From a virus (lineage: Duplodnaviria; Caudoviricetes), in IMG/VR virus record IMGVR_UViG_2513237354_000022, positions 1 to 64,000 of that record: 64,000 nt of DNA, one strand, 5' to 3'. The position numbers were made by a program, and so were the translations under genes. Numbering within the stretch: the stretch's first letter is position 1; each line of letters starts with the position of its first letter. Under the pieces are notes generated by a model. That model ran no database searches. It had not been told where the DNA came from and saw only the letters and a list, made by a program, of their open reading frames with translations. Positions 1 through 64,000 of this stretch are shown in pieces.

Positions 1-1572
1 TCAGGCAGAGGGAAGCTCGACCTTCCATGGCAGCAGATCGCGGACCCGGTTCACCGGCCAGTCCTGTATATGACCGATGACGTAACGCAACCACGTCTCG
101 GGGTCAACGCCGTTAAGCCGGCAGGTGACGATCAGAGAGTAGAGGATCGCCGCACGTTCTCCGCCTGTATCTGAACCGGCGAACAGCCAGTTTTTCCGGC
201 CCAGGGCTACGCCACGCAGCGCGTTCTCCGCGATATTGTTGTCGATCTCCGCCCAGCCATTGCTGCAGTACAGGTTTAACGCGTCCCACTGCTTCAGTAG
301 ATAGGCGAACGCCTTCGCCGTGTCCGAGTGGCGCGACAGTACCTTCATCTGAACCTGTATCCAGTCGTACAGTGACTGCATTAACGGGATAGTCTGCTCT
401 TTACGTACCGCCAGCCGCTCGTCTGCCGGGCTGCCGCGTATCTCAGCCTCGATGGCATACAGCTTTCCGATACGCTTCAGCGCTTCGGTTGTGATGTCGG
501 TCGGTGTCCGGGCATGCACGTCGTGGATTTTTCGCCGGGCGTGCGCCATGCAGGCTGCTTCGGTTATGCGGCCATCTTCGTACAGCGCATTATAACCACC
601 GTAAGCGTCCGCCTGCAGGATACCGCTGTACCCCGCAAGGTGCCGCTGTGGATGTACGCCTTTCCGGTCCGGCGAGTACGCGAACCAGACCGCCGGTCGA
701 AGCTGTGAGCCCGCGTTGCGGTCGTCCCGCACGTATACCCACAGCCGGGCCGTGCGCGTTTTACCGCTGCCCGGCTCCTGTACCGGCACAGGGATATCGT
801 CGGTGTGCACCTTGCCCGGCATCAGCACGTACTGGCGCAGCAGGCCGTACAGCGGCTCCAGCAGTTCGCTTACCGCGCCGGACCAGCGCCCCAGCGTTGC
901 CCGGCTCAGCTCCACGCCCTGGCGACGGTATATCTCTGACTGACGATAGTGTGGCGTATGTTCGGCGAACTTCGCCGTGACGATGCGCGCCAGCAGGCCG
1001 GGGCCCGCATAGCTGCGCTCGATGGGTTTTGAGGGCATGGCTGTCTGAACGATGTGGTCACAGCTGCAGCAGGCCAGCTTCGGCCGCTGCGTTTCGATAA
1101 CCTTAAAGGCGCTGCTGATAAGCTCCAGCTGCTCTGACACGTCGCAGCCCAGCGGGTTGAGGTCGCCGCCGCACGCCGGACAGGCGGTTTCTGCCGGCGA
1201 CAGCGTGCGGGTTTCGCGGGGAAGTGAGGCCGGCAGCGGTTTGCGGGCGGAAGACTGGCGCAGCGGCTGCGGGAGTGCCGGGTCATGCTGCTCGCCCAGC
1301 ACCTCAGCCATCTCCTCCTGCAGGGCGCTGATGCGCTCCTCTGCCTCGCGCACCTGGCGGGCCGTTTTCTCACGCAGCTTTTCGGAGCTTTTGCCGAACT
1401 GCATACGTTGCAGCTTAGCAACCAGCGCCTTCAGGCGGTTGATTTCGCTGGCGTACGCCGCCACCCGCTGCGAGAGCAGACGGTTATATTCCGCCATTTT
1501 GCGGATGGTCGTTTGCTGCTCCTGCAGCAGCGCCCTGAGCCGGGCGTTTTCATCAGGGTATGAGGTATCCAT
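1..1572 (-). CDS. tnpC: IS66 transposase TnpC
   Basis: 523 aa; N-terminal coiled coil, CPACGG zinc finger, [26 protein letters not shown] motifs. Confidence 0.97.
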
Positions 1573-1591
1573 AACCCCACTTTACAGCAGG

Positions 1592-1939
1592 TTATATGCG
1601 TATTCCAGGGCGTTCCGTCCGCTGGGGATGCTTCCAGTTAATGCCTTCCAGCAGCATGGACAGCTGCGCAGGCGTCAGGTGGATTTTGCCGTCACGGGTC
1701 ACCGGCCAGACGAAGCGGCCACGTTCCAGCCTTTTGGTAAACATGCACAGGCCGTCCCGGTCGGCCCACAGTACCTTTATCATGTCGCCGCGCCGGCCGC
1801 GGAAGATGAACAGATGCCCGCTGAACGGGTCATCCCGTAACGTATTCTGCACCCTGGAAGCCAGACCATTGAAGCCGTTGCGCATGTCGGTGATGCCGGC
1901 AACCAGCCAGATGCGGGAACCTGCAGGAAGTGATATCAC
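1592..1939 (-). CDS. tnpB: IS66 accessory protein TnpB
   Basis: 115 aa; TDMRNGFNGL, DPFSGHLFIFRGRRGD, KRLERGRFVWP. Confidence 0.97.
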   Translation of the reverse strand: MISLPAGSRIWLVAGITDMRNGFNGLASRVQNTLRDDPFSGHLFIFRGRRGDMIKVLWADRDGLCMFTKRLERGRFVWPVTRDGKIHLTPAQLSMLLEGINWKHPQRTERPGIRI

Positions 1940-2565
1940 CGCGAACTCCCCTGCATTTCCCGGATAAGCATCTGAAGCAGCTCTGGCGTCAGCTTTCCGC
2001 TGATACGAAGCGTGCCGGCGGGCAGAACCAGCTCACAGCAGGGGGCATCGTCGCTCTGAACGGACGGTGGATGAGGCTGTCCGGGGCCTGATTCAGCAGC
2101 GAGCGTCACGGGCAACATGACCGGCGCATCTGTCCGCGCAGCCAGCAGCCCCTGCTGATAAAGTCGCCGCCAGTTGAACAGGAGATTATCGTTAATGTTA
2201 TTTTCGCGGGCAAGCTGTGCCACGCTGACGCCGGGCTGCATCGACTGCTCCACCATGGCGATTTTGAAGTCGCGGGGGAAGTTGGGGCGTCGTGGTCGTT
2301 TGCGGGCGACAGGGATTTCACAGGGAGCAGGGACGACGGGAAGAACGGACGATTTTCGGGATGCCTGTTGGTAAAGGCGCTTATCCAGAATTTTGGCGTT
2401 GATTCGTGGCGGCAAAGGCCAGGAGAGACCGGCCTTCCTGAAGCGAACAAAGAGATCGCAGGCCGTGGTTTTGGGGATACCCAGCCTGCGCCCGGCCTCA
2501 ATACGCGGCAGCTTTTCATCAAAATGGAGGCGAAGCGCCTCAAGGAGCCATGTCCGGTGTTTCAC
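1936..2565 (-). CDS. tnpA: IS66 accessory protein TnpA with extra N-terminal HTH
   Basis: 209 aa, GTG start; RRPNFPRDFKIAMV...SVAQLARENNINDNLLFNWRR HTH and C-terminal CELVLPAGTLRI. Confidence 0.9.
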   Translation of the reverse strand: MKHRTWLLEALRLHFDEKLPRIEAGRRLGIPKTTACDLFVRFRKAGLSWPLPPRINAKILDKRLYQQASRKSSVLPVVPAPCEIPVARKRPRRPNFPRDFKIAMVEQSMQPGVSVAQLARENNINDNLLFNWRRLYQQGLLAARTDAPVMLPVTLAAESGPGQPHPPSVQSDDAPCCELVLPAGTLRISGKLTPELLQMLIREMQGSSR

Positions 2566-2568
2566 GCG

Positions 2569-2599
2569 ATAGTGTCCATTAAAAAATGATGGACACTAT
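2569..2599. promoter_or_regulatory. Perfect 11-bp inverted repeat upstream of tnpA (possible operator or translation-control hairpin)
   Basis: ATAGTGTCCAT (2569-2579), 9-nt spacer, ATGGACACTAT (2589-2599). Confidence 0.55.
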
Positions 2600-2649
2600 T
2601 TTCCCGGAACCGGAGCCCGCTGCACAGACGGTTTAAATGTGACGCTTAC

Positions 2650-3066
2650 GGTTATGTTGCCGGTCACGTGCATTTCTGGCGTGGTCACATTCACGCCGCC
2701 CGGCGCAGTGATATTTGCTGTTGAGCATTTGATGTTCACAGGGTTTGGTGAGGTGATGTTGATTGCACCATCCGCGAACTCAATAAATTGGGTCGGCTCG
2801 CCATTGAGAAAACCCCCGAAATAAAGCGCATCTGATTTGCTGTGCATTCGGGGCGACCCGGGGGCTGACTGCTTAAGGTTGGCCCTCACAAGTGAGTTAT
2901 CACGATCACAGATGGCAGCCATACCAATATCACCGACTACCGGATTCATTATTACGGCGCTACTACCACGCTGAAGCCGGAAAACAGGAACGTTATATAC
3001 CGGCTTGTTCTCAATGATTGCGCCGCTCTGGTCCGTTCGGGAGATAAGAGGAAGCATGTCTACAAC
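2650..3066 (-). pseudogene. Internal fragment of a Gp138/gpV-like baseplate spike gene from a third phage
   Basis: LVVDMLPLI...VPVFRLQRGSSAVIMNPVVGDIG...CDRD...H..SDALYFGGFLN parallels the spikes at 8789-9532 and 40713-41453. Cut by IS66 (3' end) and IS630 (5' end). Confidence 0.85.
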
Positions 3067-3068
3067 TA

Positions 3069-4219
3069 AATAACTGCTCGGAATAGTAGATCCCTTAGAG
3101 GGAACTCAGTCCGGTTTATGCGATCTGATCAATCGCTGAATATCCCAAATCACCAGCCGGACTGAGCAATGTCGATCATAGCACCAATACCCAGAACCGA
3201 ACGACGCCTGATGCAGAAAACTATCCATAAAACAAAGGACAAAAACCACGCCCGGCGGCTCACCGCCATGCTGATGCTGCATCGTGGTGACACCGTCAGT
3301 CATGTTGCCAGAACACTCTGCTGTGCCCGCTCATCGATTGGTCGCTGGATTAACTGGTTCACTCTGTCTGGTGCTGAAGGCCTGAAGTCATTACCGTCAG
3401 GACGCGGGAGGCGCTGGCCGTTCGAACATATTTGCGCATTGCTGCGTGAGCTTGTTAAGCATTCTCCCGGCGATTTTGGTTATCAGCGTTCCCGCTGGAG
3501 CACCGAACTTCTGGCGATAAAAATCCGTGATATCACCGGTTGTCCGCTACATGCTTCAACCATCCGGCGATGGTTACCTGCTGCCGGCCTGGTATGGCGG
3601 AGAGCCGCGCCGACACTGCGTATCCGTGACCCACACAAAGAAGAAAAAATGGTCGCTATCCATGAAGCACTGGCGAAATGTAGTGCGGAAAACCCCGTGT
3701 TTTACGAAGATGAAGTGGATATTCATCTCAACCCGAAAATCGGTGCTGACTGGCAGTTACGCGGGCAGCAAAAACGAGTTGTCACTCCGGGCCAGAATGA
3801 AAAGTACTATCTTGCCGGTGCGCTGCACAGCGGTACGGGAAAAGTCAGCTACGTTGGTGGAAACAGTAAAGGTTCATCCTTATTTATCAGACTGTTAAAA
3901 CATCTGAAGGCGACATACCGGCGTGCAAAAACGATTACGCTCATTGTAGATAACTACATCATCCACAAAAGCCGTGAAACGTTGCGCTGGCTGAAAGCAA
4001 ACCCAAAGTTCAGGGTCATTTACCAGCCGATTTACTCGCCGTGGGTCAATCATGTCGAACGGTTGTGGCAGGCGCTTCATGAGACAATAACCCGAAATCA
4101 CCAGTGCAGTTCAATGTGGCAACTGTTGAAAAAGGTCCATCACTTTATGAATACCGTCAGCCCATTCCCCGGGGGAAACATGGGCTGGCTAAAGTGTAGC
4201 GGTATTAGGATCAGTTATT
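3069..4219 (+). mobile_element. IS630-family element, copy 1 (1151 bp)
   Basis: Ends AATAACTGCTC / GATCAGTTATT; TA at 3067-3068 and 4220-4221 within a CTAG target. Near-identical to 26053-27203. Confidence 0.95.
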
Positions 4220-4320
4220 TAGATATGCCGATGATTTGTCCTCATGAAAAAATAGATATGAATTGGCGTAGTTACTGGCACTTAAATAATTCATTGAATT
4301 ACCTAGAAAAACGAAACTAA
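3169..4320 (+). CDS. IS630 transposase, ORF reads through the right end into the flank
   Basis: DDE motifs FYEDEV, LIVDNY, NHVERLW. The IS630-like C-terminus KHGLAKV-TAG (TAG 4197-4199) lies in another frame from the G5A3 run at 4171-4178. Confidence 0.92.
   Translation: MSIIAPIPRTERRLMQKTIHKTKDKNHARRLTAMLMLHRGDTVSHVARTLCCARSSIGRWINWFTLSGAEGLKSLPSGRGRRWPFEHICALLRELVKHSPGDFGYQRSRWSTELLAIKIRDITGCPLHASTIRRWLPAAGLVWRRAAPTLRIRDPHKEEKMVAIHEALAKCSAENPVFYEDEVDIHLNPKIGADWQLRGQQKRVVTPGQNEKYYLAGALHSGTGKVSYVGGNSKGSSLFIRLLKHLKATYRRAKTITLIVDNYIIHKSRETLRWLKANPKFRVIYQPIYSPWVNHVERLWQALHETITRNHQCSSMWQLLKKVHHFMNTVSPFPGGNMGWLKCSGIRISYLDMPMICPHEKIDMNWRSYWHLNNSLNYLEKRN
4221..4320 (+). pseudogene. Possible degenerate retron-type reverse transcriptase fragment
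   Basis: AGA TAT GCC GAT GAT TTG = RYADDL (4221-4238), then GTA GTT ACT GGC = VVTG (4268-4279) in another frame; AT-rich, with stops and indels. Confidence 0.35.
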
Positions 4321-4426
4321 CACAGTAAAATATGAAAACAAGAACTTTCTGAAAGACATGTAATTATAAAACAACCAATATCGTCTTGTAGCTTAAAAGT
4401 CGTTTCAGAGTTGCTATATCGGTTTC

Positions 4427-4450
4427 GCCCGCCCCCACGCGGGCTTTTTT
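4427..4450 (+). terminator. Rho-independent terminator
   Basis: GCCCGC-ccccac-GCGGGC followed by T6. Confidence 0.8.
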
Positions 4451-4529
4451 GTGCTTAATTACTGTACTCAGGCCTAATCTGCCTTTAGAATTCCACCTCA
4501 TTCAATAACCATACTAACAAGAGGTGTAT

Positions 4530-4739
4530 ATGGATGAGATAGATTTGGCTCAGGAACAGGAAATCACACTTAGAGAAGCAGCTCTCGCAGCCCGCAAACA
4601 AAGGCCTGTCAGCCTGGACGGAAATTGCATCTGGTGTAAAGATGAACCTGTCATCGCCAACACAGCGTTTTGCTCCGCAGAGTGTGACGATGACTACCAC
4701 AAGTATCAGCGCGAGATGAGACAGCGTCTAAGCCACTAG
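4530..4739 (+). CDS. TraR/DksA-like C4 zinc-finger protein
   Basis: GAGG RBS; N-terminal DEIDLA (DxxDxA) motif; CIWC...CSAEC. Confidence 0.75.
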   Translation: MDEIDLAQEQEITLREAALAARKQRPVSLDGNCIWCKDEPVIANTAFCSAECDDDYHKYQREMRQRLSH

Positions 4740-4748
4740 TATTATTCA

Positions 4749-4988
4749 ATGAGGTTAATTTTGAAAACATTATTACTTATCTCAGCCACCGCCTTGCTGG
4801 CCGGCTGTTCACCGCTTAAAGTCCAGCAACATCAGACTGGCATGGCTAATCCTGCCTCGGTGTACTGTGAAAAAATTGGCGGCAAACTGGACATCGTTAA
4901 GGAACCCGGGGGCGAAGTGGGATACTGCACACTACCCAGCGGCGAACGCATAGAAGAATGGACTCTGTTCAGAAAAGATGGTAAGTGA
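4749..4988 (+). CDS. DUF333-family lipoprotein
   Basis: Lipobox LLAGC; MANPASVYC...GG...GYCTLPSGERIEEWTLFR. Confidence 0.88.
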   Translation: MRLILKTLLLISATALLAGCSPLKVQQHQTGMANPASVYCEKIGGKLDIVKEPGGEVGYCTLPSGERIEEWTLFRKDGK

Positions 4989-5118
4989 CGCCTGTATAAG
5001 TCCGCTGTAATGTGTTTTCTCCTCAAAACGAATCTACGGACATGCATTGATTACTAAGACGAACTGGAAATATAATTATATAACCCTGCCATAATCAGAA
5101 CATACAAGGAAAGATATA

Positions 5119-5291
5119 GGCTTTGTTGAATAAATGGATTTTATGCTGTGGTACTATGAAAACGGTTGTTTCAGATAACATAAAATCAATGCATTACATG
5201 CTTGCGTATGACGGTGTTCTGTCTGGCATCAGCGTTTTCTACCAAAACAGTGCAGACAAAACAGAATGATTACCTATTATTCAACAAAGCC
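5119..5291 (+). mobile_element. 173-bp MITE with IS903-like terminal inverted repeats, copy A
   Basis: 15-bp perfect TIR GGCTTTGTTGAATAA at both ends; no transposase ORF. Reverse complement of 33816-33988 with one mismatch seen. Flanks AAAGATATA / GACGCCAAG are not a duplication. Confidence 0.9.
5147..5157 (+). promoter_or_regulatory. Extended -10 promoter motif inside the MITE (also at 33950-33960, minus strand)
   Basis: TGTG-G-TACTAT matches the TRTGn + -10 consensus. Confidence 0.5.
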
Positions 5292-5756
5292 GACGCCAAG
5301 CTGCAGCTCTGTGCGCCAGTCGGAAGTGACCACATTCGCAGCAGTGAGCAGGCTCTGGCGCTGCGCACGGGCTTTCTCCTGAAAGGCGGCTTTTTCTTCA
5401 TTTGCATCATGTACCCATGCGCTGCCGTCCCATTTCATATATTGCTCTGCAGGTGCCGTTGATACGGTGCCGTCAGGCAGGTCTCCCAGTGAAGTAATCA
5501 GTTGCGGTGAACCATCAGTAAGACTGTAAACAGTCTTACCTCTGTGGTCCGCGACCAGCGACCATTTATCCTGCTCAGCGTGATAAACAGCGGCGCTACC
5601 TACCGGAATATCTGGTGGCGGGGCCAGTGTGCAGTTAGCTGGCAGGCCGGTATGTGCAGGAATGTAACAGTCACTCCTGCCTATAAATTCCTGCGTATCC
5701 GGTCGCAGGTTATAAATCTTCAGCGTCTGTGCTTTATCTGACATTTCAAAGGTCAT
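5292..5756 (-). pseudogene. Tail fibre assembly chaperone (Tfa), 3' truncated by the MITE
   Basis: Tfa-like sequence up to DWRTELQLGV; the MITE end supplies GFVE-stop. The homolog at 36879-37469 continues about 37 more residues. Confidence 0.88.
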
Positions 5757-6724
5757 TATGCGAGTCTCACGATGTAATTAAATGCAATATTGTCTACGGT
5801 ATTGGCAGCGTTTCCGGTCGCATTGATGGTCAGGCCGTGGCCGTGCGGACCCAGCGGGACAGTGTGCTGGTGAGGACCAATCACAACGGTATGGGCATGA
5901 TTGCCAGAATCGCTGGTCGCACGGTCCTGGTTACCCATATGAACATCATCCATGGAAACGTGGTAAACATCAGGGCCGCCCCCAAACCAGTCATAAGCGT
6001 GATTATGCTGGCCCTGCACATCAGTCGCCTTATTGCCGTAATCAAACACGCTGGTGTTGGGGCTGCCGAGGTCCGTTGCGGCTACCGCGCCTGTATGGGT
6101 GTGCGACTGAATGCCGCCTGCTTCAGGACTGAGAACGGCCCGGTCATCGGATTTGCCTTTAATGGTCTGGCCACGCATGTCAGGCAGCTTTCCTGAAGGG
6201 TACGCAGCGGCCAGTTGAGGATACTTTGTCGTGTCGAAGGCCTGGCCCTGAAGAATGGCGTAAAATTCAGGAGGTTTATCCATTGGCCATGGGACAGGGG
6301 CACCTACAGGATAAAAATTTACGCTGTTATCCGCATGCAGATATCGCGCATCCAGATTCGTGAGCGGAAACAGCGCCAGCCAATCGTCAGTAGTCTCTGT
6401 GGGTTCAAGAGCCGTGTCGTTCTGCGCCCGCCAGACGGTACCGCCGTTCACCACCGTAGCGCCTTTCGGCCACGTCCCCTTTTGCCAGTCCGGCCAGGCG
6501 TTCTGCTCAAGCCACAAAATCGCCTCGTCCGTTCGCTTCTGCAGCGCATTAACCCATTCCATCGGCGGAATGCCGTTAGTCGGATCGGTTACGGTTTTTC
6601 CGTCCGGGCCTTTACCGTCAGTCGTGACCCCCCAGCCTCGGGGCACGGAGGGAAAATCCAGTACCTCACCCTCATTTGCCCCTGAGGCAAAGACTTCTCC
6701 GTCAGGTCGCTTTCCTATTGCCAT
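5756..6724 (-). CDS. Tail fibre protein, prophage 1
   Basis: 322 aa; tail-collar domain ([10 protein letters not shown]...[18 protein letters not shown]), repeated HxH motifs, ends [11 protein letters not shown]. Confidence 0.92.
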
Positions 6725-6727
6725 ACC

Positions 6728-7303
6728 TTAATTCTCCACAAACGTATAATTCATGCCCGACGCGCGCGGCAGCACGTCGAGCGATTTCGCGCAGAAAAGC
6801 ACAAAGGCTTCCGCGCCAGTGGTGGTTATCTTCCAGTGGCAGGGACCTGTGACATCGACCAGACAGCGCCCTGCGCCAAACAGTAGCTCACAGGCACGCT
6901 CCAGGTCGTCCAGCGTGCAGCCGGAGAAGTTTTTTATGCATCTGGCCCGAATGGGCGTGCGCATCTCCGCGTCGGTCAGGGTGGCCGACGCGCTGGTGGT
7001 GTCGCCGTGGCGGTACCAGGGTGAGCCGCCTGTATTGCTGACCTGAAAGCCCCGCGTGTCCGGATATCCTTTAAATGCGAAAAACTCCCGCGCCACGGCC
7101 CCGTTCAGCACCCTGCCCTGCCCGGTGATTTTGCCGATGATGCCCAGGTTCACCCCGCCCGCACGCTCAATATCCAGCATGTCAGGCACCGACAGCGCGC
7201 CGGTAAACGACTGCGCCATGCCATCCGCCAGCGCCTGAATGGTCGCCCTGGCTTTCGGCTTCGTGCCGTACTGTGAAATGAGTAAATCTGCATACCCGGT
7301 CAT
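6728..7303 (-). CDS. Baseplate wedge protein (DUF2612-like)
   Basis: YADLLISQY..KPKA...LDIERA.GVNL.IIGKI; follows baseplate J. Confidence 0.85.
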   Translation of the reverse strand: MTGYADLLISQYGTKPKARATIQALADGMAQSFTGALSVPDMLDIERAGGVNLGIIGKITGQGRVLNGAVAREFFAFKGYPDTRGFQVSNTGGSPWYRHGDTTSASATLTDAEMRTPIRARCIKNFSGCTLDDLERACELLFGAGRCLVDVTGPCHWKITTTGAEAFVLFCAKSLDVLPRASGMNYTFVEN

Positions 7304-8457
7304 GAGCTGCTTTCCTCAATGACCTGCACGGTAATACCGGTCGTCAGAAAACGGGCCTTTTCCCGTGCACCGATGGCGACCGACAGCACATCTGCAGGCG
7401 CGTCCCCGTCGCGTGCCAGCAGCACATCACGGACGAACACGCCGGTCACGGCCCCCGCCGCTGCGCTCACATCTGACCGGTAAACCCACTCTCCGGTTTT
7501 GTAGGCGAGTGCTACGATGGCAGCTTTAACGGTGTCCTCATCGACATGGATGAAGTTTTCGCGGCGACCGATTTTAATAATGGCAGAGATATCGACGGCG
7601 GTGGGTCGGTCGAATTTTATCGCCGCTGTTTGTCCACTGTAGCGCGTTACGTCCACCGATACCGCCCCCTGCAACCCGGTACCCGGCCAGTTGTCATAGA
7701 TGGCCTTTGCCACGGCGGCATTATCTCCACCCTCGACGATATAGTTCACCGAGTGCGGCGGCACGCCGTTTGCGTCGGTCTCATCCGTCCGGTTCTCCAG
7801 CGCCACCACGTCGGTCACCCCCGTCAGTCCGGCGACGTCCGCCAACGTGCCGTCCACGCAGTTTGTTGCCGCCCGCGAACGGGATTTATAAAACCGCGCC
7901 AGCAGCTCCGGGTCGGTCTCCTCATTTTCACCGGGTGTGGCCGCCACGGTGGTGGTGGCCGAGTCCCAGCCAGCAATCACCGTGACGATGGTGAGTTTTG
8001 CTCCCGCATCCACGCTGAACTGCCCCGCCTCCGCCGAGCGGAAGTCAGTTTTAACCGTGCCCTCAGCCCCGAATGTGGCATCAGCCTGTGTCACCCACTG
8101 CGTGTTGCCGCCGCTGACCGTTGCACCGGCAGGGACTTTTTTACCCGCGGTGCCGGTAAGCAGCACGTCCTGAATTACCGAATAAGACGCTCCACGCCGC
8201 GTCAGCCCGGCAAACGCCACCTTCTGCTCCAGCCAGGTGCCGGTAGCATTGTCCGGGTCGTTTGCCTGCACCACGGCCTCAATCACACCCTCAACGTCCG
8301 CCCGCATCTGGGCAAAGATGCCGATCATCTGCCCGTCCGGATCGTCCGGGTCCGTCAGAATGTCGTCCCCGTAGATGCCCTTAAATTTCGTCACCAGGCC
8401 GGAAAAAATATCGTCGAGCCGGTCAGCGACGTAGCCCTGATCCGTCAGTTTTCCCAT
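7300..8457 (-). CDS. Baseplate J/gp47-family protein
   Basis: 385 aa; DPDNATG.WL, GENEETD.EL.AR, NGVPPHSVNYIVEGG. Confidence 0.92.
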   Translation of the reverse strand: MGKLTDQGYVADRLDDIFSGLVTKFKGIYGDDILTDPDDPDGQMIGIFAQMRADVEGVIEAVVQANDPDNATGTWLEQKVAFAGLTRRGASYSVIQDVLLTGTAGKKVPAGATVSGGNTQWVTQADATFGAEGTVKTDFRSAEAGQFSVDAGAKLTIVTVIAGWDSATTTVAATPGENEETDPELLARFYKSRSRAATNCVDGTLADVAGLTGVTDVVALENRTDETDANGVPPHSVNYIVEGGDNAAVAKAIYDNWPGTGLQGAVSVDVTRYSGQTAAIKFDRPTAVDISAIIKIGRRENFIHVDEDTVKAAIVALAYKTGEWVYRSDVSAAAGAVTGVFVRDVLLARDGDAPADVLSVAIGAREKARFLTTGITVQVIEESSS

Positions 8458-8792
8458 CAGGCCGTTACCTCGCTCTCTGTGCCATATATGTCGGTGAAGG
8501 TGGCCGCGACCGTCAGTTTTCTCGACTTCGGCACGTACTGCGTATCAAACGCCGTCAGCGTCTTCACCCCGTCCGTCTGCAGAATGCAGCTGCGGATGTC
8601 GGATTCCAGCTTCACCCGCGACCCGCGCCGCGCCATATTGCCGGTCCAATCCAGACCGTGGTCGAGGTTCAGAAACCAGTCCTGCTTCAGCGACAGCAGC
8701 CGGATGCGTACACACTCAGACTTTGTGGCATAGGAGCCGCGCCCCCACCCGAATGTCCAGTCGCCGTCCGCATCAAGCCGCCTCGTTCTCAT
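8457..8792 (-). CDS. Baseplate wedge/W-like (gp46-like) protein
   Basis: RRLDADGDWTFG...DWFLNLDHGLDW...DIYG; homolog of 40131-40484. Confidence 0.85.
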   Translation of the reverse strand: MRTRRLDADGDWTFGWGRGSYATKSECVRIRLLSLKQDWFLNLDHGLDWTGNMARRGSRVKLESDIRSCILQTDGVKTLTAFDTQYVPKSRKLTVAATFTDIYGTESEVTA

Positions 8793-9532
8793 GCCTGCGC
8801 CTCCGAGGTCTGCCCGTTCTGGCTGTCGGTGTGGTGGTGGGATTTGCTGCCAATGCCGTCAACCGTCACGTCGCCGCCGGTGACCTCAACCGCCCCACTA
8901 ATTTTCGCGGCTGCGCCCTCGCCTCCGCTGGCCGACAGGCCGCCGTTCATCGCTGCCGCGCCCGTGACGGTCAGCGTGTCGTCCATCGTGACCGGCTTCT
9001 TAAATTCGACCTGGCAGTGAACGGTCAGCTTCGTGCCATTGATGTCAACGTTCCCGCCGGTATCGATGGCCACATAGCCGGGACCATCGAGCTGGCACAT
9101 CACGATGGCGTCATTACGGAAGCTGCCAATAGCCCGCGCCAGACTCGAGAACCCCGGCAGAAACCCGCCGTCGCTCCAGTCATGCTGCCGGTGTTCGGCG
9201 GCCTGGCTCACCAGACCCGTGGTGAACCAGTCGTCGATACAGCGATCGGCAAACAGCACCCAGCCCTCATCGCCTGGGTTCACCGGAAAGGTGAACGCAA
9301 ACCCGCCGCCGCGCGGAAACTTCACCGGCACATCGGCCAGCACCGGCGGCGTCATTGCCCCACCGTTCTCATCGGTACCGGCAATGGCCGCCTGCAGCGT
9401 CACCGTCTGATTTTTGTCGTCAAAGGCCGTCACGATAGCAGGCATGGCCACGCGCAGCCTGCCCGACAAGTCACTGGCAGCCGCCTCCATCACTGAATCC
9501 ATAGATGCCGTATCGCGGTCAAGCGTGCTCAT
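8789..9532 (-). CDS. Baseplate central spike (Gp138/gpV-like)
   Basis: LRVAMPAIV, DVPVKFPRGGG, GDEG.V.FADRCID.W, C-terminal HHHTD. Confidence 0.9.
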   Translation of the reverse strand: MSTLDRDTASMDSVMEAAASDLSGRLRVAMPAIVTAFDDKNQTVTLQAAIAGTDENGGAMTPPVLADVPVKFPRGGGFAFTFPVNPGDEGWVLFADRCIDDWFTTGLVSQAAEHRQHDWSDGGFLPGFSSLARAIGSFRNDAIVMCQLDGPGYVAIDTGGNVDINGTKLTVHCQVEFKKPVTMDDTLTVTGAAAMNGGLSASGGEGAAAKISGAVEVTGGDVTVDGIGSKSHHHTDSQNGQTSEAQA

Positions 9533-10394
9533 CCTGTTTCTTCCTCTTCTTCAGCTTTTTCGCCTGCTTAAACTTCCCGTTCACCAGCGTCAGCCGCGAC
9601 TCCCAGCGGGACGCGTGCGTATCGCCCTCCGACTTAACTGCCGCCACCTTGTAGTCGCCGTTATAGTCCGTGACGATGGACTCAATGCGCACCAGCGAGC
9701 CCACGATGATTTCCGGGCGCAACAGGCACGACAACTCCAGTCCCCGATCGGTGGGTTTCGGGCTGCCCAGCATGCCGCTGGACTCATTCAGTAACACGCC
9801 CTCACCCGGTAGGCAGTAGTCCGGGTGCAGGATGTGCAGCTCGCCGTTCTGGATCATCCAGTCCGCGCCATGATGATCGGCGACCTGGGTCATGACGTGC
9901 CGCGCGGGGCCGTAGCAGACCTTCGCCCGCTTAAACGTCACGGTACCGGGCAGGCCGATGTTTCCCGGCGTGATGCCGGTCATCTGCCCCACACAGTGCG
10001 CAATCACGTCCTCATGCGTGCTGCCCGCCGCCAGCGTCACGTTCACGAACGCATCCCGGTACGCGGTCGCGCCGTCGTCACAGGTCAGCTCCAGAATAAA
10101 ATCCAGACCTTCGCGGATGACGGCAGGCTTCGTAATCTGTCCGGCATACAACACACGGCAGTTCTCCAGCGAGCCGAAGCCGACAGCCAGCGACACCTGC
10201 TTAAACTCCCCGCCGGTCACCTGATGACGATGCGAGGGGTTCAGGTTCCAGATGCGGATTGTGGCCTTGTTGGGCGTTTTATCGTGAGTGTGGGAAATAC
10301 TGAAGGCGGTGCGGAGGTTGTTAATCTGAATGGATTCTTTGCTGTTGCCGATCGTCAGAATGCACTGACGGCCAAATTGTCTAATCGCTGTCAT
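9519..10394 (-). CDS. Baseplate hub protein
   Basis: 291 aa; NKATIRIWNL, LNESSGMLGSP; position in tail module. Confidence 0.82.
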   Translation of the reverse strand: MTAIRQFGRQCILTIGNSKESIQINNLRTAFSISHTHDKTPNKATIRIWNLNPSHRHQVTGGEFKQVSLAVGFGSLENCRVLYAGQITKPAVIREGLDFILELTCDDGATAYRDAFVNVTLAAGSTHEDVIAHCVGQMTGITPGNIGLPGTVTFKRAKVCYGPARHVMTQVADHHGADWMIQNGELHILHPDYCLPGEGVLLNESSGMLGSPKPTDRGLELSCLLRPEIIVGSLVRIESIVTDYNGDYKVAAVKSEGDTHASRWESRLTLVNGKFKQAKKLKKRKKQDEHA

Positions 10395-10716
10395 CGCTCC
10401 TGTCCATCAGATAAAGAATGCAGCGGCTGCCCATGTCGCTGCCGCCAAAGGGATTGAGGGCGTTACCGCTGCTGTCGTAAAGGTACAGCCAGAACGGTAG
10501 CCGGGTGCGCTTGAGCACCGGCACGCCGCAGACCAGGGCATAGCCGCTGATGAGCGCTTTACTGATACCGGCATCGGTGATGTCCACCAGCCATTGTCCG
10601 CCGGTGGGCACCGGGTTATAGCGCAGGCTCAGCTGATATTTTGTGTCGCCGACCGTGACCTTCATGGTCTGGTACGGATCGCTGCTGACTGCAAGTCTGT
10701 AGAGTGTTGCCATCAT
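10381..10716 (-). CDS. Baseplate plug-like protein
   Basis: 111 aa; LSLRYNP...WLVDITD...LVCGVPVL; positional homolog of 43359-43664. Confidence 0.75.
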   Translation of the reverse strand: MMATLYRLAVSSDPYQTMKVTVGDTKYQLSLRYNPVPTGGQWLVDITDAGISKALISGYALVCGVPVLKRTRLPFWLYLYDSSGNALNPFGGSDMGSRCILYLMDRSDDSD

Positions 10717-11501
10717 TATCTCCCTGTCACATCGCTGAGTTGATTTTTCAGCTTTTCATCTGCACCACTCAGATCAACCGCCTGCAGCTGCTGATTACCT
10801 TTATCAACGGCATTTGCAGCCTGCTTAGCGGTGCGCCTGCCTGTCTTTCCCTGCGAGGGCACCTTGAGTCCGCTGGCGGTCTGAGTGGTGCTAATAAAGA
10901 TTTCCCGGCATCTGAGGCTGAATTCGGCTGATCCAGCACGCGTAAATTTCACGTCCACATTCAGGAGCAGACAATGGTCATAGCTGGCCGTCTGCGTGGT
11001 AATGGCAATCGGGGTCGCGGACTGCTGCATGCTACGCAGCGCCTTTAGCGCATCGGCCACGCGCTGGTCGCTGGACGCCAGATCCACTGAACCACTGTCC
11101 AGCAGTGACGGCAGCCAGGGGGCCAGCGCACGCTGGCCCGTCGAACCGCCCACCAGCGAACTTGCGGCCGACGCCACCTGATCCAGCACTCGGTTAGCCA
11201 GGCTGACGCCCTGAGCAGTAATGCTCTTTATCTCGCTAGGGATTGGCAGGTCATCAATAAAATCCGGTTCGCGTACATAGTTGTCCTCTGCCATCTGACT
11301 GAACAGCGTGTCGGTCGGGTCGAAATCCACCATGATCCCGGTAATTTCAAAAGGCCGCGGCGTCAGTATGGCGTGGTCAGAAATCTGTGAGCCGGATTCC
11401 ACCGGATTATCGGTGACCTTCAGTTCAGAGTGATGGCTTTCATCCATTACGACGTCAAAAACGAACGTGCCGATTTTAGTGGTTACTGCTGCGTCACTCA
11501 T
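10716..11501 (-). CDS. Baseplate/tail-tube initiator protein
   Basis: ESHHSEL.VTDNPVESGSQISDHA; follows the tape measure gene. Confidence 0.8.
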   Translation of the reverse strand: MSDAAVTTKIGTFVFDVVMDESHHSELKVTDNPVESGSQISDHAILTPRPFEITGIMVDFDPTDTLFSQMAEDNYVREPDFIDDLPIPSEIKSITAQGVSLANRVLDQVASAASSLVGGSTGQRALAPWLPSLLDSGSVDLASSDQRVADALKALRSMQQSATPIAITTQTASYDHCLLLNVDVKFTRAGSAEFSLRCREIFISTTQTASGLKVPSQGKTGRRTAKQAANAVDKGNQQLQAVDLSGADEKLKNQLSDVTGR

Positions 11502-13318
11502 GGGCGCATCCCCGCAGGCAGGCCAAAGTTCAACTGAGTAGATGCCAGTGAATCGCCGTGCTTCGCAGCCTCGTCAGACAGGCTTTTTGTGAATCCCAGT
11601 GCGTTCTCTGTCTGGACAATCACGCTGTGAATAGACCAGGTAACGTTCTGCGGTGCCAGCTGCTGCGTCGGTCCCACTTTCTCCGGATGCGGATAGCTGT
11701 AAGACATTTTTCCCTCTGGCGCCTTCGCCAGCATGGGCGCAATCAGCCGGTTATAGTCATCCGGGCTGCTTTTCTTAATGTAAGCCAGCAGCAGCCCTGG
11801 ATCGTTCACGTCAGGACGTGCCGCATGGGCTTTTTCTAGCAGCTTAGCCCGGCTCTGGTCGTCGCGATGTTCTCTGCGGTTTTTCGCGGTGGCATTGTCC
11901 TCATATTCACCCTCGGTCATGCCGTACTGTTTATGCAGGCCATCCAGCTCAGTCTGCTGCTCTTTCGAAAGACCGCCAGGGGACAGGCTAAGGGCATTGA
12001 GTATGCCGATCCGGGCCTTGCCGCCCAGCCAGTCAATCAGCGCCCCCATGCGTGCAATACCGTCGCTGATATAAAGGAAGAACGTGTCCAGCCAGCCGGT
12101 CGCGAACCCGTCCTGAAATTTGTGCCACTGGGTTACCAGTGTTGCCACACCGGCAACCGCCGCAGTAATCAGCACCGGTATCAGGGTAAGCGGATCAATG
12201 AGCGTAGTGAGTACGGCTACAACCGCTTCGCCGTCACGCACCAGCTCAAGTGCGGCAGCCACATCCAGGAAGCCAGCTGCCAGCTTCGCCACCAGGCCGA
12301 TAATGGCAGTCCATTTTGATGCCAGAAAAACACTGCCGAGGATGATGGCAATACCATTCGCGCTGCCCATCCACTTATCAAACCAGGCCAGCACCGCTCC
12401 CGTCAGACGGATGGCTTCGCCAATGATATCGACGATCACCGTGAGGATCCGACTAATCAGCCCCAGCATAACCTGCGCATCGGGCGATTTCGCCCAGACC
12501 TCCCACTGCGTAATGAGGCTGAACAGCTCATCTTCCAGCGCCGCGAAAACGTGGTTATCCATGATTTCCATCTGGAAGTTTTTCCAGTCCATACCCCAGC
12601 GGGCAATCAGTCCCGTCATGGTTTTGGCGTGCTTGTCCATCGTGCCGCCAAAGCGGTCTTCCAGAATTTTTGTCAGCTGCTCAATGGTCTTATTCGCGTC
12701 GCTGATATCCAGCTTAATGGGTATCGTCTGGCCTTCGCGGTTCTGATAGCTACCTTCATATGAAGTTTTACCGCCTTTGCTGCTCTTATACAGCTTGATC
12801 CCGGCCTGTGCGATAGCCCCGCCCATTGCATAGCGCCCTTCCAGCAGTTCGCCCACGTCCTTGCCCAGCATGTAGCCGATCCCCGGCATCGCGGCCATGG
12901 TATCGCCCATCGCCTTCATGGCGGCGGCTGTCGGCTCAACGCCGTTATTTTTCAGTGAGAGAAAGGCCTCTTTTGCCGCATCCAGCCCAATGACCGGATT
13001 GGCGCGGGCAAAGTTGACCAGCCAGTGAAACTTCTGTTCACCCTCGGCCGCCGTGGTGTAGAGCGATTCGAAGGTGACCTTCATGTCCTCCATCTCTTTG
13101 GCGGTGCGGATGAACTCACCGCCCACCTCTTTTGCCATTTCTGCGCCCTTTTCCAGTGCATGAGAGAGGAGATTGGCTGCCGTGATAGTGCTGAGCAGGG
13201 AGTGGCGGGTGGATTCACCGTGATCGCCGATGCGCTGCAGCTGTTCGTCAAACGCATGGCCGCCTCTGAGGTCAGCCTGAAAGCCCAGCGCGTAGAGAAA
13301 TTCGTCAATAAGGGCCAT
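11498..13318 (-). CDS. Tape measure protein, prophage 1
   Basis: 606 aa helical, Ala/Leu-rich with hydrophobic segments; starts LIDEFLYALGF; canonical position. Confidence 0.88.
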   Translation of the reverse strand: MALIDEFLYALGFQADLRGGHAFDEQLQRIGDHGESTRHSLLSTITAANLLSHALEKGAEMAKEVGGEFIRTAKEMEDMKVTFESLYTTAAEGEQKFHWLVNFARANPVIGLDAAKEAFLSLKNNGVEPTAAAMKAMGDTMAAMPGIGYMLGKDVGELLEGRYAMGGAIAQAGIKLYKSSKGGKTSYEGSYQNREGQTIPIKLDISDANKTIEQLTKILEDRFGGTMDKHAKTMTGLIARWGMDWKNFQMEIMDNHVFAALEDELFSLITQWEVWAKSPDAQVMLGLISRILTVIVDIIGEAIRLTGAVLAWFDKWMGSANGIAIILGSVFLASKWTAIIGLVAKLAAGFLDVAAALELVRDGEAVVAVLTTLIDPLTLIPVLITAAVAGVATLVTQWHKFQDGFATGWLDTFFLYISDGIARMGALIDWLGGKARIGILNALSLSPGGLSKEQQTELDGLHKQYGMTEGEYEDNATAKNRREHRDDQSRAKLLEKAHAARPDVNDPGLLLAYIKKSSPDDYNRLIAPMLAKAPEGKMSYSYPHPEKVGPTQQLAPQNVTWSIHSVIVQTENALGFTKSLSDEAAKHGDSLASTQLNFGLPAGMRP

Positions 13319-13336
13319 GCTTATCCCGATAGTTTA

Positions 13337-13365
13337 TTGATATTGTGTAGCCTAAGGGCTACACT
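13337..13365 (+). promoter_or_regulatory. Sigma70 promoter with overlapping palindromic operator for the TA operon
   Basis: TTGATA (13337-13342), 17 bp, TACACT (13360-13365); palindrome TGTAGCC-taag-GGCTACA (13346-13363). Confidence 0.8.
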
Positions 13366-13372
13366 TATCGAC

Positions 13373-13680
13373 ATGAAAGAGATTATCCGTAGCGAAACAT
13401 TTTCCGACTGGCTTATTTCACTCAGGGATGCCCGCGCCAGAGCGCGCATATTGATGAGAATAGATCGCATGAAGAGGGTAACTTTGGTGATGCAGAGCCT
13501 GTCGGTGACGGGCTGAGTGAGGCCAGAATCCATTATGGCCCCGGTTACCGCGTCTATTTCATGCAACAGGGCGATCAGATTGTTGTTTTATTGTGTGGCG
13601 GCGACAAAAGCACACAACCCAAAGATATTAAGCTGGCCAGAAAAATCGCCAGCGGCTGGAAGGAGGCAAATCATGGCTGA
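13373..13680 (+). pseudogene. RelE/ParE-superfamily addiction-module killer toxin (HI1419-like), frameshifted
   Basis: MKEIIRSETFSDWL...RIDRM, then in another frame EGNFGDAEPVGDGLSEARIHYGPGYRVYF...LLCGGDKSTQ; 308 nt, one base short near 13472. Confidence 0.85.
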
Positions 13681-13963
13681 ACATTTTTCTCAGTGGGACT
13701 CCGCCGAATACCTCAAAACTGAAGAGGATATGGCTGAATACCTCAACGCCTGCATGGAAGAAGCCGGAGATGATCCGGCATTTATTGCCCGTGCGCTGGG
13801 AACCATTGCCCGCGCACGGGGTATGACGCAGGTCGCCAGAGAGGCGGGTGTTTCCCGCGAAAGCCTGTACCGGGCGTTGTCCGGCAACCGGAACCCGGAG
13901 TTTGGCACCATATTAAAAGTGGTTAAGGCGCTGGGACTTCGGCTGCACTCTACTTCAGTATGA
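13673..13963 (+). CDS. Addiction-module antidote protein (HI1420-like HTH antitoxin)
   Basis: [12 protein letters not shown]...[41 protein letters not shown]; GGAGG RBS. Confidence 0.92.
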
Positions 13964-13980
13964 AATCTCGTTCGAACCGG

Positions 13981-14253
13981 ATGAACAATCCAGCACATCC
14001 CGGCTTGGTGCTGCGCGAATATCTCGACGGCATATCCGTCACAGAGGCAGCAAAATCGCTTGGTGTCACCCGCGCGACACTTTCACGCATCCTGAATGGC
14101 AATGCGGGGATCTCTGCTGATATGGCTCTGCGCCTGGAAGAAGCATTAGGCACCAGTGCTGAGATGTGGACGGGCATGCAGGCGCAGCACGATCTGTGGA
14201 CAGCCTCTCAGATTCAGCGTCCGGCGGTCAGGCCGATTTTCAGCCACCCCTGA
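13981..14253 (+). CDS. higA: HigA-family antitoxin (no adjacent HigB)
   Basis: [13 protein letters not shown]...[25 protein letters not shown]...W..MQ..HDLW. Confidence 0.9.
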
Positions 14254-14299
14254 CTGAGCCCATTTTGCATTAAATTTTCAGGGTGATGAAATTGCATTT

Positions 14300-14551
14300 A
14301 TGAACAGTATGGATAAAAACGACATAAACAGTAAGCTTGGAAATATCAGGGCCGGCGGCATGATCATTATGTTGTCCATACTGCTTACACTGACTGTGGG
14401 TGTGACATTAATCCTGCATCACAGGGATACGGTCAATAATGCTCTGGATACTGGCAAGTGCCTTGTGAACAACAACGTAAGGGGATTTTTTGATATCCTC
14501 AGACATCTTCTTCATCAGGTCTACCGCTGGATTTTTAAATCCTGCGGCTAA
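14300..14551 (+). CDS. Small single-pass membrane protein, unknown function
   Basis: 83 aa with hydrophobic MIIMLSILLTLTVGVTLIL; AT-rich. Confidence 0.55.
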   Translation: MNSMDKNDINSKLGNIRAGGMIIMLSILLTLTVGVTLILHHRDTVNNALDTGKCLVNNNVRGFFDILRHLLHQVYRWIFKSCG

Positions 14552-14710
14552 TCAGATAATGGTAAAAATCCGGTGAAGAAGAATATGGATTTCAAACATG
14601 AATTTCATTGAAAAGCTGAAAAGCACCATCAGAAGTGCATATCCGCCCAGAAACAGAACCAGCAAAGTCAGGATCTCGCTGTGCCGGGAAAGTAATTTTT
14701 TAACGTTCAT
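14552..14710 (-). CDS. Possible 52-aa hydrophobic peptide (not in ORF track)
   Basis: MNVKKLLSRHSEILTLLVLFLGGYALLMVLFSFSMKFMFEIHILLHRIFTII; weak RBS. Confidence 0.4.
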   Translation of the reverse strand: MNVKKLLSRHSEILTLLVLFLGGYALLMVLFSFSMKFMFEIHILLHRIFTII

Positions 14711-14819
14711 GAAGAATTGCCGCTATCCGTGTCATTAATTATCCTTACCATTGTAGCCATGCCGGTTAAATAATATTACAACGCCCGACTGATGCTTATT
14801 CACTGCGTACTCAGCGTTA

Positions 14820-15451
14820 TTAATCATCCTCCGGCATATCCCTCTGCCGGATCTCATCAGACGCCCTGATGGCGTCATGTAGCGCCATCAGATCAGCCAA
14901 GCTGTAGGCCGTCTTCAGCTCGGCGAGGCTGGCGAACTTCCGGATGACGGGCGTCCAGATGAACCAGTCGGGGCCGTCTCCGTTTTCGGTAACGAAGCAT
15001 CCGCTTCCCCCGCCACCTCCCGCGCCTTCGCCAGGAACGCCATCACCGACTCCATCCCCGGAAACAAACTGCCCAGCGTGGCGCGGATACCAGTAAAAAA
15101 ATCCTCAAACTGGTACAGCGCCCCCTCCACCAGCAGCTGCGGCAGGTGAGACCGGTACGTATTGAGGTGCGTTTCAGCCTGGTCCGCCAGCTTAAACGCC
15201 ATAGCCCCCGCCTCCGTCCGGACCACCGTGCTGCCGAACACCATGCCCTGCAGCTCCGCCAGCTCCTTACCGTCCATTACCGAAAACGCCAGCGCAATGG
15301 CGGTGGCCATCGAGCCGTCGCCTCCGTTCATCATTTTACTGCGCCCTATGGCACCCAGCAGCTTCTGCAGGCAGCTCCAGCCCAATACCGCATTCACCGG
15401 CGTCATCACGTAGTCCACCCCGTCCAGGGTCAGCGTTTTTCTCAGTTCCAT
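14820..15451 (-). CDS. Tail assembly chaperone G-T (programmed -1 frameshift product)
   Basis: The -1 frame from the T TTT TTT heptamer is open to TAA at 14820-14822 and encodes DWFIWTPVIRKFASLAELKTAYSLADLMALHDAI. Confidence 0.75.
14915..15451 (-). CDS. Tail assembly chaperone G, prophage 1
   Basis: 178 aa between tube and tape measure genes; T7 run at 15095-15101. Confidence 0.85.
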   Translation of the reverse strand: MELRKTLTLDGVDYVMTPVNAVLGWSCLQKLLGAIGRSKMMNGGDGSMATAIALAFSVMDGKELAELQGMVFGSTVVRTEAGAMAFKLADQAETHLNTYRSHLPQLLVEGALYQFEDFFTGIRATLGSLFPGMESVMAFLAKAREVAGEADASLPKTETAPTGSSGRPSSGSSPASPS

Positions 15452-15885
15452 CAGTAGTCAATCCCGTTCATCAGCAGCATGGTGCCTGTCTCAAAGGCCA
15501 GCGTGAACACGCCGGGATTATGCTGCGCGCCACGGGTATAAGCAGGCAGCGCGGTAAAAAAGCCCTTCGAGCCGGTCGCCACGTCGTCGTTCATCAGATC
15601 GGTAATAATCAGCGAGAACGGGGTGAAGGATTTCAGGCTCTTACGCTGCAGCGCACGCTGCTGGTTCAGCCAGGCCACGTCAGGATGGTGCTGAAGCATG
15701 CGGATGGTCAGCACCGTGGACTCGTCCGGATTGCTGATAAATACCCCGGTACCGTGCGCCCCGATCGCGTACTCACCCGCATCTTTGGCATATTTGTAGT
15801 CCACGGCGTTGTTTTCTGCCGTAAAGCCGGTGATCACCCGTTCATTCAGCATCAGGTGGATCTGCTTGATATCAAAACGTGCCAT
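15451..15885 (-). CDS. Tail tube protein (DUF3277-like)
   Basis: 144 aa after the sheath; IGAHGTGVFISNPDES..LTI. Confidence 0.85.
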   Translation of the reverse strand: MARFDIKQIHLMLNERVITGFTAENNAVDYKYAKDAGEYAIGAHGTGVFISNPDESTVLTIRMLQHHPDVAWLNQQRALQRKSLKSFTPFSLIITDLMNDDVATGSKGFFTALPAYTRGAQHNPGVFTLAFETGTMLLMNGIDY

Positions 15886-15888
15886 AAC

Positions 15889-17016
15889 TTAACGCTCCGT
15901 ATTCACTATAATCTGCACCGAATGGACGGCACCGGCCAGGTGTGCGCAGACGTTTATCGGCGGGCATTTACGCGCTTTTTTATCATCATCGGACAGCGTG
16001 TCTACCGAATCCGCGTAGATGTAGTATCCGCTTTCCAGGTAGTCGCCGGTCGCCAGCTGGCCGACCTTATCACCCGCCCAGATGCCTGGACCGACCAGCC
16101 CGTTTTTCACCGCCATGCGCATCACCGCATCGATGTAGCCCTTGATGGTGGTGACACCCGCATCGGACAGCGCGATCTTTTTCAGCTCGGCAAAGGCGTT
16201 AAAGGTGTTGGTCTGAATTTTGTTTTTCAGCCAGTCGAGGCCGATTACCTCGTCCGCCCAGTACACCTGCCCCAGCATCCAGCCCTCGGCCAGCATCGCT
16301 TTGGTGCCGAACTTCGTGTAGTAGTTGATGCCCAGCGCATCGAGCTTGTCCGCCGTCGGGCTGTCCATATCCGGATCCGGCGTGACGCCGGTCAGCGTTT
16401 TAAACTTCAGCGTCAGCAGAGAGTCAGAAGCGCTGAAGTTGATGGAACACAGCAGCGCGGCCGCAGAGACTGCGCCGGACGGACCGGGCATGCTGACGGT
16501 GCGATCGGCGAGCAGCAGCGTGCGGTAATACTGTTTTTCGGCCAGCGCCTTAATCTTCGCCAGCGCTTTGCTGCTGATGTCGGTGATTGTCACGGCCTGA
16601 ATTTTACCTGCCGCCTGAATCCAGGCGCAGGCCTCTTCGAACTCCTCATCATCCAGCACTTCGCCCACCGGCGCACCGCAGTACCAGCCCGACCAGCTGG
16701 CGTTGAGGTTTTCGTAGGCTTCGGACAGGGAAACGCGATCGCCAGACGAATCTGCAGGCCAGAGAGCGACGTACAGGTACTGCGGGCGGGACGGCTGTTC
16801 GAAAAAGAGTTCCGCCGTGGACAGCAGCGCGCTGCCGGCATCGGGAAAATCACCCTGGAATGCCTTCAGATTGCCGTATTTGCGGTAAACGTCATCGTCG
16901 AAAACGCCAGCCGCCTCCGTGGTGAACAGCGTGACGGTGCCAAAGTCCGCCGCTGAAACGACGTCTGCGGGCGCGTTGACCGTAACTGAAATAACGTCAT
17001 CAATGTCGCGGGACAT
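15889..17016 (-). CDS. Tail sheath protein (DUF3383-like)
   Basis: 375 aa; TLKFKTLTGV, GINYY, DEVIGLDWL.N.IQ, RKCPPI.V..HLAGAVH. Confidence 0.92.
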   Translation of the reverse strand: MSRDIDDVISVTVNAPADVVSAADFGTVTLFTTEAAGVFDDDVYRKYGNLKAFQGDFPDAGSALLSTAELFFEQPSRPQYLYVALWPADSSGDRVSLSEAYENLNASWSGWYCGAPVGEVLDDEEFEEACAWIQAAGKIQAVTITDISSKALAKIKALAEKQYYRTLLLADRTVSMPGPSGAVSAAALLCSINFSASDSLLTLKFKTLTGVTPDPDMDSPTADKLDALGINYYTKFGTKAMLAEGWMLGQVYWADEVIGLDWLKNKIQTNTFNAFAELKKIALSDAGVTTIKGYIDAVMRMAVKNGLVGPGIWAGDKVGQLATGDYLESGYYIYADSVDTLSDDDKKARKCPPINVCAHLAGAVHSVQIIVNTER

Positions 17017-17018
17017 GA

Positions 17019-17546
17019 TTACCTCTCGATATCAAAATTTATGGTGCCGGTAGCCATGGCAATGCCGACAGGAACAGTCTTGATGGTGGAAAGCGGAACG
17101 GTGTAGCGGTCATCATGGGCAAGGGTCAGGGTCATCACTGCCCTTTCCTCCCAGCTGCCGGGCACGCCTTCGGAGACATTACGGGGCAGAGTGTAATGCG
17201 GACAGCTGGTCCCGGCTGCGGTCAGGGCCTGCATACCCGGCGAGGAACCCAGCCAGGCAGACAGGCGGCGAAGTATCACCATGGCCCCCGGACCAAAAGC
17301 CTGCACGCTCACCATCAGCTCAAGATGAAGGCGGATTTCCTCCTCATCCTCTGAAATCTGCTCCCGCCCTGGCGGTCCCAGCTGCATGGCGGAGATTTCG
17401 CTAAGCATGAGAAAGCATGTGTCAGGAATGCGCTCTCCCGTATCAGCCAGCACCACCTTCACCGCTTTTTCAGGCGTCTGCAAAGACTCCGCTATCGGGG
17501 CCAGCAGGGCCTTTAGCGCGAACCGCGAGCGCGTAGTAATACCCAT
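17019..17546 (-). CDS. Tail terminator/neck protein
   Basis: Start taken at MGITTR (17546); VSVQAFG, WEERA..TLTL; directly before the sheath. Confidence 0.78.
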   Translation of the reverse strand: MGITTRSRFALKALLAPIAESLQTPEKAVKVVLADTGERIPDTCFLMLSEISAMQLGPPGREQISEDEEEIRLHLELMVSVQAFGPGAMVILRRLSAWLGSSPGMQALTAAGTSCPHYTLPRNVSEGVPGSWEERAVMTLTLAHDDRYTVPLSTIKTVPVGIAMATGTINFDIER

Positions 17547-17820
17547 AATCTGAATAGTCCTGTAAGTGAACGACGCGCCAGCTTTCATTGTGCCAAGCCA
17601 CCACGTCGCCATACGCCATGCGCCTTGCGGCCAGCACCACGATGGCGTCATGCAGGCGGGTACCTTCCGGCGCGAACTGCAGCGCGTCCATGTCGGCGGG
17701 GTAAATCACACCCCGGTTGTTGCTTACGCCCTCAGGCTGCCAGTCATTATCCGGAGAGTGCGTCACGGTAAACTTCCGACTCATGCGCCCGGTCACCACC
17801 CGGCGAACGTTTGGCCTCAT
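17470..17820 (-). CDS. Head-closure/head-tail adaptor protein
   Basis: 116 aa; LQFAPEGTRLHDAI, D.V.W....WRVV...DYSDYGYY.A. Confidence 0.78.
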   Translation of the reverse strand: MRPNVRRVVTGRMSRKFTVTHSPDNDWQPEGVSNNRGVIYPADMDALQFAPEGTRLHDAIVVLAARRMAYGDVVAWHNESWRVVHLQDYSDYGYYYALAVRAKGPAGPDSGVFADA

Positions 17821-18412
17821 TTACTGGTTCCCCCGATGTCGGTAATAAAGGTGATGGCCTGGAACATGTCGCGCGTGTCGATAAGTGGCGTCTCTTTGCC
17901 CCCTTTTTTCTTCGCCGTACTGTCCGCATTGGGCTGCAGGTGTCCGTCGGTGAACGCGGCCCGCAGCTTCGTGCGCACCCGGCTGCCCACCAGCGTCATT
18001 GCTTCGTCCACGGTGATGGTGCCGTTCAGCACCGCCTTCGCGCGTATGGCCATCTCTTTACGGAAATAGTCATTCTGGTGGAAGGTGTAGCGGAAGATGG
18101 ACCGCTCCGGAATGTGTACCGTATGTGCCGGTACGCGATGAAAGGTCTGAAAGTTGCCGTTTTTACGGAACTGACCGCTGTACGCAAACGTGCCGTCTGC
18201 ACGGATGCGGCGCGTCACGCTGACAGTGTGCTCGGGCACATGAACATCACCACCGTACTCGTGCAGCTCCAGCAGTCCGGCGTTGCCCATCGGCAGGCCT
18301 TCCTTGCGCGGGTTATTTTCGCGCGGAATGCCCACCCGGACGCCGCCTGCTTCAGCGACATCATGCTCTGTAGCAGGGCTTTCACCTTCGCCGTGTTCGG
18401 TCTGTCGCCCAT
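17817..18412 (-). pseudogene. HK97 gp10-like neck protein, frameshifted near the 5' end
   Basis: MGDRPNTAK...KQAA continues out of frame as VRVGIP...HEYG...IPERSIFR...PLIDT; one base missing near 18342. Confidence 0.8.
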
Positions 18413-18413
18413 G

Positions 18414-18887
18414 TCACGCCCTCACCGCAAACGTGTTTATCGCCGCAGAAAGCAGGCCGCGCAGCAGGCCGGAAAGCCAGGGAAAGGTCACCGCCCCGCT
18501 GTCCGCTTCGCCCGAATACTGCAGACTGACCTTACCGGCTATTTCCATCGTGACGCCACGCGTCAGCGCGCCGTCCAGTTCACCGTCCTGCGCCGCCAGT
18601 GCCAGACGGCACTGTGCCTGCACCAGCTGGCGGGGAATGACGTCCGGACACAGTTGCTCATCATCTACATATACGCCCCGGCGTGGCCACGGCAGCGGCT
18701 GCTCAGGCTCTGAACGTACACCCAGCCAGTTCAGCCCGTTCAGGTAATCCATCGCCTGAAACAGCAGCGCCGGGCACTGCTCCTCATCGGGCACATCATG
18801 CCCCCGTGAGGCAGCAAACGCCGTCAGGTCATCCACGCTGATGTAGCTGTTAAAATCCGGCGAGAGGGGATCGGTATCAATATCCAT
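18414..18887 (-). CDS. Head-tail connector/adaptor protein
   Basis: True start MDIDTD at 18887 with GGAG RBS; FNSYISV, QAMDYL, QPLPWPR, AQCRLAL. Confidence 0.85.
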   Translation of the reverse strand: MDIDTDPLSPDFNSYISVDDLTAFAASRGHDVPDEEQCPALLFQAMDYLNGLNWLGVRSEPEQPLPWPRRGVYVDDEQLCPDVIPRQLVQAQCRLALAAQDGELDGALTRGVTMEIAGKVSLQYSGEADSGAVTFPWLSGLLRGLLSAAINTFAVRA

Positions 18888-18919
18888 ACCTGCACTCCAT
18901 GAAAAAAGGGGCCGGAGCC

Positions 18920-20213
18920 CTGACGAATCCCCACAAAAATGAGACAGACATAGCAAGATGTGATCTACTGATTCTTCCACAAATTCAATGGGATCACCGC
19001 TATGCCTGCCCGTAAAGTATGTCAGAATTTTTTTCAGGATGCTCTCGGTTCTTTCCACAAGTACCGGCAGAGCGCTCTGGTTGATGCCACGGTTGCTTTA
19101 ATCAAGGGGGCATCGCTGACGCTAACGCGTATCGGACGTTTTCTACCGGGACAGGCTCAGGTAAAAAACAAAATCAAACGAGTAGATCGCCTGCTGGGGA
19201 ACGAGTCACTTCAGAAGGATATTCCGATGATTTTTAAAAGTATTATTTCAATGCTGACCAGCAAGCTATCGTTATGCGTGATAGCCGTAGACTGGAGTGG
19301 TTATCCATCTCAGGAGTATCACGTTCTCAGGGCAAGCCTGATTTGCGACGGTCGCTCAATACCCCTGCTGAGCCACATTGTGCCATCCAGCAAGCAGAAC
19401 AGCAGTGAAATCCAAAAAGGTTTTCTGAATGCGCTGGCAGAAACGATAAAGCCGGAGACAAAAGTGATTGTTATTACGGACGCAGGATTCAGAAATGCCT
19501 GGTTCAGCCACATAAAATCGCTGGGCTGGGACTTCGTGGGGCGTATTCGCGGCAATACTCAACTCCAGCTGAACAATAACGGCGAGGGCTGGCTCAGAAC
19601 CGGGGAAATCATTGCTGGCGACAGGCCGGAATATCTTGGCGAAGGAACGTTGTCACAGTCCACGCCGTGTGACGGGCATTTTTATATTCAAAAAACGAAA
19701 CCGAAGGGACGAAAACATAAGCGTGCCCGCTGTCGTATCAGACGCTCAAAACAGGTTCGTTGTGGTCGTTCAGCAGCGAAAGAGCCGTGGCTTCTTTTCG
19801 TCAGTAGTGCTGAATTTAAGCCTCGCGAGATCATGAAGCTGTACAGTCGTCGAATGCAGATAGAGCAGAATTTCCGCGATGAGAAAAGCGAACGCTTCGG
19901 GTTTGGGTTACGAGCCAGTTACAGCCGTTCCGCCGGAAGAATACAGGTGCTGAGTCTGCTGGCAACGCTGAGTACGATAGTGCTGTGGCTACTGGGGTTC
20001 CACGCTGAAAACAAAGGATTGCATCTGCGATATCAGGCCAACAGCATCAAGTCTCGCCGGGTGATCTCATACCTGACGTTAGCGAAGAATATTTTACGGC
20101 ATTCTCCGCTAATGCTCAGGCGAATATCCCTGAAGGACGTTCTTAACAATTTAACAAGGGTTTACCACAAAATGGTGCTGGTTTATTAGCGTCAATTTGT
20201 GGGGATCCCTCAG
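18920..20213 (+). mobile_element. IS4-family (IS10 group) element, 1294 bp
   Basis: Ends CTGACGAATCCCCACAAA / TTTGTGGGGATCCCTCAG; flanking direct repeat GGCCGGAGCC (18910-18919, 20214-20223). Confidence 0.93.
19002..20189 (+). CDS. IS4-family transposase
   Basis: 395 aa; IAVDWS, VITDAGF, YSRRMQIEQNFRDEK (YREK-type motif). Confidence 0.95.
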   Translation: MPARKVCQNFFQDALGSFHKYRQSALVDATVALIKGASLTLTRIGRFLPGQAQVKNKIKRVDRLLGNESLQKDIPMIFKSIISMLTSKLSLCVIAVDWSGYPSQEYHVLRASLICDGRSIPLLSHIVPSSKQNSSEIQKGFLNALAETIKPETKVIVITDAGFRNAWFSHIKSLGWDFVGRIRGNTQLQLNNNGEGWLRTGEIIAGDRPEYLGEGTLSQSTPCDGHFYIQKTKPKGRKHKRARCRIRRSKQVRCGRSAAKEPWLLFVSSAEFKPREIMKLYSRRMQIEQNFRDEKSERFGFGLRASYSRSAGRIQVLSLLATLSTIVLWLLGFHAENKGLHLRYQANSIKSRRVISYLTLAKNILRHSPLMLRRISLKDVLNNLTRVYHKMVLVY

Positions 20214-20233
20214 GGCCGGAGCCCCTTCGATGA

Positions 20234-21187
20234 TTAGCTTGACGCCTGACCGCCAACGTTGATCAGCACGCCCGCAGTCGCCTTGTTCTCCTTAAAGTGC
20301 TTCGTCCAGTTCCCTTTGGTGCCGATTTTGGTGATGTCGGGATTTGCCCCTTTCGCCGTCGCCCAGCTATAGCCCAGCAAATCGATGTTCACCACGCCTT
20401 CCGCGCGATAACCGATGGCGAGGTTCTCCTGGTCGTTAATCGGATAGGAGCGGAAACCCGGTGCCTGCGACTCCGTGATTTTTACCGCGTTGGGTACCAG
20501 ACCCAGAATGGAATCTGCCGGGCAGCGGTCGGTGACCAGCACCGGCTTACCCAGCGTGCCCGGCTGACCGCCATAGACCACCACGCCCGCCTCTTCGTAA
20601 AGCTTGTTGTCGATGGCCTGATCGACAATATCGAAGTAGGTCGCGGAGTGCATAACGAACAGCGAGACGCGGTTGAACTTATCGCCGTACTTACGCAGGC
20701 CGCGGGTCAGCGTTTTTTTGCCGTCGGTGGCGATATCGGCACTCACCTGCATGTCGTTATTGTTGCCGATGGCGGCCACCAGCGCCTTCACGGCATAGCT
20801 GATATAACCTTCAAGCGAAGCATCAGCGGCATCGGTGCCCACCACCTCAGAGAACTCGCTTACGTCACGGCCGCGGCGCTTGAAGGCTTCTTCGGTCGTG
20901 GTGTACGGGCCATACTTCCAGGGGGTTTTAACGCCGATCACTTCGCCGGCACCGATTTTCTGGCCTTCGATGGTTTTGGTGGATTCAACGTCGCGGAACT
21001 CAATCGAGCCGCCTACCTGATAAAAAGCGCGCTTTTTGAAATCACCTTCAATCAGTTCGTTATCGAGAATGATCGCACCGTTCGATGAGGCGTTAAATAC
21101 GTTGAGATTATCCTGGCGACGTTCCAGAAAGGCTGTCTGCGCCAGATCGTCGTAAATGATCATGTCGGCATTGGTTGTCGTTGACAT
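20234..21187 (-). CDS. Major capsid protein, prophage 1
   Basis: 317 aa after the scaffold; FNASSNGAI.L, GTLGKPVLVTD, ends K.TAGVLI. Confidence 0.88.
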   Translation of the reverse strand: MSTTTNADMIIYDDLAQTAFLERRQDNLNVFNASSNGAIILDNELIEGDFKKRAFYQVGGSIEFRDVESTKTIEGQKIGAGEVIGVKTPWKYGPYTTTEEAFKRRGRDVSEFSEVVGTDAADASLEGYISYAVKALVAAIGNNNDMQVSADIATDGKKTLTRGLRKYGDKFNRVSLFVMHSATYFDIVDQAIDNKLYEEAGVVVYGGQPGTLGKPVLVTDRCPADSILGLVPNAVKITESQAPGFRSYPINDQENLAIGYRAEGVVNIDLLGYSWATAKGANPDITKIGTKGNWTKHFKENKATAGVLINVGGQASS

Positions 21188-21200
21188 GGTTTTTCAGTCC

Positions 21201-21983
21201 TTAGTCTTTAGGGAGGCGCAAAAAGGCCTGCTGGCCATGTTTGCGGATATAGTCGGCTTTCTGCTGTGACGACATGACAGAACGCTTCAGAGCACCGCCC
21301 GCACCGGAACGGTGACCACCTGCCCCGGTGCCTTCGGCCTGCGGGAACAGATGGGGAGCTGTCTCTTTCAGGGATTCGGCCCACTCCAGCGGCGTAAGCG
21401 GGGTTTTGCCGTCTTTCCCCAGCACCGGATTACCCTCATCGTCCACCGCCACGGCCTCGCCGTCATCGTTCAGGGTGAAGGTGCCGCGTGCGCGCAGAAT
21501 AATGTCGTCGGCCGCACCCGGCAGCGCACCGGTTTTCAGCGCAGCGCTGCGGATGGCATCGCCCAAGACGCGATCGCTGAACTTTCTGGTAAACGCTTCG
21601 GCCTTTTCCGCACGCTCGTTGGCGGCCTGGATCTGCTTTTCCACGTCGGCGCGCAGGCGCTCGGTGCGCTTGTTCAGCACATCGTCAATTTTTCCTTCGG
21701 CAATCAGCTTTGCCTCTTCGTCGTCGGAAAAGCGCTGCAGAATGGTTTTAACGGCGTCCGGATCGATACCGTCAAAACGCGCGAGGTTATCTTTTTGCTG
21801 CTTAATGGTTCCCAACAGTTCGCTGTTTTTGGTTTTCAGGCCGGTAACGACGCTGTTTACACGCGCATCAATGATCTGTTGAATTTCCGGCGTAATTTCT
21901 GGCTCACCACCTGATGGTGCGCCGCCGTCACCGTTCTCATCAGCTGCCGCGTAATATTTCAGGAACATATTTCTGAAAAGCAT
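21201..21983 (-). CDS. Head scaffolding protein
   Basis: Acidic N-terminus, coiled coil, EWAESLKETAPHLF, C-terminal YIRKHGQQAFLRLPK. Confidence 0.85.
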   Translation of the reverse strand: MLFRNMFLKYYAAADENGDGGAPSGGEPEITPEIQQIIDARVNSVVTGLKTKNSELLGTIKQQKDNLARFDGIDPDAVKTILQRFSDDEEAKLIAEGKIDDVLNKRTERLRADVEKQIQAANERAEKAEAFTRKFSDRVLGDAIRSAALKTGALPGAADDIILRARGTFTLNDDGEAVAVDDEGNPVLGKDGKTPLTPLEWAESLKETAPHLFPQAEGTGAGGHRSGAGGALKRSVMSSQQKADYIRKHGQQAFLRLPKD

Positions 21984-22024
21984 GTTTTCCCCTCGGGAAT
22001 GGTCAGTTATCGGGCTTCGCCCAT

Positions 22025-22050
22025 AAAAAAGCCCCGGCTTAGCCAGGGCT
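22025..22050 (-). terminator. Rho-independent terminator after the head morphogenesis gene
   Basis: Minus strand AGCCCTGGC-taa-GCCGGGGC followed by T6. Confidence 0.75.
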
Positions 22051-22069
22051 GCTGTTCGTTATGAAGACG

Positions 22070-23181
22070 TCAGTCGAGACCGGCGCGCTTAAACGCTGCG
22101 GCGTCCCGCTGGCGAAGCTCGTCCAGCGTCAGCCACCGGCCGTCTTCGGTATAAAAGAAAGTTTCAGTCCGCCGCTGCGAAGCAGTCTTCCACGCATTGG
22201 TCCGAGAATGTCATCCTGCCGGCTGGCACGCTGTCGAGCTATCCAGGCCGGATAGGTGACCGGCTTCGGTACCTCACCGCTGAGCGCGTCTTTTTCATCG
22301 CCGGTGAGGTCATCAGGTAGCAGGCCCATTTCCTGCCAGCTTCTGAATATCAGCGTGTAGGTGGAGCGGCAGTGAAAGTGCAGCCGCCCCGGTCCGTCTC
22401 CCCACGGTATACCGTGTTTTATGGGCTGATTATGCAGGGTGTAGGTCAGCGCATCACGGATCCGGCAAGGCGGCGAGGTTTTATTATCCAGGGTGGACAG
22501 CCACTGTTTGGCCTTGATCAGGTGATCGTTCGCCGTCGCCGTCTGCTCCCGCACGACTTCAGCTGCATGCGCCAGCGTGCTGTAACCGATGGCGGAGGCG
22601 TTGGCCCGGCTTTTATTCAGCGCGCCGTCCTGCCAGTTACGGGCCTTTGTGCCACGCACGTTTCTGACGGTCTGATCGGGCGCGTCACCCCTGCCCTGCC
22701 CGGTGCGTACCGTATTGACGATGCGCGCGAAGCGGTCGGCCTCAAGCTTATCGGTCCACTCCTTCAGCGCATAACCGTGAAAGGGTTCAGTCACGGCCCG
22801 CAAGTAGGCCTGCCCGGCATCGATTTTTTTCAGCAGCCCGCGCTGGCTCACCACCTCCGGCAGCAGGGACTTAATCAGGTCGAAGCCGAATCCGGTCTCA
22901 TACTCCGTGAAATCTTTAAGCACCTGACCGAGCTCGCCGAAAAAGCGCGTCACCGCCTTACGGTTAATGTCCCTGACGGGAGCCAGCAGGCGGGACATTT
23001 TTTTAACGGAGAGGCTGCCTGCGGGTATATCTTCCAGCTCCACCAGCAGCCTAGCGGCCAGCTCTGCATCGTCAGCGCTGAGCGTGGCCACCAGCTTACT
23101 GACGACGCCCGCTTCATAGCGCGTCAGGTGAACCCGGTGTGCTATCTGCTCGTCACGCAGACGCTCATTTATCGTCGGCAT
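22070..23181 (-). pseudogene. Minor head/morphogenesis protein (Mu gpF / SPP1 gp7-like), C-terminal frameshift
   Basis: QWLSTLDNKTSPPC, PGRLHFHCRS. The expected tail FYTEDGRWLTLDELRQRDAAAF lies out of frame from about 22155 to TGA 22070. Confidence 0.8.
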
Positions 23182-24577
23182 AATTCAGTCCGGTAAAGGT
23201 GGGAGCCTTGTCCTTGAGAGCCTGAATAACGTCATCCAGATCGGCAGCAGGGTTGATGATGTCAAGCTTCTGGAATACCCGCACCAGATCGTCGTCGCGC
23301 ATGGCGCCTGACTGCCAGGCACTGACAATGGCCGACACCATGCCGGAATCGGCCACGCGGGCGATAAACTCTTGATTCAGCGTGTAGCTCCAGCCGCCTG
23401 ACGCATCACCGGCATAACGGGCGCACCAGTTCAGCGCCCGTGTGTAGGCCTCGGACACGTTAGCCACGCAGATGCTCAGTAAAGACGTTGCGGCACTCTG
23501 CTCACTGCTGGCCTGCGTGGTTGTTTTTACCGCTGAATTCTGCTCAATCAGCCTGGCACCCAGCGCAACCATATAGTCACGCTTGCTGTCCATCGCCTCT
23601 TTAGCCAGCATATTGGGCTGTGCCTGAGCGTAAGCGAAAGTGCCATCTTTCGGCAGCATCAGCGGATTGCGGGAGCCGACTTTAACACCTGACTTTTCCA
23701 GATGATCCCGCCATTCCGTGGTCAGGCCCGACATCCACGGCTGAACCTGCCCGCAGAACCACACGCTGTCTTCATAATCAGCGCTGTTGCGGTAGTGGCC
23801 GAGGTTGATTTCGGCCAGGGCGGCCAGCGGCGGCTCGTCCAGCGTCGGATCGTTATTCTGCGCACCAATAAAGGCAAATGGGATTTCATTCCACGGCTCA
23901 GCAGACGCAAACGCGCGCGGAATAATTTCCTCAGCAACGACATAAGGGCCGGTTTCTTCCGGGCCGGTGCGTTTCCAGATGCGGCAGACGAACGTGCCGT
24001 TTTCCAGCGCCAGCTCACGATACTGCACGCGCAGCTTAAACCCGAACCCGTCAGGCTCTTCAGTGACCTCGCGCAGCACCACCAGCACAAGGGATGTGCG
24101 CCCCTCAATAGTCTGTGTGCGCCAGTTGATGATGTCTTCAGCCCGGTAGCCCACGATAATTGGCCGGTTTTCTGCCGTGGCATAGTCCACATACAGTCCC
24201 TCGCGGCCCGCTTCAAGAATATTTTCCAGCACCACCTGCGACTGCTGATAAATGCTGGTTCCGGCCCCGTCCGCGTTATTGAGCAGGCAGGCCAGCTTAT
24301 CCGGCGCGTTAATCGTGGGCACCTTACGAAAGGCCATGCCCAGCATGCCGATTTTGGTATTGACCGAAATGGGATAGAAAACGGCGCGGTCCAGGTAATC
24401 CTCATTGCGCCGCCTGTTGCGTGCGGAAAGGTCGGTCGGATCCAGCCGGGGGAGATACGCATGCCCGGCACTCTTGACCGCATCGGCCCCGCGACAGACT
24501 TCACGGATCATTTTCCACAGGGGCATCGCCGCCCTGTGCTCGGGGCGGACAAACGTAATGTCGTAGTTTTCGCTCAT
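23165..24577 (-). CDS. Portal protein (DUF4055-like)
   Basis: 470 aa after terL; YLPRL, YL.RA.FY, PPL..LA.INLGHYRNSADYE. Confidence 0.9.
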   Translation of the reverse strand: MSENYDITFVRPEHRAAMPLWKMIREVCRGADAVKSAGHAYLPRLDPTDLSARNRRRNEDYLDRAVFYPISVNTKIGMLGMAFRKVPTINAPDKLACLLNNADGAGTSIYQQSQVVLENILEAGREGLYVDYATAENRPIIVGYRAEDIINWRTQTIEGRTSLVLVVLREVTEEPDGFGFKLRVQYRELALENGTFVCRIWKRTGPEETGPYVVAEEIIPRAFASAEPWNEIPFAFIGAQNNDPTLDEPPLAALAEINLGHYRNSADYEDSVWFCGQVQPWMSGLTTEWRDHLEKSGVKVGSRNPLMLPKDGTFAYAQAQPNMLAKEAMDSKRDYMVALGARLIEQNSAVKTTTQASSEQSAATSLLSICVANVSEAYTRALNWCARYAGDASGGWSYTLNQEFIARVADSGMVSAIVSAWQSGAMRDDDLVRVFQKLDIINPAADLDDVIQALKDKAPTFTGLNYADDK

Positions 24578-25887
24578 CAGAAAGTCGTATCCAGAGAGAT
24601 GGAGAAGGCAGGTTTCACGATGGGGAACTGCTTCACAATGTAATAACCACCAGCGTCGTTGGGATGATCGTTGCCGGATTTTTTATCCGGCTCACCGTTA
24701 TCACCCCATACCTGCTGTTCCAGCGACTCGGTGTAAACCGGGCAACGTTTCACGTTAACCTTATAGCGACGTTCGCCATTGCCGTTGCAGAGCATGGCGT
24801 TCATGGCATTAATGCGATCCTTAACCGGCGGGTTAGCCTCATCAACAATGACATGAAAACCTGCCTGTCTGAGCTGGGCGATATCAGTGGTGCTGGCGTT
24901 ACTCGATTTCCGCGAGTCGCCTGATGCATCCGGGTAAATATAGATTTCACGCACCTTACGATAATCGTCGCCATCACAGAGCCAGAAACGCTCTTTAATT
25001 ATGCGGATCATATCCGGTGTATCGTAAGCATTGATGATTTCACTCACTGCGCGCGGCAGACCCAAGCGAAGTACGTGGACGATACCTGCCATTTTCCCCA
25101 CGTTGAAATCCATACCAATATAAAGTGGTTCGCCCGGCTGCTCTTCTTCTTCGCAGTTATTCAGTCTGCGATCAAACTGATGATAAATCGTGCCGCTGGT
25201 CAGGTTGGTGAAAAGCCCGCGCAGATACGCCTTAATCAGCTCAGACGGGTACGATTCCATCAGCGAGGGGATATAGTCCGGAGGGAGGTTTTTCTCGTTA
25301 TCAAACGTCGAAGCCTGCACCAGCCCGTACAGGGTTGTCAGCGAGGGCTTGTTGCGTACAGCTTTTACAAATTGCTGATAAACGAATTTAAATCCTTCGG
25401 GTGTGGTCGTAACGTCAATGCCGTTCCGCAGGCCTGGTACTTTATAACGCATGCGGGCAATGATTTTTCGCCAGGCTAATTCCGCTTTTTTCGCGGGCAT
25501 AACATCCAGCTCATCAATAAGCGCATTACCGATTTTGAAACCCACGATCGTCTGTGGTTTTTCCATCGATCGGCAAATCGTCGTGCCGCGGTACTGCCTG
25601 CCGACGTAGAAGTGCACCTCTTTATTACTTTCATTGATTTCAACGCGCATTCCCCAGTCAAAGGCAACCTCCTCAACCGTCGGATAAAAAATGTCGCGGA
25701 TCTGTGGATAAGTGGGTGCAAAATATCCCTGATTGATGCGGGGGTGCTCCCACATTTCTTTACAGATACCACCACATCCCACCCACGTTTTACCGGAGCC
25801 AAATCCGGCAACGTATGCCCTGAACTTGTGAGGCATGGCAAGAAATCGCGCCTGAGGAATATTAAGTGTCGGTGAGATCCCCATCAT
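24577..25887 (-). CDS. Terminase large subunit, prophage 1
   Basis: Walker A AGFGSGKT, Walker B ALIDE, TTTPEG coupling motif, GMDFNV and DH.ND nuclease motifs. Confidence 0.95.
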   Translation of the reverse strand: MMGISPTLNIPQARFLAMPHKFRAYVAGFGSGKTWVGCGGICKEMWEHPRINQGYFAPTYPQIRDIFYPTVEEVAFDWGMRVEINESNKEVHFYVGRQYRGTTICRSMEKPQTIVGFKIGNALIDELDVMPAKKAELAWRKIIARMRYKVPGLRNGIDVTTTPEGFKFVYQQFVKAVRNKPSLTTLYGLVQASTFDNEKNLPPDYIPSLMESYPSELIKAYLRGLFTNLTSGTIYHQFDRRLNNCEEEEQPGEPLYIGMDFNVGKMAGIVHVLRLGLPRAVSEIINAYDTPDMIRIIKERFWLCDGDDYRKVREIYIYPDASGDSRKSSNASTTDIAQLRQAGFHVIVDEANPPVKDRINAMNAMLCNGNGERRYKVNVKRCPVYTESLEQQVWGDNGEPDKKSGNDHPNDAGGYYIVKQFPIVKPAFSISLDTTF

Positions 25888-27103
25888 CGTCATTCCTTAC
25901 GCGGGCATCCACGACGTTAATATTAATGGCCACTGGTACCGGCTCGCTGTCCTCCGGTTCTGAAGACATTTCCCTGCGCAGTTTTTCAACTTCAAGCTGA
26001 CGCCGCTCTATTTCAATCTGCTGCAGGCGCTGAGCATATTCGCTCTCAGCTAAATAACTGATCCTAATACCGCTACACTTTAGCCAGCCCATGTTTCCCC
26101 CGGGGAATGGGCTGACGGTATTCATAAAGTGATGGACCTTTTTCAACAGTTGCCACATTGAACTGCACTGGTGATTTCGGGTTATTGTCTCATGAAGCGC
26201 CTGCCACAACCGTTCGACATGATTGACCCACGGCGAGTAAATCGGCTGGTAAATGACCCTGAACTTTGGGTTTGCTTTCAGCCAGCGCAACGTTTCACGG
26301 CTTTTGTGGATGATGTAGTTATCTACAATGAGCGTAATCGTTTTTGCACGCCGGTATGTCGCCTTCAGATGTTTTAACAGTCTGATAAATAAGGATGAAC
26401 CTTTACTGTTTCCACCAACGTAGCTGACTTTTCCCGTACCGCTGTGCAGCGCACCGGCAAGATAGTACTTTTCATTCTGGCCCGGAGTGACAACTCGTTT
26501 TTGCTGCCCGCGTAACTGCCAGTCAGCACCGATTTTCGGGTTGAGATGAATATCCACTTCATCTTCGTAAAACACGGGGTTTTCCGCACTACATTTCGCC
26601 AGTGCTTCATGGATAGCGACCATTTTTTCTTCTTTGTGTGGGTCACGGATACGCAGTGTCGGCGCGGCTCTCCGCCATACCAGGCCGGCAGCAGGTAACC
26701 ATCGCCGGATGGTTGAAGCATGTAGCGGACAACCGGTGATATCACGGATTTTTATCGCCAGAAGTTCGGTGCTCCAGCGGGAACGCTGATAACCAAAATC
26801 GCCGGGAGAATGCTTAACAAGCTCACGCAGCAATGCGCAAATATGTTCGAACGGCCAGCGCCTCCCGCGTCCTGACGGTAATGACTTCAGGCCTTCAGCA
26901 CCAGACAGAGTGAACCAGTTAATCCAGCGACCAATCGATGAGCGGGCACAGCAGAGTGTTCTGGCAACATGACTGACGGTGTCACCACGATGCAGCATCA
27001 GCATGGCGGTGAGCCGCCGGGCGTGGTTTTTGTCCTTTGTTTTATGGATAGTTTTCTGCATCAGGCGTCGTTCGGTTCTGGGTATTGGTGCTATGATCGA
27101 CAT
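25862..27103 (-). CDS. IS630 transposase ORF fused in frame to the TerS C-terminus
   Basis: 413 aa; ...CSGIRISYL joins AESEYAQRLQQIEIERRQLEVEKLRRE...DLTDT. Confidence 0.8.
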   Translation of the reverse strand: MSIIAPIPRTERRLMQKTIHKTKDKNHARRLTAMLMLHRGDTVSHVARTLCCARSSIGRWINWFTLSGAEGLKSLPSGRGRRWPFEHICALLRELVKHSPGDFGYQRSRWSTELLAIKIRDITGCPLHASTIRRWLPAAGLVWRRAAPTLRIRDPHKEEKMVAIHEALAKCSAENPVFYEDEVDIHLNPKIGADWQLRGQQKRVVTPGQNEKYYLAGALHSGTGKVSYVGGNSKGSSLFIRLLKHLKATYRRAKTITLIVDNYIIHKSRETLRWLKANPKFRVIYQPIYSPWVNHVERLWQALHETITRNHQCSSMWQLLKKVHHFMNTVSPFPGGNMGWLKCSGIRISYLAESEYAQRLQQIEIERRQLEVEKLRREMSSEPEDSEPVPVAININVVDARVRNDDDGDLTDT

Positions 27104-27203
27104 TGCTCAGTCCGGCTGGTGATTTGGGATATTCAGCGATTGATCAGATCGCATAAACCGGACTGAGTTCCCTCTAAGTGATCTACTATTCCGAGCAGTT
27201 ATT
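26053..27203 (-). mobile_element. IS630-family element, copy 2 (1151 bp)
   Basis: Same ends as copy 1; TA duplication 26051-26052 / 27204-27205. Removing it restores CTC GGG CTA GCT GAG of terS. One SNP seen versus copy 1 (3093). Confidence 0.96.
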
Positions 27204-28086
27204 TAGCCCGAGACGCTTCATAACTGCCTCAAACATCCGCTCTCTGTTGATTGTGGATATTTCCACACCGCCCTTGGTAATTTTCGTACCGGCATAAGCA
27301 AGTAGCCCAACTGAAGACAGCTTTGTTGAGTCCTGCATGACTGCGCGGCCTATACCTTCACCGTTGCACCGTGGACATTCAGGATTAGGATCGTGCGTGT
27401 GGTCGTAGCCGTACCCACCTGCATCCCGAGGCTCTTTTCGTTTCCGCTCAAGTGCCTCATAGCACTTCTCTTCAAACTCAACGGCATCACGCACTGGTAC
27501 TGATGGCCAAAGCCCCAACAGTACCGACATGCGCCACGACGATATTGCGAGATTTCGTTGGCATCGAAGGTGGCAAGCTGCCAGGCCTTTTCCAGCACCT
27601 CATCAGCCGACCCAAGCGTGCGCATAATTGAGGCTTTTTGCTGCTGCGCAATTGACTGCGCAACTGAAGTTTTCTGAAGCAACTGATAGCCAATTTGTTC
27701 TGCGCTTTTTTTACTGTAGCCAGCGCGTAAAGCAGCCTGCGTGGCATTGCTATCTTTGAGATATTCCGCAACGAAAAGGCGTTGCTGGTCAGTAAGTCCA
27801 TTACCATGGATAAGCTTTTCTGCGCATTTATCTGTATGCGCAGTGCGCAGTCTTTTCTGCGCATTTTTTTGCGTACTTTGCGCAGATGGCTTTTTTACGT
27901 AGCGACGCGCTGATACATAATTAAGCCCCTGCGCCTCACACCAGTCTTTCGGGGAGATACCGGTTTTTGCATGTGCGGACAGGAACCGTTGCTGAAGTTC
28001 GCCCCAGTCCGGTTTTGCCATTGATTAACTCTCCGTTGAAGAAGGGTAATTCAGAATGCCTGCACTTTTTTTTAAGGGCACCTGCC

Positions 28087-28260
28087 ATGTTTAAAGTTCT
28101 GATAATCAGCTGCTGCCTGCTTATCGCAGGTTGCAGTGCGCTTTCTCATCAACGGAACGATCATACTGAGTATGAAAACTCCCCGCCTGAATGTACTTCT
28201 CATGGCGATGAGCTGGACTGCTGCTGGGAGGTTCCTGACAACCTGCCCCCGGTCAATTAA
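28087..28260 (+). CDS. Small Cys-rich lipoprotein (moron, antisense to the late operon)
   Basis: MFKVLIISCCLLIAGC lipobox; 57 aa. Confidence 0.7.
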   Translation: MFKVLIISCCLLIAGCSALSHQRNDHTEYENSPPECTSHGDELDCCWEVPDNLPPVN

Positions 28261-28371
28261 TCTGTGACGCACTGTGCGTTTAATTAATAACCAGTACAGA
28301 GCAACGCCCCGCGCCGGAAATTACACCGCCGGGGAAATATTAAAAATCGCAGGATCTGCTCATCGTTCCTG

Positions 28372-28671
28372 TCAGGAATAACCAAGGAAACTGCTGCAGA
28401 TATGCTGATACTCCGCGGGGCGGACGGTCACTGTACGGCCAGAGCGGTGAACAGCAGTGTAGGTGTAATAAGACGTGCCGTTATAAAACTTTGAAAGGGT
28501 CCAGCCGTTATCGGCGGCAATCTGATCAATCTCTGTAACATAGTGAGTACAAATACAGGCTAAAATACTGGTCCAAGGAGTGGGTCTTCGTGCAATGATC
28601 TCAATGAGGTGTGTGTAAGCCGCATAACGTATCAGCCATAATTTTTCCTTAGGCCCCTTCTTCGATATCAT
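28372..28671 (-). CDS. Hypothetical protein
   Basis: 99-aa ORF with AGGGA RBS; no recognised motif. Confidence 0.45.
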   Translation of the reverse strand: MISKKGPKEKLWLIRYAAYTHLIEIIARRPTPWTSILACICTHYVTEIDQIAADNGWTLSKFYNGTSYYTYTAVHRSGRTVTVRPAEYQHICSSFLGYS

Positions 28672-28737
28672 GACATTTCCCTGGAAAGATGATAATTGCT
28701 CAACAGTATAGTTAACATGCGGAACTACACAATAAGT

Positions 28738-29355
28738 TCATGCGCGACGCCGGAAGGCATAACTGCCTATACCCTCTCTGCCAAGTTCAGTTTCTGCGGT
28801 GTTGTGCTCAGTACAGTCAAAGACCCGGCCGCCAAACCAGCGCAGCAGGCCGTCATGAGTCCAGTACCAGATATGCTCCGTCTTACGGAAATGGCGTGAT
28901 TTCAGGATAGCATCTCCATCGGCAAAAATCGGCACCGACACGAATACCCACTTTTCAGCTTTTGCTACGGCAACGTCCGGGCGGTCAATGTGCTCCACCG
29001 CGTCCCACAGGGAAAGTGCCGGGTAGCGTTCGGCGTACAAATCAGCCCACAGACCTCGCTGTTTCAGCCAATCAACCCCGGCGGGATTCACGTCATAGCC
29101 GCGGGTATTGGGCCGGGCCTCAACGAACTGGCCGGCACCGATGCCGACATCCACCAGCGGTCCATCATAATGGCGCGCCACCAGCTGAATGCGGGCCTGC
29201 GTCAACGCATGCCCCATCGGCGTGTCGGCCATCTGCTGATAGCGGGAAAAATAGTGTTCGTCATACGGGCGGTTTTGCGGTACCGGAAAATACCCCATGC
29301 CCAGCGCGGGCAGCCAGACCAGCCCGTGTTTCAGTTCGTCAAAGAACGATTCCAT
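28738..29355 (-). CDS. Class I SAM-dependent methyltransferase (cassette gene 3, prophage 1)
   Basis: DVGIGAG motif I, GYDVNP, WDAVEH; colinear with 60180-60794. Confidence 0.88.
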   Translation of the reverse strand: MESFFDELKHGLVWLPALGMGYFPVPQNRPYDEHYFSRYQQMADTPMGHALTQARIQLVARHYDGPLVDVGIGAGQFVEARPNTRGYDVNPAGVDWLKQRGLWADLYAERYPALSLWDAVEHIDRPDVAVAKAEKWVFVSVPIFADGDAILKSRHFRKTEHIWYWTHDGLLRWFGGRVFDCTEHNTAETELGREGIGSYAFRRRA

Positions 29356-30202
29356 GCAGCCACTCGTGAAGTTTGTCGTCAAAATTGCTTATGCGCCGGT
29401 CACAGTCGTGATCTGCCCGCATGCAGCGGCAGTAGTTATCGGGCATCGCCCAGCGGGTGTGGGATAAATCCATTGCCGGATCCGTTACAATTTCCGGCGC
29501 GTTATGCCCGCCACGACCGCCCGCTACCACAAACAGCGGTGTCTGATACGCGATAGCCATAGGAACCGAAAACCCTACCGGAGTGACCACGCAGGCGGCA
29601 CGCACGTAAAGGCTGCACAGCTGCGTCAGCGTCAGCTCGCCGTGGTGAAGTTTTAAATCAGCCGCGGGTTCGTCGCCTATTATCCATTCCATGCCGGGAA
29701 CGGTATCGGCCACGCTTACCACGAAAAAGTGCTGGCGCAGCCGCTGTGCGGCGCGTACCAGATACTCAGGATTGGGATTACGTGAAGCGCTGGCCCACTC
29801 TGTGCGCACGGTTGAAGGCCGGATGACCGCAACGGATCTGTCTGTCGGTATGGACGGGTGCAGATCGTTAAACTGCGGCAGGTCAAACTGCAGCGGGCCG
29901 TTCACGCCAAACTGACGCCGGAACGCCGGGATAATGCCGCCAGCAGACAAATCAGTCGGGCCGTATCCGATGCGCTTTCTGACGCCACCGCGTGGTACCG
30001 GATGGAAGACATAGCGCGACCGGAGTTCGTTTTTCTCCTGGGTGCGCAGGTGCGTACCGCTGCGGACGCATTTCACATTGAGGCCGCGATACAGTTCCGG
30101 CCAGCAGGTCCGCACATATGCGCCGGGGAAGTGGCGCAGGAACGGGCGCTGGTAGATGGAATCACCCAAGCCCAGCATTCCTTCAAAATAATACGTTGTC
30201 AC
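29339..30202 (-). CDS. GT9/heptosyltransferase-like glycosyltransferase (cassette gene 2, prophage 1)
   Basis: GMLGLGDSIY, AVIRP, LTLTQLCSL...AACVVTPVGF...A..YQTP; C-terminal CxCx4HxC. Confidence 0.78.
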   Translation of the reverse strand: MTTYYFEGMLGLGDSIYQRPFLRHFPGAYVRTCWPELYRGLNVKCVRSGTHLRTQEKNELRSRYVFHPVPRGGVRKRIGYGPTDLSAGGIIPAFRRQFGVNGPLQFDLPQFNDLHPSIPTDRSVAVIRPSTVRTEWASASRNPNPEYLVRAAQRLRQHFFVVSVADTVPGMEWIIGDEPAADLKLHHGELTLTQLCSLYVRAACVVTPVGFSVPMAIAYQTPLFVVAGGRGGHNAPEIVTDPAMDLSHTRWAMPDNYCRCMRADHDCDRRISNFDDKLHEWLHGIVL

Positions 30203-30735
30203 AGCACGTCCTCAGGTCGGGCTCGCGGAAAACAGGTCAGCACCGTGTGGCGCGAGCAGTTGATGATGCTGACCGACTGAAGGCTGTCCGCCAGACGCTG
30301 AAACTCACCCTGCCAGCGCCGGGTGCTTTCGGCGTCAGGATTTTTAAGCCCGTCAGGGTGATCCCCATGCCAGTGCGTGCCGTATTCCAGCGAGCAGTCG
30401 TAGCCCAGCAGGATGATTCGCTCAGCGCCCAGATGGACAGCAAGTTGAATGGCACGCTGGCCGGAGTTGAAAGAGTCGCTGTCGGACGGCCGGAACAGAT
30501 TAATGTCGTAGCGCAGATGCGCCCGCCCGCTGACCGTCCAGCGTTGCGCATCTGTAGCGAGTGCGGCGTGGTGCCTGTCCCACCAACTACAGTCGGCAGC
30601 AAAGAGATAATGGCATGCGGGGATCAACTGCCAGCTGGAGTTAACGGCGATAACGGGGTGAACTGAGTTTACGGCAAGATCACAGTCAGAGCGCGTCAGC
30701 GATGGACCGCTGGCAATGCAGATTACAGAATTCAT
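30199..30735 (-). CDS. Maf/MptE(DUF115)/sialyltransferase-like transferase (cassette gene 1, prophage 1)
   Basis: ICIASGPSL, IAVNSSW, NSGQRAI..A..LGA.RIILLGYD, HWHGDH, IINCSR. Confidence 0.72.
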   Translation of the reverse strand: MNSVICIASGPSLTRSDCDLAVNSVHPVIAVNSSWQLIPACHYLFAADCSWWDRHHAALATDAQRWTVSGRAHLRYDINLFRPSDSDSFNSGQRAIQLAVHLGAERIILLGYDCSLEYGTHWHGDHPDGLKNPDAESTRRWQGEFQRLADSLQSVSIINCSRHTVLTCFPRARPEDVL

Positions 30736-31068
30736 TAAAGACGGTCCGTTGTGCCTGGGTTTAAACAAAATGCGCATAAATGAGATCTGTTATCATCTTC
30801 AATTCTGACCCGGGAGGCATTCAGTTTGGTTTCCCACACAAAAAAACACCGCCGCAGATTACTGCGCGCATTAGCAAAAAGCAGAAACTTTCTTTTACTT
30901 TCAGGAACAGAGCATTGCCCCGTCCGGCAGAAATACATTTCCACAACGTCGGATAACGTTCCTGTCATCATTCATGTTATTGATTCTGATGATGCGGACG
31001 GTTAACGACTGAATTCAGGCGCGAGGCTGTCGCTATCGCAGGCGCGCCGTCAGTGCCTGCTTTAACAC

Positions 31069-31245
31069 TTACTGACTGGTTTCCTCATCGTGGCCGAGAA
31101 TATCCGCCAGTGCGGTATCCACCGCCGAGTCAATCTGGGTATCAAGGTCAGCTTTAATCTGAGTTTTCAATGCAGTAGTGACTGCATCGGATTTCAGCGC
31201 ATTTTTTACCAGTGTGTCAGTGACGATATCTTTTACTTCTGCCAT
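31069..31245 (-). CDS. Small acidic hypothetical protein
   Basis: AAGGAG RBS before MAEVKDIVTD; 58 aa. Confidence 0.65.
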   Translation of the reverse strand: MAEVKDIVTDTLVKNALKSDAVTTALKTQIKADLDTQIDSAVDTALADILGHDEETSQ

Positions 31246-31364
31246 TTCAGGCTCCTTTTGAGTTTTGCGGCTGAACAGCCAGTCTTTTATCCACATGGTT
31301 ATAGCCTGTGGTCACGATTGATATTGTCGAGGAATGTATAAAACGCAGATGTAGCAGAGCCAAT

Positions 31365-31389
31365 AAAAAAAGCGGCACATGGCCGCTTT
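31365..31389. terminator. Terminator after the Tlde1-like/immunity pair
   Basis: A7-GCGGC-acatg-GCCGC-TTT. Confidence 0.75.
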
Positions 31390-31413
31390 AATACGAAGAC
31401 GTTGGATTAGCTG

Positions 31414-31752
31414 TCAATTACTGATCTCACTTTTACTGACCTGATAAACGCTTACGCCTGTTAGAGAACACTCATCAGTTGAAGCATCATTTTTAGTGAT
31501 AATCTCATAAGATTTCCCAGCCTTGTCATAGAAAACAAAGTGATAAACCTCCGTCCATACGCCCTGCTTCTTCTTTTCCGCAGCAAGTAAATGTACTTTT
31601 GTTTTCGACTCATCCAACTGACTTATATCAACCTCTTTTTGATTCTTGAGCCATACTTCGGCCATGTTTTTTGGCCAGGATGAACATCCTGGAGCTGCAG
31701 CCAGAACACTAAGCGGAAACAAAGTTACTAAAGCCAGTAAAATCTTCTTCAT
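31414..31752 (-). CDS. Sec-exported protein, putative cognate immunity protein
   Basis: Signal peptide MKKILLALVTLFPLSVLA; two Cys; ATGA overlap with the upstream toxin-like gene. Confidence 0.65.
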   Translation of the reverse strand: MKKILLALVTLFPLSVLAAAPGCSSWPKNMAEVWLKNQKEVDISQLDESKTKVHLLAAEKKKQGVWTEVYHFVFYDKAGKSYEIITKNDASTDECSLTGVSVYQVSKSEISN

Positions 31753-32114
31753 TCAATCACCTCCAGATTTCTGTCGCCGCTGCTCCAGACAGAATGACGA
31801 ACATTTAAAGGCATAATAATGCAGCCATTAGAAGCTTCACCGGGATGCGCAGTGCTGTCACCATGAATTAAGAAGCCGGAACGGCCATACATTATGTTTG
31901 ATGCGGCAGGCGTCAGACGCATTGAATAGGCTCCTGTGTGAGGATGTTTGAATGGCGCTCCTATTGTGTATTTTCCTCTCGGCAGAGGACCAATATCGGC
32001 TGTTCCCTGCATAGTTGGGGCGTTCTTTCCTGCTCCTACTCCCGCATAGCCATTACCAATCAATTTGTTATTACGAAAAAGTTTTCCTGAGCTTTGATGA
32101 TAAATCCAGGTCAT
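31749..32114 (-). CDS. Tlde1/DUF2778-like L,D-transpeptidase-fold protein
   Basis: GPLPRGKYTI, RSGFLIHGD...ASNGCI (His-x13-Cys); no signal peptide. Confidence 0.82.
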   Translation of the reverse strand: MTWIYHQSSGKLFRNNKLIGNGYAGVGAGKNAPTMQGTADIGPLPRGKYTIGAPFKHPHTGAYSMRLTPAASNIMYGRSGFLIHGDSTAHPGEASNGCIIMPLNVRHSVWSSGDRNLEVIE

Positions 32115-32223
32115 ATTCCTTATTCCTATAGGATCACATGCAACTCAGATTCTAGTTAGTTAAAAACCTAAAAAGAAATTTTTCCGCACAATGTGTTTTC
32201 TGGACAGTATTAACTACATGCTC

Positions 32224-32691
32224 TCAATCTCGATTGGTGACAATCTGTCTTATATAGTCCTGAAGATAGCTTATTTTTTGTTGGTCGCTGATGATGCCTG
32301 CTCGGATATCAAGAATGTTTTGTCGAGAATCTGAAGAGAATTCGACGGCGGCTGCATAGCCCAGGCTGCGGGTTGCTGACGCTGAGCCGGTACCGGACAC
32401 GGGGCATTTTGCGTGGACGTACATGCGGCGAGTACCATCGGCAAGCTGACGGCTAAGAGCATCATTCTGAGATTCGGCAGCACTGAGCGCCTCCGTGTGG
32501 GTTTTATCGAGTGCGGCCAGTTTCTGCTGGCGCTCCTGAATGTCGGTAATGGTGTCGAACTGTTGCCTCGTAATCTGATATGCAGCACGATAATCCTTTC
32601 GCCAGGCGACGGCTTTATCGTGATAGTGGTCAGCGGCCCAGCCCAGAGAGAGAACAGCGACTGCCAGTGCAGCAATAAGGTATTTATTCAT
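32224..32691 (-). CDS. Rz/i-spanin, prophage 1
   Basis: N-terminal TM, coiled coil, RRMYVHAKCP, QQKISYLQDYIR. Confidence 0.9.
   Translation of the reverse strand: MNKYLIAALAVAVLSLGWAADHYHDKAVAWRKDYRAAYQITRQQFDTITDIQERQQKLAALDKTHTEALSAAESQNDALSRQLADGTRRMYVHAKCPVSGTGSASATRSLGYAAAVEFSSDSRQNILDIRAGIISDQQKISYLQDYIRQIVTNRD
32271..32483 (-). CDS. Rz1/o-spanin lipoprotein embedded in Rz
   Basis: Lipobox VLAAC; Pro-rich PAAWAMQPP in an alternate frame; start uncertain. Confidence 0.82.
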   Translation of the reverse strand: MLPNLRMMLLAVSLPMVLAACTSTQNAPCPVPAQRQQPAAWAMQPPSNSLQILDKTFLISEQASSATNKK

Positions 32692-33308
32692 ACCTTGAGC
32701 GCCACCAGCGCAACCTGATATCTGGCTTTCCGATCCTCAAGGCCATTGGCACCGCCATTAATAATCTTCGTGATCGCCTCAATATCACCACCATGCTTCA
32801 GGCAACCCTTTGAGGCGTAAAACCATGCAGCCGAACGGGCGGCATACTCATCCTGTTCCAGCAATTGCGGAATTAACAGCAAATCGGCACCCAGACCAGC
32901 ACCACAATCCCGGTAATTGTCGTGGCCGGTGATCTGTATCAGGCCACGGCCACGATAATTCCAGCCGTCATTTGATCCCGGATAACCGTTACCCATTCGG
33001 TTTGCATAGACAATATTTGCTATTGCCTGCTGGTTAGCTGCGTGTTCAGTGGTGCGTCCGTATTTCTGAGCGCTTTCTGCGTCGAAATATTTCCCAAACG
33101 TAGCCAGCAAACCATCAGCCGAATAATTCAGATTCTCGACAATGCGGGTGAAACCACCGGACTCATGCCCTACCTGAGCGATAAACTTTGCCTGATCGTC
33201 AGCGGAGGTAATGCCAAACTCAGTCATTGCCGCATCAATTGGCTGAAACCAACGCGCAGCTAATTCGGCGCTGATATTAGCCGCCTTCTGAAACTGTGAT
33301 TTATTCAT
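32688..33308 (-). CDS. GH19-family endolysin, prophage 1
   Basis: FIAQVGHESGGF..ENLNYS, YRGRGLIQITG, IINGG.NGL.DR. Confidence 0.94.
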   Translation of the reverse strand: MNKSQFQKAANISAELAARWFQPIDAAMTEFGITSADDQAKFIAQVGHESGGFTRIVENLNYSADGLLATFGKYFDAESAQKYGRTTEHAANQQAIANIVYANRMGNGYPGSNDGWNYRGRGLIQITGHDNYRDCGAGLGADLLLIPQLLEQDEYAARSAAWFYASKGCLKHGGDIEAITKIINGGANGLEDRKARYQVALVALKV

Positions 33309-33631
33309 TCGCTTTTCTCTGTGCTGATGCCGGTACGCTTGGTAAATAACGCCACGGCACTATCACGCATTCGGTCAGCGCCAATAAAACCAATCATGCC
33401 GCCAACGAATGCGCCGGAATTTGCAGGAAGGCCCAAATATTCCAGAATCGCTGATACTGCTAACGCTGCAATTCCGCATACTAACGCCCCGGTAGCTGTA
33501 TAGATTTTGGGCTTTCCAGCCCTGATATCCATTAATGCCGAAATCCCTAAAGCCGTCAGCCCGGCATAAACCGACGGCAGGTATACAGCCAACCATTTCA
33601 TTGTTTGCTCAATTATTCCGTGTTTTTCCAT
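33305..33631 (-). CDS. Holin (lambda-like, 3 TM), prophage 1
   Basis: GAGG RBS before MEKHG; three hydrophobic segments; homolog of 59773-60105. Confidence 0.9.
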   Translation of the reverse strand: MEKHGIIEQTMKWLAVYLPSVYAGLTALGISALMDIRAGKPKIYTATGALVCGIAALAVSAILEYLGLPANSGAFVGGMIGFIGADRMRDSAVALFTKRTGISTEKSE

Positions 33632-33743
33632 AGTCACCTCTGGAACGGGGCGCCGTGTGAGAATAAAAAATCCCCGAATATCCAGGAGCGGCAAAGGGGA
33701 AAGGCGTTTCACTAAATTGACCTGTTAGCGGCCTTAATATGAG

Positions 33744-33800
33744 AAAGCCCCTGCGAGTGCAGAGGCCTTAAAAAAATAAAACCCCACCGAAGTGAGGTTT
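33744..33800 (-). terminator. Two tandem terminators upstream of the holin (late tR'-like)
   Basis: AAACCTCAC-ttcg-GTGGGGTTTT (33770-33800) and GGCCTCTGCA...GCAGGGGCTTT (33744-33768); the latter resembles 62217-62247. Confidence 0.7.
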
Positions 33801-33815
33801 CTTAAATAGTGGGGC

Positions 33816-33988
33816 GGCTTTGTTGAATAATAGGTAATCATTCTGTTTTGTCTGCACTGTTTTGGTAGAAAACGCTGATGCCAGACAGAACACCGTCATA
33901 CGCAAGCATGTAACGCATTGATTTTATGTTATCTGAAACAACCGTTTTCATAGTACCACAGCATAAAATCCATTTATTCAACAAAGCC
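33816..33988 (-). mobile_element. 173-bp MITE, copy B (inverted relative to copy A)
   Basis: Same TIRs and interior as 5119-5291; flanks TAGTGGGGC / ACTCATCCC are not duplicated. Confidence 0.9.
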
Positions 33989-34056
33989 ACTCATCCCTTG
34001 TGAGAGCTAAAAGCGGCATTGCTAATCTCCTATAAATGATACAGATGAAGGCGGTA

Positions 34057-35226
34057 TTAACCGATCTGCTTAACGTGCCAGAAAATTTTATCAGCGTAGA
34101 GCTCATAACCTTTACGCTGATCTTCCAGCCAGTCATGTTTGTTGTACACCGCCATTACCCCGCCAAGTTCGTGCCCCAACATCTTTTCGGTGACATGGGG
34201 CAATATCCCTTCCTCTGACAGATTCGTTACCAGGGTGCGCCTGAAATCATGCGTACGCCATTCGGGAATATCGATTTTGCTTCTCAGTTTTCGCATGTAC
34301 AGATTGCACGATGAGCGATCTATTGCTGTGTCCAGTTCCTGACCGGGAAACATAACCGGATTTTTCATTGCAAGCAGCCTTTCAACATAAGGTTGTATCT
34401 GTTCGAAAATGGGACGCCTGATGATGTTACCCATCTTCGAATGCTCTGCTGGCGTCGTCCAGATAAGATCATCCATGTTGAATTCAGCGGGGGTAGACAG
34501 CCGCAGTTCTGAAAGGCGGGCGCCCCAAAGCAACAACATCTGGTGAAGAATTTTATTAGAAGAAAAGACTTTATTATTTTCCAGCGCCAGCCAGATTTTC
34601 GCCAGTTCGTTATAGGTGAGAACGCGCTCGCCGGTATCAGGTTTTTTTCCGATATTTTTAACGCTCAGTTTAAGCACTTCACAGGAGGGAATAAGCTGGC
34701 GGCTGATGCACCAGTTCATGACTGATCGGAGTTGCAGAAGCAGTACCCTGGCTTTCTTCTTATTGGTCTGTTCCTGCTTATCGAAAAATTGCACCCAAAG
34801 CGACACAGGGATGTTTGCTACCGGCACATCCTTAAATTGTGTGTACATGGTGTTGTACACAACTGACTTGTACAGGATGCGTGTGTTTTCCTTTAGCCCG
34901 GTAACGTACTTGTTCCACCACTCATCGAGGCAGTCTTGTAGCGTCAGTTCCCCGCTGCTGCCGACCAAATAAGTTTTGGGGTTAACCCCCTTCATGTACA
35001 ATGCCCGCATTTCGCCGACCGCTACGCGAGCCTCTTTGAGAGACATAGCAGGATAGCGGCCAAGCGTGATGCGTACAGGCTTATTTTGCCAGCGGTAGCG
35101 ATACTGAAAAGCGATGGTACCATTAGGCGTAATGCGCGCACTCAGGCCGTCAGCGTCGGTCACCTCTGCCGGGCCGCTGTAGGGCTTGCCGTTTATGCTG
35201 CGCAGTTTGGTATCGCTGAGGGCCAT
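34057..35226 (-). CDS. Tyrosine integrase with N-terminal arm-binding domain, prophage 1
   Basis: MALSDTKL start; WGARLSEL, HSKMG, HDFRRT, LGHELGGVMAVY catalytic motifs. Confidence 0.95.
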   Translation of the reverse strand: MALSDTKLRSINGKPYSGPAEVTDADGLSARITPNGTIAFQYRYRWQNKPVRITLGRYPAMSLKEARVAVGEMRALYMKGVNPKTYLVGSSGELTLQDCLDEWWNKYVTGLKENTRILYKSVVYNTMYTQFKDVPVANIPVSLWVQFFDKQEQTNKKKARVLLLQLRSVMNWCISRQLIPSCEVLKLSVKNIGKKPDTGERVLTYNELAKIWLALENNKVFSSNKILHQMLLLWGARLSELRLSTPAEFNMDDLIWTTPAEHSKMGNIIRRPIFEQIQPYVERLLAMKNPVMFPGQELDTAIDRSSCNLYMRKLRSKIDIPEWRTHDFRRTLVTNLSEEGILPHVTEKMLGHELGGVMAVYNKHDWLEDQRKGYELYADKIFWHVKQIG

Positions 35227-35238
35227 CGTTATATTTCC

Positions 35239-35284
35239 TGTACACATCCGATAGCTGTCATTCTGTACTCAATGTGTACGCAAT
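35239..35284. promoter_or_regulatory. Probable integrase arm-type sites (prophage 1 att)
   Basis: TGTACACA (35239), TGTACTCAAT (35264), TGTACGCAAT (35275). Confidence 0.6.
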
Positions 35285-35422
35285 GGCAAGTGAACGAAGT
35301 GATATTAAAGTGAAACACAGGCGGGCAAGTCGAAACAAAAAGGAACGTAAGACTTGAGAAAAACAGAGGGTTTGCGGTAGGATAGAAACACTCGCGAACT
35401 GTTCAAAACAGCACCGAACGAC

Positions 35423-35497
35423 GTCCTCTTAGTTAAATGGATATAACGAGCCCCTCCTAAGGGCTAGTTGCAGGTTCGATTCCTGCAGGGGACGCCA
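35423..35497 (+). tRNA. argW: tRNA-Arg (CCT)
   Basis: GTCCTCTTAGTTAAATGGATATAACGAGCCCCTCCTAAGGGCT...GGTTCGATTCCTGCAGGGGACGCCA; cloverleaf with CCT anticodon and encoded CCA. Confidence 0.97.
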
Positions 35498-35504
35498 TTA
35501 CACT

Positions 35505-35657
35505 GTTCGCCAGCATCCGCAGAAGTTCGTTAAATCCCCGCCAAATCAGCAATCACAGGTAATTACTGTTCGCTAACGTTCGCTTTAGATCGTTGACAGC
35601 CGCACTGTTTAGCGGGTAAAAAACGGGTAAAGCATTTTACCCACCGGAATTTTACCC
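35505..35657 (+). promoter_or_regulatory. attL arm of a KpLE1-type recombination module with the intS promoter
   Basis: GTTCG at 35505, 35525, 35568, 35578 and GATCG at 35588 (10-bp phasing). TTGACA (35593), 18 bp, TAAAAA. CGGGTAAA x2 and TTTACCC x2. Confidence 0.75.
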
Positions 35658-36815
35658 ATGCTCACGGTCAAACCGATTGAAGCAGCAAAGCCAAAAGACA
35701 AGCCCTACCGCCTGCTTGATAGCAACGGGCTGTACCTTTACATACCTGCTTCCGGGAAAAAAGTGTGGCAGCTACGCTTTAAACTGGACGGTAAAGAGAA
35801 AATTTTAACCGTGGGTAAATATCCTCATGTGTCTTTGCAGGAGGCTCGCGACAAAGCCTGGCAGGCAAGAAAAGATGTGGCAGATGGTATAGATCCGGTA
35901 AGGACCAAAAAAAGGAGCGAGAAGGATAACTCATTCTCGGTGATCTATAAGGAATGGTACGCCCATAAGCGTCAGGTATGGTCTGAAGGGTACGCGACTG
36001 AATTACAGCGGATGTTTGAAACTGATATTCTCCCGCTCATAGGGGCGATGGAGATGGACGAAATCGAGCCGATGGCTCTTTTGTCTGTTGTGAGGAGGAT
36101 TGAAGAGCGTGGGGCCATGGAGAGAGCAAACAAGGCCCGGCGTCGTTGTGGTGAGGTTTTTCGTTACGCCATCGTAACAGGAAGAGCAAAGTATAACCCC
36201 GCTCCCGATCTCGCTGATGCCATGAAGGGATACAGGAAGAAGAATTTCCCGTTCCTTCCGGCTGATCAGGTCCCGGCATTCAACCAGGCCTTAGCGGGAT
36301 ATTCAGGCAGCATAGTTTCGAAGGTTGCAACGATGGTTTTGCAATACACAGCCCTGAGAACAAAAGAGCTAAGATCTATGCGATGGTCTGACGTCGATTT
36401 CGCTACTGGGCTAATTACAATTGACGAATCAGTCATGAAAAGCCGTAAACCGCATATCGTCCCTATGTCGCGCCAAGTAACTGAACTTCTTAAGACATTA
36501 AAGCCGGTCACTGAACCAGTATCGCAGTTCGTATTTGCAGGAAGAAACGATAAAAGGAAGTCGATTAGTGAAAACGCCGTTCTGCTGGTCATTCGCCAAA
36601 TCGGATATGAGGGACTGGCGAGCGGCCACGGCTTCCGCCATCAATTCAGCACCATTTTACACGAGCATGAATGGCCTTCTGAGGCGATAGAGCGCCAGCT
36701 TGCCCACACAGACAAGCACTCAGTTCGCGGGATCTATAACCACGCCCAATATCTGGATAAAAGGCGTGAGATGATGCAGTGGTGGGCTGACTGGGTAGAC
36801 GGCAACGTCACATGA
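35658..36815 (+). CDS. intS: IntS-like tyrosine integrase
   Basis: 385 aa; MLTVK.IEAAKPK.KPYRLLD, TALRTKELR, SGHGFRH, RGIYNHAQYL as in KpLE1 IntS; adjacent to argW. Confidence 0.95.
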   Translation: MLTVKPIEAAKPKDKPYRLLDSNGLYLYIPASGKKVWQLRFKLDGKEKILTVGKYPHVSLQEARDKAWQARKDVADGIDPVRTKKRSEKDNSFSVIYKEWYAHKRQVWSEGYATELQRMFETDILPLIGAMEMDEIEPMALLSVVRRIEERGAMERANKARRRCGEVFRYAIVTGRAKYNPAPDLADAMKGYRKKNFPFLPADQVPAFNQALAGYSGSIVSKVATMVLQYTALRTKELRSMRWSDVDFATGLITIDESVMKSRKPHIVPMSRQVTELLKTLKPVTEPVSQFVFAGRNDKRKSISENAVLLVIRQIGYEGLASGHGFRHQFSTILHEHEWPSEAIERQLAHTDKHSVRGIYNHAQYLDKRREMMQWWADWVDGNVT

Positions 36816-36878
36816 TGTAAGAAAAGGGATGGCGATTTACCATATAAGACACAAATCTTGGACATCGCCATAATGAGA

Positions 36879-37469
36879 TTAAGCCGCTGGTGGCGTAGGC
36901 CAAGTGATATCCGGTGCGGTAGAGGTATCCACTGCTTTCACAGCTTTGGTGTAATTCATCCACTCAATCAGACTCACTTTATCTTCGTCACCGATAATCC
37001 CCAGCGCCAATTCTGTTTTCCAGTCGCTTGTCACCTCTGCGGCATTATCAAGTAATGCCTGCTTTTGCTGGTTCGCCGCTTCTACATCGGCAGCATGCTG
37101 GGCATCGGTATCAGTCACCCACTTTTTCCCGTCCCACTTTTGGTATGGGCCTGAAGGTGCAATGCTGGTGTAACCGGCCTTAATGGGGCCTATATAATCA
37201 ACAGTAGAAACTGAGCCATCAGCGGTTGAATAAACCGTATCCCCCCGATGGTCTTCATTCTGCACCCATTCACCATTACTAAAAACCGCAATCTTTCCTG
37301 TCACTTCTTCACCAGGGTCAATATCTGTGGAGTGACCGGGCATACTCACCCCGACATTTATATATTCGTCTGACCACCCCATATATTCCGAAGTTACCGG
37401 GTCGTAATAAAAACAACGGATCTCCCCCGGCTGTGTTGCCAGCCCCTTATCATCAAAAACAGGTTTCAT
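36879..37469 (-). CDS. Tail fibre assembly chaperone (Tfa), prophage 2
   Basis: EDHRG..VYST.DG, KWDG..WV.D, DWKTEL.LG, ITWP..P. Confidence 0.92.
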   Translation of the reverse strand: MKPVFDDKGLATQPGEIRCFYYDPVTSEYMGWSDEYINVGVSMPGHSTDIDPGEEVTGKIAVFSNGEWVQNEDHRGDTVYSTADGSVSTVDYIGPIKAGYTSIAPSGPYQKWDGKKWVTDTDAQHAADVEAANQQKQALLDNAAEVTSDWKTELALGIIGDEDKVSLIEWMNYTKAVKAVDTSTAPDITWPTPPAA

Positions 37470-38254
37470 TATTTTGCCCTTACCAGGAAGTTAAATGCGA
37501 TGTTACGTGGACGGTTTTCTGATGCCGTAGGAACCTGCAATGAAGCATCAAATTTGATACCAAGGTTCCCTGTAATCGCTGTACTCTGAGCGGTTGTTGC
37601 ACCGCGACCGCCGCCGTTGATCACCTGTGGTGCCATTGCGCCGCTATAGTTCACATTTGGCAACCAGCCAAACCCAGAATCAGGCTGCTGCGATAGAGCA
37701 GAAGTGCCGGTAATATTCCGAATCGCATCTCCCTGCGCACTCAAAAGTGCACGCCCACTGTCAACACCACGCCCATCATCCCAGATTCGAGGGAATTCAC
37801 CGCGAGCCTCGGTCAGGGTCAGGCTGGGAATCACAAGCGCCAGTTTGGGGTATGTCGTCGCCGAGAATGTCGCACCATTGAACTTCAAAAACACCATGTC
37901 GGCCCATTCAGTCATAACCGTATTAGGCATCGCTGAGGACGGCCAGAAGAATGGAATCCCGATTGCTGGAGCGCCAGCCCCTAAACGGAGGTTTGTGGTT
38001 AGTGCGTTCGTGAACTTGGTCACCAGCCCGTTAACGTCTGCATTATCCAGGGCGTCCGCCCCGGAGTTTGCAATAAACTGCCCAATCAGCGCGCCAATGG
38101 TCGTCGCCTGGCGAATGGCTTTGTTTACCTGAGCGCTGGATGCTTTACCCGCAGTAAACCCGGACAGCAAAGCCGGAAGCGCCTCCCAGTCAGCCTGTGA
38201 CATGACGTTAGCGTTAGGATCAAGCGCAAACGCTTTAAAGTTATTTGTTGCCAT
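37469..38254 (-). CDS. Short tail fibre protein with collar domain, prophage 2
   Basis: MATNNFKAF N-terminus; IGIPFFWP...YPKLA...RGEF.R.WDDGRGVD.GR; ends RPRNIAFNFLVRAK. Confidence 0.9.
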   Translation of the reverse strand: MATNNFKAFALDPNANVMSQADWEALPALLSGFTAGKASSAQVNKAIRQATTIGALIGQFIANSGADALDNADVNGLVTKFTNALTTNLRLGAGAPAIGIPFFWPSSAMPNTVMTEWADMVFLKFNGATFSATTYPKLALVIPSLTLTEARGEFPRIWDDGRGVDSGRALLSAQGDAIRNITGTSALSQQPDSGFGWLPNVNYSGAMAPQVINGGGRGATTAQSTAITGNLGIKFDASLQVPTASENRPRNIAFNFLVRAK

Positions 38255-38934
38255 TAGAGTAAAGTCCCCCATGCTCCTACATCGAACCCGGCGATGTATT
38301 CGTTATCCATATCAAAACCAAAGAATTTAGAACCCTCGGAAGGTGTTTCTACCGAAGGCGTTTCAACATCACCAGCCCATACGCCAGCTGCTTTAACGGT
38401 CAGATAGCCCTGTTTGATAGCGGCGATCAGTTCGAGCGACACATCAGCAATATCAGTCTCGGGGAATACCCAGACCGAAATCGTCATGTCCTGGTTGTCG
38501 ACGATCTGCATCTTCAGGCCAGAGCCAGCAGTTGCAGCGTCCAGAATGGGAGGCAGCGAGTCGTTCCGCCCGTCCCAGTTGTTGATAGCGATCTTCGCTT
38601 TCAGAATGATGCGGTAGGTATCATCGCTTAGCGACGTATAGCCCGAATCCGGGTCATACGGTCCCTGCCATACGCCCTGGTCATATCCAAGCCCTTCAGT
38701 ATCCCAACTGAAATAAACGCCGGTGATCGGTTGGCTGACTATGCGACTTCGCCCAATCCAGAGTCCGAGCGTGTCGAGCTGCACACCGACCGCCGTATCG
38801 ATATCGAAGGCTGTTACAAGCCCTGACATAGTGCTGGACACATCAATCAGCGGGCGGGTGCTCAGATCTATATGGTCAAAAAAGAGTGGCTTGGTAGCGT
38901 GGTAGTTAGTGATCAGTTCGGTGTATTTGCTCAT
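38254..38934 (-). CDS. Baseplate wedge protein (DUF2612-like)
   Basis: FDIDTAVGVQLD.LG.WIG, LSDDTYR..LKAKI. Confidence 0.88.
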   Translation of the reverse strand: MSKYTELITNYHATKPLFFDHIDLSTRPLIDVSSTMSGLVTAFDIDTAVGVQLDTLGLWIGRSRIVSQPITGVYFSWDTEGLGYDQGVWQGPYDPDSGYTSLSDDTYRIILKAKIAINNWDGRNDSLPPILDAATAGSGLKMQIVDNQDMTISVWVFPETDIADVSLELIAAIKQGYLTVKAAGVWAGDVETPSVETPSEGSKFFGFDMDNEYIAGFDVGAWGTLL

Positions 38935-40130
38935 GAGGTCACCGTGATACTGATATTCGCGGTGCTACAGGACGCAGAAGCATCATAGGCAATATCAATA
39001 TTTGATGCCGATACGCTGCCAGACGACTTACCGATCAGCAGTTCGGTAATATCGTAATAGCGGGCATTCCCGCCGCTCACGACGCCAAGGTTTGCCGGGG
39101 AATAAATGCGGCTCAGCAGAACGTCGTCGCCAATTGTCAGGCCATTTATATAATCGGCAACAGCCTGTTTGATCTGCTCGCCGATTTGAGAGGTATACCC
39201 GGTAAAAACTTTCAGGCTAATGGCTACGTAAATTGGCACATCGGTAGAGCGTGAAAAACTGATCACGTGAGGGTTACCGTAAGTATCCGGCACCGTAACA
39301 GAAGTTTTACCGTAAGTTGCGGTTCCCTGTCCTTTATTCCCCCTGATGGTCTGGGCTATTTCGGTAACATCTCCACCATCGACGATAGCGGAAATCGAGT
39401 GCGGTGGCAGCCCGTTGCTGTCGGTTGCTCCTGTGTCGTTCTCGTACAGCTTGTGACGTGTCACGCCCGCAACATTAGCGATTGCACCGTCAACGCCTTC
39501 AAACGGTGTGATCGATGGTAGCGCGACGCTCTGGTCCTGCCGTATGCGCAGCTCTGCGTCGGTTTCGGCTGGTGAACCGACAGTAGCCGCAGCCGGGTTG
39601 GTTACCGACACCCAGCCGCGAGTCGGTGTGTTAATAGTGGTGATAGTCCCGGCCATCGCCGCAACCGAACCGCTATTCGCGCATGTGCCCGTCACCAGCA
39701 CAGTACCATCAACGCCGATCGCTACACTCGCAGGAAAATTCCAGATAATGCCGTTTTTATCCCGGGCGGAGCCGTTCGTGATAGTCGTGCCCGCCGTACC
39801 GGTTAACAGAAGGTCAGCAGTAGAGTTTGTCGCTACTTTTCGCGTGATCCCGTTAATTTTCACATTGCTGCTAAGCGCTGCGGCCTGCGCTGTCGTCGGT
39901 GAAAACGAGTTATAGATCTCGATAGCGGTGTTGTTAGCGTCATGCACGGCAAGAGCCACCAGCGCGACCATTTGCCCGTCTTTGCTGTCTGGTTCGAGGT
40001 AGGCATCACTACCGTAAATCTGCCTGAAATAGCTGGTCAGTGTATCAAGGATTGTCTGGTAATCAGGCGCACTAATCCCCTGGGCGGTTACCGTTGCCGA
40101 TAGCCCCAGCGTGTCGAGGTTCAAAGCCAT
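38931..40130 (-). CDS. Baseplate J/gp47-family protein
   Basis: 399 aa; G...ETDAELR.R, NGLPPHSI..IVDGG. Confidence 0.92.
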   Translation of the reverse strand: MALNLDTLGLSATVTAQGISAPDYQTILDTLTSYFRQIYGSDAYLEPDSKDGQMVALVALAVHDANNTAIEIYNSFSPTTAQAAALSSNVKINGITRKVATNSTADLLLTGTAGTTITNGSARDKNGIIWNFPASVAIGVDGTVLVTGTCANSGSVAAMAGTITTINTPTRGWVSVTNPAAATVGSPAETDAELRIRQDQSVALPSITPFEGVDGAIANVAGVTRHKLYENDTGATDSNGLPPHSISAIVDGGDVTEIAQTIRGNKGQGTATYGKTSVTVPDTYGNPHVISFSRSTDVPIYVAISLKVFTGYTSQIGEQIKQAVADYINGLTIGDDVLLSRIYSPANLGVVSGGNARYYDITELLIGKSSGSVSASNIDIAYDASASCSTANISITVTS

Positions 40131-40484
40131 TTATGCCTCGCTTGTTAAAGTCGTCTGGCCGTAGATTGTGTCAATGGAGGAAGTGAAGTTGACGCGGCGG
40201 CTGGTGCCGTCATAATTGGTATCGAAGGAAAGAATAGACAGAACGCCCGGCGTGTCCTGTATGCGTTCGCGTATAGCCAGGATGTAGACGTCTGATCGCT
40301 GTTTACCAAGCACCGACTGAACATACGGGGTGCCTTCAGTCAGGTCGAGAAACCACTGACCGCGCCACAGTTCGAAACGGGTTTTCACGGCCTGGGCGAC
40401 GCACTCCGGACTGTCGATAAGGAAAGTATCGTCACCCTGTCCGAAAGTGTAATCGCCGTCAGCATCTTCGCGACGGTATCGCAT
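40131..40484 (-). CDS. Baseplate wedge/W-like (gp46-like) protein
   Basis: MRYRREDADGDYTFG...GQWFLDLTEGTPY. Confidence 0.88.
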   Translation of the reverse strand: MRYRREDADGDYTFGQGDDTFLIDSPECVAQAVKTRFELWRGQWFLDLTEGTPYVQSVLGKQRSDVYILAIRERIQDTPGVLSILSFDTNYDGTSRRVNFTSSIDTIYGQTTLTSEA

Positions 40485-40487
40485 AAA

Positions 40488-40625
40488 TCACCACCAGCGT
40501 ATAGCGCTAATAACGCTTGATAGGCCGAATAAAAAGAACACGGCCCAGATGAGGAAGAATTTCCAGTTGGGTAGTTTTTCGCCCATGACTCGCAACTCCC
40601 GTATCAGTTTGCTAAAATCAATCAC
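40488..40625 (-). CDS. 45-aa membrane peptide (not in ORF track)
   Basis: GGGAGA RBS, GTG start; MIDFSKLIRELRVMGEKLPNWKFFLIWAVFFLFGLSSVISAIRWW. Confidence 0.65.
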   Translation of the reverse strand: MIDFSKLIRELRVMGEKLPNWKFFLIWAVFFLFGLSSVISAIRWW

Positions 40626-40658
40626 ATATTCTCCCTTGCCATCCTCAAGGTGCAGAAA

Positions 40659-40697
40659 GTAAAAAGCCCCGAAGTGTTAGCGCACCCGGGGCTTTTG
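40659..40697. terminator. Bidirectional terminator-like hairpin after the spike gene
   Basis: AAAAAGCCCCG...CGGGGCTTTT. Confidence 0.7.
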
Positions 40698-40712
40698 TCT
40701 GTTTGGTAGTTT

Positions 40713-41453
40713 TTAATTAGGCGCGGCAGTATTACCACTGCCAGTCTGCACGCCGCCGTGAGTGTGCGTCGTCAGGCTCTTGCCGCCTGCTTTTACGTCA
40801 TTCGTTACCGTCACCGGTCCGAGCATCGTCGCCGTACCTCCGCTTTCGCCCATTCCCTGAGACAGATTGCCGTTAATAGTTACGTTGCCGTTCAGCGTTA
40901 TGGTTGGGGATGTAATTGTCGTTCCACCTTCAGCCGTAGCAGTAAGCTGGCCCGGCGTTTTAACGGTGATGTTATGTCCTGCTGCGACCTCTACGAACGC
41001 CGCACCATCATCGGTGCGCAGCTGCGCGGCGCTGGTACTGATACCGCTGATTTTCTGCGCTTGCGACTGCGGGCCAACGATGGCGAACGCATCAGATAAA
41101 TCATGCTGGCGCGGGTCGACGGTCTCCTGAACTCCGCCACTCTGCCACCAAAAATCGATGCAACGGTCGGCAAAGATCAGCAGGCATTCGTCGCCTTCCT
41201 TAACCGGAAAGGTCAGCGTGCAACCGCCGCCGCGCGGGAAGATGACCGGCACATCCACCAGCGGTTTTAATTCGGTGGAGCCATCGCCAACGACACCGCG
41301 AAGCGCCACCTCTACCGTGCAGGTAACAGAGTCAGGGTCGAACGACTGAATGATGCCGGGCATCGCTACGCGCATCTGGGTAGACACCGAATCAGCAATG
41401 GCCTGCGCGGTCTGCTGCTCGCCGCCGATCTGTGATTGAGTTGGAATTGGCAT
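40713..41453 (-). CDS. Baseplate central spike (Gp138/gpV-like), prophage 2
   Basis: MRVAMPGII, DVPVIFPRGGG, GDECL.IFADRCID.W, C-terminal HTHGGV. Confidence 0.92.
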   Translation of the reverse strand: MPIPTQSQIGGEQQTAQAIADSVSTQMRVAMPGIIQSFDPDSVTCTVEVALRGVVGDGSTELKPLVDVPVIFPRGGGCTLTFPVKEGDECLLIFADRCIDFWWQSGGVQETVDPRQHDLSDAFAIVGPQSQAQKISGISTSAAQLRTDDGAAFVEVAAGHNITVKTPGQLTATAEGGTTITSPTITLNGNVTINGNLSQGMGESGGTATMLGPVTVTNDVKAGGKSLTTHTHGGVQTGSGNTAAPN

Positions 41454-41486
41454 AAAAACCCCATAAAAAACCCGCTCGACGGCGGG

Positions 41487-41924
41487 TTATAATTTTGCTT
41501 CTGGATAACATCTACAGCGACCATCAGGACAACACTTTCCCTCTCCGGGATGACCACCTTTAGGCGGCTTACTCCACGAAAATGTTTTCCCATTATTTTT
41601 AGCGCATTCAGCACACTCGTCACCATCCTCGCAGGAGCGCCAAATATAACGTTTAATACCCAAGCGAGATTGCTTTATCCTCTCTGCCTCGGAGTGACGA
41701 CGGCTATTTTCGGCGAGGTGTTCAGCATAGCGCGAGTTATCCTTCTCAATTTCTTCTTTGCTTCGCCGCTTCCCATTTGCTGGCTTTGATTTTTGGTAAG
41801 CAACCCGTTTATTTCGATTGTATGATTTAATAATTGCGTCTTCATTTCTGCGTTTTTTAAATTTTAAATATTTAACAAATGCAAAAACAATCACGAATAA
41901 AATAATAATATATGCAGGTTCCAT
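41487..41924 (-). CDS. Membrane-anchored protein with C-terminal Mu gpF-like domain (moron)
   Basis: N-terminal YIIILFVIVFAFV followed by a Lys/Arg cluster; YIWRSCEDGD...GK.F.W..PP..GHPGE...CRCYPE; AT-rich. Confidence 0.72.
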   Translation of the reverse strand: MEPAYIIILFVIVFAFVKYLKFKKRRNEDAIIKSYNRNKRVAYQKSKPANGKRRSKEEIEKDNSRYAEHLAENSRRHSEAERIKQSRLGIKRYIWRSCEDGDECAECAKNNGKTFSWSKPPKGGHPGEGKCCPDGRCRCYPEAKL

Positions 41925-42292
41925 TATTTAACCTTTACACAATCATAAGTTGCATATTGTCTTGGTGCATCCATGCTGGCTTGCAGCCACTGAGCATTGA
42001 GGATAGCTTTTCCGTTTCGCTTGATGTACTCAAGACCAACCCATCGCCCCGGTTGGTTTGTAGCCATACGCCAATCCATTTTTATATTGTCGTAGTCTTC
42101 TTTTTGTTTCAGAAATGTCAATTTCTGATACTCGGGCTTTGCTCCATTTATGCGAGGAAAGCCGTCATTAGTACCACTCGTTGAGAAAGTGAAATCACCG
42201 CACTTCATATAGACTTTTCCTGCTGCATTTGCACCAGAAGCAGCTGTTAAGCAAATTAAGCCAGAAAATATTCCTGAGATTATCCTTTTCAT
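41924..42292 (-). CDS. Sec-exported hypothetical protein (moron)
   Basis: Signal peptide ending ANA; Cys near each end; stop/start overlap with the next gene. Confidence 0.72.
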   Translation of the reverse strand: MKRIISGIFSGLICLTAASGANAAGKVYMKCGDFTFSTSGTNDGFPRINGAKPEYQKLTFLKQKEDYDNIKMDWRMATNQPGRWVGLEYIKRNGKAILNAQWLQASMDAPRQYATYDCVKVK

Positions 42293-43356
42293 TAGGCACC
42301 CGTTTTCATCAAAGTCGAATCATTAATCAGGGTAGAAGCCCCACGCGCAAAACACATCAAATCCATGTACCACGCCTGACCTCTGGTGTCGCCAGTATAG
42401 TCGATAGCTTTGACGATATAAACGCCATCCGTCGCAATGCTGGCAGCCTGTGACGTCGTACCTGTCAGCACGCGGTTGCCGTTCTCTTCCGTCTCGGTGA
42501 TGCGCCCCGGCGACTGTGCGATTTCGCTATTACCGAGCGCGGCGCGATACACCGAAGCCTGATCGAGCTGGATAAGGCCATTGATGCGGATGTTGGGATT
42601 TATCAGGCACCGCACGTTTACGCCGCCGCCCATCGTCTGTTGCGGCATACCGATCAGGCCAGTATCGGCATTCAACACGATGGCTTCGTGAATATATTTA
42701 TCCTCCGGCACCATCTGAACCTGACCATCCACCAGCTGCCATGTCGCTTTGCACTGCGCAGCAATATTATCCATCACGTTCCGGGTGGATGAGTAAATCG
42801 CGCGGCCACGAGGAAACACGGTATCAGGAAAGTCGCCAGTAATGCCCTGCGTCACGCCGAACGCGTTGAAATCCTGCATCGTCGCCCGGTGCAGATCCGC
42901 AACGGTATAGCCAGCGGCAAGCGTGGTGATGGTGGTCGCATAAAGGAACGCTTCGTGATCACCAATAGCCTGAATCAACACCCAGGAATCGGTAATGTTG
43001 TCCTTCCCGGTGACGGTGAAGCGAATATCACCGTCAAAAATCAGGCCGTAGTTCTGACCATTCACCTGCCCTATCTGGTCTGGTGAAATCTCCCGGGCGA
43101 CACCAACCTGGCTCGCATCAACTTCCGGCGCTATACCGTCATATCCGGCAATGATGCGAATTTTGGCAAACTCCTGCCCCAGTATCTTGTTCGTGGTATC
43201 GGTCGAAAGGTTGTAAATTTTCACGTTTGCCACGCGCGGCCAGCGTGTATCTGCCCACTCAATCTGGAACGTGACCTTAAAATCTGACAGAGAAACACCC
43301 TGCCCGTTCTGGTCCAACAGCTGCAACTCAAAATGGCGCATCCAGTTAAGAGACAT
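42292..43356 (-). CDS. Baseplate hub protein, prophage 2
   Basis: ANVKIYNLS, LNADTGLIGMPQQT, V.CLINP.I. Confidence 0.85.
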   Translation of the reverse strand: MSLNWMRHFELQLLDQNGQGVSLSDFKVTFQIEWADTRWPRVANVKIYNLSTDTTNKILGQEFAKIRIIAGYDGIAPEVDASQVGVAREISPDQIGQVNGQNYGLIFDGDIRFTVTGKDNITDSWVLIQAIGDHEAFLYATTITTLAAGYTVADLHRATMQDFNAFGVTQGITGDFPDTVFPRGRAIYSSTRNVMDNIAAQCKATWQLVDGQVQMVPEDKYIHEAIVLNADTGLIGMPQQTMGGGVNVRCLINPNIRINGLIQLDQASVYRAALGNSEIAQSPGRITETEENGNRVLTGTTSQAASIATDGVYIVKAIDYTGDTRGQAWYMDLMCFARGASTLINDSTLMKTGA

Positions 43357-43358
43357 TT

Positions 43359-43664
43359 CTACTCCTGTACGAAAATGAGGTGGCTGTATGTGCCGAGGTT
43401 GGTTTTGGTGGGCTCGTCTGGTGCGCCCTTATCTGTCGCCACCACCAGCGCGCCATCAATGCCAAGCTGTGGATATTGTCGTAATAGGTTCACACCGGTC
43501 AGCAGAGGTACGCCAGACAGAAGCGCAGCACCGCCGCTATCCATCACGTCCATAATCCAGCCAGCCGCGTCACGCCAGATGATCCTGAGCGTGTATGTCG
43601 TATCGCCCAGCAAAACGCGGAACTGCTGATTGTCGGGAGAAAGCGGTATTTCGTTAAACTGCAT
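43359..43664 (-). CDS. Baseplate plug-like protein
   Basis: EIPLSPDNQQF, GVPL.TGVNLL.QY. Confidence 0.8.
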   Translation of the reverse strand: MQFNEIPLSPDNQQFRVLLGDTTYTLRIIWRDAAGWIMDVMDSGGAALLSGVPLLTGVNLLRQYPQLGIDGALVVATDKGAPDEPTKTNLGTYSHLIFVQE

Positions 43665-43665
43665 G

Positions 43666-44268
43666 TCATCCCCCGAATGCTGATGTAACGGTTCCGCCCA
43701 ACTGGCTCAGCAGCGATTCATTTGGCGGTGTCGTGGATTTCGTCCCGGAATTCTGCACCGCCGATGTGCTGACGCCATCTTGCATATCTGATTTATCAGC
43801 AACGCTAACGCTCTGCGTTTGCGACATGATCACTTCACGCAGGGTAAGCGTGCAGTTAAGCACGTTCTCGCTGGTTTTATCCGTTGTCACCTCGATGGCG
43901 CGTACCAGCATATTGCTGTACACCCTCTTTCCTGTCACCACATCGAACGGCACCCGAGAGGACTGGAGATCCAGCATTTGCTGATAGGTCTCTTTCGGGC
44001 TTAGTCCGGCACTGAGGCCGATTGAAGATGTATCAATGAAGTCCAGCAACGAACCGCCACCAGCGAAGCCGCATTCCATTGTGACTTCGCTGGGGCGCTT
44101 ATACGCATGATCGGCGATGAAGCCCGAAGCGCTATTCGTTGTTGGCTTCTCCACCGGGTGCTCAGTAATTTCGAGCGCATCAGAATGCTTTTCGGAGACG
44201 ACCACGCTGGGGATCAGCAGGCCAATTCGCCGGGATTGCTGGCGAAAAATCGCTGATAAAATATCCAT
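43666..44268 (-). CDS. Baseplate/tail-tube initiator protein
   Basis: EKHSDALEITEHPVE...IADHAYKRP. Confidence 0.82.
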   Translation of the reverse strand: MDILSAIFRQQSRRIGLLIPSVVVSEKHSDALEITEHPVEKPTTNSASGFIADHAYKRPSEVTMECGFAGGGSLLDFIDTSSIGLSAGLSPKETYQQMLDLQSSRVPFDVVTGKRVYSNMLVRAIEVTTDKTSENVLNCTLTLREVIMSQTQSVSVADKSDMQDGVSTSAVQNSGTKSTTPPNESLLSQLGGTVTSAFGG

Positions 44269-46349
44269 TATCTCGGTCCTGCGGGGAGTTGCTGGGTTAG
44301 CTGTGAGTTAACACCCTTCTGACGATCGACAGTCAAACGGGCAGCCTCGCGCGGATCGGAAACGCCGTGGATGTTAATGTTCGTTTCCTGCTGAATAACC
44401 GGGGCGCTGGTGGGCATATTGCTCATCACTTTCGGAATGTAGTTGCGCGTTTCCTGCGGCATCAACCCCATGCCATAGCGCTGAACGTTACCAATCCCCC
44501 AGTTATATGAAGCCAGCGCCTTGCTAAGGTCGCCACCATTCTGCCGTAACAGCTGGCTGAGATACTTAGCGGCTGCCTGTGCTGACTTTTCCGGGTCGAA
44601 TACATCGTTACCACGCAGGCCCATGTCGCGCGCCGTGCCATCCATAAACTGGAATAGCCCCTTTGCACCAGCGCCGGACATAGCAAACTGGTTACCGCCT
44701 GACTCAGTGATCGCAACGCTTTTCAACAAGCCGGCAGGCAGCTGATAAAGAGACTCCAGCTTATTGAACATTGGCCCCATCCAGTCGAGCAATACTTTGC
44801 CCTGGGCTGTCGCCTGAGGTCGCTTAACAGACTGCGCTCGCTGCTCTGGCTCCAGTCCCATCTCCTGAATTTTGCGCTGGATTTGCTCATCAGTGAAAAA
44901 GTCTTTGCCTGGGTTTTCCTTTCTCAGCGCCTCATATGCCTGCTGCCTTTCAGGTACTATATTGCTGCCTATACCGCCAATCGACGCCATTTCTTCGCTG
45001 GTGGTCGGCGTATTGTTGGCAGGAATGAACATAAGCAACCAGGGATTCTTGATTGCCAGCTGCGCGATCCCCTGCGCCAGCTTACCCAAACCACCAATAG
45101 AGCCGCCGATTGCCTTACCGAGCCCCATAAATCCGGCGACAAGTCGCCCGATACCCGTGAGCATGGAGACCAGCTTCGCACCGGCCAGAAAGCCAAACAG
45201 GATGGTGAGCGTATTTTTCCAGCCGCCCAGGTTGTCCTTGAGCTCCAGAAACTTATCGCGTAACCACTTGAACACCTTCTTAGCCTGCTCAATCTCTGGC
45301 TGCCACTTGGACCAGTCAATGAGGCTTTTCCCGCCCTCTTTCCACGTCTGGTAATCGTCATAGAGCAATCCGATCGCCAGAATCAACGTGGTGATCAGGC
45401 CGATAGGGGATTTCAGAAATGCAGCATTGAGCAGACGCCAGGCAATGAGGATTGCGCCAATAGTCATCAGGAATTTTTTGCTGCCATCGTCCAGCTTTTT
45501 CCACCAGTCAATGACCGAACCAGCCGCCTGTATCACCCGCCAGGCCATTCGCGTGAATGCGTTCGCAAGCCAGATCACACCTTTAATGACTTTGGTGAGC
45601 GTCTCTTCAATCTTAGGGAAGTTGTCGAGGATGCGCCGCCTCAGGCTGTCCAGCGAACCAGCCAGGCCACCAGCGAGGTTTGAGCCGATCTTGTCCCGCA
45701 TGATGCCGAACAGCGACGTGAGCCCGCGCATGGACGTCATGAATTTGTTGGACTGAACAGCCGCTTTATCAGCGTTGAACCCCGTCTTTTGCAGCATCGA
45801 CTGGTAATCGGCGGTAAAGCTATTCATGCCGCGACGCATCGCCATCAGCGTGTTTTCATCGATGCCGAGCATCTGCGCGTATTGCTTCGCGCGGTAATAC
45901 GGCATGTTGTTGAGCTTTTGCCCCACGCCAGTAAAGATGGCCGTAGTATCACGCATCTTTCCGCTAGCATCGCGGGTCTGGACGCCCAGGCGGTTCAGGA
46001 AACCTTCCGCGCCCGGATTGCTACGCATGAAACCAGCCAGCCCTTCGAGGGAGGACATAGCCGACTCGGCGCTGGCACCGGTTTGCGATGCGGCATAGCC
46101 CAGTGCTTTGATGCCCTGGACACTGGCCCCCGTCCGTTGGGATGCCCAGTAAATTTTATCCAGCCCGTTCGCGATCTGGGTGGTAAACCCAACAATGCTC
46201 AGCGCTGCGCCTTCCACCACCGCACCGACCTTCAGAACATTCGCGGTAACGCCTTTCAGCACTGCTTCAAACTTATTAGCGCCAGCCTGATCGATATCGA
46301 ACCCCAGCGAAACAAGGAAGTCTTTAATCGTATCTGCGTTACCGCTCAT
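44268..46349 (-). CDS. Tape measure protein with C-terminal lytic transglycosylase domain
   Basis: 693 aa; AITESGG...GAKGLFQFM...DVFDP..SA..AAKYL...ALASYNWG (SLT motifs). Confidence 0.92.
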   Translation of the reverse strand: MSGNADTIKDFLVSLGFDIDQAGANKFEAVLKGVTANVLKVGAVVEGAALSIVGFTTQIANGLDKIYWASQRTGASVQGIKALGYAASQTGASAESAMSSLEGLAGFMRSNPGAEGFLNRLGVQTRDASGKMRDTTAIFTGVGQKLNNMPYYRAKQYAQMLGIDENTLMAMRRGMNSFTADYQSMLQKTGFNADKAAVQSNKFMTSMRGLTSLFGIMRDKIGSNLAGGLAGSLDSLRRRILDNFPKIEETLTKVIKGVIWLANAFTRMAWRVIQAAGSVIDWWKKLDDGSKKFLMTIGAILIAWRLLNAAFLKSPIGLITTLILAIGLLYDDYQTWKEGGKSLIDWSKWQPEIEQAKKVFKWLRDKFLELKDNLGGWKNTLTILFGFLAGAKLVSMLTGIGRLVAGFMGLGKAIGGSIGGLGKLAQGIAQLAIKNPWLLMFIPANNTPTTSEEMASIGGIGSNIVPERQQAYEALRKENPGKDFFTDEQIQRKIQEMGLEPEQRAQSVKRPQATAQGKVLLDWMGPMFNKLESLYQLPAGLLKSVAITESGGNQFAMSGAGAKGLFQFMDGTARDMGLRGNDVFDPEKSAQAAAKYLSQLLRQNGGDLSKALASYNWGIGNVQRYGMGLMPQETRNYIPKVMSNMPTSAPVIQQETNINIHGVSDPREAARLTVDRQKGVNSQLTQQLPAGPR

Positions 46350-46952
46350 TGGCCGCTCTCCATTTATCTACCCGGGCGTCGTTATCCTCGCGCATGTCGA
46401 GGTAGTCATTGAGAAGCGCGATGCGGCAAAGGTCTACCGCACCGCTGTTAAGGTCTTTCTGGTCAATATGGAAGGCAAGCGCCGGACGAAGAATAAAATC
46501 TTCACCGCCCGGCAGGCTGTTGAAGGTTATTCCGCTGGCGGGGTGGGCGTCTCGCTGGTAGGGAGTCCTTGCAAAAAATTTCCCAGCGAGTCGGCGACCA
46601 CCCGCGCCACCAGTTGCAGCATGGTAAGCAGGTCGATATCGTCAAACGCCATTTCGCCATGCTGGCAGACCGGCACCCAGCCTTTCATGTGCTCGCGTGA
46701 AACAACGGAAAGGCAGGGAAACAGGATAGCGTCCACGTCGCCATCGCTCAGATCGGACACAGCATTGGCAATTTTTGGCAGGATGGTAGCCATCGCGCCT
46801 TCGGTGTCTTTGCTGCTGATCTTCTCCTGAACGCTCCGGAAGTCAGAAACCATCCCGGCCAGCACCGGCAACAGCTTGCGGGACACCTTCAGCTGTTCGA
46901 AAACGCTGAGCTTTGCGGTGCAATATTTCACGCCTTTAATTTCGAATTCCAT
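46339..46952 (-). CDS. Tail assembly chaperone G-T (-1 frameshift product), prophage 2
   Basis: Slippery GGGAAATTTTTTG (46572-46584). The -1 frame is open to TAA at 46339: SLPGGEDFILRP...DLCRIALLNDYLDMREDN. Confidence 0.8.
46527..46952 (-). CDS. Tail assembly chaperone G, prophage 2
   Basis: 141 aa between tube and tape measure genes. Confidence 0.88.
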   Translation of the reverse strand: MEFEIKGVKYCTAKLSVFEQLKVSRKLLPVLAGMVSDFRSVQEKISSKDTEGAMATILPKIANAVSDLSDGDVDAILFPCLSVVSREHMKGWVPVCQHGEMAFDDIDLLTMLQLVARVVADSLGNFLQGLPTSETPTPPAE

Positions 46953-46955
46953 GCG

Positions 46956-47396
46956 TTAAAACTCCCCGAGCAGCTGGTCAATCTTGCCGCAGTCGAATAC
47001 CCAGGCGACGGTTCCGCCCTCTTTGGCATTATTGAAATCAGGCTGTTTCTGGAATGCACACGAACGCGCAGTAGAAATATCACCCGATGCCGTGTTGCGA
47101 ATGACGATCACGTTATTGCCCCAGGTGGCAGAGGACTGGCTTTGCGCGTTATACGCCAGAGACAGCTTCTTGTTCACGGGGGAGGTTTTCAGCAGCGTTA
47201 CCGTAATGGTGCCTGACTTATCGGCGTGCAGGCTGTGCATCACTTCGCCATCGGCACCGATGGTCATGGTGTTCTTGTTGCCGCCCATGGTCTGGGTGAT
47301 ACCTTCCTCAGAGTTCGCAGAACCCTGACCAAGATCGATAACGCCGGTCGGCCCGGTGAGCGACGCGGTTACATCGAGAAAAGAATAAGTTGCCAT
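46956..47396 (-). CDS. Tail tube protein (DUF3277-like)
   Basis: TYSFLDV, IGADGE.MHSLHADKSGTIT. Confidence 0.9.
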   Translation of the reverse strand: MATYSFLDVTASLTGPTGVIDLGQGSANSEEGITQTMGGNKNTMTIGADGEVMHSLHADKSGTITVTLLKTSPVNKKLSLAYNAQSQSSATWGNNVIVIRNTASGDISTARSCAFQKQPDFNNAKEGGTVAWVFDCGKIDQLLGEF

Positions 47397-47406
47397 TTAT
47401 CGCTCC

Positions 47407-48567
47407 TTAGCGAACCACGTTGATCTGCACATCGGCATAATGAACTGCGCCAGCCAGCTTACAGGCCACCTGAATTAACGGTGCTTTGCGCGCTTCGCGG
47501 TCGGCCTGCGCCTGTTGCACCAGCGGCTGCGCATAGACGTAATAGCCTTTGGTCAGCGTATCGCCGGAATTCAGTTGTCCGATAGGGCCACCATTCCACA
47601 CGCCAGCCGCTACCAGACCGTTCGTGACGGACTGATCCATGGACTGTTCAACGTTGGAAAGCAGACGGGTCACACCGGCATCAGTCTGCGGAATTTTGGT
47701 GGTGCTGGTGTAAAGCAGGTTATAGAGGTTGGTCTGAACGTAGTTCTGCAACCAGTCGAGCCCGTGGCGCTCGTCGAAGAAGTCACCGTTTGCCATGACA
47801 CCCTGTTGCAGGATCGCCGTGTCGTTGGCGTAGTACACGAACACGTTCGCATTCTTCGCATCCACAGCCGCCGCCTGGCCTACCGTCAGCGTTTCGTAGG
47901 TTACGCTCGGTTCCTGTTTGAATTTCAGGGTAATGGTGGTATTGCTGCCGTTGAAATTGACAGTAAAAGCGCGACCGAAAGCAGAAACCGCCGCGTAAGG
48001 GCTGCTGGTGGAATACTGAATAAAGGTACGGGCATACTTGCCAGCCTTTAATTTCGATGCAACATCGGTCGTCGAAGTCGTGCTGATAATCTCAGCGTCA
48101 CCAGAGGTCACACCAAAGATACGGCTAAGGCTTGACGCCTCGATAAGCTTGGCAACCTCAATCACGTCATCAGCATCAAGCACATCGCCACCTGCGACAA
48201 CATCATCAGCGACAACCAGCCCATACCAGTTGGTATATTGCAGGCAGGCATTAACAGCTTGCACAATGGTTTCCACGCTTCCACCTTCGGAAGATGTCAG
48301 CGTCTTCGCCCAGCGGCCAACATAAACCTGCGTCGGCTTCGGCGACTGGCTGAAGAAAACCTGCGCCGCTTCATATTCCGGGCTGTCGACTCCGAAGTCC
48401 TCGCCAATGTCCTCAACGGACGCATAAAGGCGAACGCGCTCCTGCACCGGAATGACAGTGGAAGAACCGAGGATCAGCAGCGCGCCGAAGTTACGACCAG
48501 TAGCCGCTTTCGGCGAGATGATCACATCAACGTTTACAACGTTGGATACAGGTAAGCCCTGCGTCAT
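47407..48567 (-). CDS. Tail sheath protein (DUF3383-like)
   Basis: 386 aa; [37 protein letters not shown]. Confidence 0.93.
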
Positions 48568-48570
48568 AGT

Positions 48571-49119
48571 TTATTCTCCAAAAAAGGTGACTGGCGCTTC
48601 CACCAGCGATTTAATGCCGTACTCACGCACAACCTTCCGGCGCAGGCGCACCGTCATGTCGTAGCGGCGAACCCATTGCTGGTTGATAAGTTCGGGGAAA
48701 GGGGTCAGACCGGTATAGTCGCCCAGGGACAAACCAAGCGCGTTCAACTCAGCATTGTTTTGTGGGACAGATATGCCATCGCGAAAGCGGGACGCATAAG
48801 ACATACCAGCCGGGCCATAGAACGACGCCATGCACTCGAACGTTTCATGCCGCCAGAGCTGAGCGCCCTCGTCGGTCTGATTGGTGAATGCAGGACTGTT
48901 ATCAATGGGCCACCCGGTAACGCCGAACGCGCACCAGTTCGTTTCAACGGGTAGCAGTGGCGGCTGATCTTTCTGCCAGCGCGGGCGAACCATCCCAGCA
49001 GGCAAGCCGGAAACGTTGCGCATCCACTGGCTTAACAGCCTGTCGAGCGCTTCGTCATAATCCGGGTCGCCGCTGGTGGGTGTCAGCCAGCCGCGCTCTG
49101 TGCTGGTGTTATTGCTCAA
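48571..49119 (-). CDS. Tail terminator/neck protein
   Basis: Probable TTG start at 49119; VRPRWQ, FYGP.G, WVRRYD. Confidence 0.82.
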   Translation of the reverse strand: MSNNTSTERGWLTPTSGDPDYDEALDRLLSQWMRNVSGLPAGMVRPRWQKDQPPLLPVETNWCAFGVTGWPIDNSPAFTNQTDEGAQLWRHETFECMASFYGPAGMSYASRFRDGISVPQNNAELNALGLSLGDYTGLTPFPELINQQWVRRYDMTVRLRRKVVREYGIKSLVEAPVTFFGE

Positions 49120-49498
49120 CGGGAGTTCCCCCATCAAACGGCAGTAATTCACAATGTGCCTGGACAAAGCCAGCACCGTAAGCCGTGTACGGGTCGACGA
49201 ATGTCACACGATAATCACGGTTCTGATACGTCACGATATCGGCATCACGGCCAGTCTGCCCCTGCGTGAGTCGCTCAGTCGTCACTATTAAAATCGCCCC
49301 GCTTATAACCTGCCCGGCCTGCATGCGGCGGTTTTCCAGAGAGCGGTCAACGGTAACAACCCCGGCAAACTGCGTTTTAACTTCGCTGTCACTGCCGATC
49401 CCGTCATCGTCTACCGTTTGCGCGCGACGCGTTACCCACAGATTGAAGTCGCAAAAATCGGGGTCAAAAAGCACGTCTGTTACATCAAGATTCGGCAT
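49109..49498 (-). CDS. Head-closure/head-tail adaptor
   Basis: [22 protein letters not shown]...DPY..YG.GF. Confidence 0.82.
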   Translation of the reverse strand: MPNLDVTDVLFDPDFCDFNLWVTRRAQTVDDDGIGSDSEVKTQFAGVVTVDRSLENRRMQAGQVISGAILIVTTERLTQGQTGRDADIVTYQNRDYRVTFVDPYTAYGAGFVQAHCELLPFDGGTPVEQ

Positions 49499-50039
49499 CT
49501 TTATCCCTCACTACATGGGTTATCGCGGCGAGATATTTGCCAGTATCGTAAAGAGGCTTAGCCAAAGCGGTGCCAGGAGATTCACCGGCAGCCCTTCTCG
49601 CAAGTTCCGCCTTCGCACCTTTACGGCCACGGCGCGCACGAGCTTCAACAGTGCTATCCGCAAGCGGAGTAAAATCGGCAGCTTTGATGTAATTTTTCAC
49701 ACCTCTTGCTGCCAATGTGCCAGCACGATTGAGCGCTCTTTCCGCACCCGCCGCATTACCATCAAGCGCAGCCTGCGCCGCTGCTTTGAGCTGCGGCACC
49801 GTCTGTTCCTCTACGGATTTAACGCCGGGGAGCAGGTGCGGGCGTGGGGGTATGTTTTGCGCTGGTGATCCGTATTCGTTGACGTAACCGATCCCGGCAT
49901 TACCAAACGGAACATCCTCACGCTCGCTGTCTTCTTCAGGAATGCCGACCAGCACATCCTTTTTGGTTAGCGACCTGAGCGCATCCAGAATGGCCTGAGC
50001 GTTATCCACCCTCGTTGTTACACCGCTTTTGAAACTCAT
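49485..50039 (-). CDS. HK97 gp10-like neck protein
   Basis: VLVGIP, NEYG....IPPRPHL, KPL.DTG. Confidence 0.82.
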
Positions 50040-50443
50040 AGCTGGCGACCGCCCGCGCCGAACATCGTGATCAACTGATAAAATTCAGCGCCATATCGGG
50101 TGTTATTCCAGAAGCCTGCGTCAGGGTTTAGCGTCGCGCTGGTGTCATAGCTGACGCTTACCTTGTCAACGGACTTAGAGGATTGAACACCATTGGTGGA
50201 ACCGCCCGGGCCGCCAACCAGCATTGCCCGGCTATCTGCCGCCCATAGCGTCATGTAGTGAGCCACGAACAACTCGGCAAAGTACGGAAACAACTTTTTG
50301 CCGGTGACGTTTTCGCTCAGCAGTTCATCGGCAAGATTCAGACGGAACTCGATTTGGACGTCGGGATATTTTGCCGGGTCAGCAAACTGCGGGAAGTCGC
50401 GCCGAAAATCACTTACTGTTGGCAGGCTTTGATTCTTTGGCAT
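50036..50443 (-). CDS. Head-tail connector (DUF4054-like)
   Basis: [27 protein letters not shown]. Confidence 0.85.
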
Positions 50444-50804
50444 CTTTCGCCCCATTACCGCCAGTCTGGGCGGCAGCAATCTGCGCTTGCAGGCTGTCGT
50501 TCTGCTCTTGCAGCTTGAGCAGCGCTTCTTTCAGATCGGCAATCAGCTGATCTTTATCGACAATCTGCTTATCTTTGTCGGCAATCTGCGCTTGCAGACT
50601 GTCGATAATGGGTTGCAGATCATCGGTGTCGCTAATCACGCTTTCGGAAAGCTCAGAGTGCGCCTGGGTAAACCAGTGCGACGCGACCTCTTCCGGCACG
50701 TTATGACGTCCCCGGCCAAACTCCTGTTTCGACTGATCGCCGAGCGTCAGCGTAAACGGGGTGTGGACATGGATGGTAACCAGCTTTTCTTTCGCCATTT
50801 TCAT
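50409..50804 (-). CDS. Conserved phage hypothetical protein (STY1053-like)
   Basis: V.TPFTLT...F..GRH.V..EVASHWF..AH, then coiled coil. Confidence 0.72.
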
Positions 50805-50839
50805 TTTCCTTCTGGCCCCTTTCGGGGCCGTTCTGGTTA

Positions 50840-51781
50840 TCAGATACCGTCCACGTAGGACAGGGTTTCTTTGTACACGGGCTCAACCGCACCGAGCTTG
50901 CCGTAGTAGGTCGCAATCTGGTACAGACCGCGATACTGGACAGGCACGCTCTGCAACGGCACCAGCGGATAACGCACGTATTTCTTGTCGTTGGTGTAAG
51001 CGACCATTCGGTCTTTACCGCCAACCCCGCGCGCTTTCAGCCATTTGACCGCTTTGATTTCCAGCGGAACGCCATTCTGGTGGAAAGCGATAGTGTTCAC
51101 GGCCAGATAGGTCAGCAGTGACTGGTTACCCGCTTCGGAAACCTTACGGCTCGCCAGCAGTGAATACTGCTCTGGTGGAATGCGCAGATCAGAAGGCACG
51201 ACGGAATAGCCGGATGCGACCCAGGCATTCGAAAGAATGCTGTTCACGCTATCGAGGATCTCGTCGTTAGTGGAGTTCGCCCAGGTCTTCGGCGCGTTGT
51301 TCAGCGTCACACCGACGAGGTTTGCCAGACCTTTCAGGCCTAGCGCGTCATCACCGATGTAAACCTGCTCGTCGTTATCCATCTGCCATTTGAGCTGCAT
51401 ACCGTCGTACTTCTGGGTATCAATCGGGCGACCTACCTGCTGAGCTGCTGCCAGCTCTACAACGGTCCAGCCCAGTTCCATGCCCCAGAGGTTCAGCGGA
51501 TTACCGTCTTTACCGATATCAACATTCACGCCTGCGATTGCAGTGGAATCTTTGCCTACCCAGTTTTTACCGTTCGGATTTGCGCCAGTACCCGCAGCGC
51601 CAAAGCTGGTGTTAGTCCAGCTGGAAATGTCATCTGCGATAGAGACGTCTTCACGCAGCTGGATATCTCGGGTCCAGGTGTAACCCACCAGCGGCAGGTT
51701 CAGCGTCTGGTCGAGTCGCTCCAGCTCCCCGATGAGAAAGGCACCAGAGCCATCAACGGTTGCCTGATCAAAAGTAATCAT
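50840..51781 (-). CDS. Major capsid protein (DUF2184-like), prophage 2
   Basis: 313 aa; GAFLIGELERLD; follows protease and decoration genes. Confidence 0.9.
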   Translation of the reverse strand: MITFDQATVDGSGAFLIGELERLDQTLNLPLVGYTWTRDIQLREDVSIADDISSWTNTSFGAAGTGANPNGKNWVGKDSTAIAGVNVDIGKDGNPLNLWGMELGWTVVELAAAQQVGRPIDTQKYDGMQLKWQMDNDEQVYIGDDALGLKGLANLVGVTLNNAPKTWANSTNDEILDSVNSILSNAWVASGYSVVPSDLRIPPEQYSLLASRKVSEAGNQSLLTYLAVNTIAFHQNGVPLEIKAVKWLKARGVGGKDRMVAYTNDKKYVRYPLVPLQSVPVQYRGLYQIATYYGKLGAVEPVYKETLSYVDGI

Positions 51782-51792
51782 TCGTCTGTTCC

Positions 51793-52296
51793 TTAAATCT
51801 TCCAGGAGATTTCTGCATTGCCGTTAGCGTCACCGGCCCCTGTGAATTCGGCGTTGGTCAGCGCCACGTTTTTGCCACTGACGGACGTGGACATAAAGCC
51901 GCCCAGCGGCACGTCAATGGTTGAATCGAGCGAAACAACCACGTAGACAGGCGCGCCTTTTTTGATGGTACTGGCATCGAAGCCAGATCCGAGGTTAACG
52001 GTCATGTAGCCACGTTTCATGGCGTCGCCCGGGAAGTTCTTATCCGTTCCCACCTGGCGAACCATGTCGGGCTGCGATGTGGTCGGATACGGACGAACGT
52101 AGATACCCTTCACCTTGTCGGCGGTGTCACCGTCCGCCAGCGGCACGAAAAAGCCGTCAGCGTCGTATTTGCCAGCCAGACCGTAAGCAGCGAAGGCGTT
52201 AGCGGATTTAAGGATCACCGGTTCGACGGTTAAGTCCTGCGGGCGAGAGATAGCCCCGGCAATGCCAACAGGCATCCGGTACAAATATGCAGTCAT
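51793..52296 (-). CDS. Capsid decoration/cement protein
   Basis: 167 aa; YLYRMP.GIAG.ISR, G..VRPYP, MKRGYMTV. Confidence 0.8.
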   Translation of the reverse strand: MTAYLYRMPVGIAGAISRPQDLTVEPVILKSANAFAAYGLAGKYDADGFFVPLADGDTADKVKGIYVRPYPTTSQPDMVRQVGTDKNFPGDAMKRGYMTVNLGSGFDASTIKKGAPVYVVVSLDSTIDVPLGGFMSTSVSGKNVALTNAEFTGAGDANGNAEISWKI

Positions 52297-52300
52297 TGGA

Positions 52301-53533
52301 TTATCCTTTGCGGTTAGACCAGAAGTCGGCGTTTTGTTTGTTCAGGGAAGCAATGCTGGTCATGCCCATATTTGGGCGTTGTGCATCGCCCGTGGTGCTG
52401 CGGGTGTTTCGCCCTTTGGCAATCTCAGACACAGCGTTAAATGCCATATCGACCGATTGCTTAGGCAATTTGCGGATATCAGCATCACCGACAACCTGGC
52501 GAACCAGTGTTTTGTCAGCGGCAGCCAGCACATCACGTTTGAACGCGGTCGGTTTCACCTTACGGCTCAGATCGATACCCGGGACGATAACTTCGGCACG
52601 ATAGGCAGAGTCACCGGTAATCGTGGTTTCCTCTTCGTCGTCCTCGCCGTCGCCGGTCGGATCTTTTTTATCTTTATCGTCAGGCTTATTGTCGTTATCG
52701 CCCGTCGCATTTCCTTCCAGCTTAGCCAGCAGGGCTTTAAGCAAGGTTTTGATATCGTCCTCGCCGTCGCCGGTTGGCTCTCCGCCCATTTCCGGCTTTT
52801 TGTCCGGCAACGGTTGTTGCGGTGAAAGGTTAATGTTGAGGTTAACGCCGCTCGGCAGCTCCCCTTCATCGCCCGTTACCGCCGCTGGCGCAGAGTCCAG
52901 CAATTCGTTCATGGTGTCCGAGTCACCCGTTTTGATGGCCGTACGCATGCGGGTCCACCAGCTTTTCTTTTGATTTGCCATTGTGTCTCTGTCTCCAATT
53001 GCACAACGATTTCCGGCTCTGCCTTTGGGGACAAGAGCCACATGGTTTCCGGTAATATCGACCTGCTCGGCTTTACCTGGCTCGGTCTGATCGTATTCCG
53101 CGTCATAGCCGCACGACACTTCGCGCAGACCATCTTCGATTAGCTGAATCGCGCTTTCGTCTTTGACGATAAGGTCAGCCAGCATCAAATCAGACTGATC
53201 ACCAGTCCCGCGCCGCACATTCTGAAGATGCCCGACAGCAAGCTCTTTCCAGTTCTCGGGATTTACCAGCCGCACATTCCCGTTTTCATCTTCAGGATGC
53301 AGGATCGTGATGCTCATCCCTTCGAATGAGGCGAGCGTGGCCGGATGGAATACCTGCTCAGGAGAGCGCGTTACGACTATCTCACCGAGCTTGTCGGGTT
53401 TGAGGTTTGGCAGATCGGCAGCGCCGTAGAGCTGCTTACCCGTTCGACCTATCGGCACATCTCTGCACAGCAGCGAGCCGTCAGCCAGCTGATAGCGGGT
53501 TTCCCCCAGCCGGGTATAGAAAAAATATTTCAT
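52301..53533 (-). CDS. Prohead protease/scaffold (DUF2213-like)
   Basis: TRYQLADGSL, EVSCGYDA, GNHVALV..GRAG; acidic scaffold-like C-terminus. Confidence 0.9.
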   Translation of the reverse strand: MKYFFYTRLGETRYQLADGSLLCRDVPIGRTGKQLYGAADLPNLKPDKLGEIVVTRSPEQVFHPATLASFEGMSITILHPEDENGNVRLVNPENWKELAVGHLQNVRRGTGDQSDLMLADLIVKDESAIQLIEDGLREVSCGYDAEYDQTEPGKAEQVDITGNHVALVPKGRAGNRCAIGDRDTMANQKKSWWTRMRTAIKTGDSDTMNELLDSAPAAVTGDEGELPSGVNLNINLSPQQPLPDKKPEMGGEPTGDGEDDIKTLLKALLAKLEGNATGDNDNKPDDKDKKDPTGDGEDDEEETTITGDSAYRAEVIVPGIDLSRKVKPTAFKRDVLAAADKTLVRQVVGDADIRKLPKQSVDMAFNAVSEIAKGRNTRSTTGDAQRPNMGMTSIASLNKQNADFWSNRKG

Positions 53534-53547
53534 GGATTACCTGCAAT

Positions 53548-54321
53548 TCAGGCGAGATAAGAATGAGGGTTTGGGAAGACGATCTCTTTGTAACATCGGC
53601 AGTTCGGTAGCTCGCCAGCGTGACCGGTCATGCCGTCAAGCGTTGGAGGTCGGCCCCATTCGACAAACTTACCTTCCATCTCCCGATGAGAATGCCGGAC
53701 GTCGCCATCTTCGGCTGTACGCCAGATATAACCATTCGAGCCGATTGACAGCGCACGCGCCTGATCCAGCGCGCCGGTTGCGCGTCCAAGCTCGGTACGG
53801 GCGATAAGGTTCGCTCGTGAGCGTGACACGTCACCGGACGCAGCTATCTCTTTCGCGAATGGCTCAGCGCGGCCACCAGTCACAAGGGCCTTGATGGCCT
53901 TGTTCTGAATGTCATACACCCGATCGGCGGCCTCAAGAGGCAGCGATTTGATGTACTTAATTTGCTCGGCGACGATGGATTTCATCACCTGGCCTACCGG
54001 GGCGCGGTCAACCATGTTGCGCAGCTCTGCGCTGATGTTCCGGCTGTGCTGACGCCACTGCTTTTCATTCTGGCGCGCTATGTCTGCGGTGAAGTTCTCA
54101 GCTACCTTAGTCGCCCAGGGGGTGATGATTTCGCTGTAGCGTTCCAGCGCATCCATTATTTCGGTGACGCTATCGTTTGAACCATCGTAGCGCCCATTTA
54201 CGATATCCCCGACCGCCCGCGCTATCTGCCGTAGGCTCGTTCGATATCGGATCTCCGCCTGGCGACTCTGGCGGTTTGTCGCCAAGTTCGCCGATGCCTG
54301 GCGGCGCTTCGTCTTCGGCAT
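53548..54321 (-). CDS. Minor head/morphogenesis protein (Mu gpF-like), prophage 2
   Basis: LIARTE, YIWRTAEDGDVRHSH, GH.GE.PNCRCY; start uncertain, overlaps the portal 3' end. Confidence 0.9.
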   Translation of the reverse strand: MPKTKRRQASANLATNRQSRQAEIRYRTSLRQIARAVGDIVNGRYDGSNDSVTEIMDALERYSEIITPWATKVAENFTADIARQNEKQWRQHSRNISAELRNMVDRAPVGQVMKSIVAEQIKYIKSLPLEAADRVYDIQNKAIKALVTGGRAEPFAKEIAASGDVSRSRANLIARTELGRATGALDQARALSIGSNGYIWRTAEDGDVRHSHREMEGKFVEWGRPPTLDGMTGHAGELPNCRCYKEIVFPNPHSYLA

Positions 54322-55639
54322 TCTCTATGTCCTCGTCGGTAATGGATGCCCCGATGCCGGTGACGTCAGAGTTTTCGCGCAGGTCGGTCATCGCCGCCTT
54401 ACGCGTCATCAATCCGTCGCCCAGCGCGGTACTGATCGCGTTGGTGGTGTTTACGGCCACCGTTGAGCGGTCAACGTCAGACATTTGCCATAGCGGGTTA
54501 AACTCAAACGTGAAATCGTCCGGCAGCGGCTTACCGAGTTCCGAGCGGTGCATAATATCCAGTATCCGGCGCATCGGCAGCCGTAAGCGGCGCTCCTGCA
54601 ATGAGCTCACCCGGTCGTAATAGTTGGCGAGGTCTGCATCACCAGTAGAGAAGCCTTTCGGGGATTGACCGAACAGGCGTACCAGCGGGATACCAACGGC
54701 ACCGCTGATCTGCTCAGCGAACTGCGAAAGAATGTCATCCAGACCACTGAAGCTGTACTGGTGGGTTTCGAAGGTATCCTTGGCATCCATCAGCGTCATG
54801 CCTTCATTGCTCTGAAACTGGCGGATCAGATCAATGTTTTTCAGCAACGCCTCGAATGCCTGGCCACCCAGCGCAATAAGCTCACGGAGTTTTTCCACTT
54901 TGTAGGTCCGCAGATGCGCTTTGTAGACCAGCTGCGCCGCGCCGACAGTAGCGCTGTCGAACGCAGTGAGCCGATCCCAGATACGCTCTACAACCGACAT
55001 TCCCCATTCGTTTTCGGTCATCTTCTGCTGGAATGGCAGCGTCACCCCGTCGAAGCGAATCAGGCGGCTGTGATGGATGCGCCAGGCCGGAATGCCCGTT
55101 GCGGTGGTCACCACGTCGTAAAACTCAGGCTTACCGAGATCTGGCCCCATCTCTTTGATGCGGCGGGTCAGGACCGGGTTAATCATCCAGCGGTCGAGCG
55201 GGAGAATACCCTTAAATTTGCCCTCGCCAATGGTTTCGAGCCGCAGCGGAGTCATTGGTGCCTGCCCCTCAATCATGATGAATCCGACCGCGCCGCCGTA
55301 GAGACGCGACCATTTCAGCACGTCGTTCAGCGCATCCCAGATCTGCAATTCATCCAGCTGCGCTTCGAGGGTGCCACGGTCTTTTGCGTCAATCTCCGAA
55401 GTGATTCGGATGCCTTTGCGGGTCATGTCGTCCGGGATAGCGTCGACCGCTTCGCCGATAACCCACGAACCGCGATATGACCATTCCACCAGCATGCGGT
55501 TGCGGCTGGTGAAGTTCGCCCGGTAGGTCGATGCTGAATGCTGGTTAGGCGTCTGCATCCCCACGCGGGCGACAAAGTTTTCGTAGCCATCAGCGGTGGC
55601 CTGCGCCGTTCGCTGAGAGGCTTGCTTGTTTCGTGCCAT
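54170..55639 (-). CDS. Portal protein (DUF1073-like)
   Basis: 489 aa after terL; WSRLYGG, IHHSR, IP...LFGQSP.G, F.FNPLWQ. Confidence 0.92.
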   Translation of the reverse strand: MARNKQASQRTAQATADGYENFVARVGMQTPNQHSASTYRANFTSRNRMLVEWSYRGSWVIGEAVDAIPDDMTRKGIRITSEIDAKDRGTLEAQLDELQIWDALNDVLKWSRLYGGAVGFIMIEGQAPMTPLRLETIGEGKFKGILPLDRWMINPVLTRRIKEMGPDLGKPEFYDVVTTATGIPAWRIHHSRLIRFDGVTLPFQQKMTENEWGMSVVERIWDRLTAFDSATVGAAQLVYKAHLRTYKVEKLRELIALGGQAFEALLKNIDLIRQFQSNEGMTLMDAKDTFETHQYSFSGLDDILSQFAEQISGAVGIPLVRLFGQSPKGFSTGDADLANYYDRVSSLQERRLRLPMRRILDIMHRSELGKPLPDDFTFEFNPLWQMSDVDRSTVAVNTTNAISTALGDGLMTRKAAMTDLRENSDVTGIGASITDEDIENAEDEAPPGIGELGDKPPESPGGDPISNEPTADSAGGRGYRKWALRWFKR

Positions 55640-57267
55640 CAGGCCTGTCTCCCTAGCAGCTCCCAGATGTTCAGGGCTGAATTCATTGGCGCGTAGCTGA
55701 TCATCACCGAGTCAGCGAGGTTCGGCGACTTGGTGCCATCAGGCTGTTTATCAACAACGATTTTCCCCACGCCGTTAATGGAGTAGGTCGGCTGCGAAAG
55801 CTCGATGATGAGCTTGTCTTTGCTCGCCATGGCGCTGCTGATTGAGATGATTTCGTCCGGGTTGTAGGCCATGCCCTCAACCACGGCGCGATAGGTGTTC
55901 TGGAAAAGCTTGCGTAGCCGCCACCAGCTCTGGGCCTTGGCGTTAGCGAAGAAGTCCTTGTTCAGGCGCGCGGCCTGTCCGTTGTCCCCTCGCACGGCTT
56001 CGTCGTCCGGATCAAATACCGCGCCGCTACCGCGAAACGGTGTAGCGAGTATTGATGGTCGGCGCGCAGCGTTACGCAGTTCGTTAATAGCGCGCGCATC
56101 GCCGCGAACACCAGCACCAAGGCCGTCCTCGTCGAATCGAAACTCTTCGAGGTTGTCCTGTTCGCAGAAGCCGAAGACCTTCTCAACGGACTGGTAAATG
56201 TCGCTGCCCACGCCGGACCATTCCCGCACGTTCTCCAGCAGGAAGCCGTGACGGGTCGAAAAGGCGTTTTTGTCCCGGCCTTCGTCGGCGACGTCCATCG
56301 CGCCCAGTCGTTTGCCCGTTGGCTGAATACCCAGTTTGATATGCGCGTCGACGGCAGCCTGTACCCAGTCGGACGGGATCAGGACACCTTCCGCTGATGC
56401 GCTGTAGTTCAGGTCAAGTTCCTGCGCCACCACCACCGGATTGTCGATTTTCTCGCATTCCCTGCGATACCACTCTTCATCCTTGCGCGGGTCGTTTCGC
56501 CAGTGGAATGTGAATACCGGTATTTTCCCGCCGTGACGCTTCTGTGCGAACGGGTTCGCCATGCCGTTAACCGAACTCAGGTCGATACGGCAGCGGGTGG
56601 TTTGCGACAGCGCCGCGTCGATCAGCAGAGGACGCTGGAGGAATGCAGCCTCATCCACCAGGTAGAGCGTGGTACGGTCACCACGGCCGATATTGTCGCC
56701 AGCCTCGCCTTTGATGACCGCGCCAGTATCTGGAAACTCAACGCGCATGTACGGCGCGTGCTTCTTCTCGTCCCACGAACCGCGAAACTCAACGGGCAGC
56801 GTTTCCACGAACTTGCGCGCCTTCCAGAACAGCGCCTTCGGGTCACCGGTGCTGTCGACGTATTCCTCTTTACGGGAGCCGAAGCCGATAACCATTTCTT
56901 TGTTGAACAAGCAGAGCGAGCAGGCCAGCCCGATCGCCGTCCAGCTGAGCCCCATTTCGCGGCTCTTTTCGGTGATGCCGTTCTCCAGCTTTTCGCGCCG
57001 CTCCATGATCCAGTGAATCCACTCTTCCTGTTTCGGGAACAGCAGAAAAGGGATGGTGACCGGCAGGCCATAATCGATGTTACGTGGGTCTGTCGTCATG
57101 CCCCAGTCGATAATGAACTGGGCCGGGTTGGTGCGGTAAAACTGCTTAAGAGCTGGCAGCATTTCGGGGTTCTGGCGAATGCGCTGTAAGCGCTCCATCC
57201 GCCATTCAAAAACCATCTGGTAATCAGGGTTCCTGAAATCGAATTCAAACGGGAGAGGCATGATCAC
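55639..57267 (-). CDS. Terminase large subunit, prophage 2
   Basis: EKSREMG.SW, VDEAA, DVADEG.D, SPNLAD. Confidence 0.93.
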
Positions 57268-57737
57268 CCCATCATCTTGCGGTAAATCTCTGCGGCCTGA
57301 TCTGCGGTGAGGTTGGTCGTCTCGGTCTTTATCGGGCCGCCATCCTTGCCAGTGCTCTCAACCTTCAGCTTATTGGTGTAAGCGTCGCCGACCTCTTTCG
57401 CGGCCTGCTCGATAAGCTGCGCCGTCAGGGAGAAGTTTTTCATCCCCTCGGTTTTGGTTGCCATGCGGTCAAGCACGCGGAGGCGATAGGATTTGTTCGC
57501 GATCGGAATGTCGCTGGTTTCGGTCAGGAATCGTTCGCGCGTCGCGTGGAACATCGCGATCCACTTTTTGGCGAGCGTCTTACCGCTGGCCTTCGTGGGG
57601 TCGTGAGATTCAGCCTGCTGGCGGGTGATCTTGATCCCGAATTCTTTTTGGACAGCCTCGACCACCTGCGATGGCGTGTCATAGCACGCAAGCGACTGAA
57701 TGATGAAGGCTTTCACATCAGGTTTTAATGCAGCCAT
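57264..57737 (-). CDS. Terminase small subunit (DUF2280-like)
   Basis: [39 protein letters not shown]. Confidence 0.88.
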
Positions 57738-57768
57738 AAATCACCATTCGTCTTATACAGTCCAGTAT

Positions 57769-58389
57769 TTAAGCCAGTCGCAGCATGCACGTCCCGCACG
57801 CTCTGGCAATATCGAGATGAGCAACCTCCGCTGGCTGATTCGCCGCATCAATCATTTCCTGCACGTCCCGGCTCGCACCGTAACGGCGAACCACGCCTAC
57901 AAACTCTTCAACATCGTGGCCGCGCAGCTTCAGCTTTGGCTGCCCTTCCTGCGTGAACTTCGGCGCGCCAAATTCATCTGTCGCCTGGCAGATGTGGTAA
58001 AGCTCGTGCTCTATCAGCGCGCAGAATTCCAGATCGGAACATTGCGAACAGTAATCGGCGGCCAACGTGATGATGAACTGCGGCGCCCTGCCGAACCATT
58101 CATACATCTGCTGCTCCATCCGCGCTTTCTGCCATCCCCCAGCCCGCATTGCCACTTCTTCCGCCTGCCCCAGCACGGAACGCCCTTTCTTCTCGAAAGT
58201 GTTCGACGCCCAGAGAAAGCACAGATCCGCTTCAAGCAAATGCTGGTGGTCAGGGTTGTAGAGGTCGCCCTCATCGCTCAGGATGTGCTGATTCAGCCAC
58301 TCGCCAACGTCATTGGCGGGCATTATGCTGATGTACGGCTTCGGGTCAGGTGGCATCGTAAAATGCGCTGGTGGATGTGGTCTGTTCAT
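57769..58389 (-). CDS. Putative phage metallopeptidase
   Basis: HELYH (HExxH) plus HDVEEF..VV.RYG. Confidence 0.82.
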   Translation of the reverse strand: MNRPHPPAHFTMPPDPKPYISIMPANDVGEWLNQHILSDEGDLYNPDHQHLLEADLCFLWASNTFEKKGRSVLGQAEEVAMRAGGWQKARMEQQMYEWFGRAPQFIITLAADYCSQCSDLEFCALIEHELYHICQATDEFGAPKFTQEGQPKLKLRGHDVEEFVGVVRRYGASRDVQEMIDAANQPAEVAHLDIARACGTCMLRLA

Positions 58390-58403
58390 GAATAATTCCA
58401 GTG

Positions 58404-58443
58404 CTCCATTATCGAAGCCCCTCAGTGAAGGGCTTCTGTAATG
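58404..58443. terminator. Hairpin/terminator after the lysis region
   Basis: CATTATCGAAGCCCCTCAGTGAAGGGCTTCTGTAATG; stem GAAGCCC/GGGCTTC. Confidence 0.6.
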
Positions 58444-58629
58444 TCAGTCCCGGACGAACGTAACCTTTGTGGTTATCATTCGCCGTACAAGGCGCGTCGC
58501 TTCGCGTTGCATTTCATCAATTACTTTTGGCGTCAGCGGCTGATGCGCATATTTGCGCTCAATCTCTGCAAAAATCCCGTTCAGCGCCTCGCTGTCTGGT
58601 GGGATAACTTCAACGTTTAATCGTGCCAT
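58444..58629 (-). CDS. Small hypothetical protein
   Basis: MARLNVEVIPP...; AGGA RBS; 61 aa. Confidence 0.65.
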   Translation of the reverse strand: MARLNVEVIPPDSEALNGIFAEIERKYAHQPLTPKVIDEMQREATRLVRRMITTKVTFVRD

Positions 58630-58888
58630 CGGTTTGTCCTGCCCTGTTGTTCTCGAATGTCCTGATATCAGCCTTATCCCTGTTGCACTGCGCCAGCGCT
58701 GACAGCAGCGCAACATTCAGGTTAAGGCTTGCTCCCCACGTAAACGGGTCGGGTAAATCTGGCTGGGGTGTTTCATCCGTCAGGCTGGCTGGTAACGGAA
58801 CTACCGGAACCGGCACGTAGACCGTCCGCGTAGTCGTGCAGCCGCTTAACTGCGCCAGAAGGCACAACACGAACAGCACAATCATCAT
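58610..58888 (-). CDS. o-spanin lipoprotein (Rz1-like), prophage 2
   Basis: Lipobox LSGC; Pro-rich; QCN.DKA.IR. Confidence 0.85.
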   Translation of the reverse strand: MMIVLFVLCLLAQLSGCTTTRTVYVPVPVVPLPASLTDETPQPDLPDPFTWGASLNLNVALLSALAQCNRDKADIRTFENNRAGQTDGTIKR

Positions 58889-59165
58889 CCGCAACAGCAG
58901 CCTTGATATCGTTCTCGGCTCTCTGTGACTCCAGTGCGATCTGCTGCTTGGCATGTTGATTTGTCTCCAGAATGATGTTCGTTATTGCTACGGTGCGCAG
59001 GACATTCGCGGTGATGGTCTCAGAGGAATCAGCGCGCTGTTCTGCATCGTCAGCGCGACGCTGTTCCTCCAGAAACTTTCCATGGTAGTGATCCGCTGAC
59101 CAGACAAGACCGCCTGCAATACAGGCGATAAACGTCACAATGAGCACCCAATAACTCATTTTCAT
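58773..59165 (-). CDS. i-spanin (Rz-like), prophage 2
   Basis: N-terminal TM, coiled coil, DDCAV. Confidence 0.85.
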   Translation of the reverse strand: MKMSYWVLIVTFIACIAGGLVWSADHYHGKFLEEQRRADDAEQRADSSETITANVLRTVAITNIILETNQHAKQQIALESQRAENDIKAAVADDDCAVRVVPSGAVKRLHDYADGLRAGSGSSVTSQPDG

Positions 59166-59776
59166 ACCAGCAGCGCCGCCCGCGCTTTGTTGTAGCGGAT
59201 CTTGCGGTCATCAATGCCATTCAGGCCGCCGTTAATGATGCGCGTAACACGAGTAATATCGGCACCGTAGGCCATGCAACCTTTGGATGTGAAGAACCAG
59301 GCGGCAGAGCGTGCTGCCTGAAGTTCCTGTTCGAGCTGTTCAGGTGAAGTAACGAGGTCTAACTTCAGCGCCGCCCCGCAGGTGCGATAATTGTCGAGGC
59401 CAGTGATTTGAATTAACCCTCTGCCGCGATATTTCCAGCCGTCGCATGGCGCTTTGTTACCCAGGCGGTTGCTATACACCAGATTGGCGATGGCATCCTG
59501 GCGGGCTGCGTGTTCGGTTGTTCTGCCAAGCGCATCAGCCTGCTGCTGTGTGATCCTCTTTCCGAAGGTCGCCACCAGCGCAGATGGTGTGTAGTTCAAA
59601 TTTTCTACTACAGCGCTAAAGCCGTCTGACTCATGACCTACCTGAGCGATGAACATGGCCTGATCCGCTGGCGCTGTAATGCCGAATTCTTTCATCGCCG
59701 CATCCACTGGCTGAAACCAGCGCGCAGCTAACCCGGCGCTGATACCAGCCGCCATTTGAAATTGAGATTGATTCAT
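59162..59776 (-). CDS. GH19-family endolysin, prophage 2
   Basis: FIAQVGHES, ENLNY, YRGRGLIQITG, INGG.NG.DDR. Confidence 0.94.
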   Translation of the reverse strand: MNQSQFQMAAGISAGLAARWFQPVDAAMKEFGITAPADQAMFIAQVGHESDGFSAVVENLNYTPSALVATFGKRITQQQADALGRTTEHAARQDAIANLVYSNRLGNKAPCDGWKYRGRGLIQITGLDNYRTCGAALKLDLVTSPEQLEQELQAARSAAWFFTSKGCMAYGADITRVTRIINGGLNGIDDRKIRYNKARAALLV

Positions 59777-60105
59777 TTATTTTCCTCAGTGCTGCCGACT
59801 CCGGCACGTCTGGCAACGATAGCGAGCGCCATGTCACGAAGTCTGTCCGCCCCAACAAACCCGACGAGCGCACCAACGAATGCCCCTGAATTAGCAGGCA
59901 ACCCTAGGTATTCCAGCAATGCGGAAACAGCCAGCGCGAATATGCCGCAGATTAGCGCGCCAGTGGCGGTGTAGAGTTTCGGCTTCCCTGCGCGTATGTC
60001 GATAAGCGCTGAGATGCCCAGAGCGCATAACCCGGCGTAAACTGACGGCAGATATAGCGCGATCCATTTCATTGTTTGTTCGAAAATCCCGTGAGTGCTA
60101 TTCAT
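59773..60105 (-). CDS. Holin (3 TM), prophage 2
   Basis: GAGG RBS; homolog of 33305-33631. Confidence 0.9.
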   Translation of the reverse strand: MNSTHGIFEQTMKWIALYLPSVYAGLCALGISALIDIRAGKPKLYTATGALICGIFALAVSALLEYLGLPANSGAFVGALVGFVGADRLRDMALAIVARRAGVGSTEENK

Positions 60106-60179
60106 AGGTTCACCTCGCCTGTTTGCGGGTGCTGTGTGCGAAACTGGAATAAACCCAAATGCAATGGGCTAAGAGGGTA

Positions 60180-60794
60180 CTAAACGCGGCGGAAAGCGTA
60201 CGAAGCGACGCCCTTACGCCCTAACTGGCATTCGATGGTGTTCTGTTCGGCGCATTCGAAGCCCTGCTCAGCAAACCAACCCTTAATACCGTCGTCAGTG
60301 AAATACCAGATGTGCTCGTTCTTCCTGAAATGGTGCGAGCGAAGAATGTCTCCGGCATCGGTAAAAATGGGGATCGACACGAACACGTATTCACTGGCCT
60401 GCTGTACCGCCAGCTCCGGCTCGTCGATGTGCTCCAGTACATCCCACATCGTCAGCGCGCGCCACTGACTGGCGTAGAGGTCAGCGAATGCGCCCCGCTC
60501 GTTCAGCCAGGCAACGCCAGCAGGATTAACGTCAAACCCAAACGTTCCCGCTCGGGAAGAAACGAACTGACCGGCACCGATACCAACGTCCAGAACCGGT
60601 CCATGATAGTGACGTTCCACCAGCTCAATTCTGGACTGCGTTAATGCGCGCCCGGTTTCGGTATCAGCCAGCAGCTGATATTTCGCAAAATACTGCTCGT
60701 CATACGGGCGAGATGCCGGAACCGAATAACGACCGATGCCCAGCTCCGGGAGGAATACCAACCCGCTGTTCAGTTCCTGATAAAACGACTTCAT
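60180..60794 (-). CDS. Class I SAM-dependent methyltransferase (cassette gene 3, prophage 2)
   Basis: LDVGIGAG, GFDVNP, WDVLEH. Confidence 0.88.
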   Translation of the reverse strand: MKSFYQELNSGLVFLPELGIGRYSVPASRPYDEQYFAKYQLLADTETGRALTQSRIELVERHYHGPVLDVGIGAGQFVSSRAGTFGFDVNPAGVAWLNERGAFADLYASQWRALTMWDVLEHIDEPELAVQQASEYVFVSIPIFTDAGDILRSHHFRKNEHIWYFTDDGIKGWFAEQGFECAEQNTIECQLGRKGVASYAFRRV

Positions 60795-61641
60795 TCAGCC
60801 AGGCCTCGAATTTTGAATCAAAGTTGGAGATGCGTTTGTCACAATGGTGATCCCACGCTTCGCAGCGACAATAATTGTCCGGTATTGCCCAGCCAACGCG
60901 GGATAAATCCATCGCCGGATCGGTGACTATCTCGGGAGCGTTATGCCCGCCGCGCCCACCAGCGACAACGTAAATAGGTGTTTTGTACGCAATGGCAGCG
61001 GGCAGCGCCCAGCCGACAGGCGAAACCACGACAGCTGCATGCTCTACCAGGCGCATCAGCTCTTTGATATTGAGCTCGCCAGCGTGCATTTTCAGATCTG
61101 CTTCTGGTTCTTCACCCACCAGCCACTCTTCCCCGTCCTGCAAATCAGCAACGCTAATCACGCAGAAATGTTTCCGCAGGATTCTCGATGCGCGCAGGAG
61201 GTAATCGGGGTCAGGGTTTCGGGAGTCGCTACGCCATTCAGAACGAACCGTTGCCGGACGAATAACGGCGATCGGCTTTTGGTGCGTAAACTGCGCCGGT
61301 CCAAAGGATGGCAAATCAAGCGCTGCTGGCGTTACACCGAACTGACGGCGCATCGCATCGAATATTGAACCGCGCCGCAGATCATCCGGACCGTAAAATA
61401 TTCGCTTCGTCTGGCGTGGTGATGGCGGCGGATAAAACTTTGCGGAGCTGCGGAACTCATTTTTTCGCTGCGTCCTTAGCGCGGTATCACTTCGGACAGC
61501 TTTTACTGGCAGGTCTTCGTAAAGCTCCGGCCATGCCGTCTTGATGAATGTCCCCGCAGGCAGCTGTTTGACGAAAGCGCGCTGGTAAATGGTGTCTCCC
61601 ATTCCCAGCATGCCATCGATGTAAATAGGAGGATTCAGCAT
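60700..61641 (-). CDS. GT9/heptosyltransferase-like glycosyltransferase (cassette gene 2, prophage 2)
   Basis: GMLGMGDTIY, AVIRP, LNIKELMRLVEHAAVVVSPVGW...A..Y.TP; CxCx4HxC; C-terminal extension overlaps the methyltransferase gene. Confidence 0.78.
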   Translation of the reverse strand: MLNPPIYIDGMLGMGDTIYQRAFVKQLPAGTFIKTAWPELYEDLPVKAVRSDTALRTQRKNEFRSSAKFYPPPSPRQTKRIFYGPDDLRRGSIFDAMRRQFGVTPAALDLPSFGPAQFTHQKPIAVIRPATVRSEWRSDSRNPDPDYLLRASRILRKHFCVISVADLQDGEEWLVGEEPEADLKMHAGELNIKELMRLVEHAAVVVSPVGWALPAAIAYKTPIYVVAGGRGGHNAPEIVTDPAMDLSRVGWAIPDNYCRCEAWDHHCDKRISNFDSKFEAWLNEVVLSGTEQRVGIPPGAGHRSLFGSGISPV

Positions 61642-62186
61642 GTAACCTCGCTGATCGCCGCTTCAAGAGGTAGACGACGAAAGCAATTAAGCGCCGTCTG
61701 GCGGCTGCTATTGATGATTTGGACGCTTCCACGCAGCTGCGCCGCAACCCGGGCAAACTCGCCATGCCAGCGCTTTACGTTCGCCGCTGTCGGGTTATCG
61801 AGAACTGTATGATCGCCGTGCCAGTGGCTGCCGTTCGAGATTGAGCAATCGAAGCCCAGCAGAATGATGCGCTTTGCGCCCAGCCATTGAGCGAACAGGA
61901 TCGCTCTCTGTCCCGAATTGAATGTGCCGCTAGTATCTGTCGGGAAGAGGTTCACGCCGTATCGGGTGTGTGCTCTCCGGTTACATGACCAGCGTTCGGG
62001 GCCATCAGGCAGCGCGGGAATGTTCACATCCCACCAGCGCAGATCGCCAGCGTAAATGTGGGTGCATTCCAGTATGGTTCGCCATGATGAATTAACCGCT
62101 ATCACAGGAAACCCTGAGCGCGCAGCTATTTGACAGTCAGCGGGAGTAAGGGACGGACCAGAAGCGCAGATGATCGCCGTGTGCAT
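61635..62186 (-). CDS. Maf/MptE(DUF115)/sialyltransferase-like transferase (cassette gene 1, prophage 2)
   Basis: IICASGPSL, IAVNSSW, NSGQRAI..A..LGAKRIILLGFD, HWHGDH. Confidence 0.72.
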   Translation of the reverse strand: MHTAIICASGPSLTPADCQIAARSGFPVIAVNSSWRTILECTHIYAGDLRWWDVNIPALPDGPERWSCNRRAHTRYGVNLFPTDTSGTFNSGQRAILFAQWLGAKRIILLGFDCSISNGSHWHGDHTVLDNPTAANVKRWHGEFARVAAQLRGSVQIINSSRQTALNCFRRLPLEAAISEVTC

Positions 62187-62216
62187 ACGTTATTCACCCG
62201 GTGGCATTGAGCCAAT

Positions 62217-62247
62217 AAAAAAGCCCCTGCATTTCTGCAAGGGCTTA
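62217..62247 (-). terminator. Late-operon leader terminator (tR'-like)
   Basis: AAGCCCTTGCA-gaaa-TGCAGGGGCTT followed by T-run on the minus strand. Confidence 0.82.
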
Positions 62248-62327
62248 AATGTGGTTCCCACCGCTCCGCGCAAGGCATCTCCGCTGGTGGGTAAGCTCTT
62301 TCGCCTTTGACGTCCGAGCATATCTGA

Positions 62328-62355
62328 ATTATGCAGTTTCAAAACTCGCTTTCAA
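62328..62355 (-). promoter_or_regulatory. Candidate late promoter (pR'-like) at the 3' end of the Q-position gene
   Basis: Minus strand TTGAAA, 16 bp, CATAAT, about 80 nt upstream of the terminator. Confidence 0.4.
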
Positions 62356-63009
62356 GTCTTTTTCGCAAGTTTTTGCATTTTCGAAGCCTAATTCATCTTT
62401 TAACGTGAAGAAGACAGCAGAGTTGAACAATTCAATACACCAGCGCACACGGTCAATACATTGCTTTTCGGTCAGAAACGGCGCGTAGTAATACTGCATC
62501 CATCGTGCCATGCCATTGATGGTTTTCCGCCACGTGTAATAGTCCTTCCCTATCTCATACACGGGATTCCCCGGCTTGAAGGACTTCAGGATGATAGCCT
62601 CCATGAATGCAGCTTCCTCCTGGTCTCCGGCATTGCCGATCAGGTCAGAAAGCGATTTCTTCGGCCAGATGATGGCTTTCGCCTGCTCAAACAACGCATC
62701 GCCGGTATAGCCAATTTTACGCAGACCAGACAGCACGGTAGCGATCCGCTCCTGCTGCTCGCCAGTCCAGCCGGTTAATATCATTGACCACATACCACCG
62801 CCACCAGAAAGGTGCTCTGTCCCGCTGCCCCCGTACATGCCACCCCAGTGGTTCAGCAACGAACGAACCCAACGGCTTTGCGATGGTGTCAGTCGGCGAT
62901 ATTTCCCCAGGTAAGATCTGCGTGGAGCTGCTGCCAGCGTCACCCAGGCGTTTTGCGGGTTGGTACGCTCAACAGACGCTTTCTGGTAATTGTTAATGTC
63001 GTTGCGTGT
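62329..63009 (-). CDS. Putative late antiterminator Q (DUF1133-like; positional call)
   Basis: Last gene of the nin-like region, followed by promoter/terminator and the late operon; start MTRNDI. Confidence 0.65.
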   Translation of the reverse strand, partial: TRNDINNYQKASVERTNPQNAWVTLAAAPRRSYLGKYRRLTPSQSRWVRSLLNHWGGMYGGSGTEHLSGGGGMWSMILTGWTGEQQERIATVLSGLRKIGYTGDALFEQAKAIIWPKKSLSDLIGNAGDQEEAAFMEAIILKSFKPGNPVYEIGKDYYTWRKTINGMARWMQYYYAPFLTEKQCIDRVRWCIELFNSAVFFTLKDELGFENAKTCEKDLKASFETA

Positions 63010-63368
63010 CATTCTGCATTCTCCTGGATAATGATCTGGCCTGTCTCTCCCCATCGTTTCGTTACCCTGCCGTCCCATATCCGACAGTCATCATCGAATA
63101 TCGCATCCAGTAACGCTTTCTCCAGATTGTCCTTATCCGGCTTAGTCTGGTGAGGCTGTCCGTCATGCTGCTGACGCTTCTTCTTACTCCAGCTTTTCGG
63201 CATGGGCAGAACGAATGTTATGTGGTAACCGGATTCCGGGAGGGTTATACCAAGACGGCGCACCTGAGCTTTAAAGAACCAGTAGGCGGAGGTTTCTGGC
63301 CTGCTGCGCCAGCGATCGCTTCGGGTCATGCGAGGCTTGGCGACAGGAGTGATATCGTAAATTTTCAT
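63009..63368 (-). CDS. rusA: RusA-family Holliday junction resolvase
   Basis: PVAKPRMT, KPDKDNLEKALLDAIF.DD..IWD. Confidence 0.88.
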   Translation of the reverse strand: MKIYDITPVAKPRMTRSDRWRSRPETSAYWFFKAQVRRLGITLPESGYHITFVLPMPKSWSKKKRQQHDGQPHQTKPDKDNLEKALLDAIFDDDCRIWDGRVTKRWGETGQIIIQENAE

Positions 63369-63655
63369 GCTGGCACCACCAGCCCAAGGCGGGCTATCTG
63401 GATAACGGTCAGAACGATAGCGCGGTCCATAAGCTGGCGACGTTCGTCGCGCGATAGTTTGCTCCCGTTGTCGATGCTGTCGTGGCAGCAAACGCAGATC
63501 GCCGCTGTGGCGCAATCATCAGCTTTCAGGCCCATACCTTTTGACTCGTTTCGATGTGCAACTTGGGTTCCCCAAGATCCACACAGAACACAGCATTCAA
63601 TTTGTCCAACGGCTGCAAGCCACTTTTTACTGCGATAGGTTTTTTGTTTAAGCAT
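63365..63655 (-). CDS. nin-region Zn-finger protein (DUF968/DUF1364-like)
   Basis: YRSKKWLAAV, CVLCG, AH...KGMG.K.DD, C..CH. Confidence 0.78.
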   Translation of the reverse strand: MLKQKTYRSKKWLAAVGQIECCVLCGSWGTQVAHRNESKGMGLKADDCATAAICVCCHDSIDNGSKLSRDERRQLMDRAIVLTVIQIARLGLVVPA

Positions 63656-64000
63656 CATGCACCTCATACTTAAACGAATAACCATGGCTACTGGCGTAGA
63701 TACCGTTGCAACAGCGAGGAATAGATCCTGACGGGATGCAGAGCTCTCTTGCTGCTTCTGCTGCGCTACCAAATCTGGTTATTACGCCGCTATGCAAGCA
63801 TGTAGCTACAACCGATTTAGAGCTATGGTGCTTATCACCCAGCTTTCCTTTATGTCCGCCTCTGGATTTTTTACCCAAGGAATCGAACGAGTGCTGGATA
63901 TTCTCCTGGCAAGTAACCCATTCAAGGTTTTCCAGCCGATTGTCATCGCGAATACCGTTTAAGTGATTTACCTGCTCACCCTCAGCGGGTTCACGCATAA
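63648..64000 (-). CDS. HNH endonuclease with NUMOD1-like C-terminal domain (5' end outside window)
   Basis: VNHLNGIRDDNRLENLEWVT; F.SAAEAAREL...I..CC.G...GY.FKY. Confidence 0.85.
   Translation of the reverse strand, partial: MREPAEGEQVNHLNGIRDDNRLENLEWVTCQENIQHSFDSLGKKSRGGHKGKLGDKHHSSKSVVATCLHSGVITRFGSAAEAARELCIPSGSIPRCCNGIYASSHGYSFKYEVHDA

Follow-up and report, generated by a model that had tools for sequence, protein, structure and literature searches.

Two prophages and their three-gene cassettes

The stretch of viral DNA analysed here (64,000 nucleotides, hereafter the window) contains two prophages, A and B, separated by a tRNA-Arg gene at 35423-35497. Each carries the same three genes on the minus strand. 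In copy A, gene 1 (30199-30735; phrog_4603 at 2.7e-57) encodes 178 amino acids from an ATG at 30735, with the reading frame open to 30777. Gene 2 (29339-30202; 287 amino acids; phrog_6804 at 2.7e-97) follows with a start that overlaps the gene 1 stop, and gene 3 (28738-29355; phrog_6564 at 5.5e-82) has its probable start at the ATG at 29355 in a frame open to a TTG at 29382. Copy B consists of gene 1 (61635-62186), gene 2 (60700-61641; 313 amino acids; phrog_6804 at 2.2e-111), whose C-terminal tail overlaps gene 3, and gene 3 (60180-60794). The initial annotation had described three intact ORFs that align between the copies with few gaps and many substitutions, and BLASTP comparison confirmed this, with the genes in the same order. 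Copies A and B share 54.7% identity over 172 amino acids in gene 1 (2 gaps, 6e-63), 58.8% over 284 in gene 2 (4 gaps, 2e-122) and 60.6% over 203 in gene 3 (no gaps, 7e-98).

The two copies occupy different intervals of the late genes, again as originally described. Copy A lies between Rz and terS: the holin (33305-33712, phrog_126), endolysin (32688-33308, phrog_181) and Rz (32224-32691, phrog_13) genes of prophage A, all on the minus strand, stand upstream, and a broken terS stands downstream. Copy B lies between a Q-like antiterminator gene upstream (62329-63078, minus strand; phrog_753 at 1.3e-56) and the holin gene directly downstream (59773-60105, minus strand; phrog_126), which is followed on the same strand by a GH19-type endolysin gene (phrog_181; holin and endolysin together span 59162-60105). 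The holins of the two prophages are 75% identical and the endolysins 66%. Further along, for the ORF at 57769-58389, we preferred the Pfam family PhageMetallopep to the PHROG label 'transposase', which we rejected.

Searching by tblastn with the intact terS of approximately 335 amino acids from a related phage contig (L009), we recovered the terS of prophage A (phrog_51) as three minus-strand pieces (28021-27494, 27491-27204 and 26053-25928). The gene is disrupted twice, once by a frameshift (near 27491) and once by the insertion of an IS630 element whose transposase ORF occupies 25862-27103. The initial annotation had drawn attention to cassette ORFs that remain intact while neighbouring packaging genes are broken. 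The three ORFs are indeed intact and terS is broken, but this is nothing special, as terL (97.7%) and the portal gene (92.6%) are intact too. Most of the late genes of prophage A are in the same condition, so an intact copy A does not stand out.

Descent of the two copies

At the nucleotide level, only approximately 760 bp of the two copies could be aligned, at 68% identity, so the near identity that a recent duplication would leave is absent. Synonymous sites are saturated (pS 0.66-0.80, pN 0.26-0.32). Because pS reaches 0.76-0.80 in genes 1 and 2, dN/dS between the copies is not computable for these genes, and nearer relatives were used instead. The closest relatives in other phage contigs are 82-89% identical to copy A and 93-98% identical to copy B; in the gene trees the nearest is L009 for copy A and L021, L025 and L029 for copy B. 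Against near relatives, dN/dS is 0.05-0.22, and the branch leading to copy A carries 12 nonsynonymous to 54 synonymous changes, similar to its sister branch (6:47). Both copies are thus under purifying selection.

The idea that copy A arose recently from copy B by local duplication and is now drifting has nothing in its favour beyond the shared window. The low DNA identity over a short alignable length, the saturated synonymous sites and the placement of A and B in separate clades (support 96-99) refute recent duplication, the branch counts contradict drift, and we give this explanation virtually no chance of being correct. The earlier view that the second copy did not arise by recent local duplication is therefore upheld, each copy being far closer to relatives elsewhere than to the other. 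Each prophage would have arrived with its own version of a single cassette that is widespread among phages.

Position and gene order across phages

We surveyed 80 loci in a first scan and 120 more by tblastn and HMM searches, approximately 200 in total, of which 176 could be classified by position. The gene order 1-2-3 holds without exception in the first 80 loci and is kept by nearly all of the 120 added later. Three slots were observed, all within the late operon: between Q and holin (slot I), between Rz and terminase (slot II) and within the head-tail neck module (slot III, approximately 100 loci). Neighbouring genes at the Q and terminase slots are Q, holin, endolysin, Rz and terminase, and those at the neck slot encode portal, capsid, adaptor, Neck1, tail terminator and major tail proteins. 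On the tree of the 176 classified loci, the three slots need two changes, the minimum possible. The split between slots I and II takes a single change in each of the three gene trees (SH-aLRT 96-98), and a deep split is common to all three. Copy A thus belongs to a 'before terminase' lineage and copy B to a 'between Q and holin' lineage, which on these sequences are deeply separated.

Two further statements of the initial annotation need qualifying in this light. The triad was said to move as a unit. Gene order, co-occurrence and the shared deep split of the trees bear this out, but the unit is not indivisible, since alleles of gene 1 or gene 3 reassort against gene 2 within the cassette. It was also proposed that late-operon membership rather than position is conserved. 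All three slots are indeed in the late operon, but the slot itself is strongly kept within lineages. The cassette stays in its slot while the Q, holin and endolysin families around it are exchanged freely, which makes it an example of phage recombination preserving gene order amid mosaic flanks.

The cassette is found in D3-like, lambdoid, P1-related and jumbo phages, the last including some that infect Klebsiella or Serratia. Every named host is a Gram-negative bacterium. The gene 2 family alone comprises 891 representative clusters at 50% identity.

Predicted activities of the three proteins

Family-level matches are uneven across the cassette. Copy B gene 1 scores 34.8 bits against PF01973 and copy A gene 1 26.8 bits (gathering score 34.6), and many relatives carry a precomputed PF01973 match. 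Against PF13489 (cut-off 27), gene 3 reaches 42.1 bits in copy B and 19.8 bits in copy A. Gene 2 has no Pfam match in either copy at E values up to 0.1, PF01075 included, so that gene 2 and copy A genes 1 and 3 are all under gathering scores. The three proteins had no match in NCBIfam, and single-sequence searches of PDB sequences gave nothing meaningful.

Gene 1 is predicted to encode a glycosyltransferase-like protein that resembles Maf and Cst-II (DUF115/MptE-like). The AF2 model of the copy A protein (pLDDT 91.5) matches the central domain of Maf (5mu5) with a VIA Z of 14.7 and an rmsd of 2.7 over 163 of its 178 residues, and Cst-II (1ro8) with a VIA Z of 12.3. It shares the fold of the central Maf domain but consists of this core of approximately 180 amino acids alone, without Maf's flanking domains. 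The fold is also common to the sialyltransferase Cst-II (GT42), and the HWHGDH motif of gene 1 contains a candidate counterpart of the Cst-II catalytic His. The gene 1 homologue of phage PAJU2 was deposited under the label 'structural protein'.

For gene 2, the AF2 model of copy A (pLDDT 96.1) resembles GT9-type GT-B glycosyltransferases, and we predict an enzyme of this kind. The best VIA Z values were obtained with 3tov (18.6), TibC (18.2), WaaF (17.7) and WaaC (15.8), other GT-B folds reaching 11 or less, and WaaF was the sole match of a gene 2 profile among PDB sequences (E 0.04). The GT9-type GT-B catalytic domain of TibC/Aah (BAHT; 4rap/4rb4) matches gene 2 with an rmsd of 2.8 over 248 residues at 11% identity. 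The 287-amino-acid model aligns to TibC residues 96-391 only, and the N-terminal beta-barrel of TibC (residues 1-97; PMC4358343) is missing. Invariant residues of gene 2 include D14, at a position that appears equivalent to TibC D110 as judged from range offsets only, and a CxCx4HxC cluster (C258/C260/H265/C267; 33 sequences) late in the C-lobe, ahead of the last helix. TibC carries a Cys4 iron finger (Cys339/342/358/370) inserted in the C-lobe that helps to bind the protein substrate (PMC4358343). The gene 2 cluster, Cys-rich and resembling a metal site, differs from it in spacing and in having a His among its putative ligands. Natural fusions join gene 2 to gene 1, to a methyltransferase and to a canonical PF01075 domain, and in one relative the partner is a LicD-family domain (PF04991). 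None of ten long relatives showed a fusion with a virion protein; Pfam matches in five of them are limited to glycan-enzyme, methyltransferase or intein domains, and the remaining five have none.

Gene 3 is, on its sequence, a class I SAM-dependent methyltransferase and appears closest to small-molecule O-methyltransferases. The motifs DVGIGxGxF and WD..EH are invariant, as are D69, G71, G73 and G75 in 16 sequences, and the nearest solved sequence is the O-methyltransferase UbiG (E 0.002).

Predicted late expression

A pR'-like promoter (TTGAAA-16-CATAAT, 62355-62328, minus strand) lies between Q and copy B gene 1, followed by a strong tR'-like terminator with an 11-bp stem and a T run (62246-62221, minus strand) upstream of gene 1; the likeness of both to lambda is from pattern only. 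Pattern scans detected no promoter-like site between this terminator and copy B gene 1 or upstream of copy A gene 1, and no strong terminator after gene 3. The genes of copy B are the first beyond the pR'/tR'-like unit, and the cassette would supply three cytoplasmic enzymes from within the late operon. RNA libraries from three studies (Logan contigs) contain the region of prophage A, but copy A genes 1 and 2 occur in low-depth contigs only, like the silent late genes; this signal is weak, and such contigs neither rank expression nor give the strand.

Proposed function and alternatives

Taken together, the data suggest two deep cassette lineages encoding enzymes made late in infection that would assemble a methylated glycan from CMP- and ADP-sugars of the host, with a virion protein as the most likely acceptor, a reading to which we give about an even chance of being right. 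Gene 1 would transfer an ulosonic acid from a host CMP-sugar, gene 2 would add heptose from host ADP-heptose, and gene 3 might then O-methylate the product, on a protein of the assembling virion. CMP-Kdo, alone among such sugars, is made by every known host and is our proposed donor for gene 1. No genes for sugar-nucleotide synthesis were seen beside the cassette. The more specific proposal, that phages of Gram-negative bacteria widely decorate their virion proteins with a methylated Kdo-heptose-like glycan built from the LPS inner-core precursors CMP-Kdo and ADP-heptose of the host, in a manner so far undescribed, is a tentative one in which we place fairly low confidence. A virion acceptor is supported by the presence of Maf and TibC, both protein O-glycosyltransferases, among the best fold matches, by the invariant Cys/His cluster of gene 2 alongside the substrate-binding Cys4 finger of TibC, and by the 'structural protein' label of the PAJU2 homologue. 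The GT9 enzymes of LPS synthesis (3tov, WaaF), however, tie with TibC, and the fold therefore cannot separate a protein from an LPS acceptor. Moreover, no virion protein family is common to all of the cassette-bearing phages: prophages A and B share distant tail genes only, and D3 is a siphovirus. Other points against this reading are the fusion proteins, none of which links gene 2 to a virion protein, the P1 screen and the D3 capsid paper described below, and the Pfam scores under the gathering thresholds.

The cassette could instead remodel the host envelope by attaching a methyl group together with Kdo or heptose to the inner core of LPS or to another lipid-linked glycan, for superinfection exclusion or for the release of progeny from debris. 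The LPS heptosyltransferases WaaF and WaaC among the closest GT9 structures, the WaaF sequence match, the LicD-family fusion and the exclusively Gram-negative hosts are in keeping with this, as are slots I and II, which are typical cargo positions in lambdoid phages. We nevertheless consider it unlikely, since copy B sits behind a strong terminator without a promoter-like site of its own, the cassette lies inside the neck module in so many loci and recurs in jumbo phages, and copy A genes 1 and 2 appear only in low-depth RNA contigs, a weak point; late expression would also leave little time to replace LPS in the outer membrane. The target could also be a small molecule, such as a signalling nucleotide, or a protein of the host outside the virion, such as one on the cell surface. 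This would fit the lack of a common virion protein and the apparent small-molecule type of the methyltransferase. We judge it quite unlikely, as it leaves the constant placement among particle-building genes unexplained, and counter-defence genes are usually early genes.

Late hypermodification of phage DNA, with a sugar attached to a base as in Mom or 5hmC-glycosylating clusters, has a precedent in phage GT-B enzymes that put Kdo and heptose on 5hmC from the metabolite pool of E. coli and are encoded in clusters near structural genes (bioRxiv 10.1101/2023.12.21.572611). Against it, a C5-cytosine methyltransferase was not found in the 82-kb record, gene 3 is closest to O-methyltransferases of small molecules, and gene 2 matches GT9 enzymes rather than T4 beta-GT, making DNA a highly improbable acceptor. 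A Tet/JBP search also gave no match, but neither did its positive control.

Modification of a virion protein remains our preferred reading. Possible consequences of such a cassette include effects on the stability of particles, on host recognition and on the immune recognition of therapeutic phages. With two diverged copies, the strain also provides a natural pair for cross-complementation.

Comparison with known systems

Homologues of all three proteins, with 38-57% identity to the copies in the window and in unchanged gene order, are present in the Pseudomonas phages PAJU2 (ORF010-012) and D3 (orf7, orf12 and orf13), Enterobacter phage Mulvp2 and Klebsiella phage Eowyn. These cassettes differ in location, being placed in the neck module (slot III) or carried by a jumbo phage, and in D3 neck genes separate gene 1 from genes 2 and 3. 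No function has been reported for these four cassettes, and the paper on the D3 capsid structure does not mention glycosylation. In phage P1, gene 1 has a counterpart in pmgO (38% identity), and both pmgO and pmgP (hdmB and hdmC in P7) are MptE-like, lie in a late operon and are classed as 'putative morphogenetic' genes. P1 lacks homologues of genes 2 and 3 and has a different glycosyltransferase gene, pmgQ, nearby. Both pmgO and pmgP were dispensable for plaque formation in a CRISPRi screen (PMC10695390). Our literature search on pmgO/pmgP, PAJU2, phage glycosylation, heptosyltransferases and the D3 capsid found that essentiality screen only and no functional study of the cassette; nor did we find a paper describing virion glycosylation in phages of Gram-negative bacteria. 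Widespread yet unstudied, the cassette probably serves to make a short methylated glycan, which may be attached to the virion.

As cargo, the cassette differs from a lambdoid moron in that pattern scans gave it no promoter and terminator unit of its own. The 5hmC-DNA glycosylation clusters resemble it in placing phage glycosyltransferases that use host sugar pools beside structural genes, but their enzyme families and hosts are different. Virion glycosylation is documented in mycobacteriophages and in giant algal viruses. The mycobacteriophage genes, glycosyltransferases sometimes accompanied by methyltransferases, likewise lie beside structural genes and draw on sugar pools of the host, and differ from the cassette in enzyme families and hosts.

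Genomic context of the two cassette copies

Although the public 82-kb 'provirus' record is a single entry, both prophages lie inside it. A tRNA-Arg(CCT) gene (35423-35497), flanked by prophages A and B, separates a divergent pair of integrase genes (34057-35247, minus strand, and 35658-36815, plus strand), indicating that the record comprises two prophages on opposite sides of this gene, one of which is defective. The late genes of both are on the minus strand. In prophage A, the holin (33305-33712) directly follows the integrase (34057-35247), so the early region is missing. Next, right to left and also on the minus strand, come a GH19-type endolysin (32688-33308), Rz (32224-32691), a Tlde1-like gene with its exported partner (31414-32114), a DUF826 gene (31069-31296) and copy A of the cassette (30735-28738), made up of gene 1 (Maf/Cst-II-like), gene 2 (GT9-like) and gene 3 (a SAM methyltransferase). 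Downstream of copy A, terS is broken by a frameshift near 27491 plus an IS630 copy; terL and portal are intact. Prophage B reads, right to left, RusA-like gene, Q (62329-63078, minus), copy B (62186-60180, minus), holin, endolysin, Rz/Rz1, a metallopeptidase-like gene, terS and terL. Outside the triads, genes common to A and B are the holin (75%), the endolysin (66%) and distant contractile-tail genes (24-40%), and no similarity was detectable between their terminases.

Several other features were observed in prophage A. The Tlde1/YkuD-domain gene (PF10908, 4.6e-11), between Rz and copy A, overlaps its exported 112-aa partner, and the unit is followed by a terminator (31389-31369). RNA-library contigs fuse the end of the IS630 (26050-27206; junction 27206/27207) straight to 33815/33816, at the boundary of a small non-coding element (33816-33988) upstream of the holin; k-mer depth of this element is very high, and it probably shares terminal repeats with the IS630 and is multicopy. 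The 716 bp that separate gene 3 from terS (28022-28737) are absent from L009, a relative phage contig, and carry a 99-aa minus-strand ORF and a ~56-aa plus-strand ORF with a lipoprotein-like LIAGC motif; no family match was found for either.

The copies are old and under purifying constraint

The two copies are collinear, nearly gapless and heavily substituted, as the initial annotation had described: proteins 1, 2 and 3 are 54.7, 58.8 and 60.6% identical, with 2, 4 and 0 gaps (E 6e-63, 2e-122 and 7e-98). The near nucleotide identity that a recent duplication would leave was looked for and is absent, DNA-level similarity extending over only ~760 bp at 68%. Synonymous differences (proportion 0.66-0.80) are at or beyond saturation, with non-synonymous differences at 0.26-0.32, and each copy is much closer to other phage contigs than to its counterpart. 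Copy A shares 82, 89 and 86% identity (genes 1, 2 and 3) with L009, which has an intact terS and a terL 97.7% identical to that of prophage A, and copy B shares 93-98% with its relatives L021, L025 and L029. The proposal that this is not a recent local duplication is thus borne out.

Nor was a dN/dS near 1, a sign of drift, seen against near relatives (0.22, 0.12 and 0.09 for genes 1-3 of copy A; 0.13, 0.05 and 0.15 for copy B). Single-base changes polarized with an outgroup numbered 12 non-synonymous to 54 synonymous on the A branch and 6 to 47 on its sister (Fisher p = 0.44). Together, these values show no relaxed constraint in copy A, and the decay of prophage A must therefore be recent relative to the branch of copy A. 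The three ORFs are indeed intact beside a broken terS, but this does not amount to special retention, since intactness extends to terL, portal and the lysis genes.

Three stable slots in the late operon

We scanned viral contigs with a gene 2 family seed and assigned slots from PHROG-annotated flank clusters, that is, clusters of neighbouring genes. In the best 80 loci of at least 582 matches, the order 1-2-3 was found in 80 of 80. Slot I (Q, triad, holin, endolysin, Rz) accounts for 49 rows, copy B among them, and slot II (lysis genes, triad, an optional HNH endonuclease, terS, terL) for 31, including copy A. The flanks of slot I are mosaic: Q comes from three unrelated families, the holin from four and the endolysin from two. 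In each of the trees built separately for genes 2, 1 and 3, a single slot change suffices (SH-aLRT 98, 98 and 96), which 0 of 500 label shuffles matched.

Two further scans, seeded with the PAJU2 homologue and a distant relative, contributed another 120 loci, of which 15 lie on contigs sampled before. In nearly all of the added loci with upstream sequence, gene 1 precedes gene 2, either directly or at a distance of up to ~2 kb (tblastn/gene 1 HMM). These loci define slot III, in the head-tail neck module, with portal, protease, major capsid and adaptor genes upstream and Neck1, tail terminator and major tail genes downstream; cassette placement in phages D3, PAJU2 and Mulvp2 agrees with it. 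On the unrooted gene 2 tree of 182 rows, a branch (98) separates slot III from the rest, slot I is a clade (99), and the three slots need two changes, the minimum possible, over the 176 loci with a slot, sampled as best matches to the three seeds (7 loci of the three scans had no assignable slot).

The initial annotation held that the triad moves as a unit and that late-operon membership, not position, is conserved. The constant gene order supports the former, although alleles reassort inside the cassette: L020 matches copy B at 68% in gene 1 and 96% in genes 2 and 3, and L010 matches copy A at 56% in gene 3 and 76-82% in genes 1 and 2. As for the latter, all three slots are late, but the slot itself is very stable, and this part needs correcting. 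We read the cassette as having moved as a block, though very rarely, and copies A and B as two old slot lineages that met in one chromosome.

Between Rz1 and terS of prophage B, a gene at 57769-58389 (minus), whose position is conserved in many slot I relatives, matches PhageMetallopep (PF18894, 2e-43), which contradicts its PHROGs label 'transposase'.

Expression

Pattern matching identified a promoter-like TTGAAA-16-CATAAT at the end of Q in prophage B, then a strong hairpin terminator, with gene 1 of copy B starting 35 bp past the stem-loop. This arrangement resembles lambda pR'/tR', and copy B is accordingly predicted, from pattern alone, to be first in a Q-dependent late transcript. No Q gene or late promoter was found upstream of the prophage A holin. 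In RNA-library contigs from three studies, genes 1 and 2 of copy A occurred only in low-depth contigs, as did terL and holin; depth was higher for the flanking Tlde1-like unit, exceeding that of surrounding late genes, and for the gene 3-terS interval (28022-28737), exceeding that of genes 1 and 2. This faintly hints that copy A is all but silent, contig depth being a poor measure of expression and open to DNA carry-over.

Gene products and proposed function

A Pfam search gave no match for gene 2. Its predicted model (pLDDT 96) resembles GT9 structures (3tov, Z 18.6; TibC, 18.2; WaaF, 17.7) above other GT-B enzymes (≤11). An invariant Asp within a GLGD motif would fall, by alignment ranges, where TibC D110 and the catalytic Asp of WaaC lie. 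Late in the C-lobe, immediately ahead of the last helix, the family also has an invariant CxCx4HxC cluster; dimerisation and protein-substrate binding by TibC are aided by a Cys4 iron finger inserted in its C-lobe (PMC4358343). The gene 1 model shares its fold with the flagellin glycosyltransferase Maf (central domain, Z 14.7) and is also similar to the sialyltransferase Cst-II (Z 12.3). Gene 3 encodes a class I SAM methyltransferase whose motifs are intact; by sequence, the closest protein of solved structure is the O-methyltransferase UbiG. Comprising 891 representative clusters (E ≤ 0.001), the gene 2 family includes natural fusions with gene 1, methyltransferase, canonical GT9 and LicD-family domains. 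The relatives P0311, P0250 and P0248 include large fusions of three architectures: a gene 2 domain together with a canonical GT9 domain and a LAGLIDADG-containing intein; DUF115 with three gene 2-like domains; and a LicD-family domain with gene 2.

The function with the best support is that the cassette makes a short methylated glycan late in infection, using nucleotide sugars of the host. Genes for sugar-nucleotide synthesis were not noted beside the cassette and every named host is Gram-negative, making CMP-Kdo and ADP-heptose the most plausible donors from which the late-made enzymes would build the glycan. We favour a virion protein as the acceptor, because ~100 loci have the cassette in the midst of neck genes, two of the best fold matches are protein O-glycosyltransferases and the PAJU2 gene 1 homologue carries the database label of a structural protein. 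Against this, LPS heptosyltransferases fit the gene 2 fold equally well; cassette-bearing phages have no virion protein in common; no cassette fusion to a virion protein was found; and P1 does not need pmgO or pmgP under laboratory conditions (PMC10695390). The cassette might instead hypermodify DNA, as there are phage gene clusters known to put Kdo and heptose on 5hmC DNA (bioRxiv 10.1101/2023.12.21.572611), but the 82-kb record has no C5-cytosine methyltransferase. Remodelling of host LPS and action on another acceptor are further alternatives to the virion protein. The cassette is a genuine, selected, uncharacterised phage module, and glycan synthesis is a well-constrained hypothesis for its function.

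Related genes in phages D3 and P1

In D3 (record 5762-6409), the conserved N-terminal ASGPSL of the gene 1 homologue lies upstream of, and in frame with, the annotated orf7 start (5951), so orf7 is either annotated too short or made by a shift from orf6.5, which overlaps this region; the sole candidate start upstream is a GTG at 5813. In P1 (record 79592-80778), pmgO and pmgP are both MptE-like/DUF115 paralogues, with a separate glycosyltransferase, pmgQ, nearby. Without GT9-like and methyltransferase partners, the P1 genes look like a variant late-operon sugar-transferase set.
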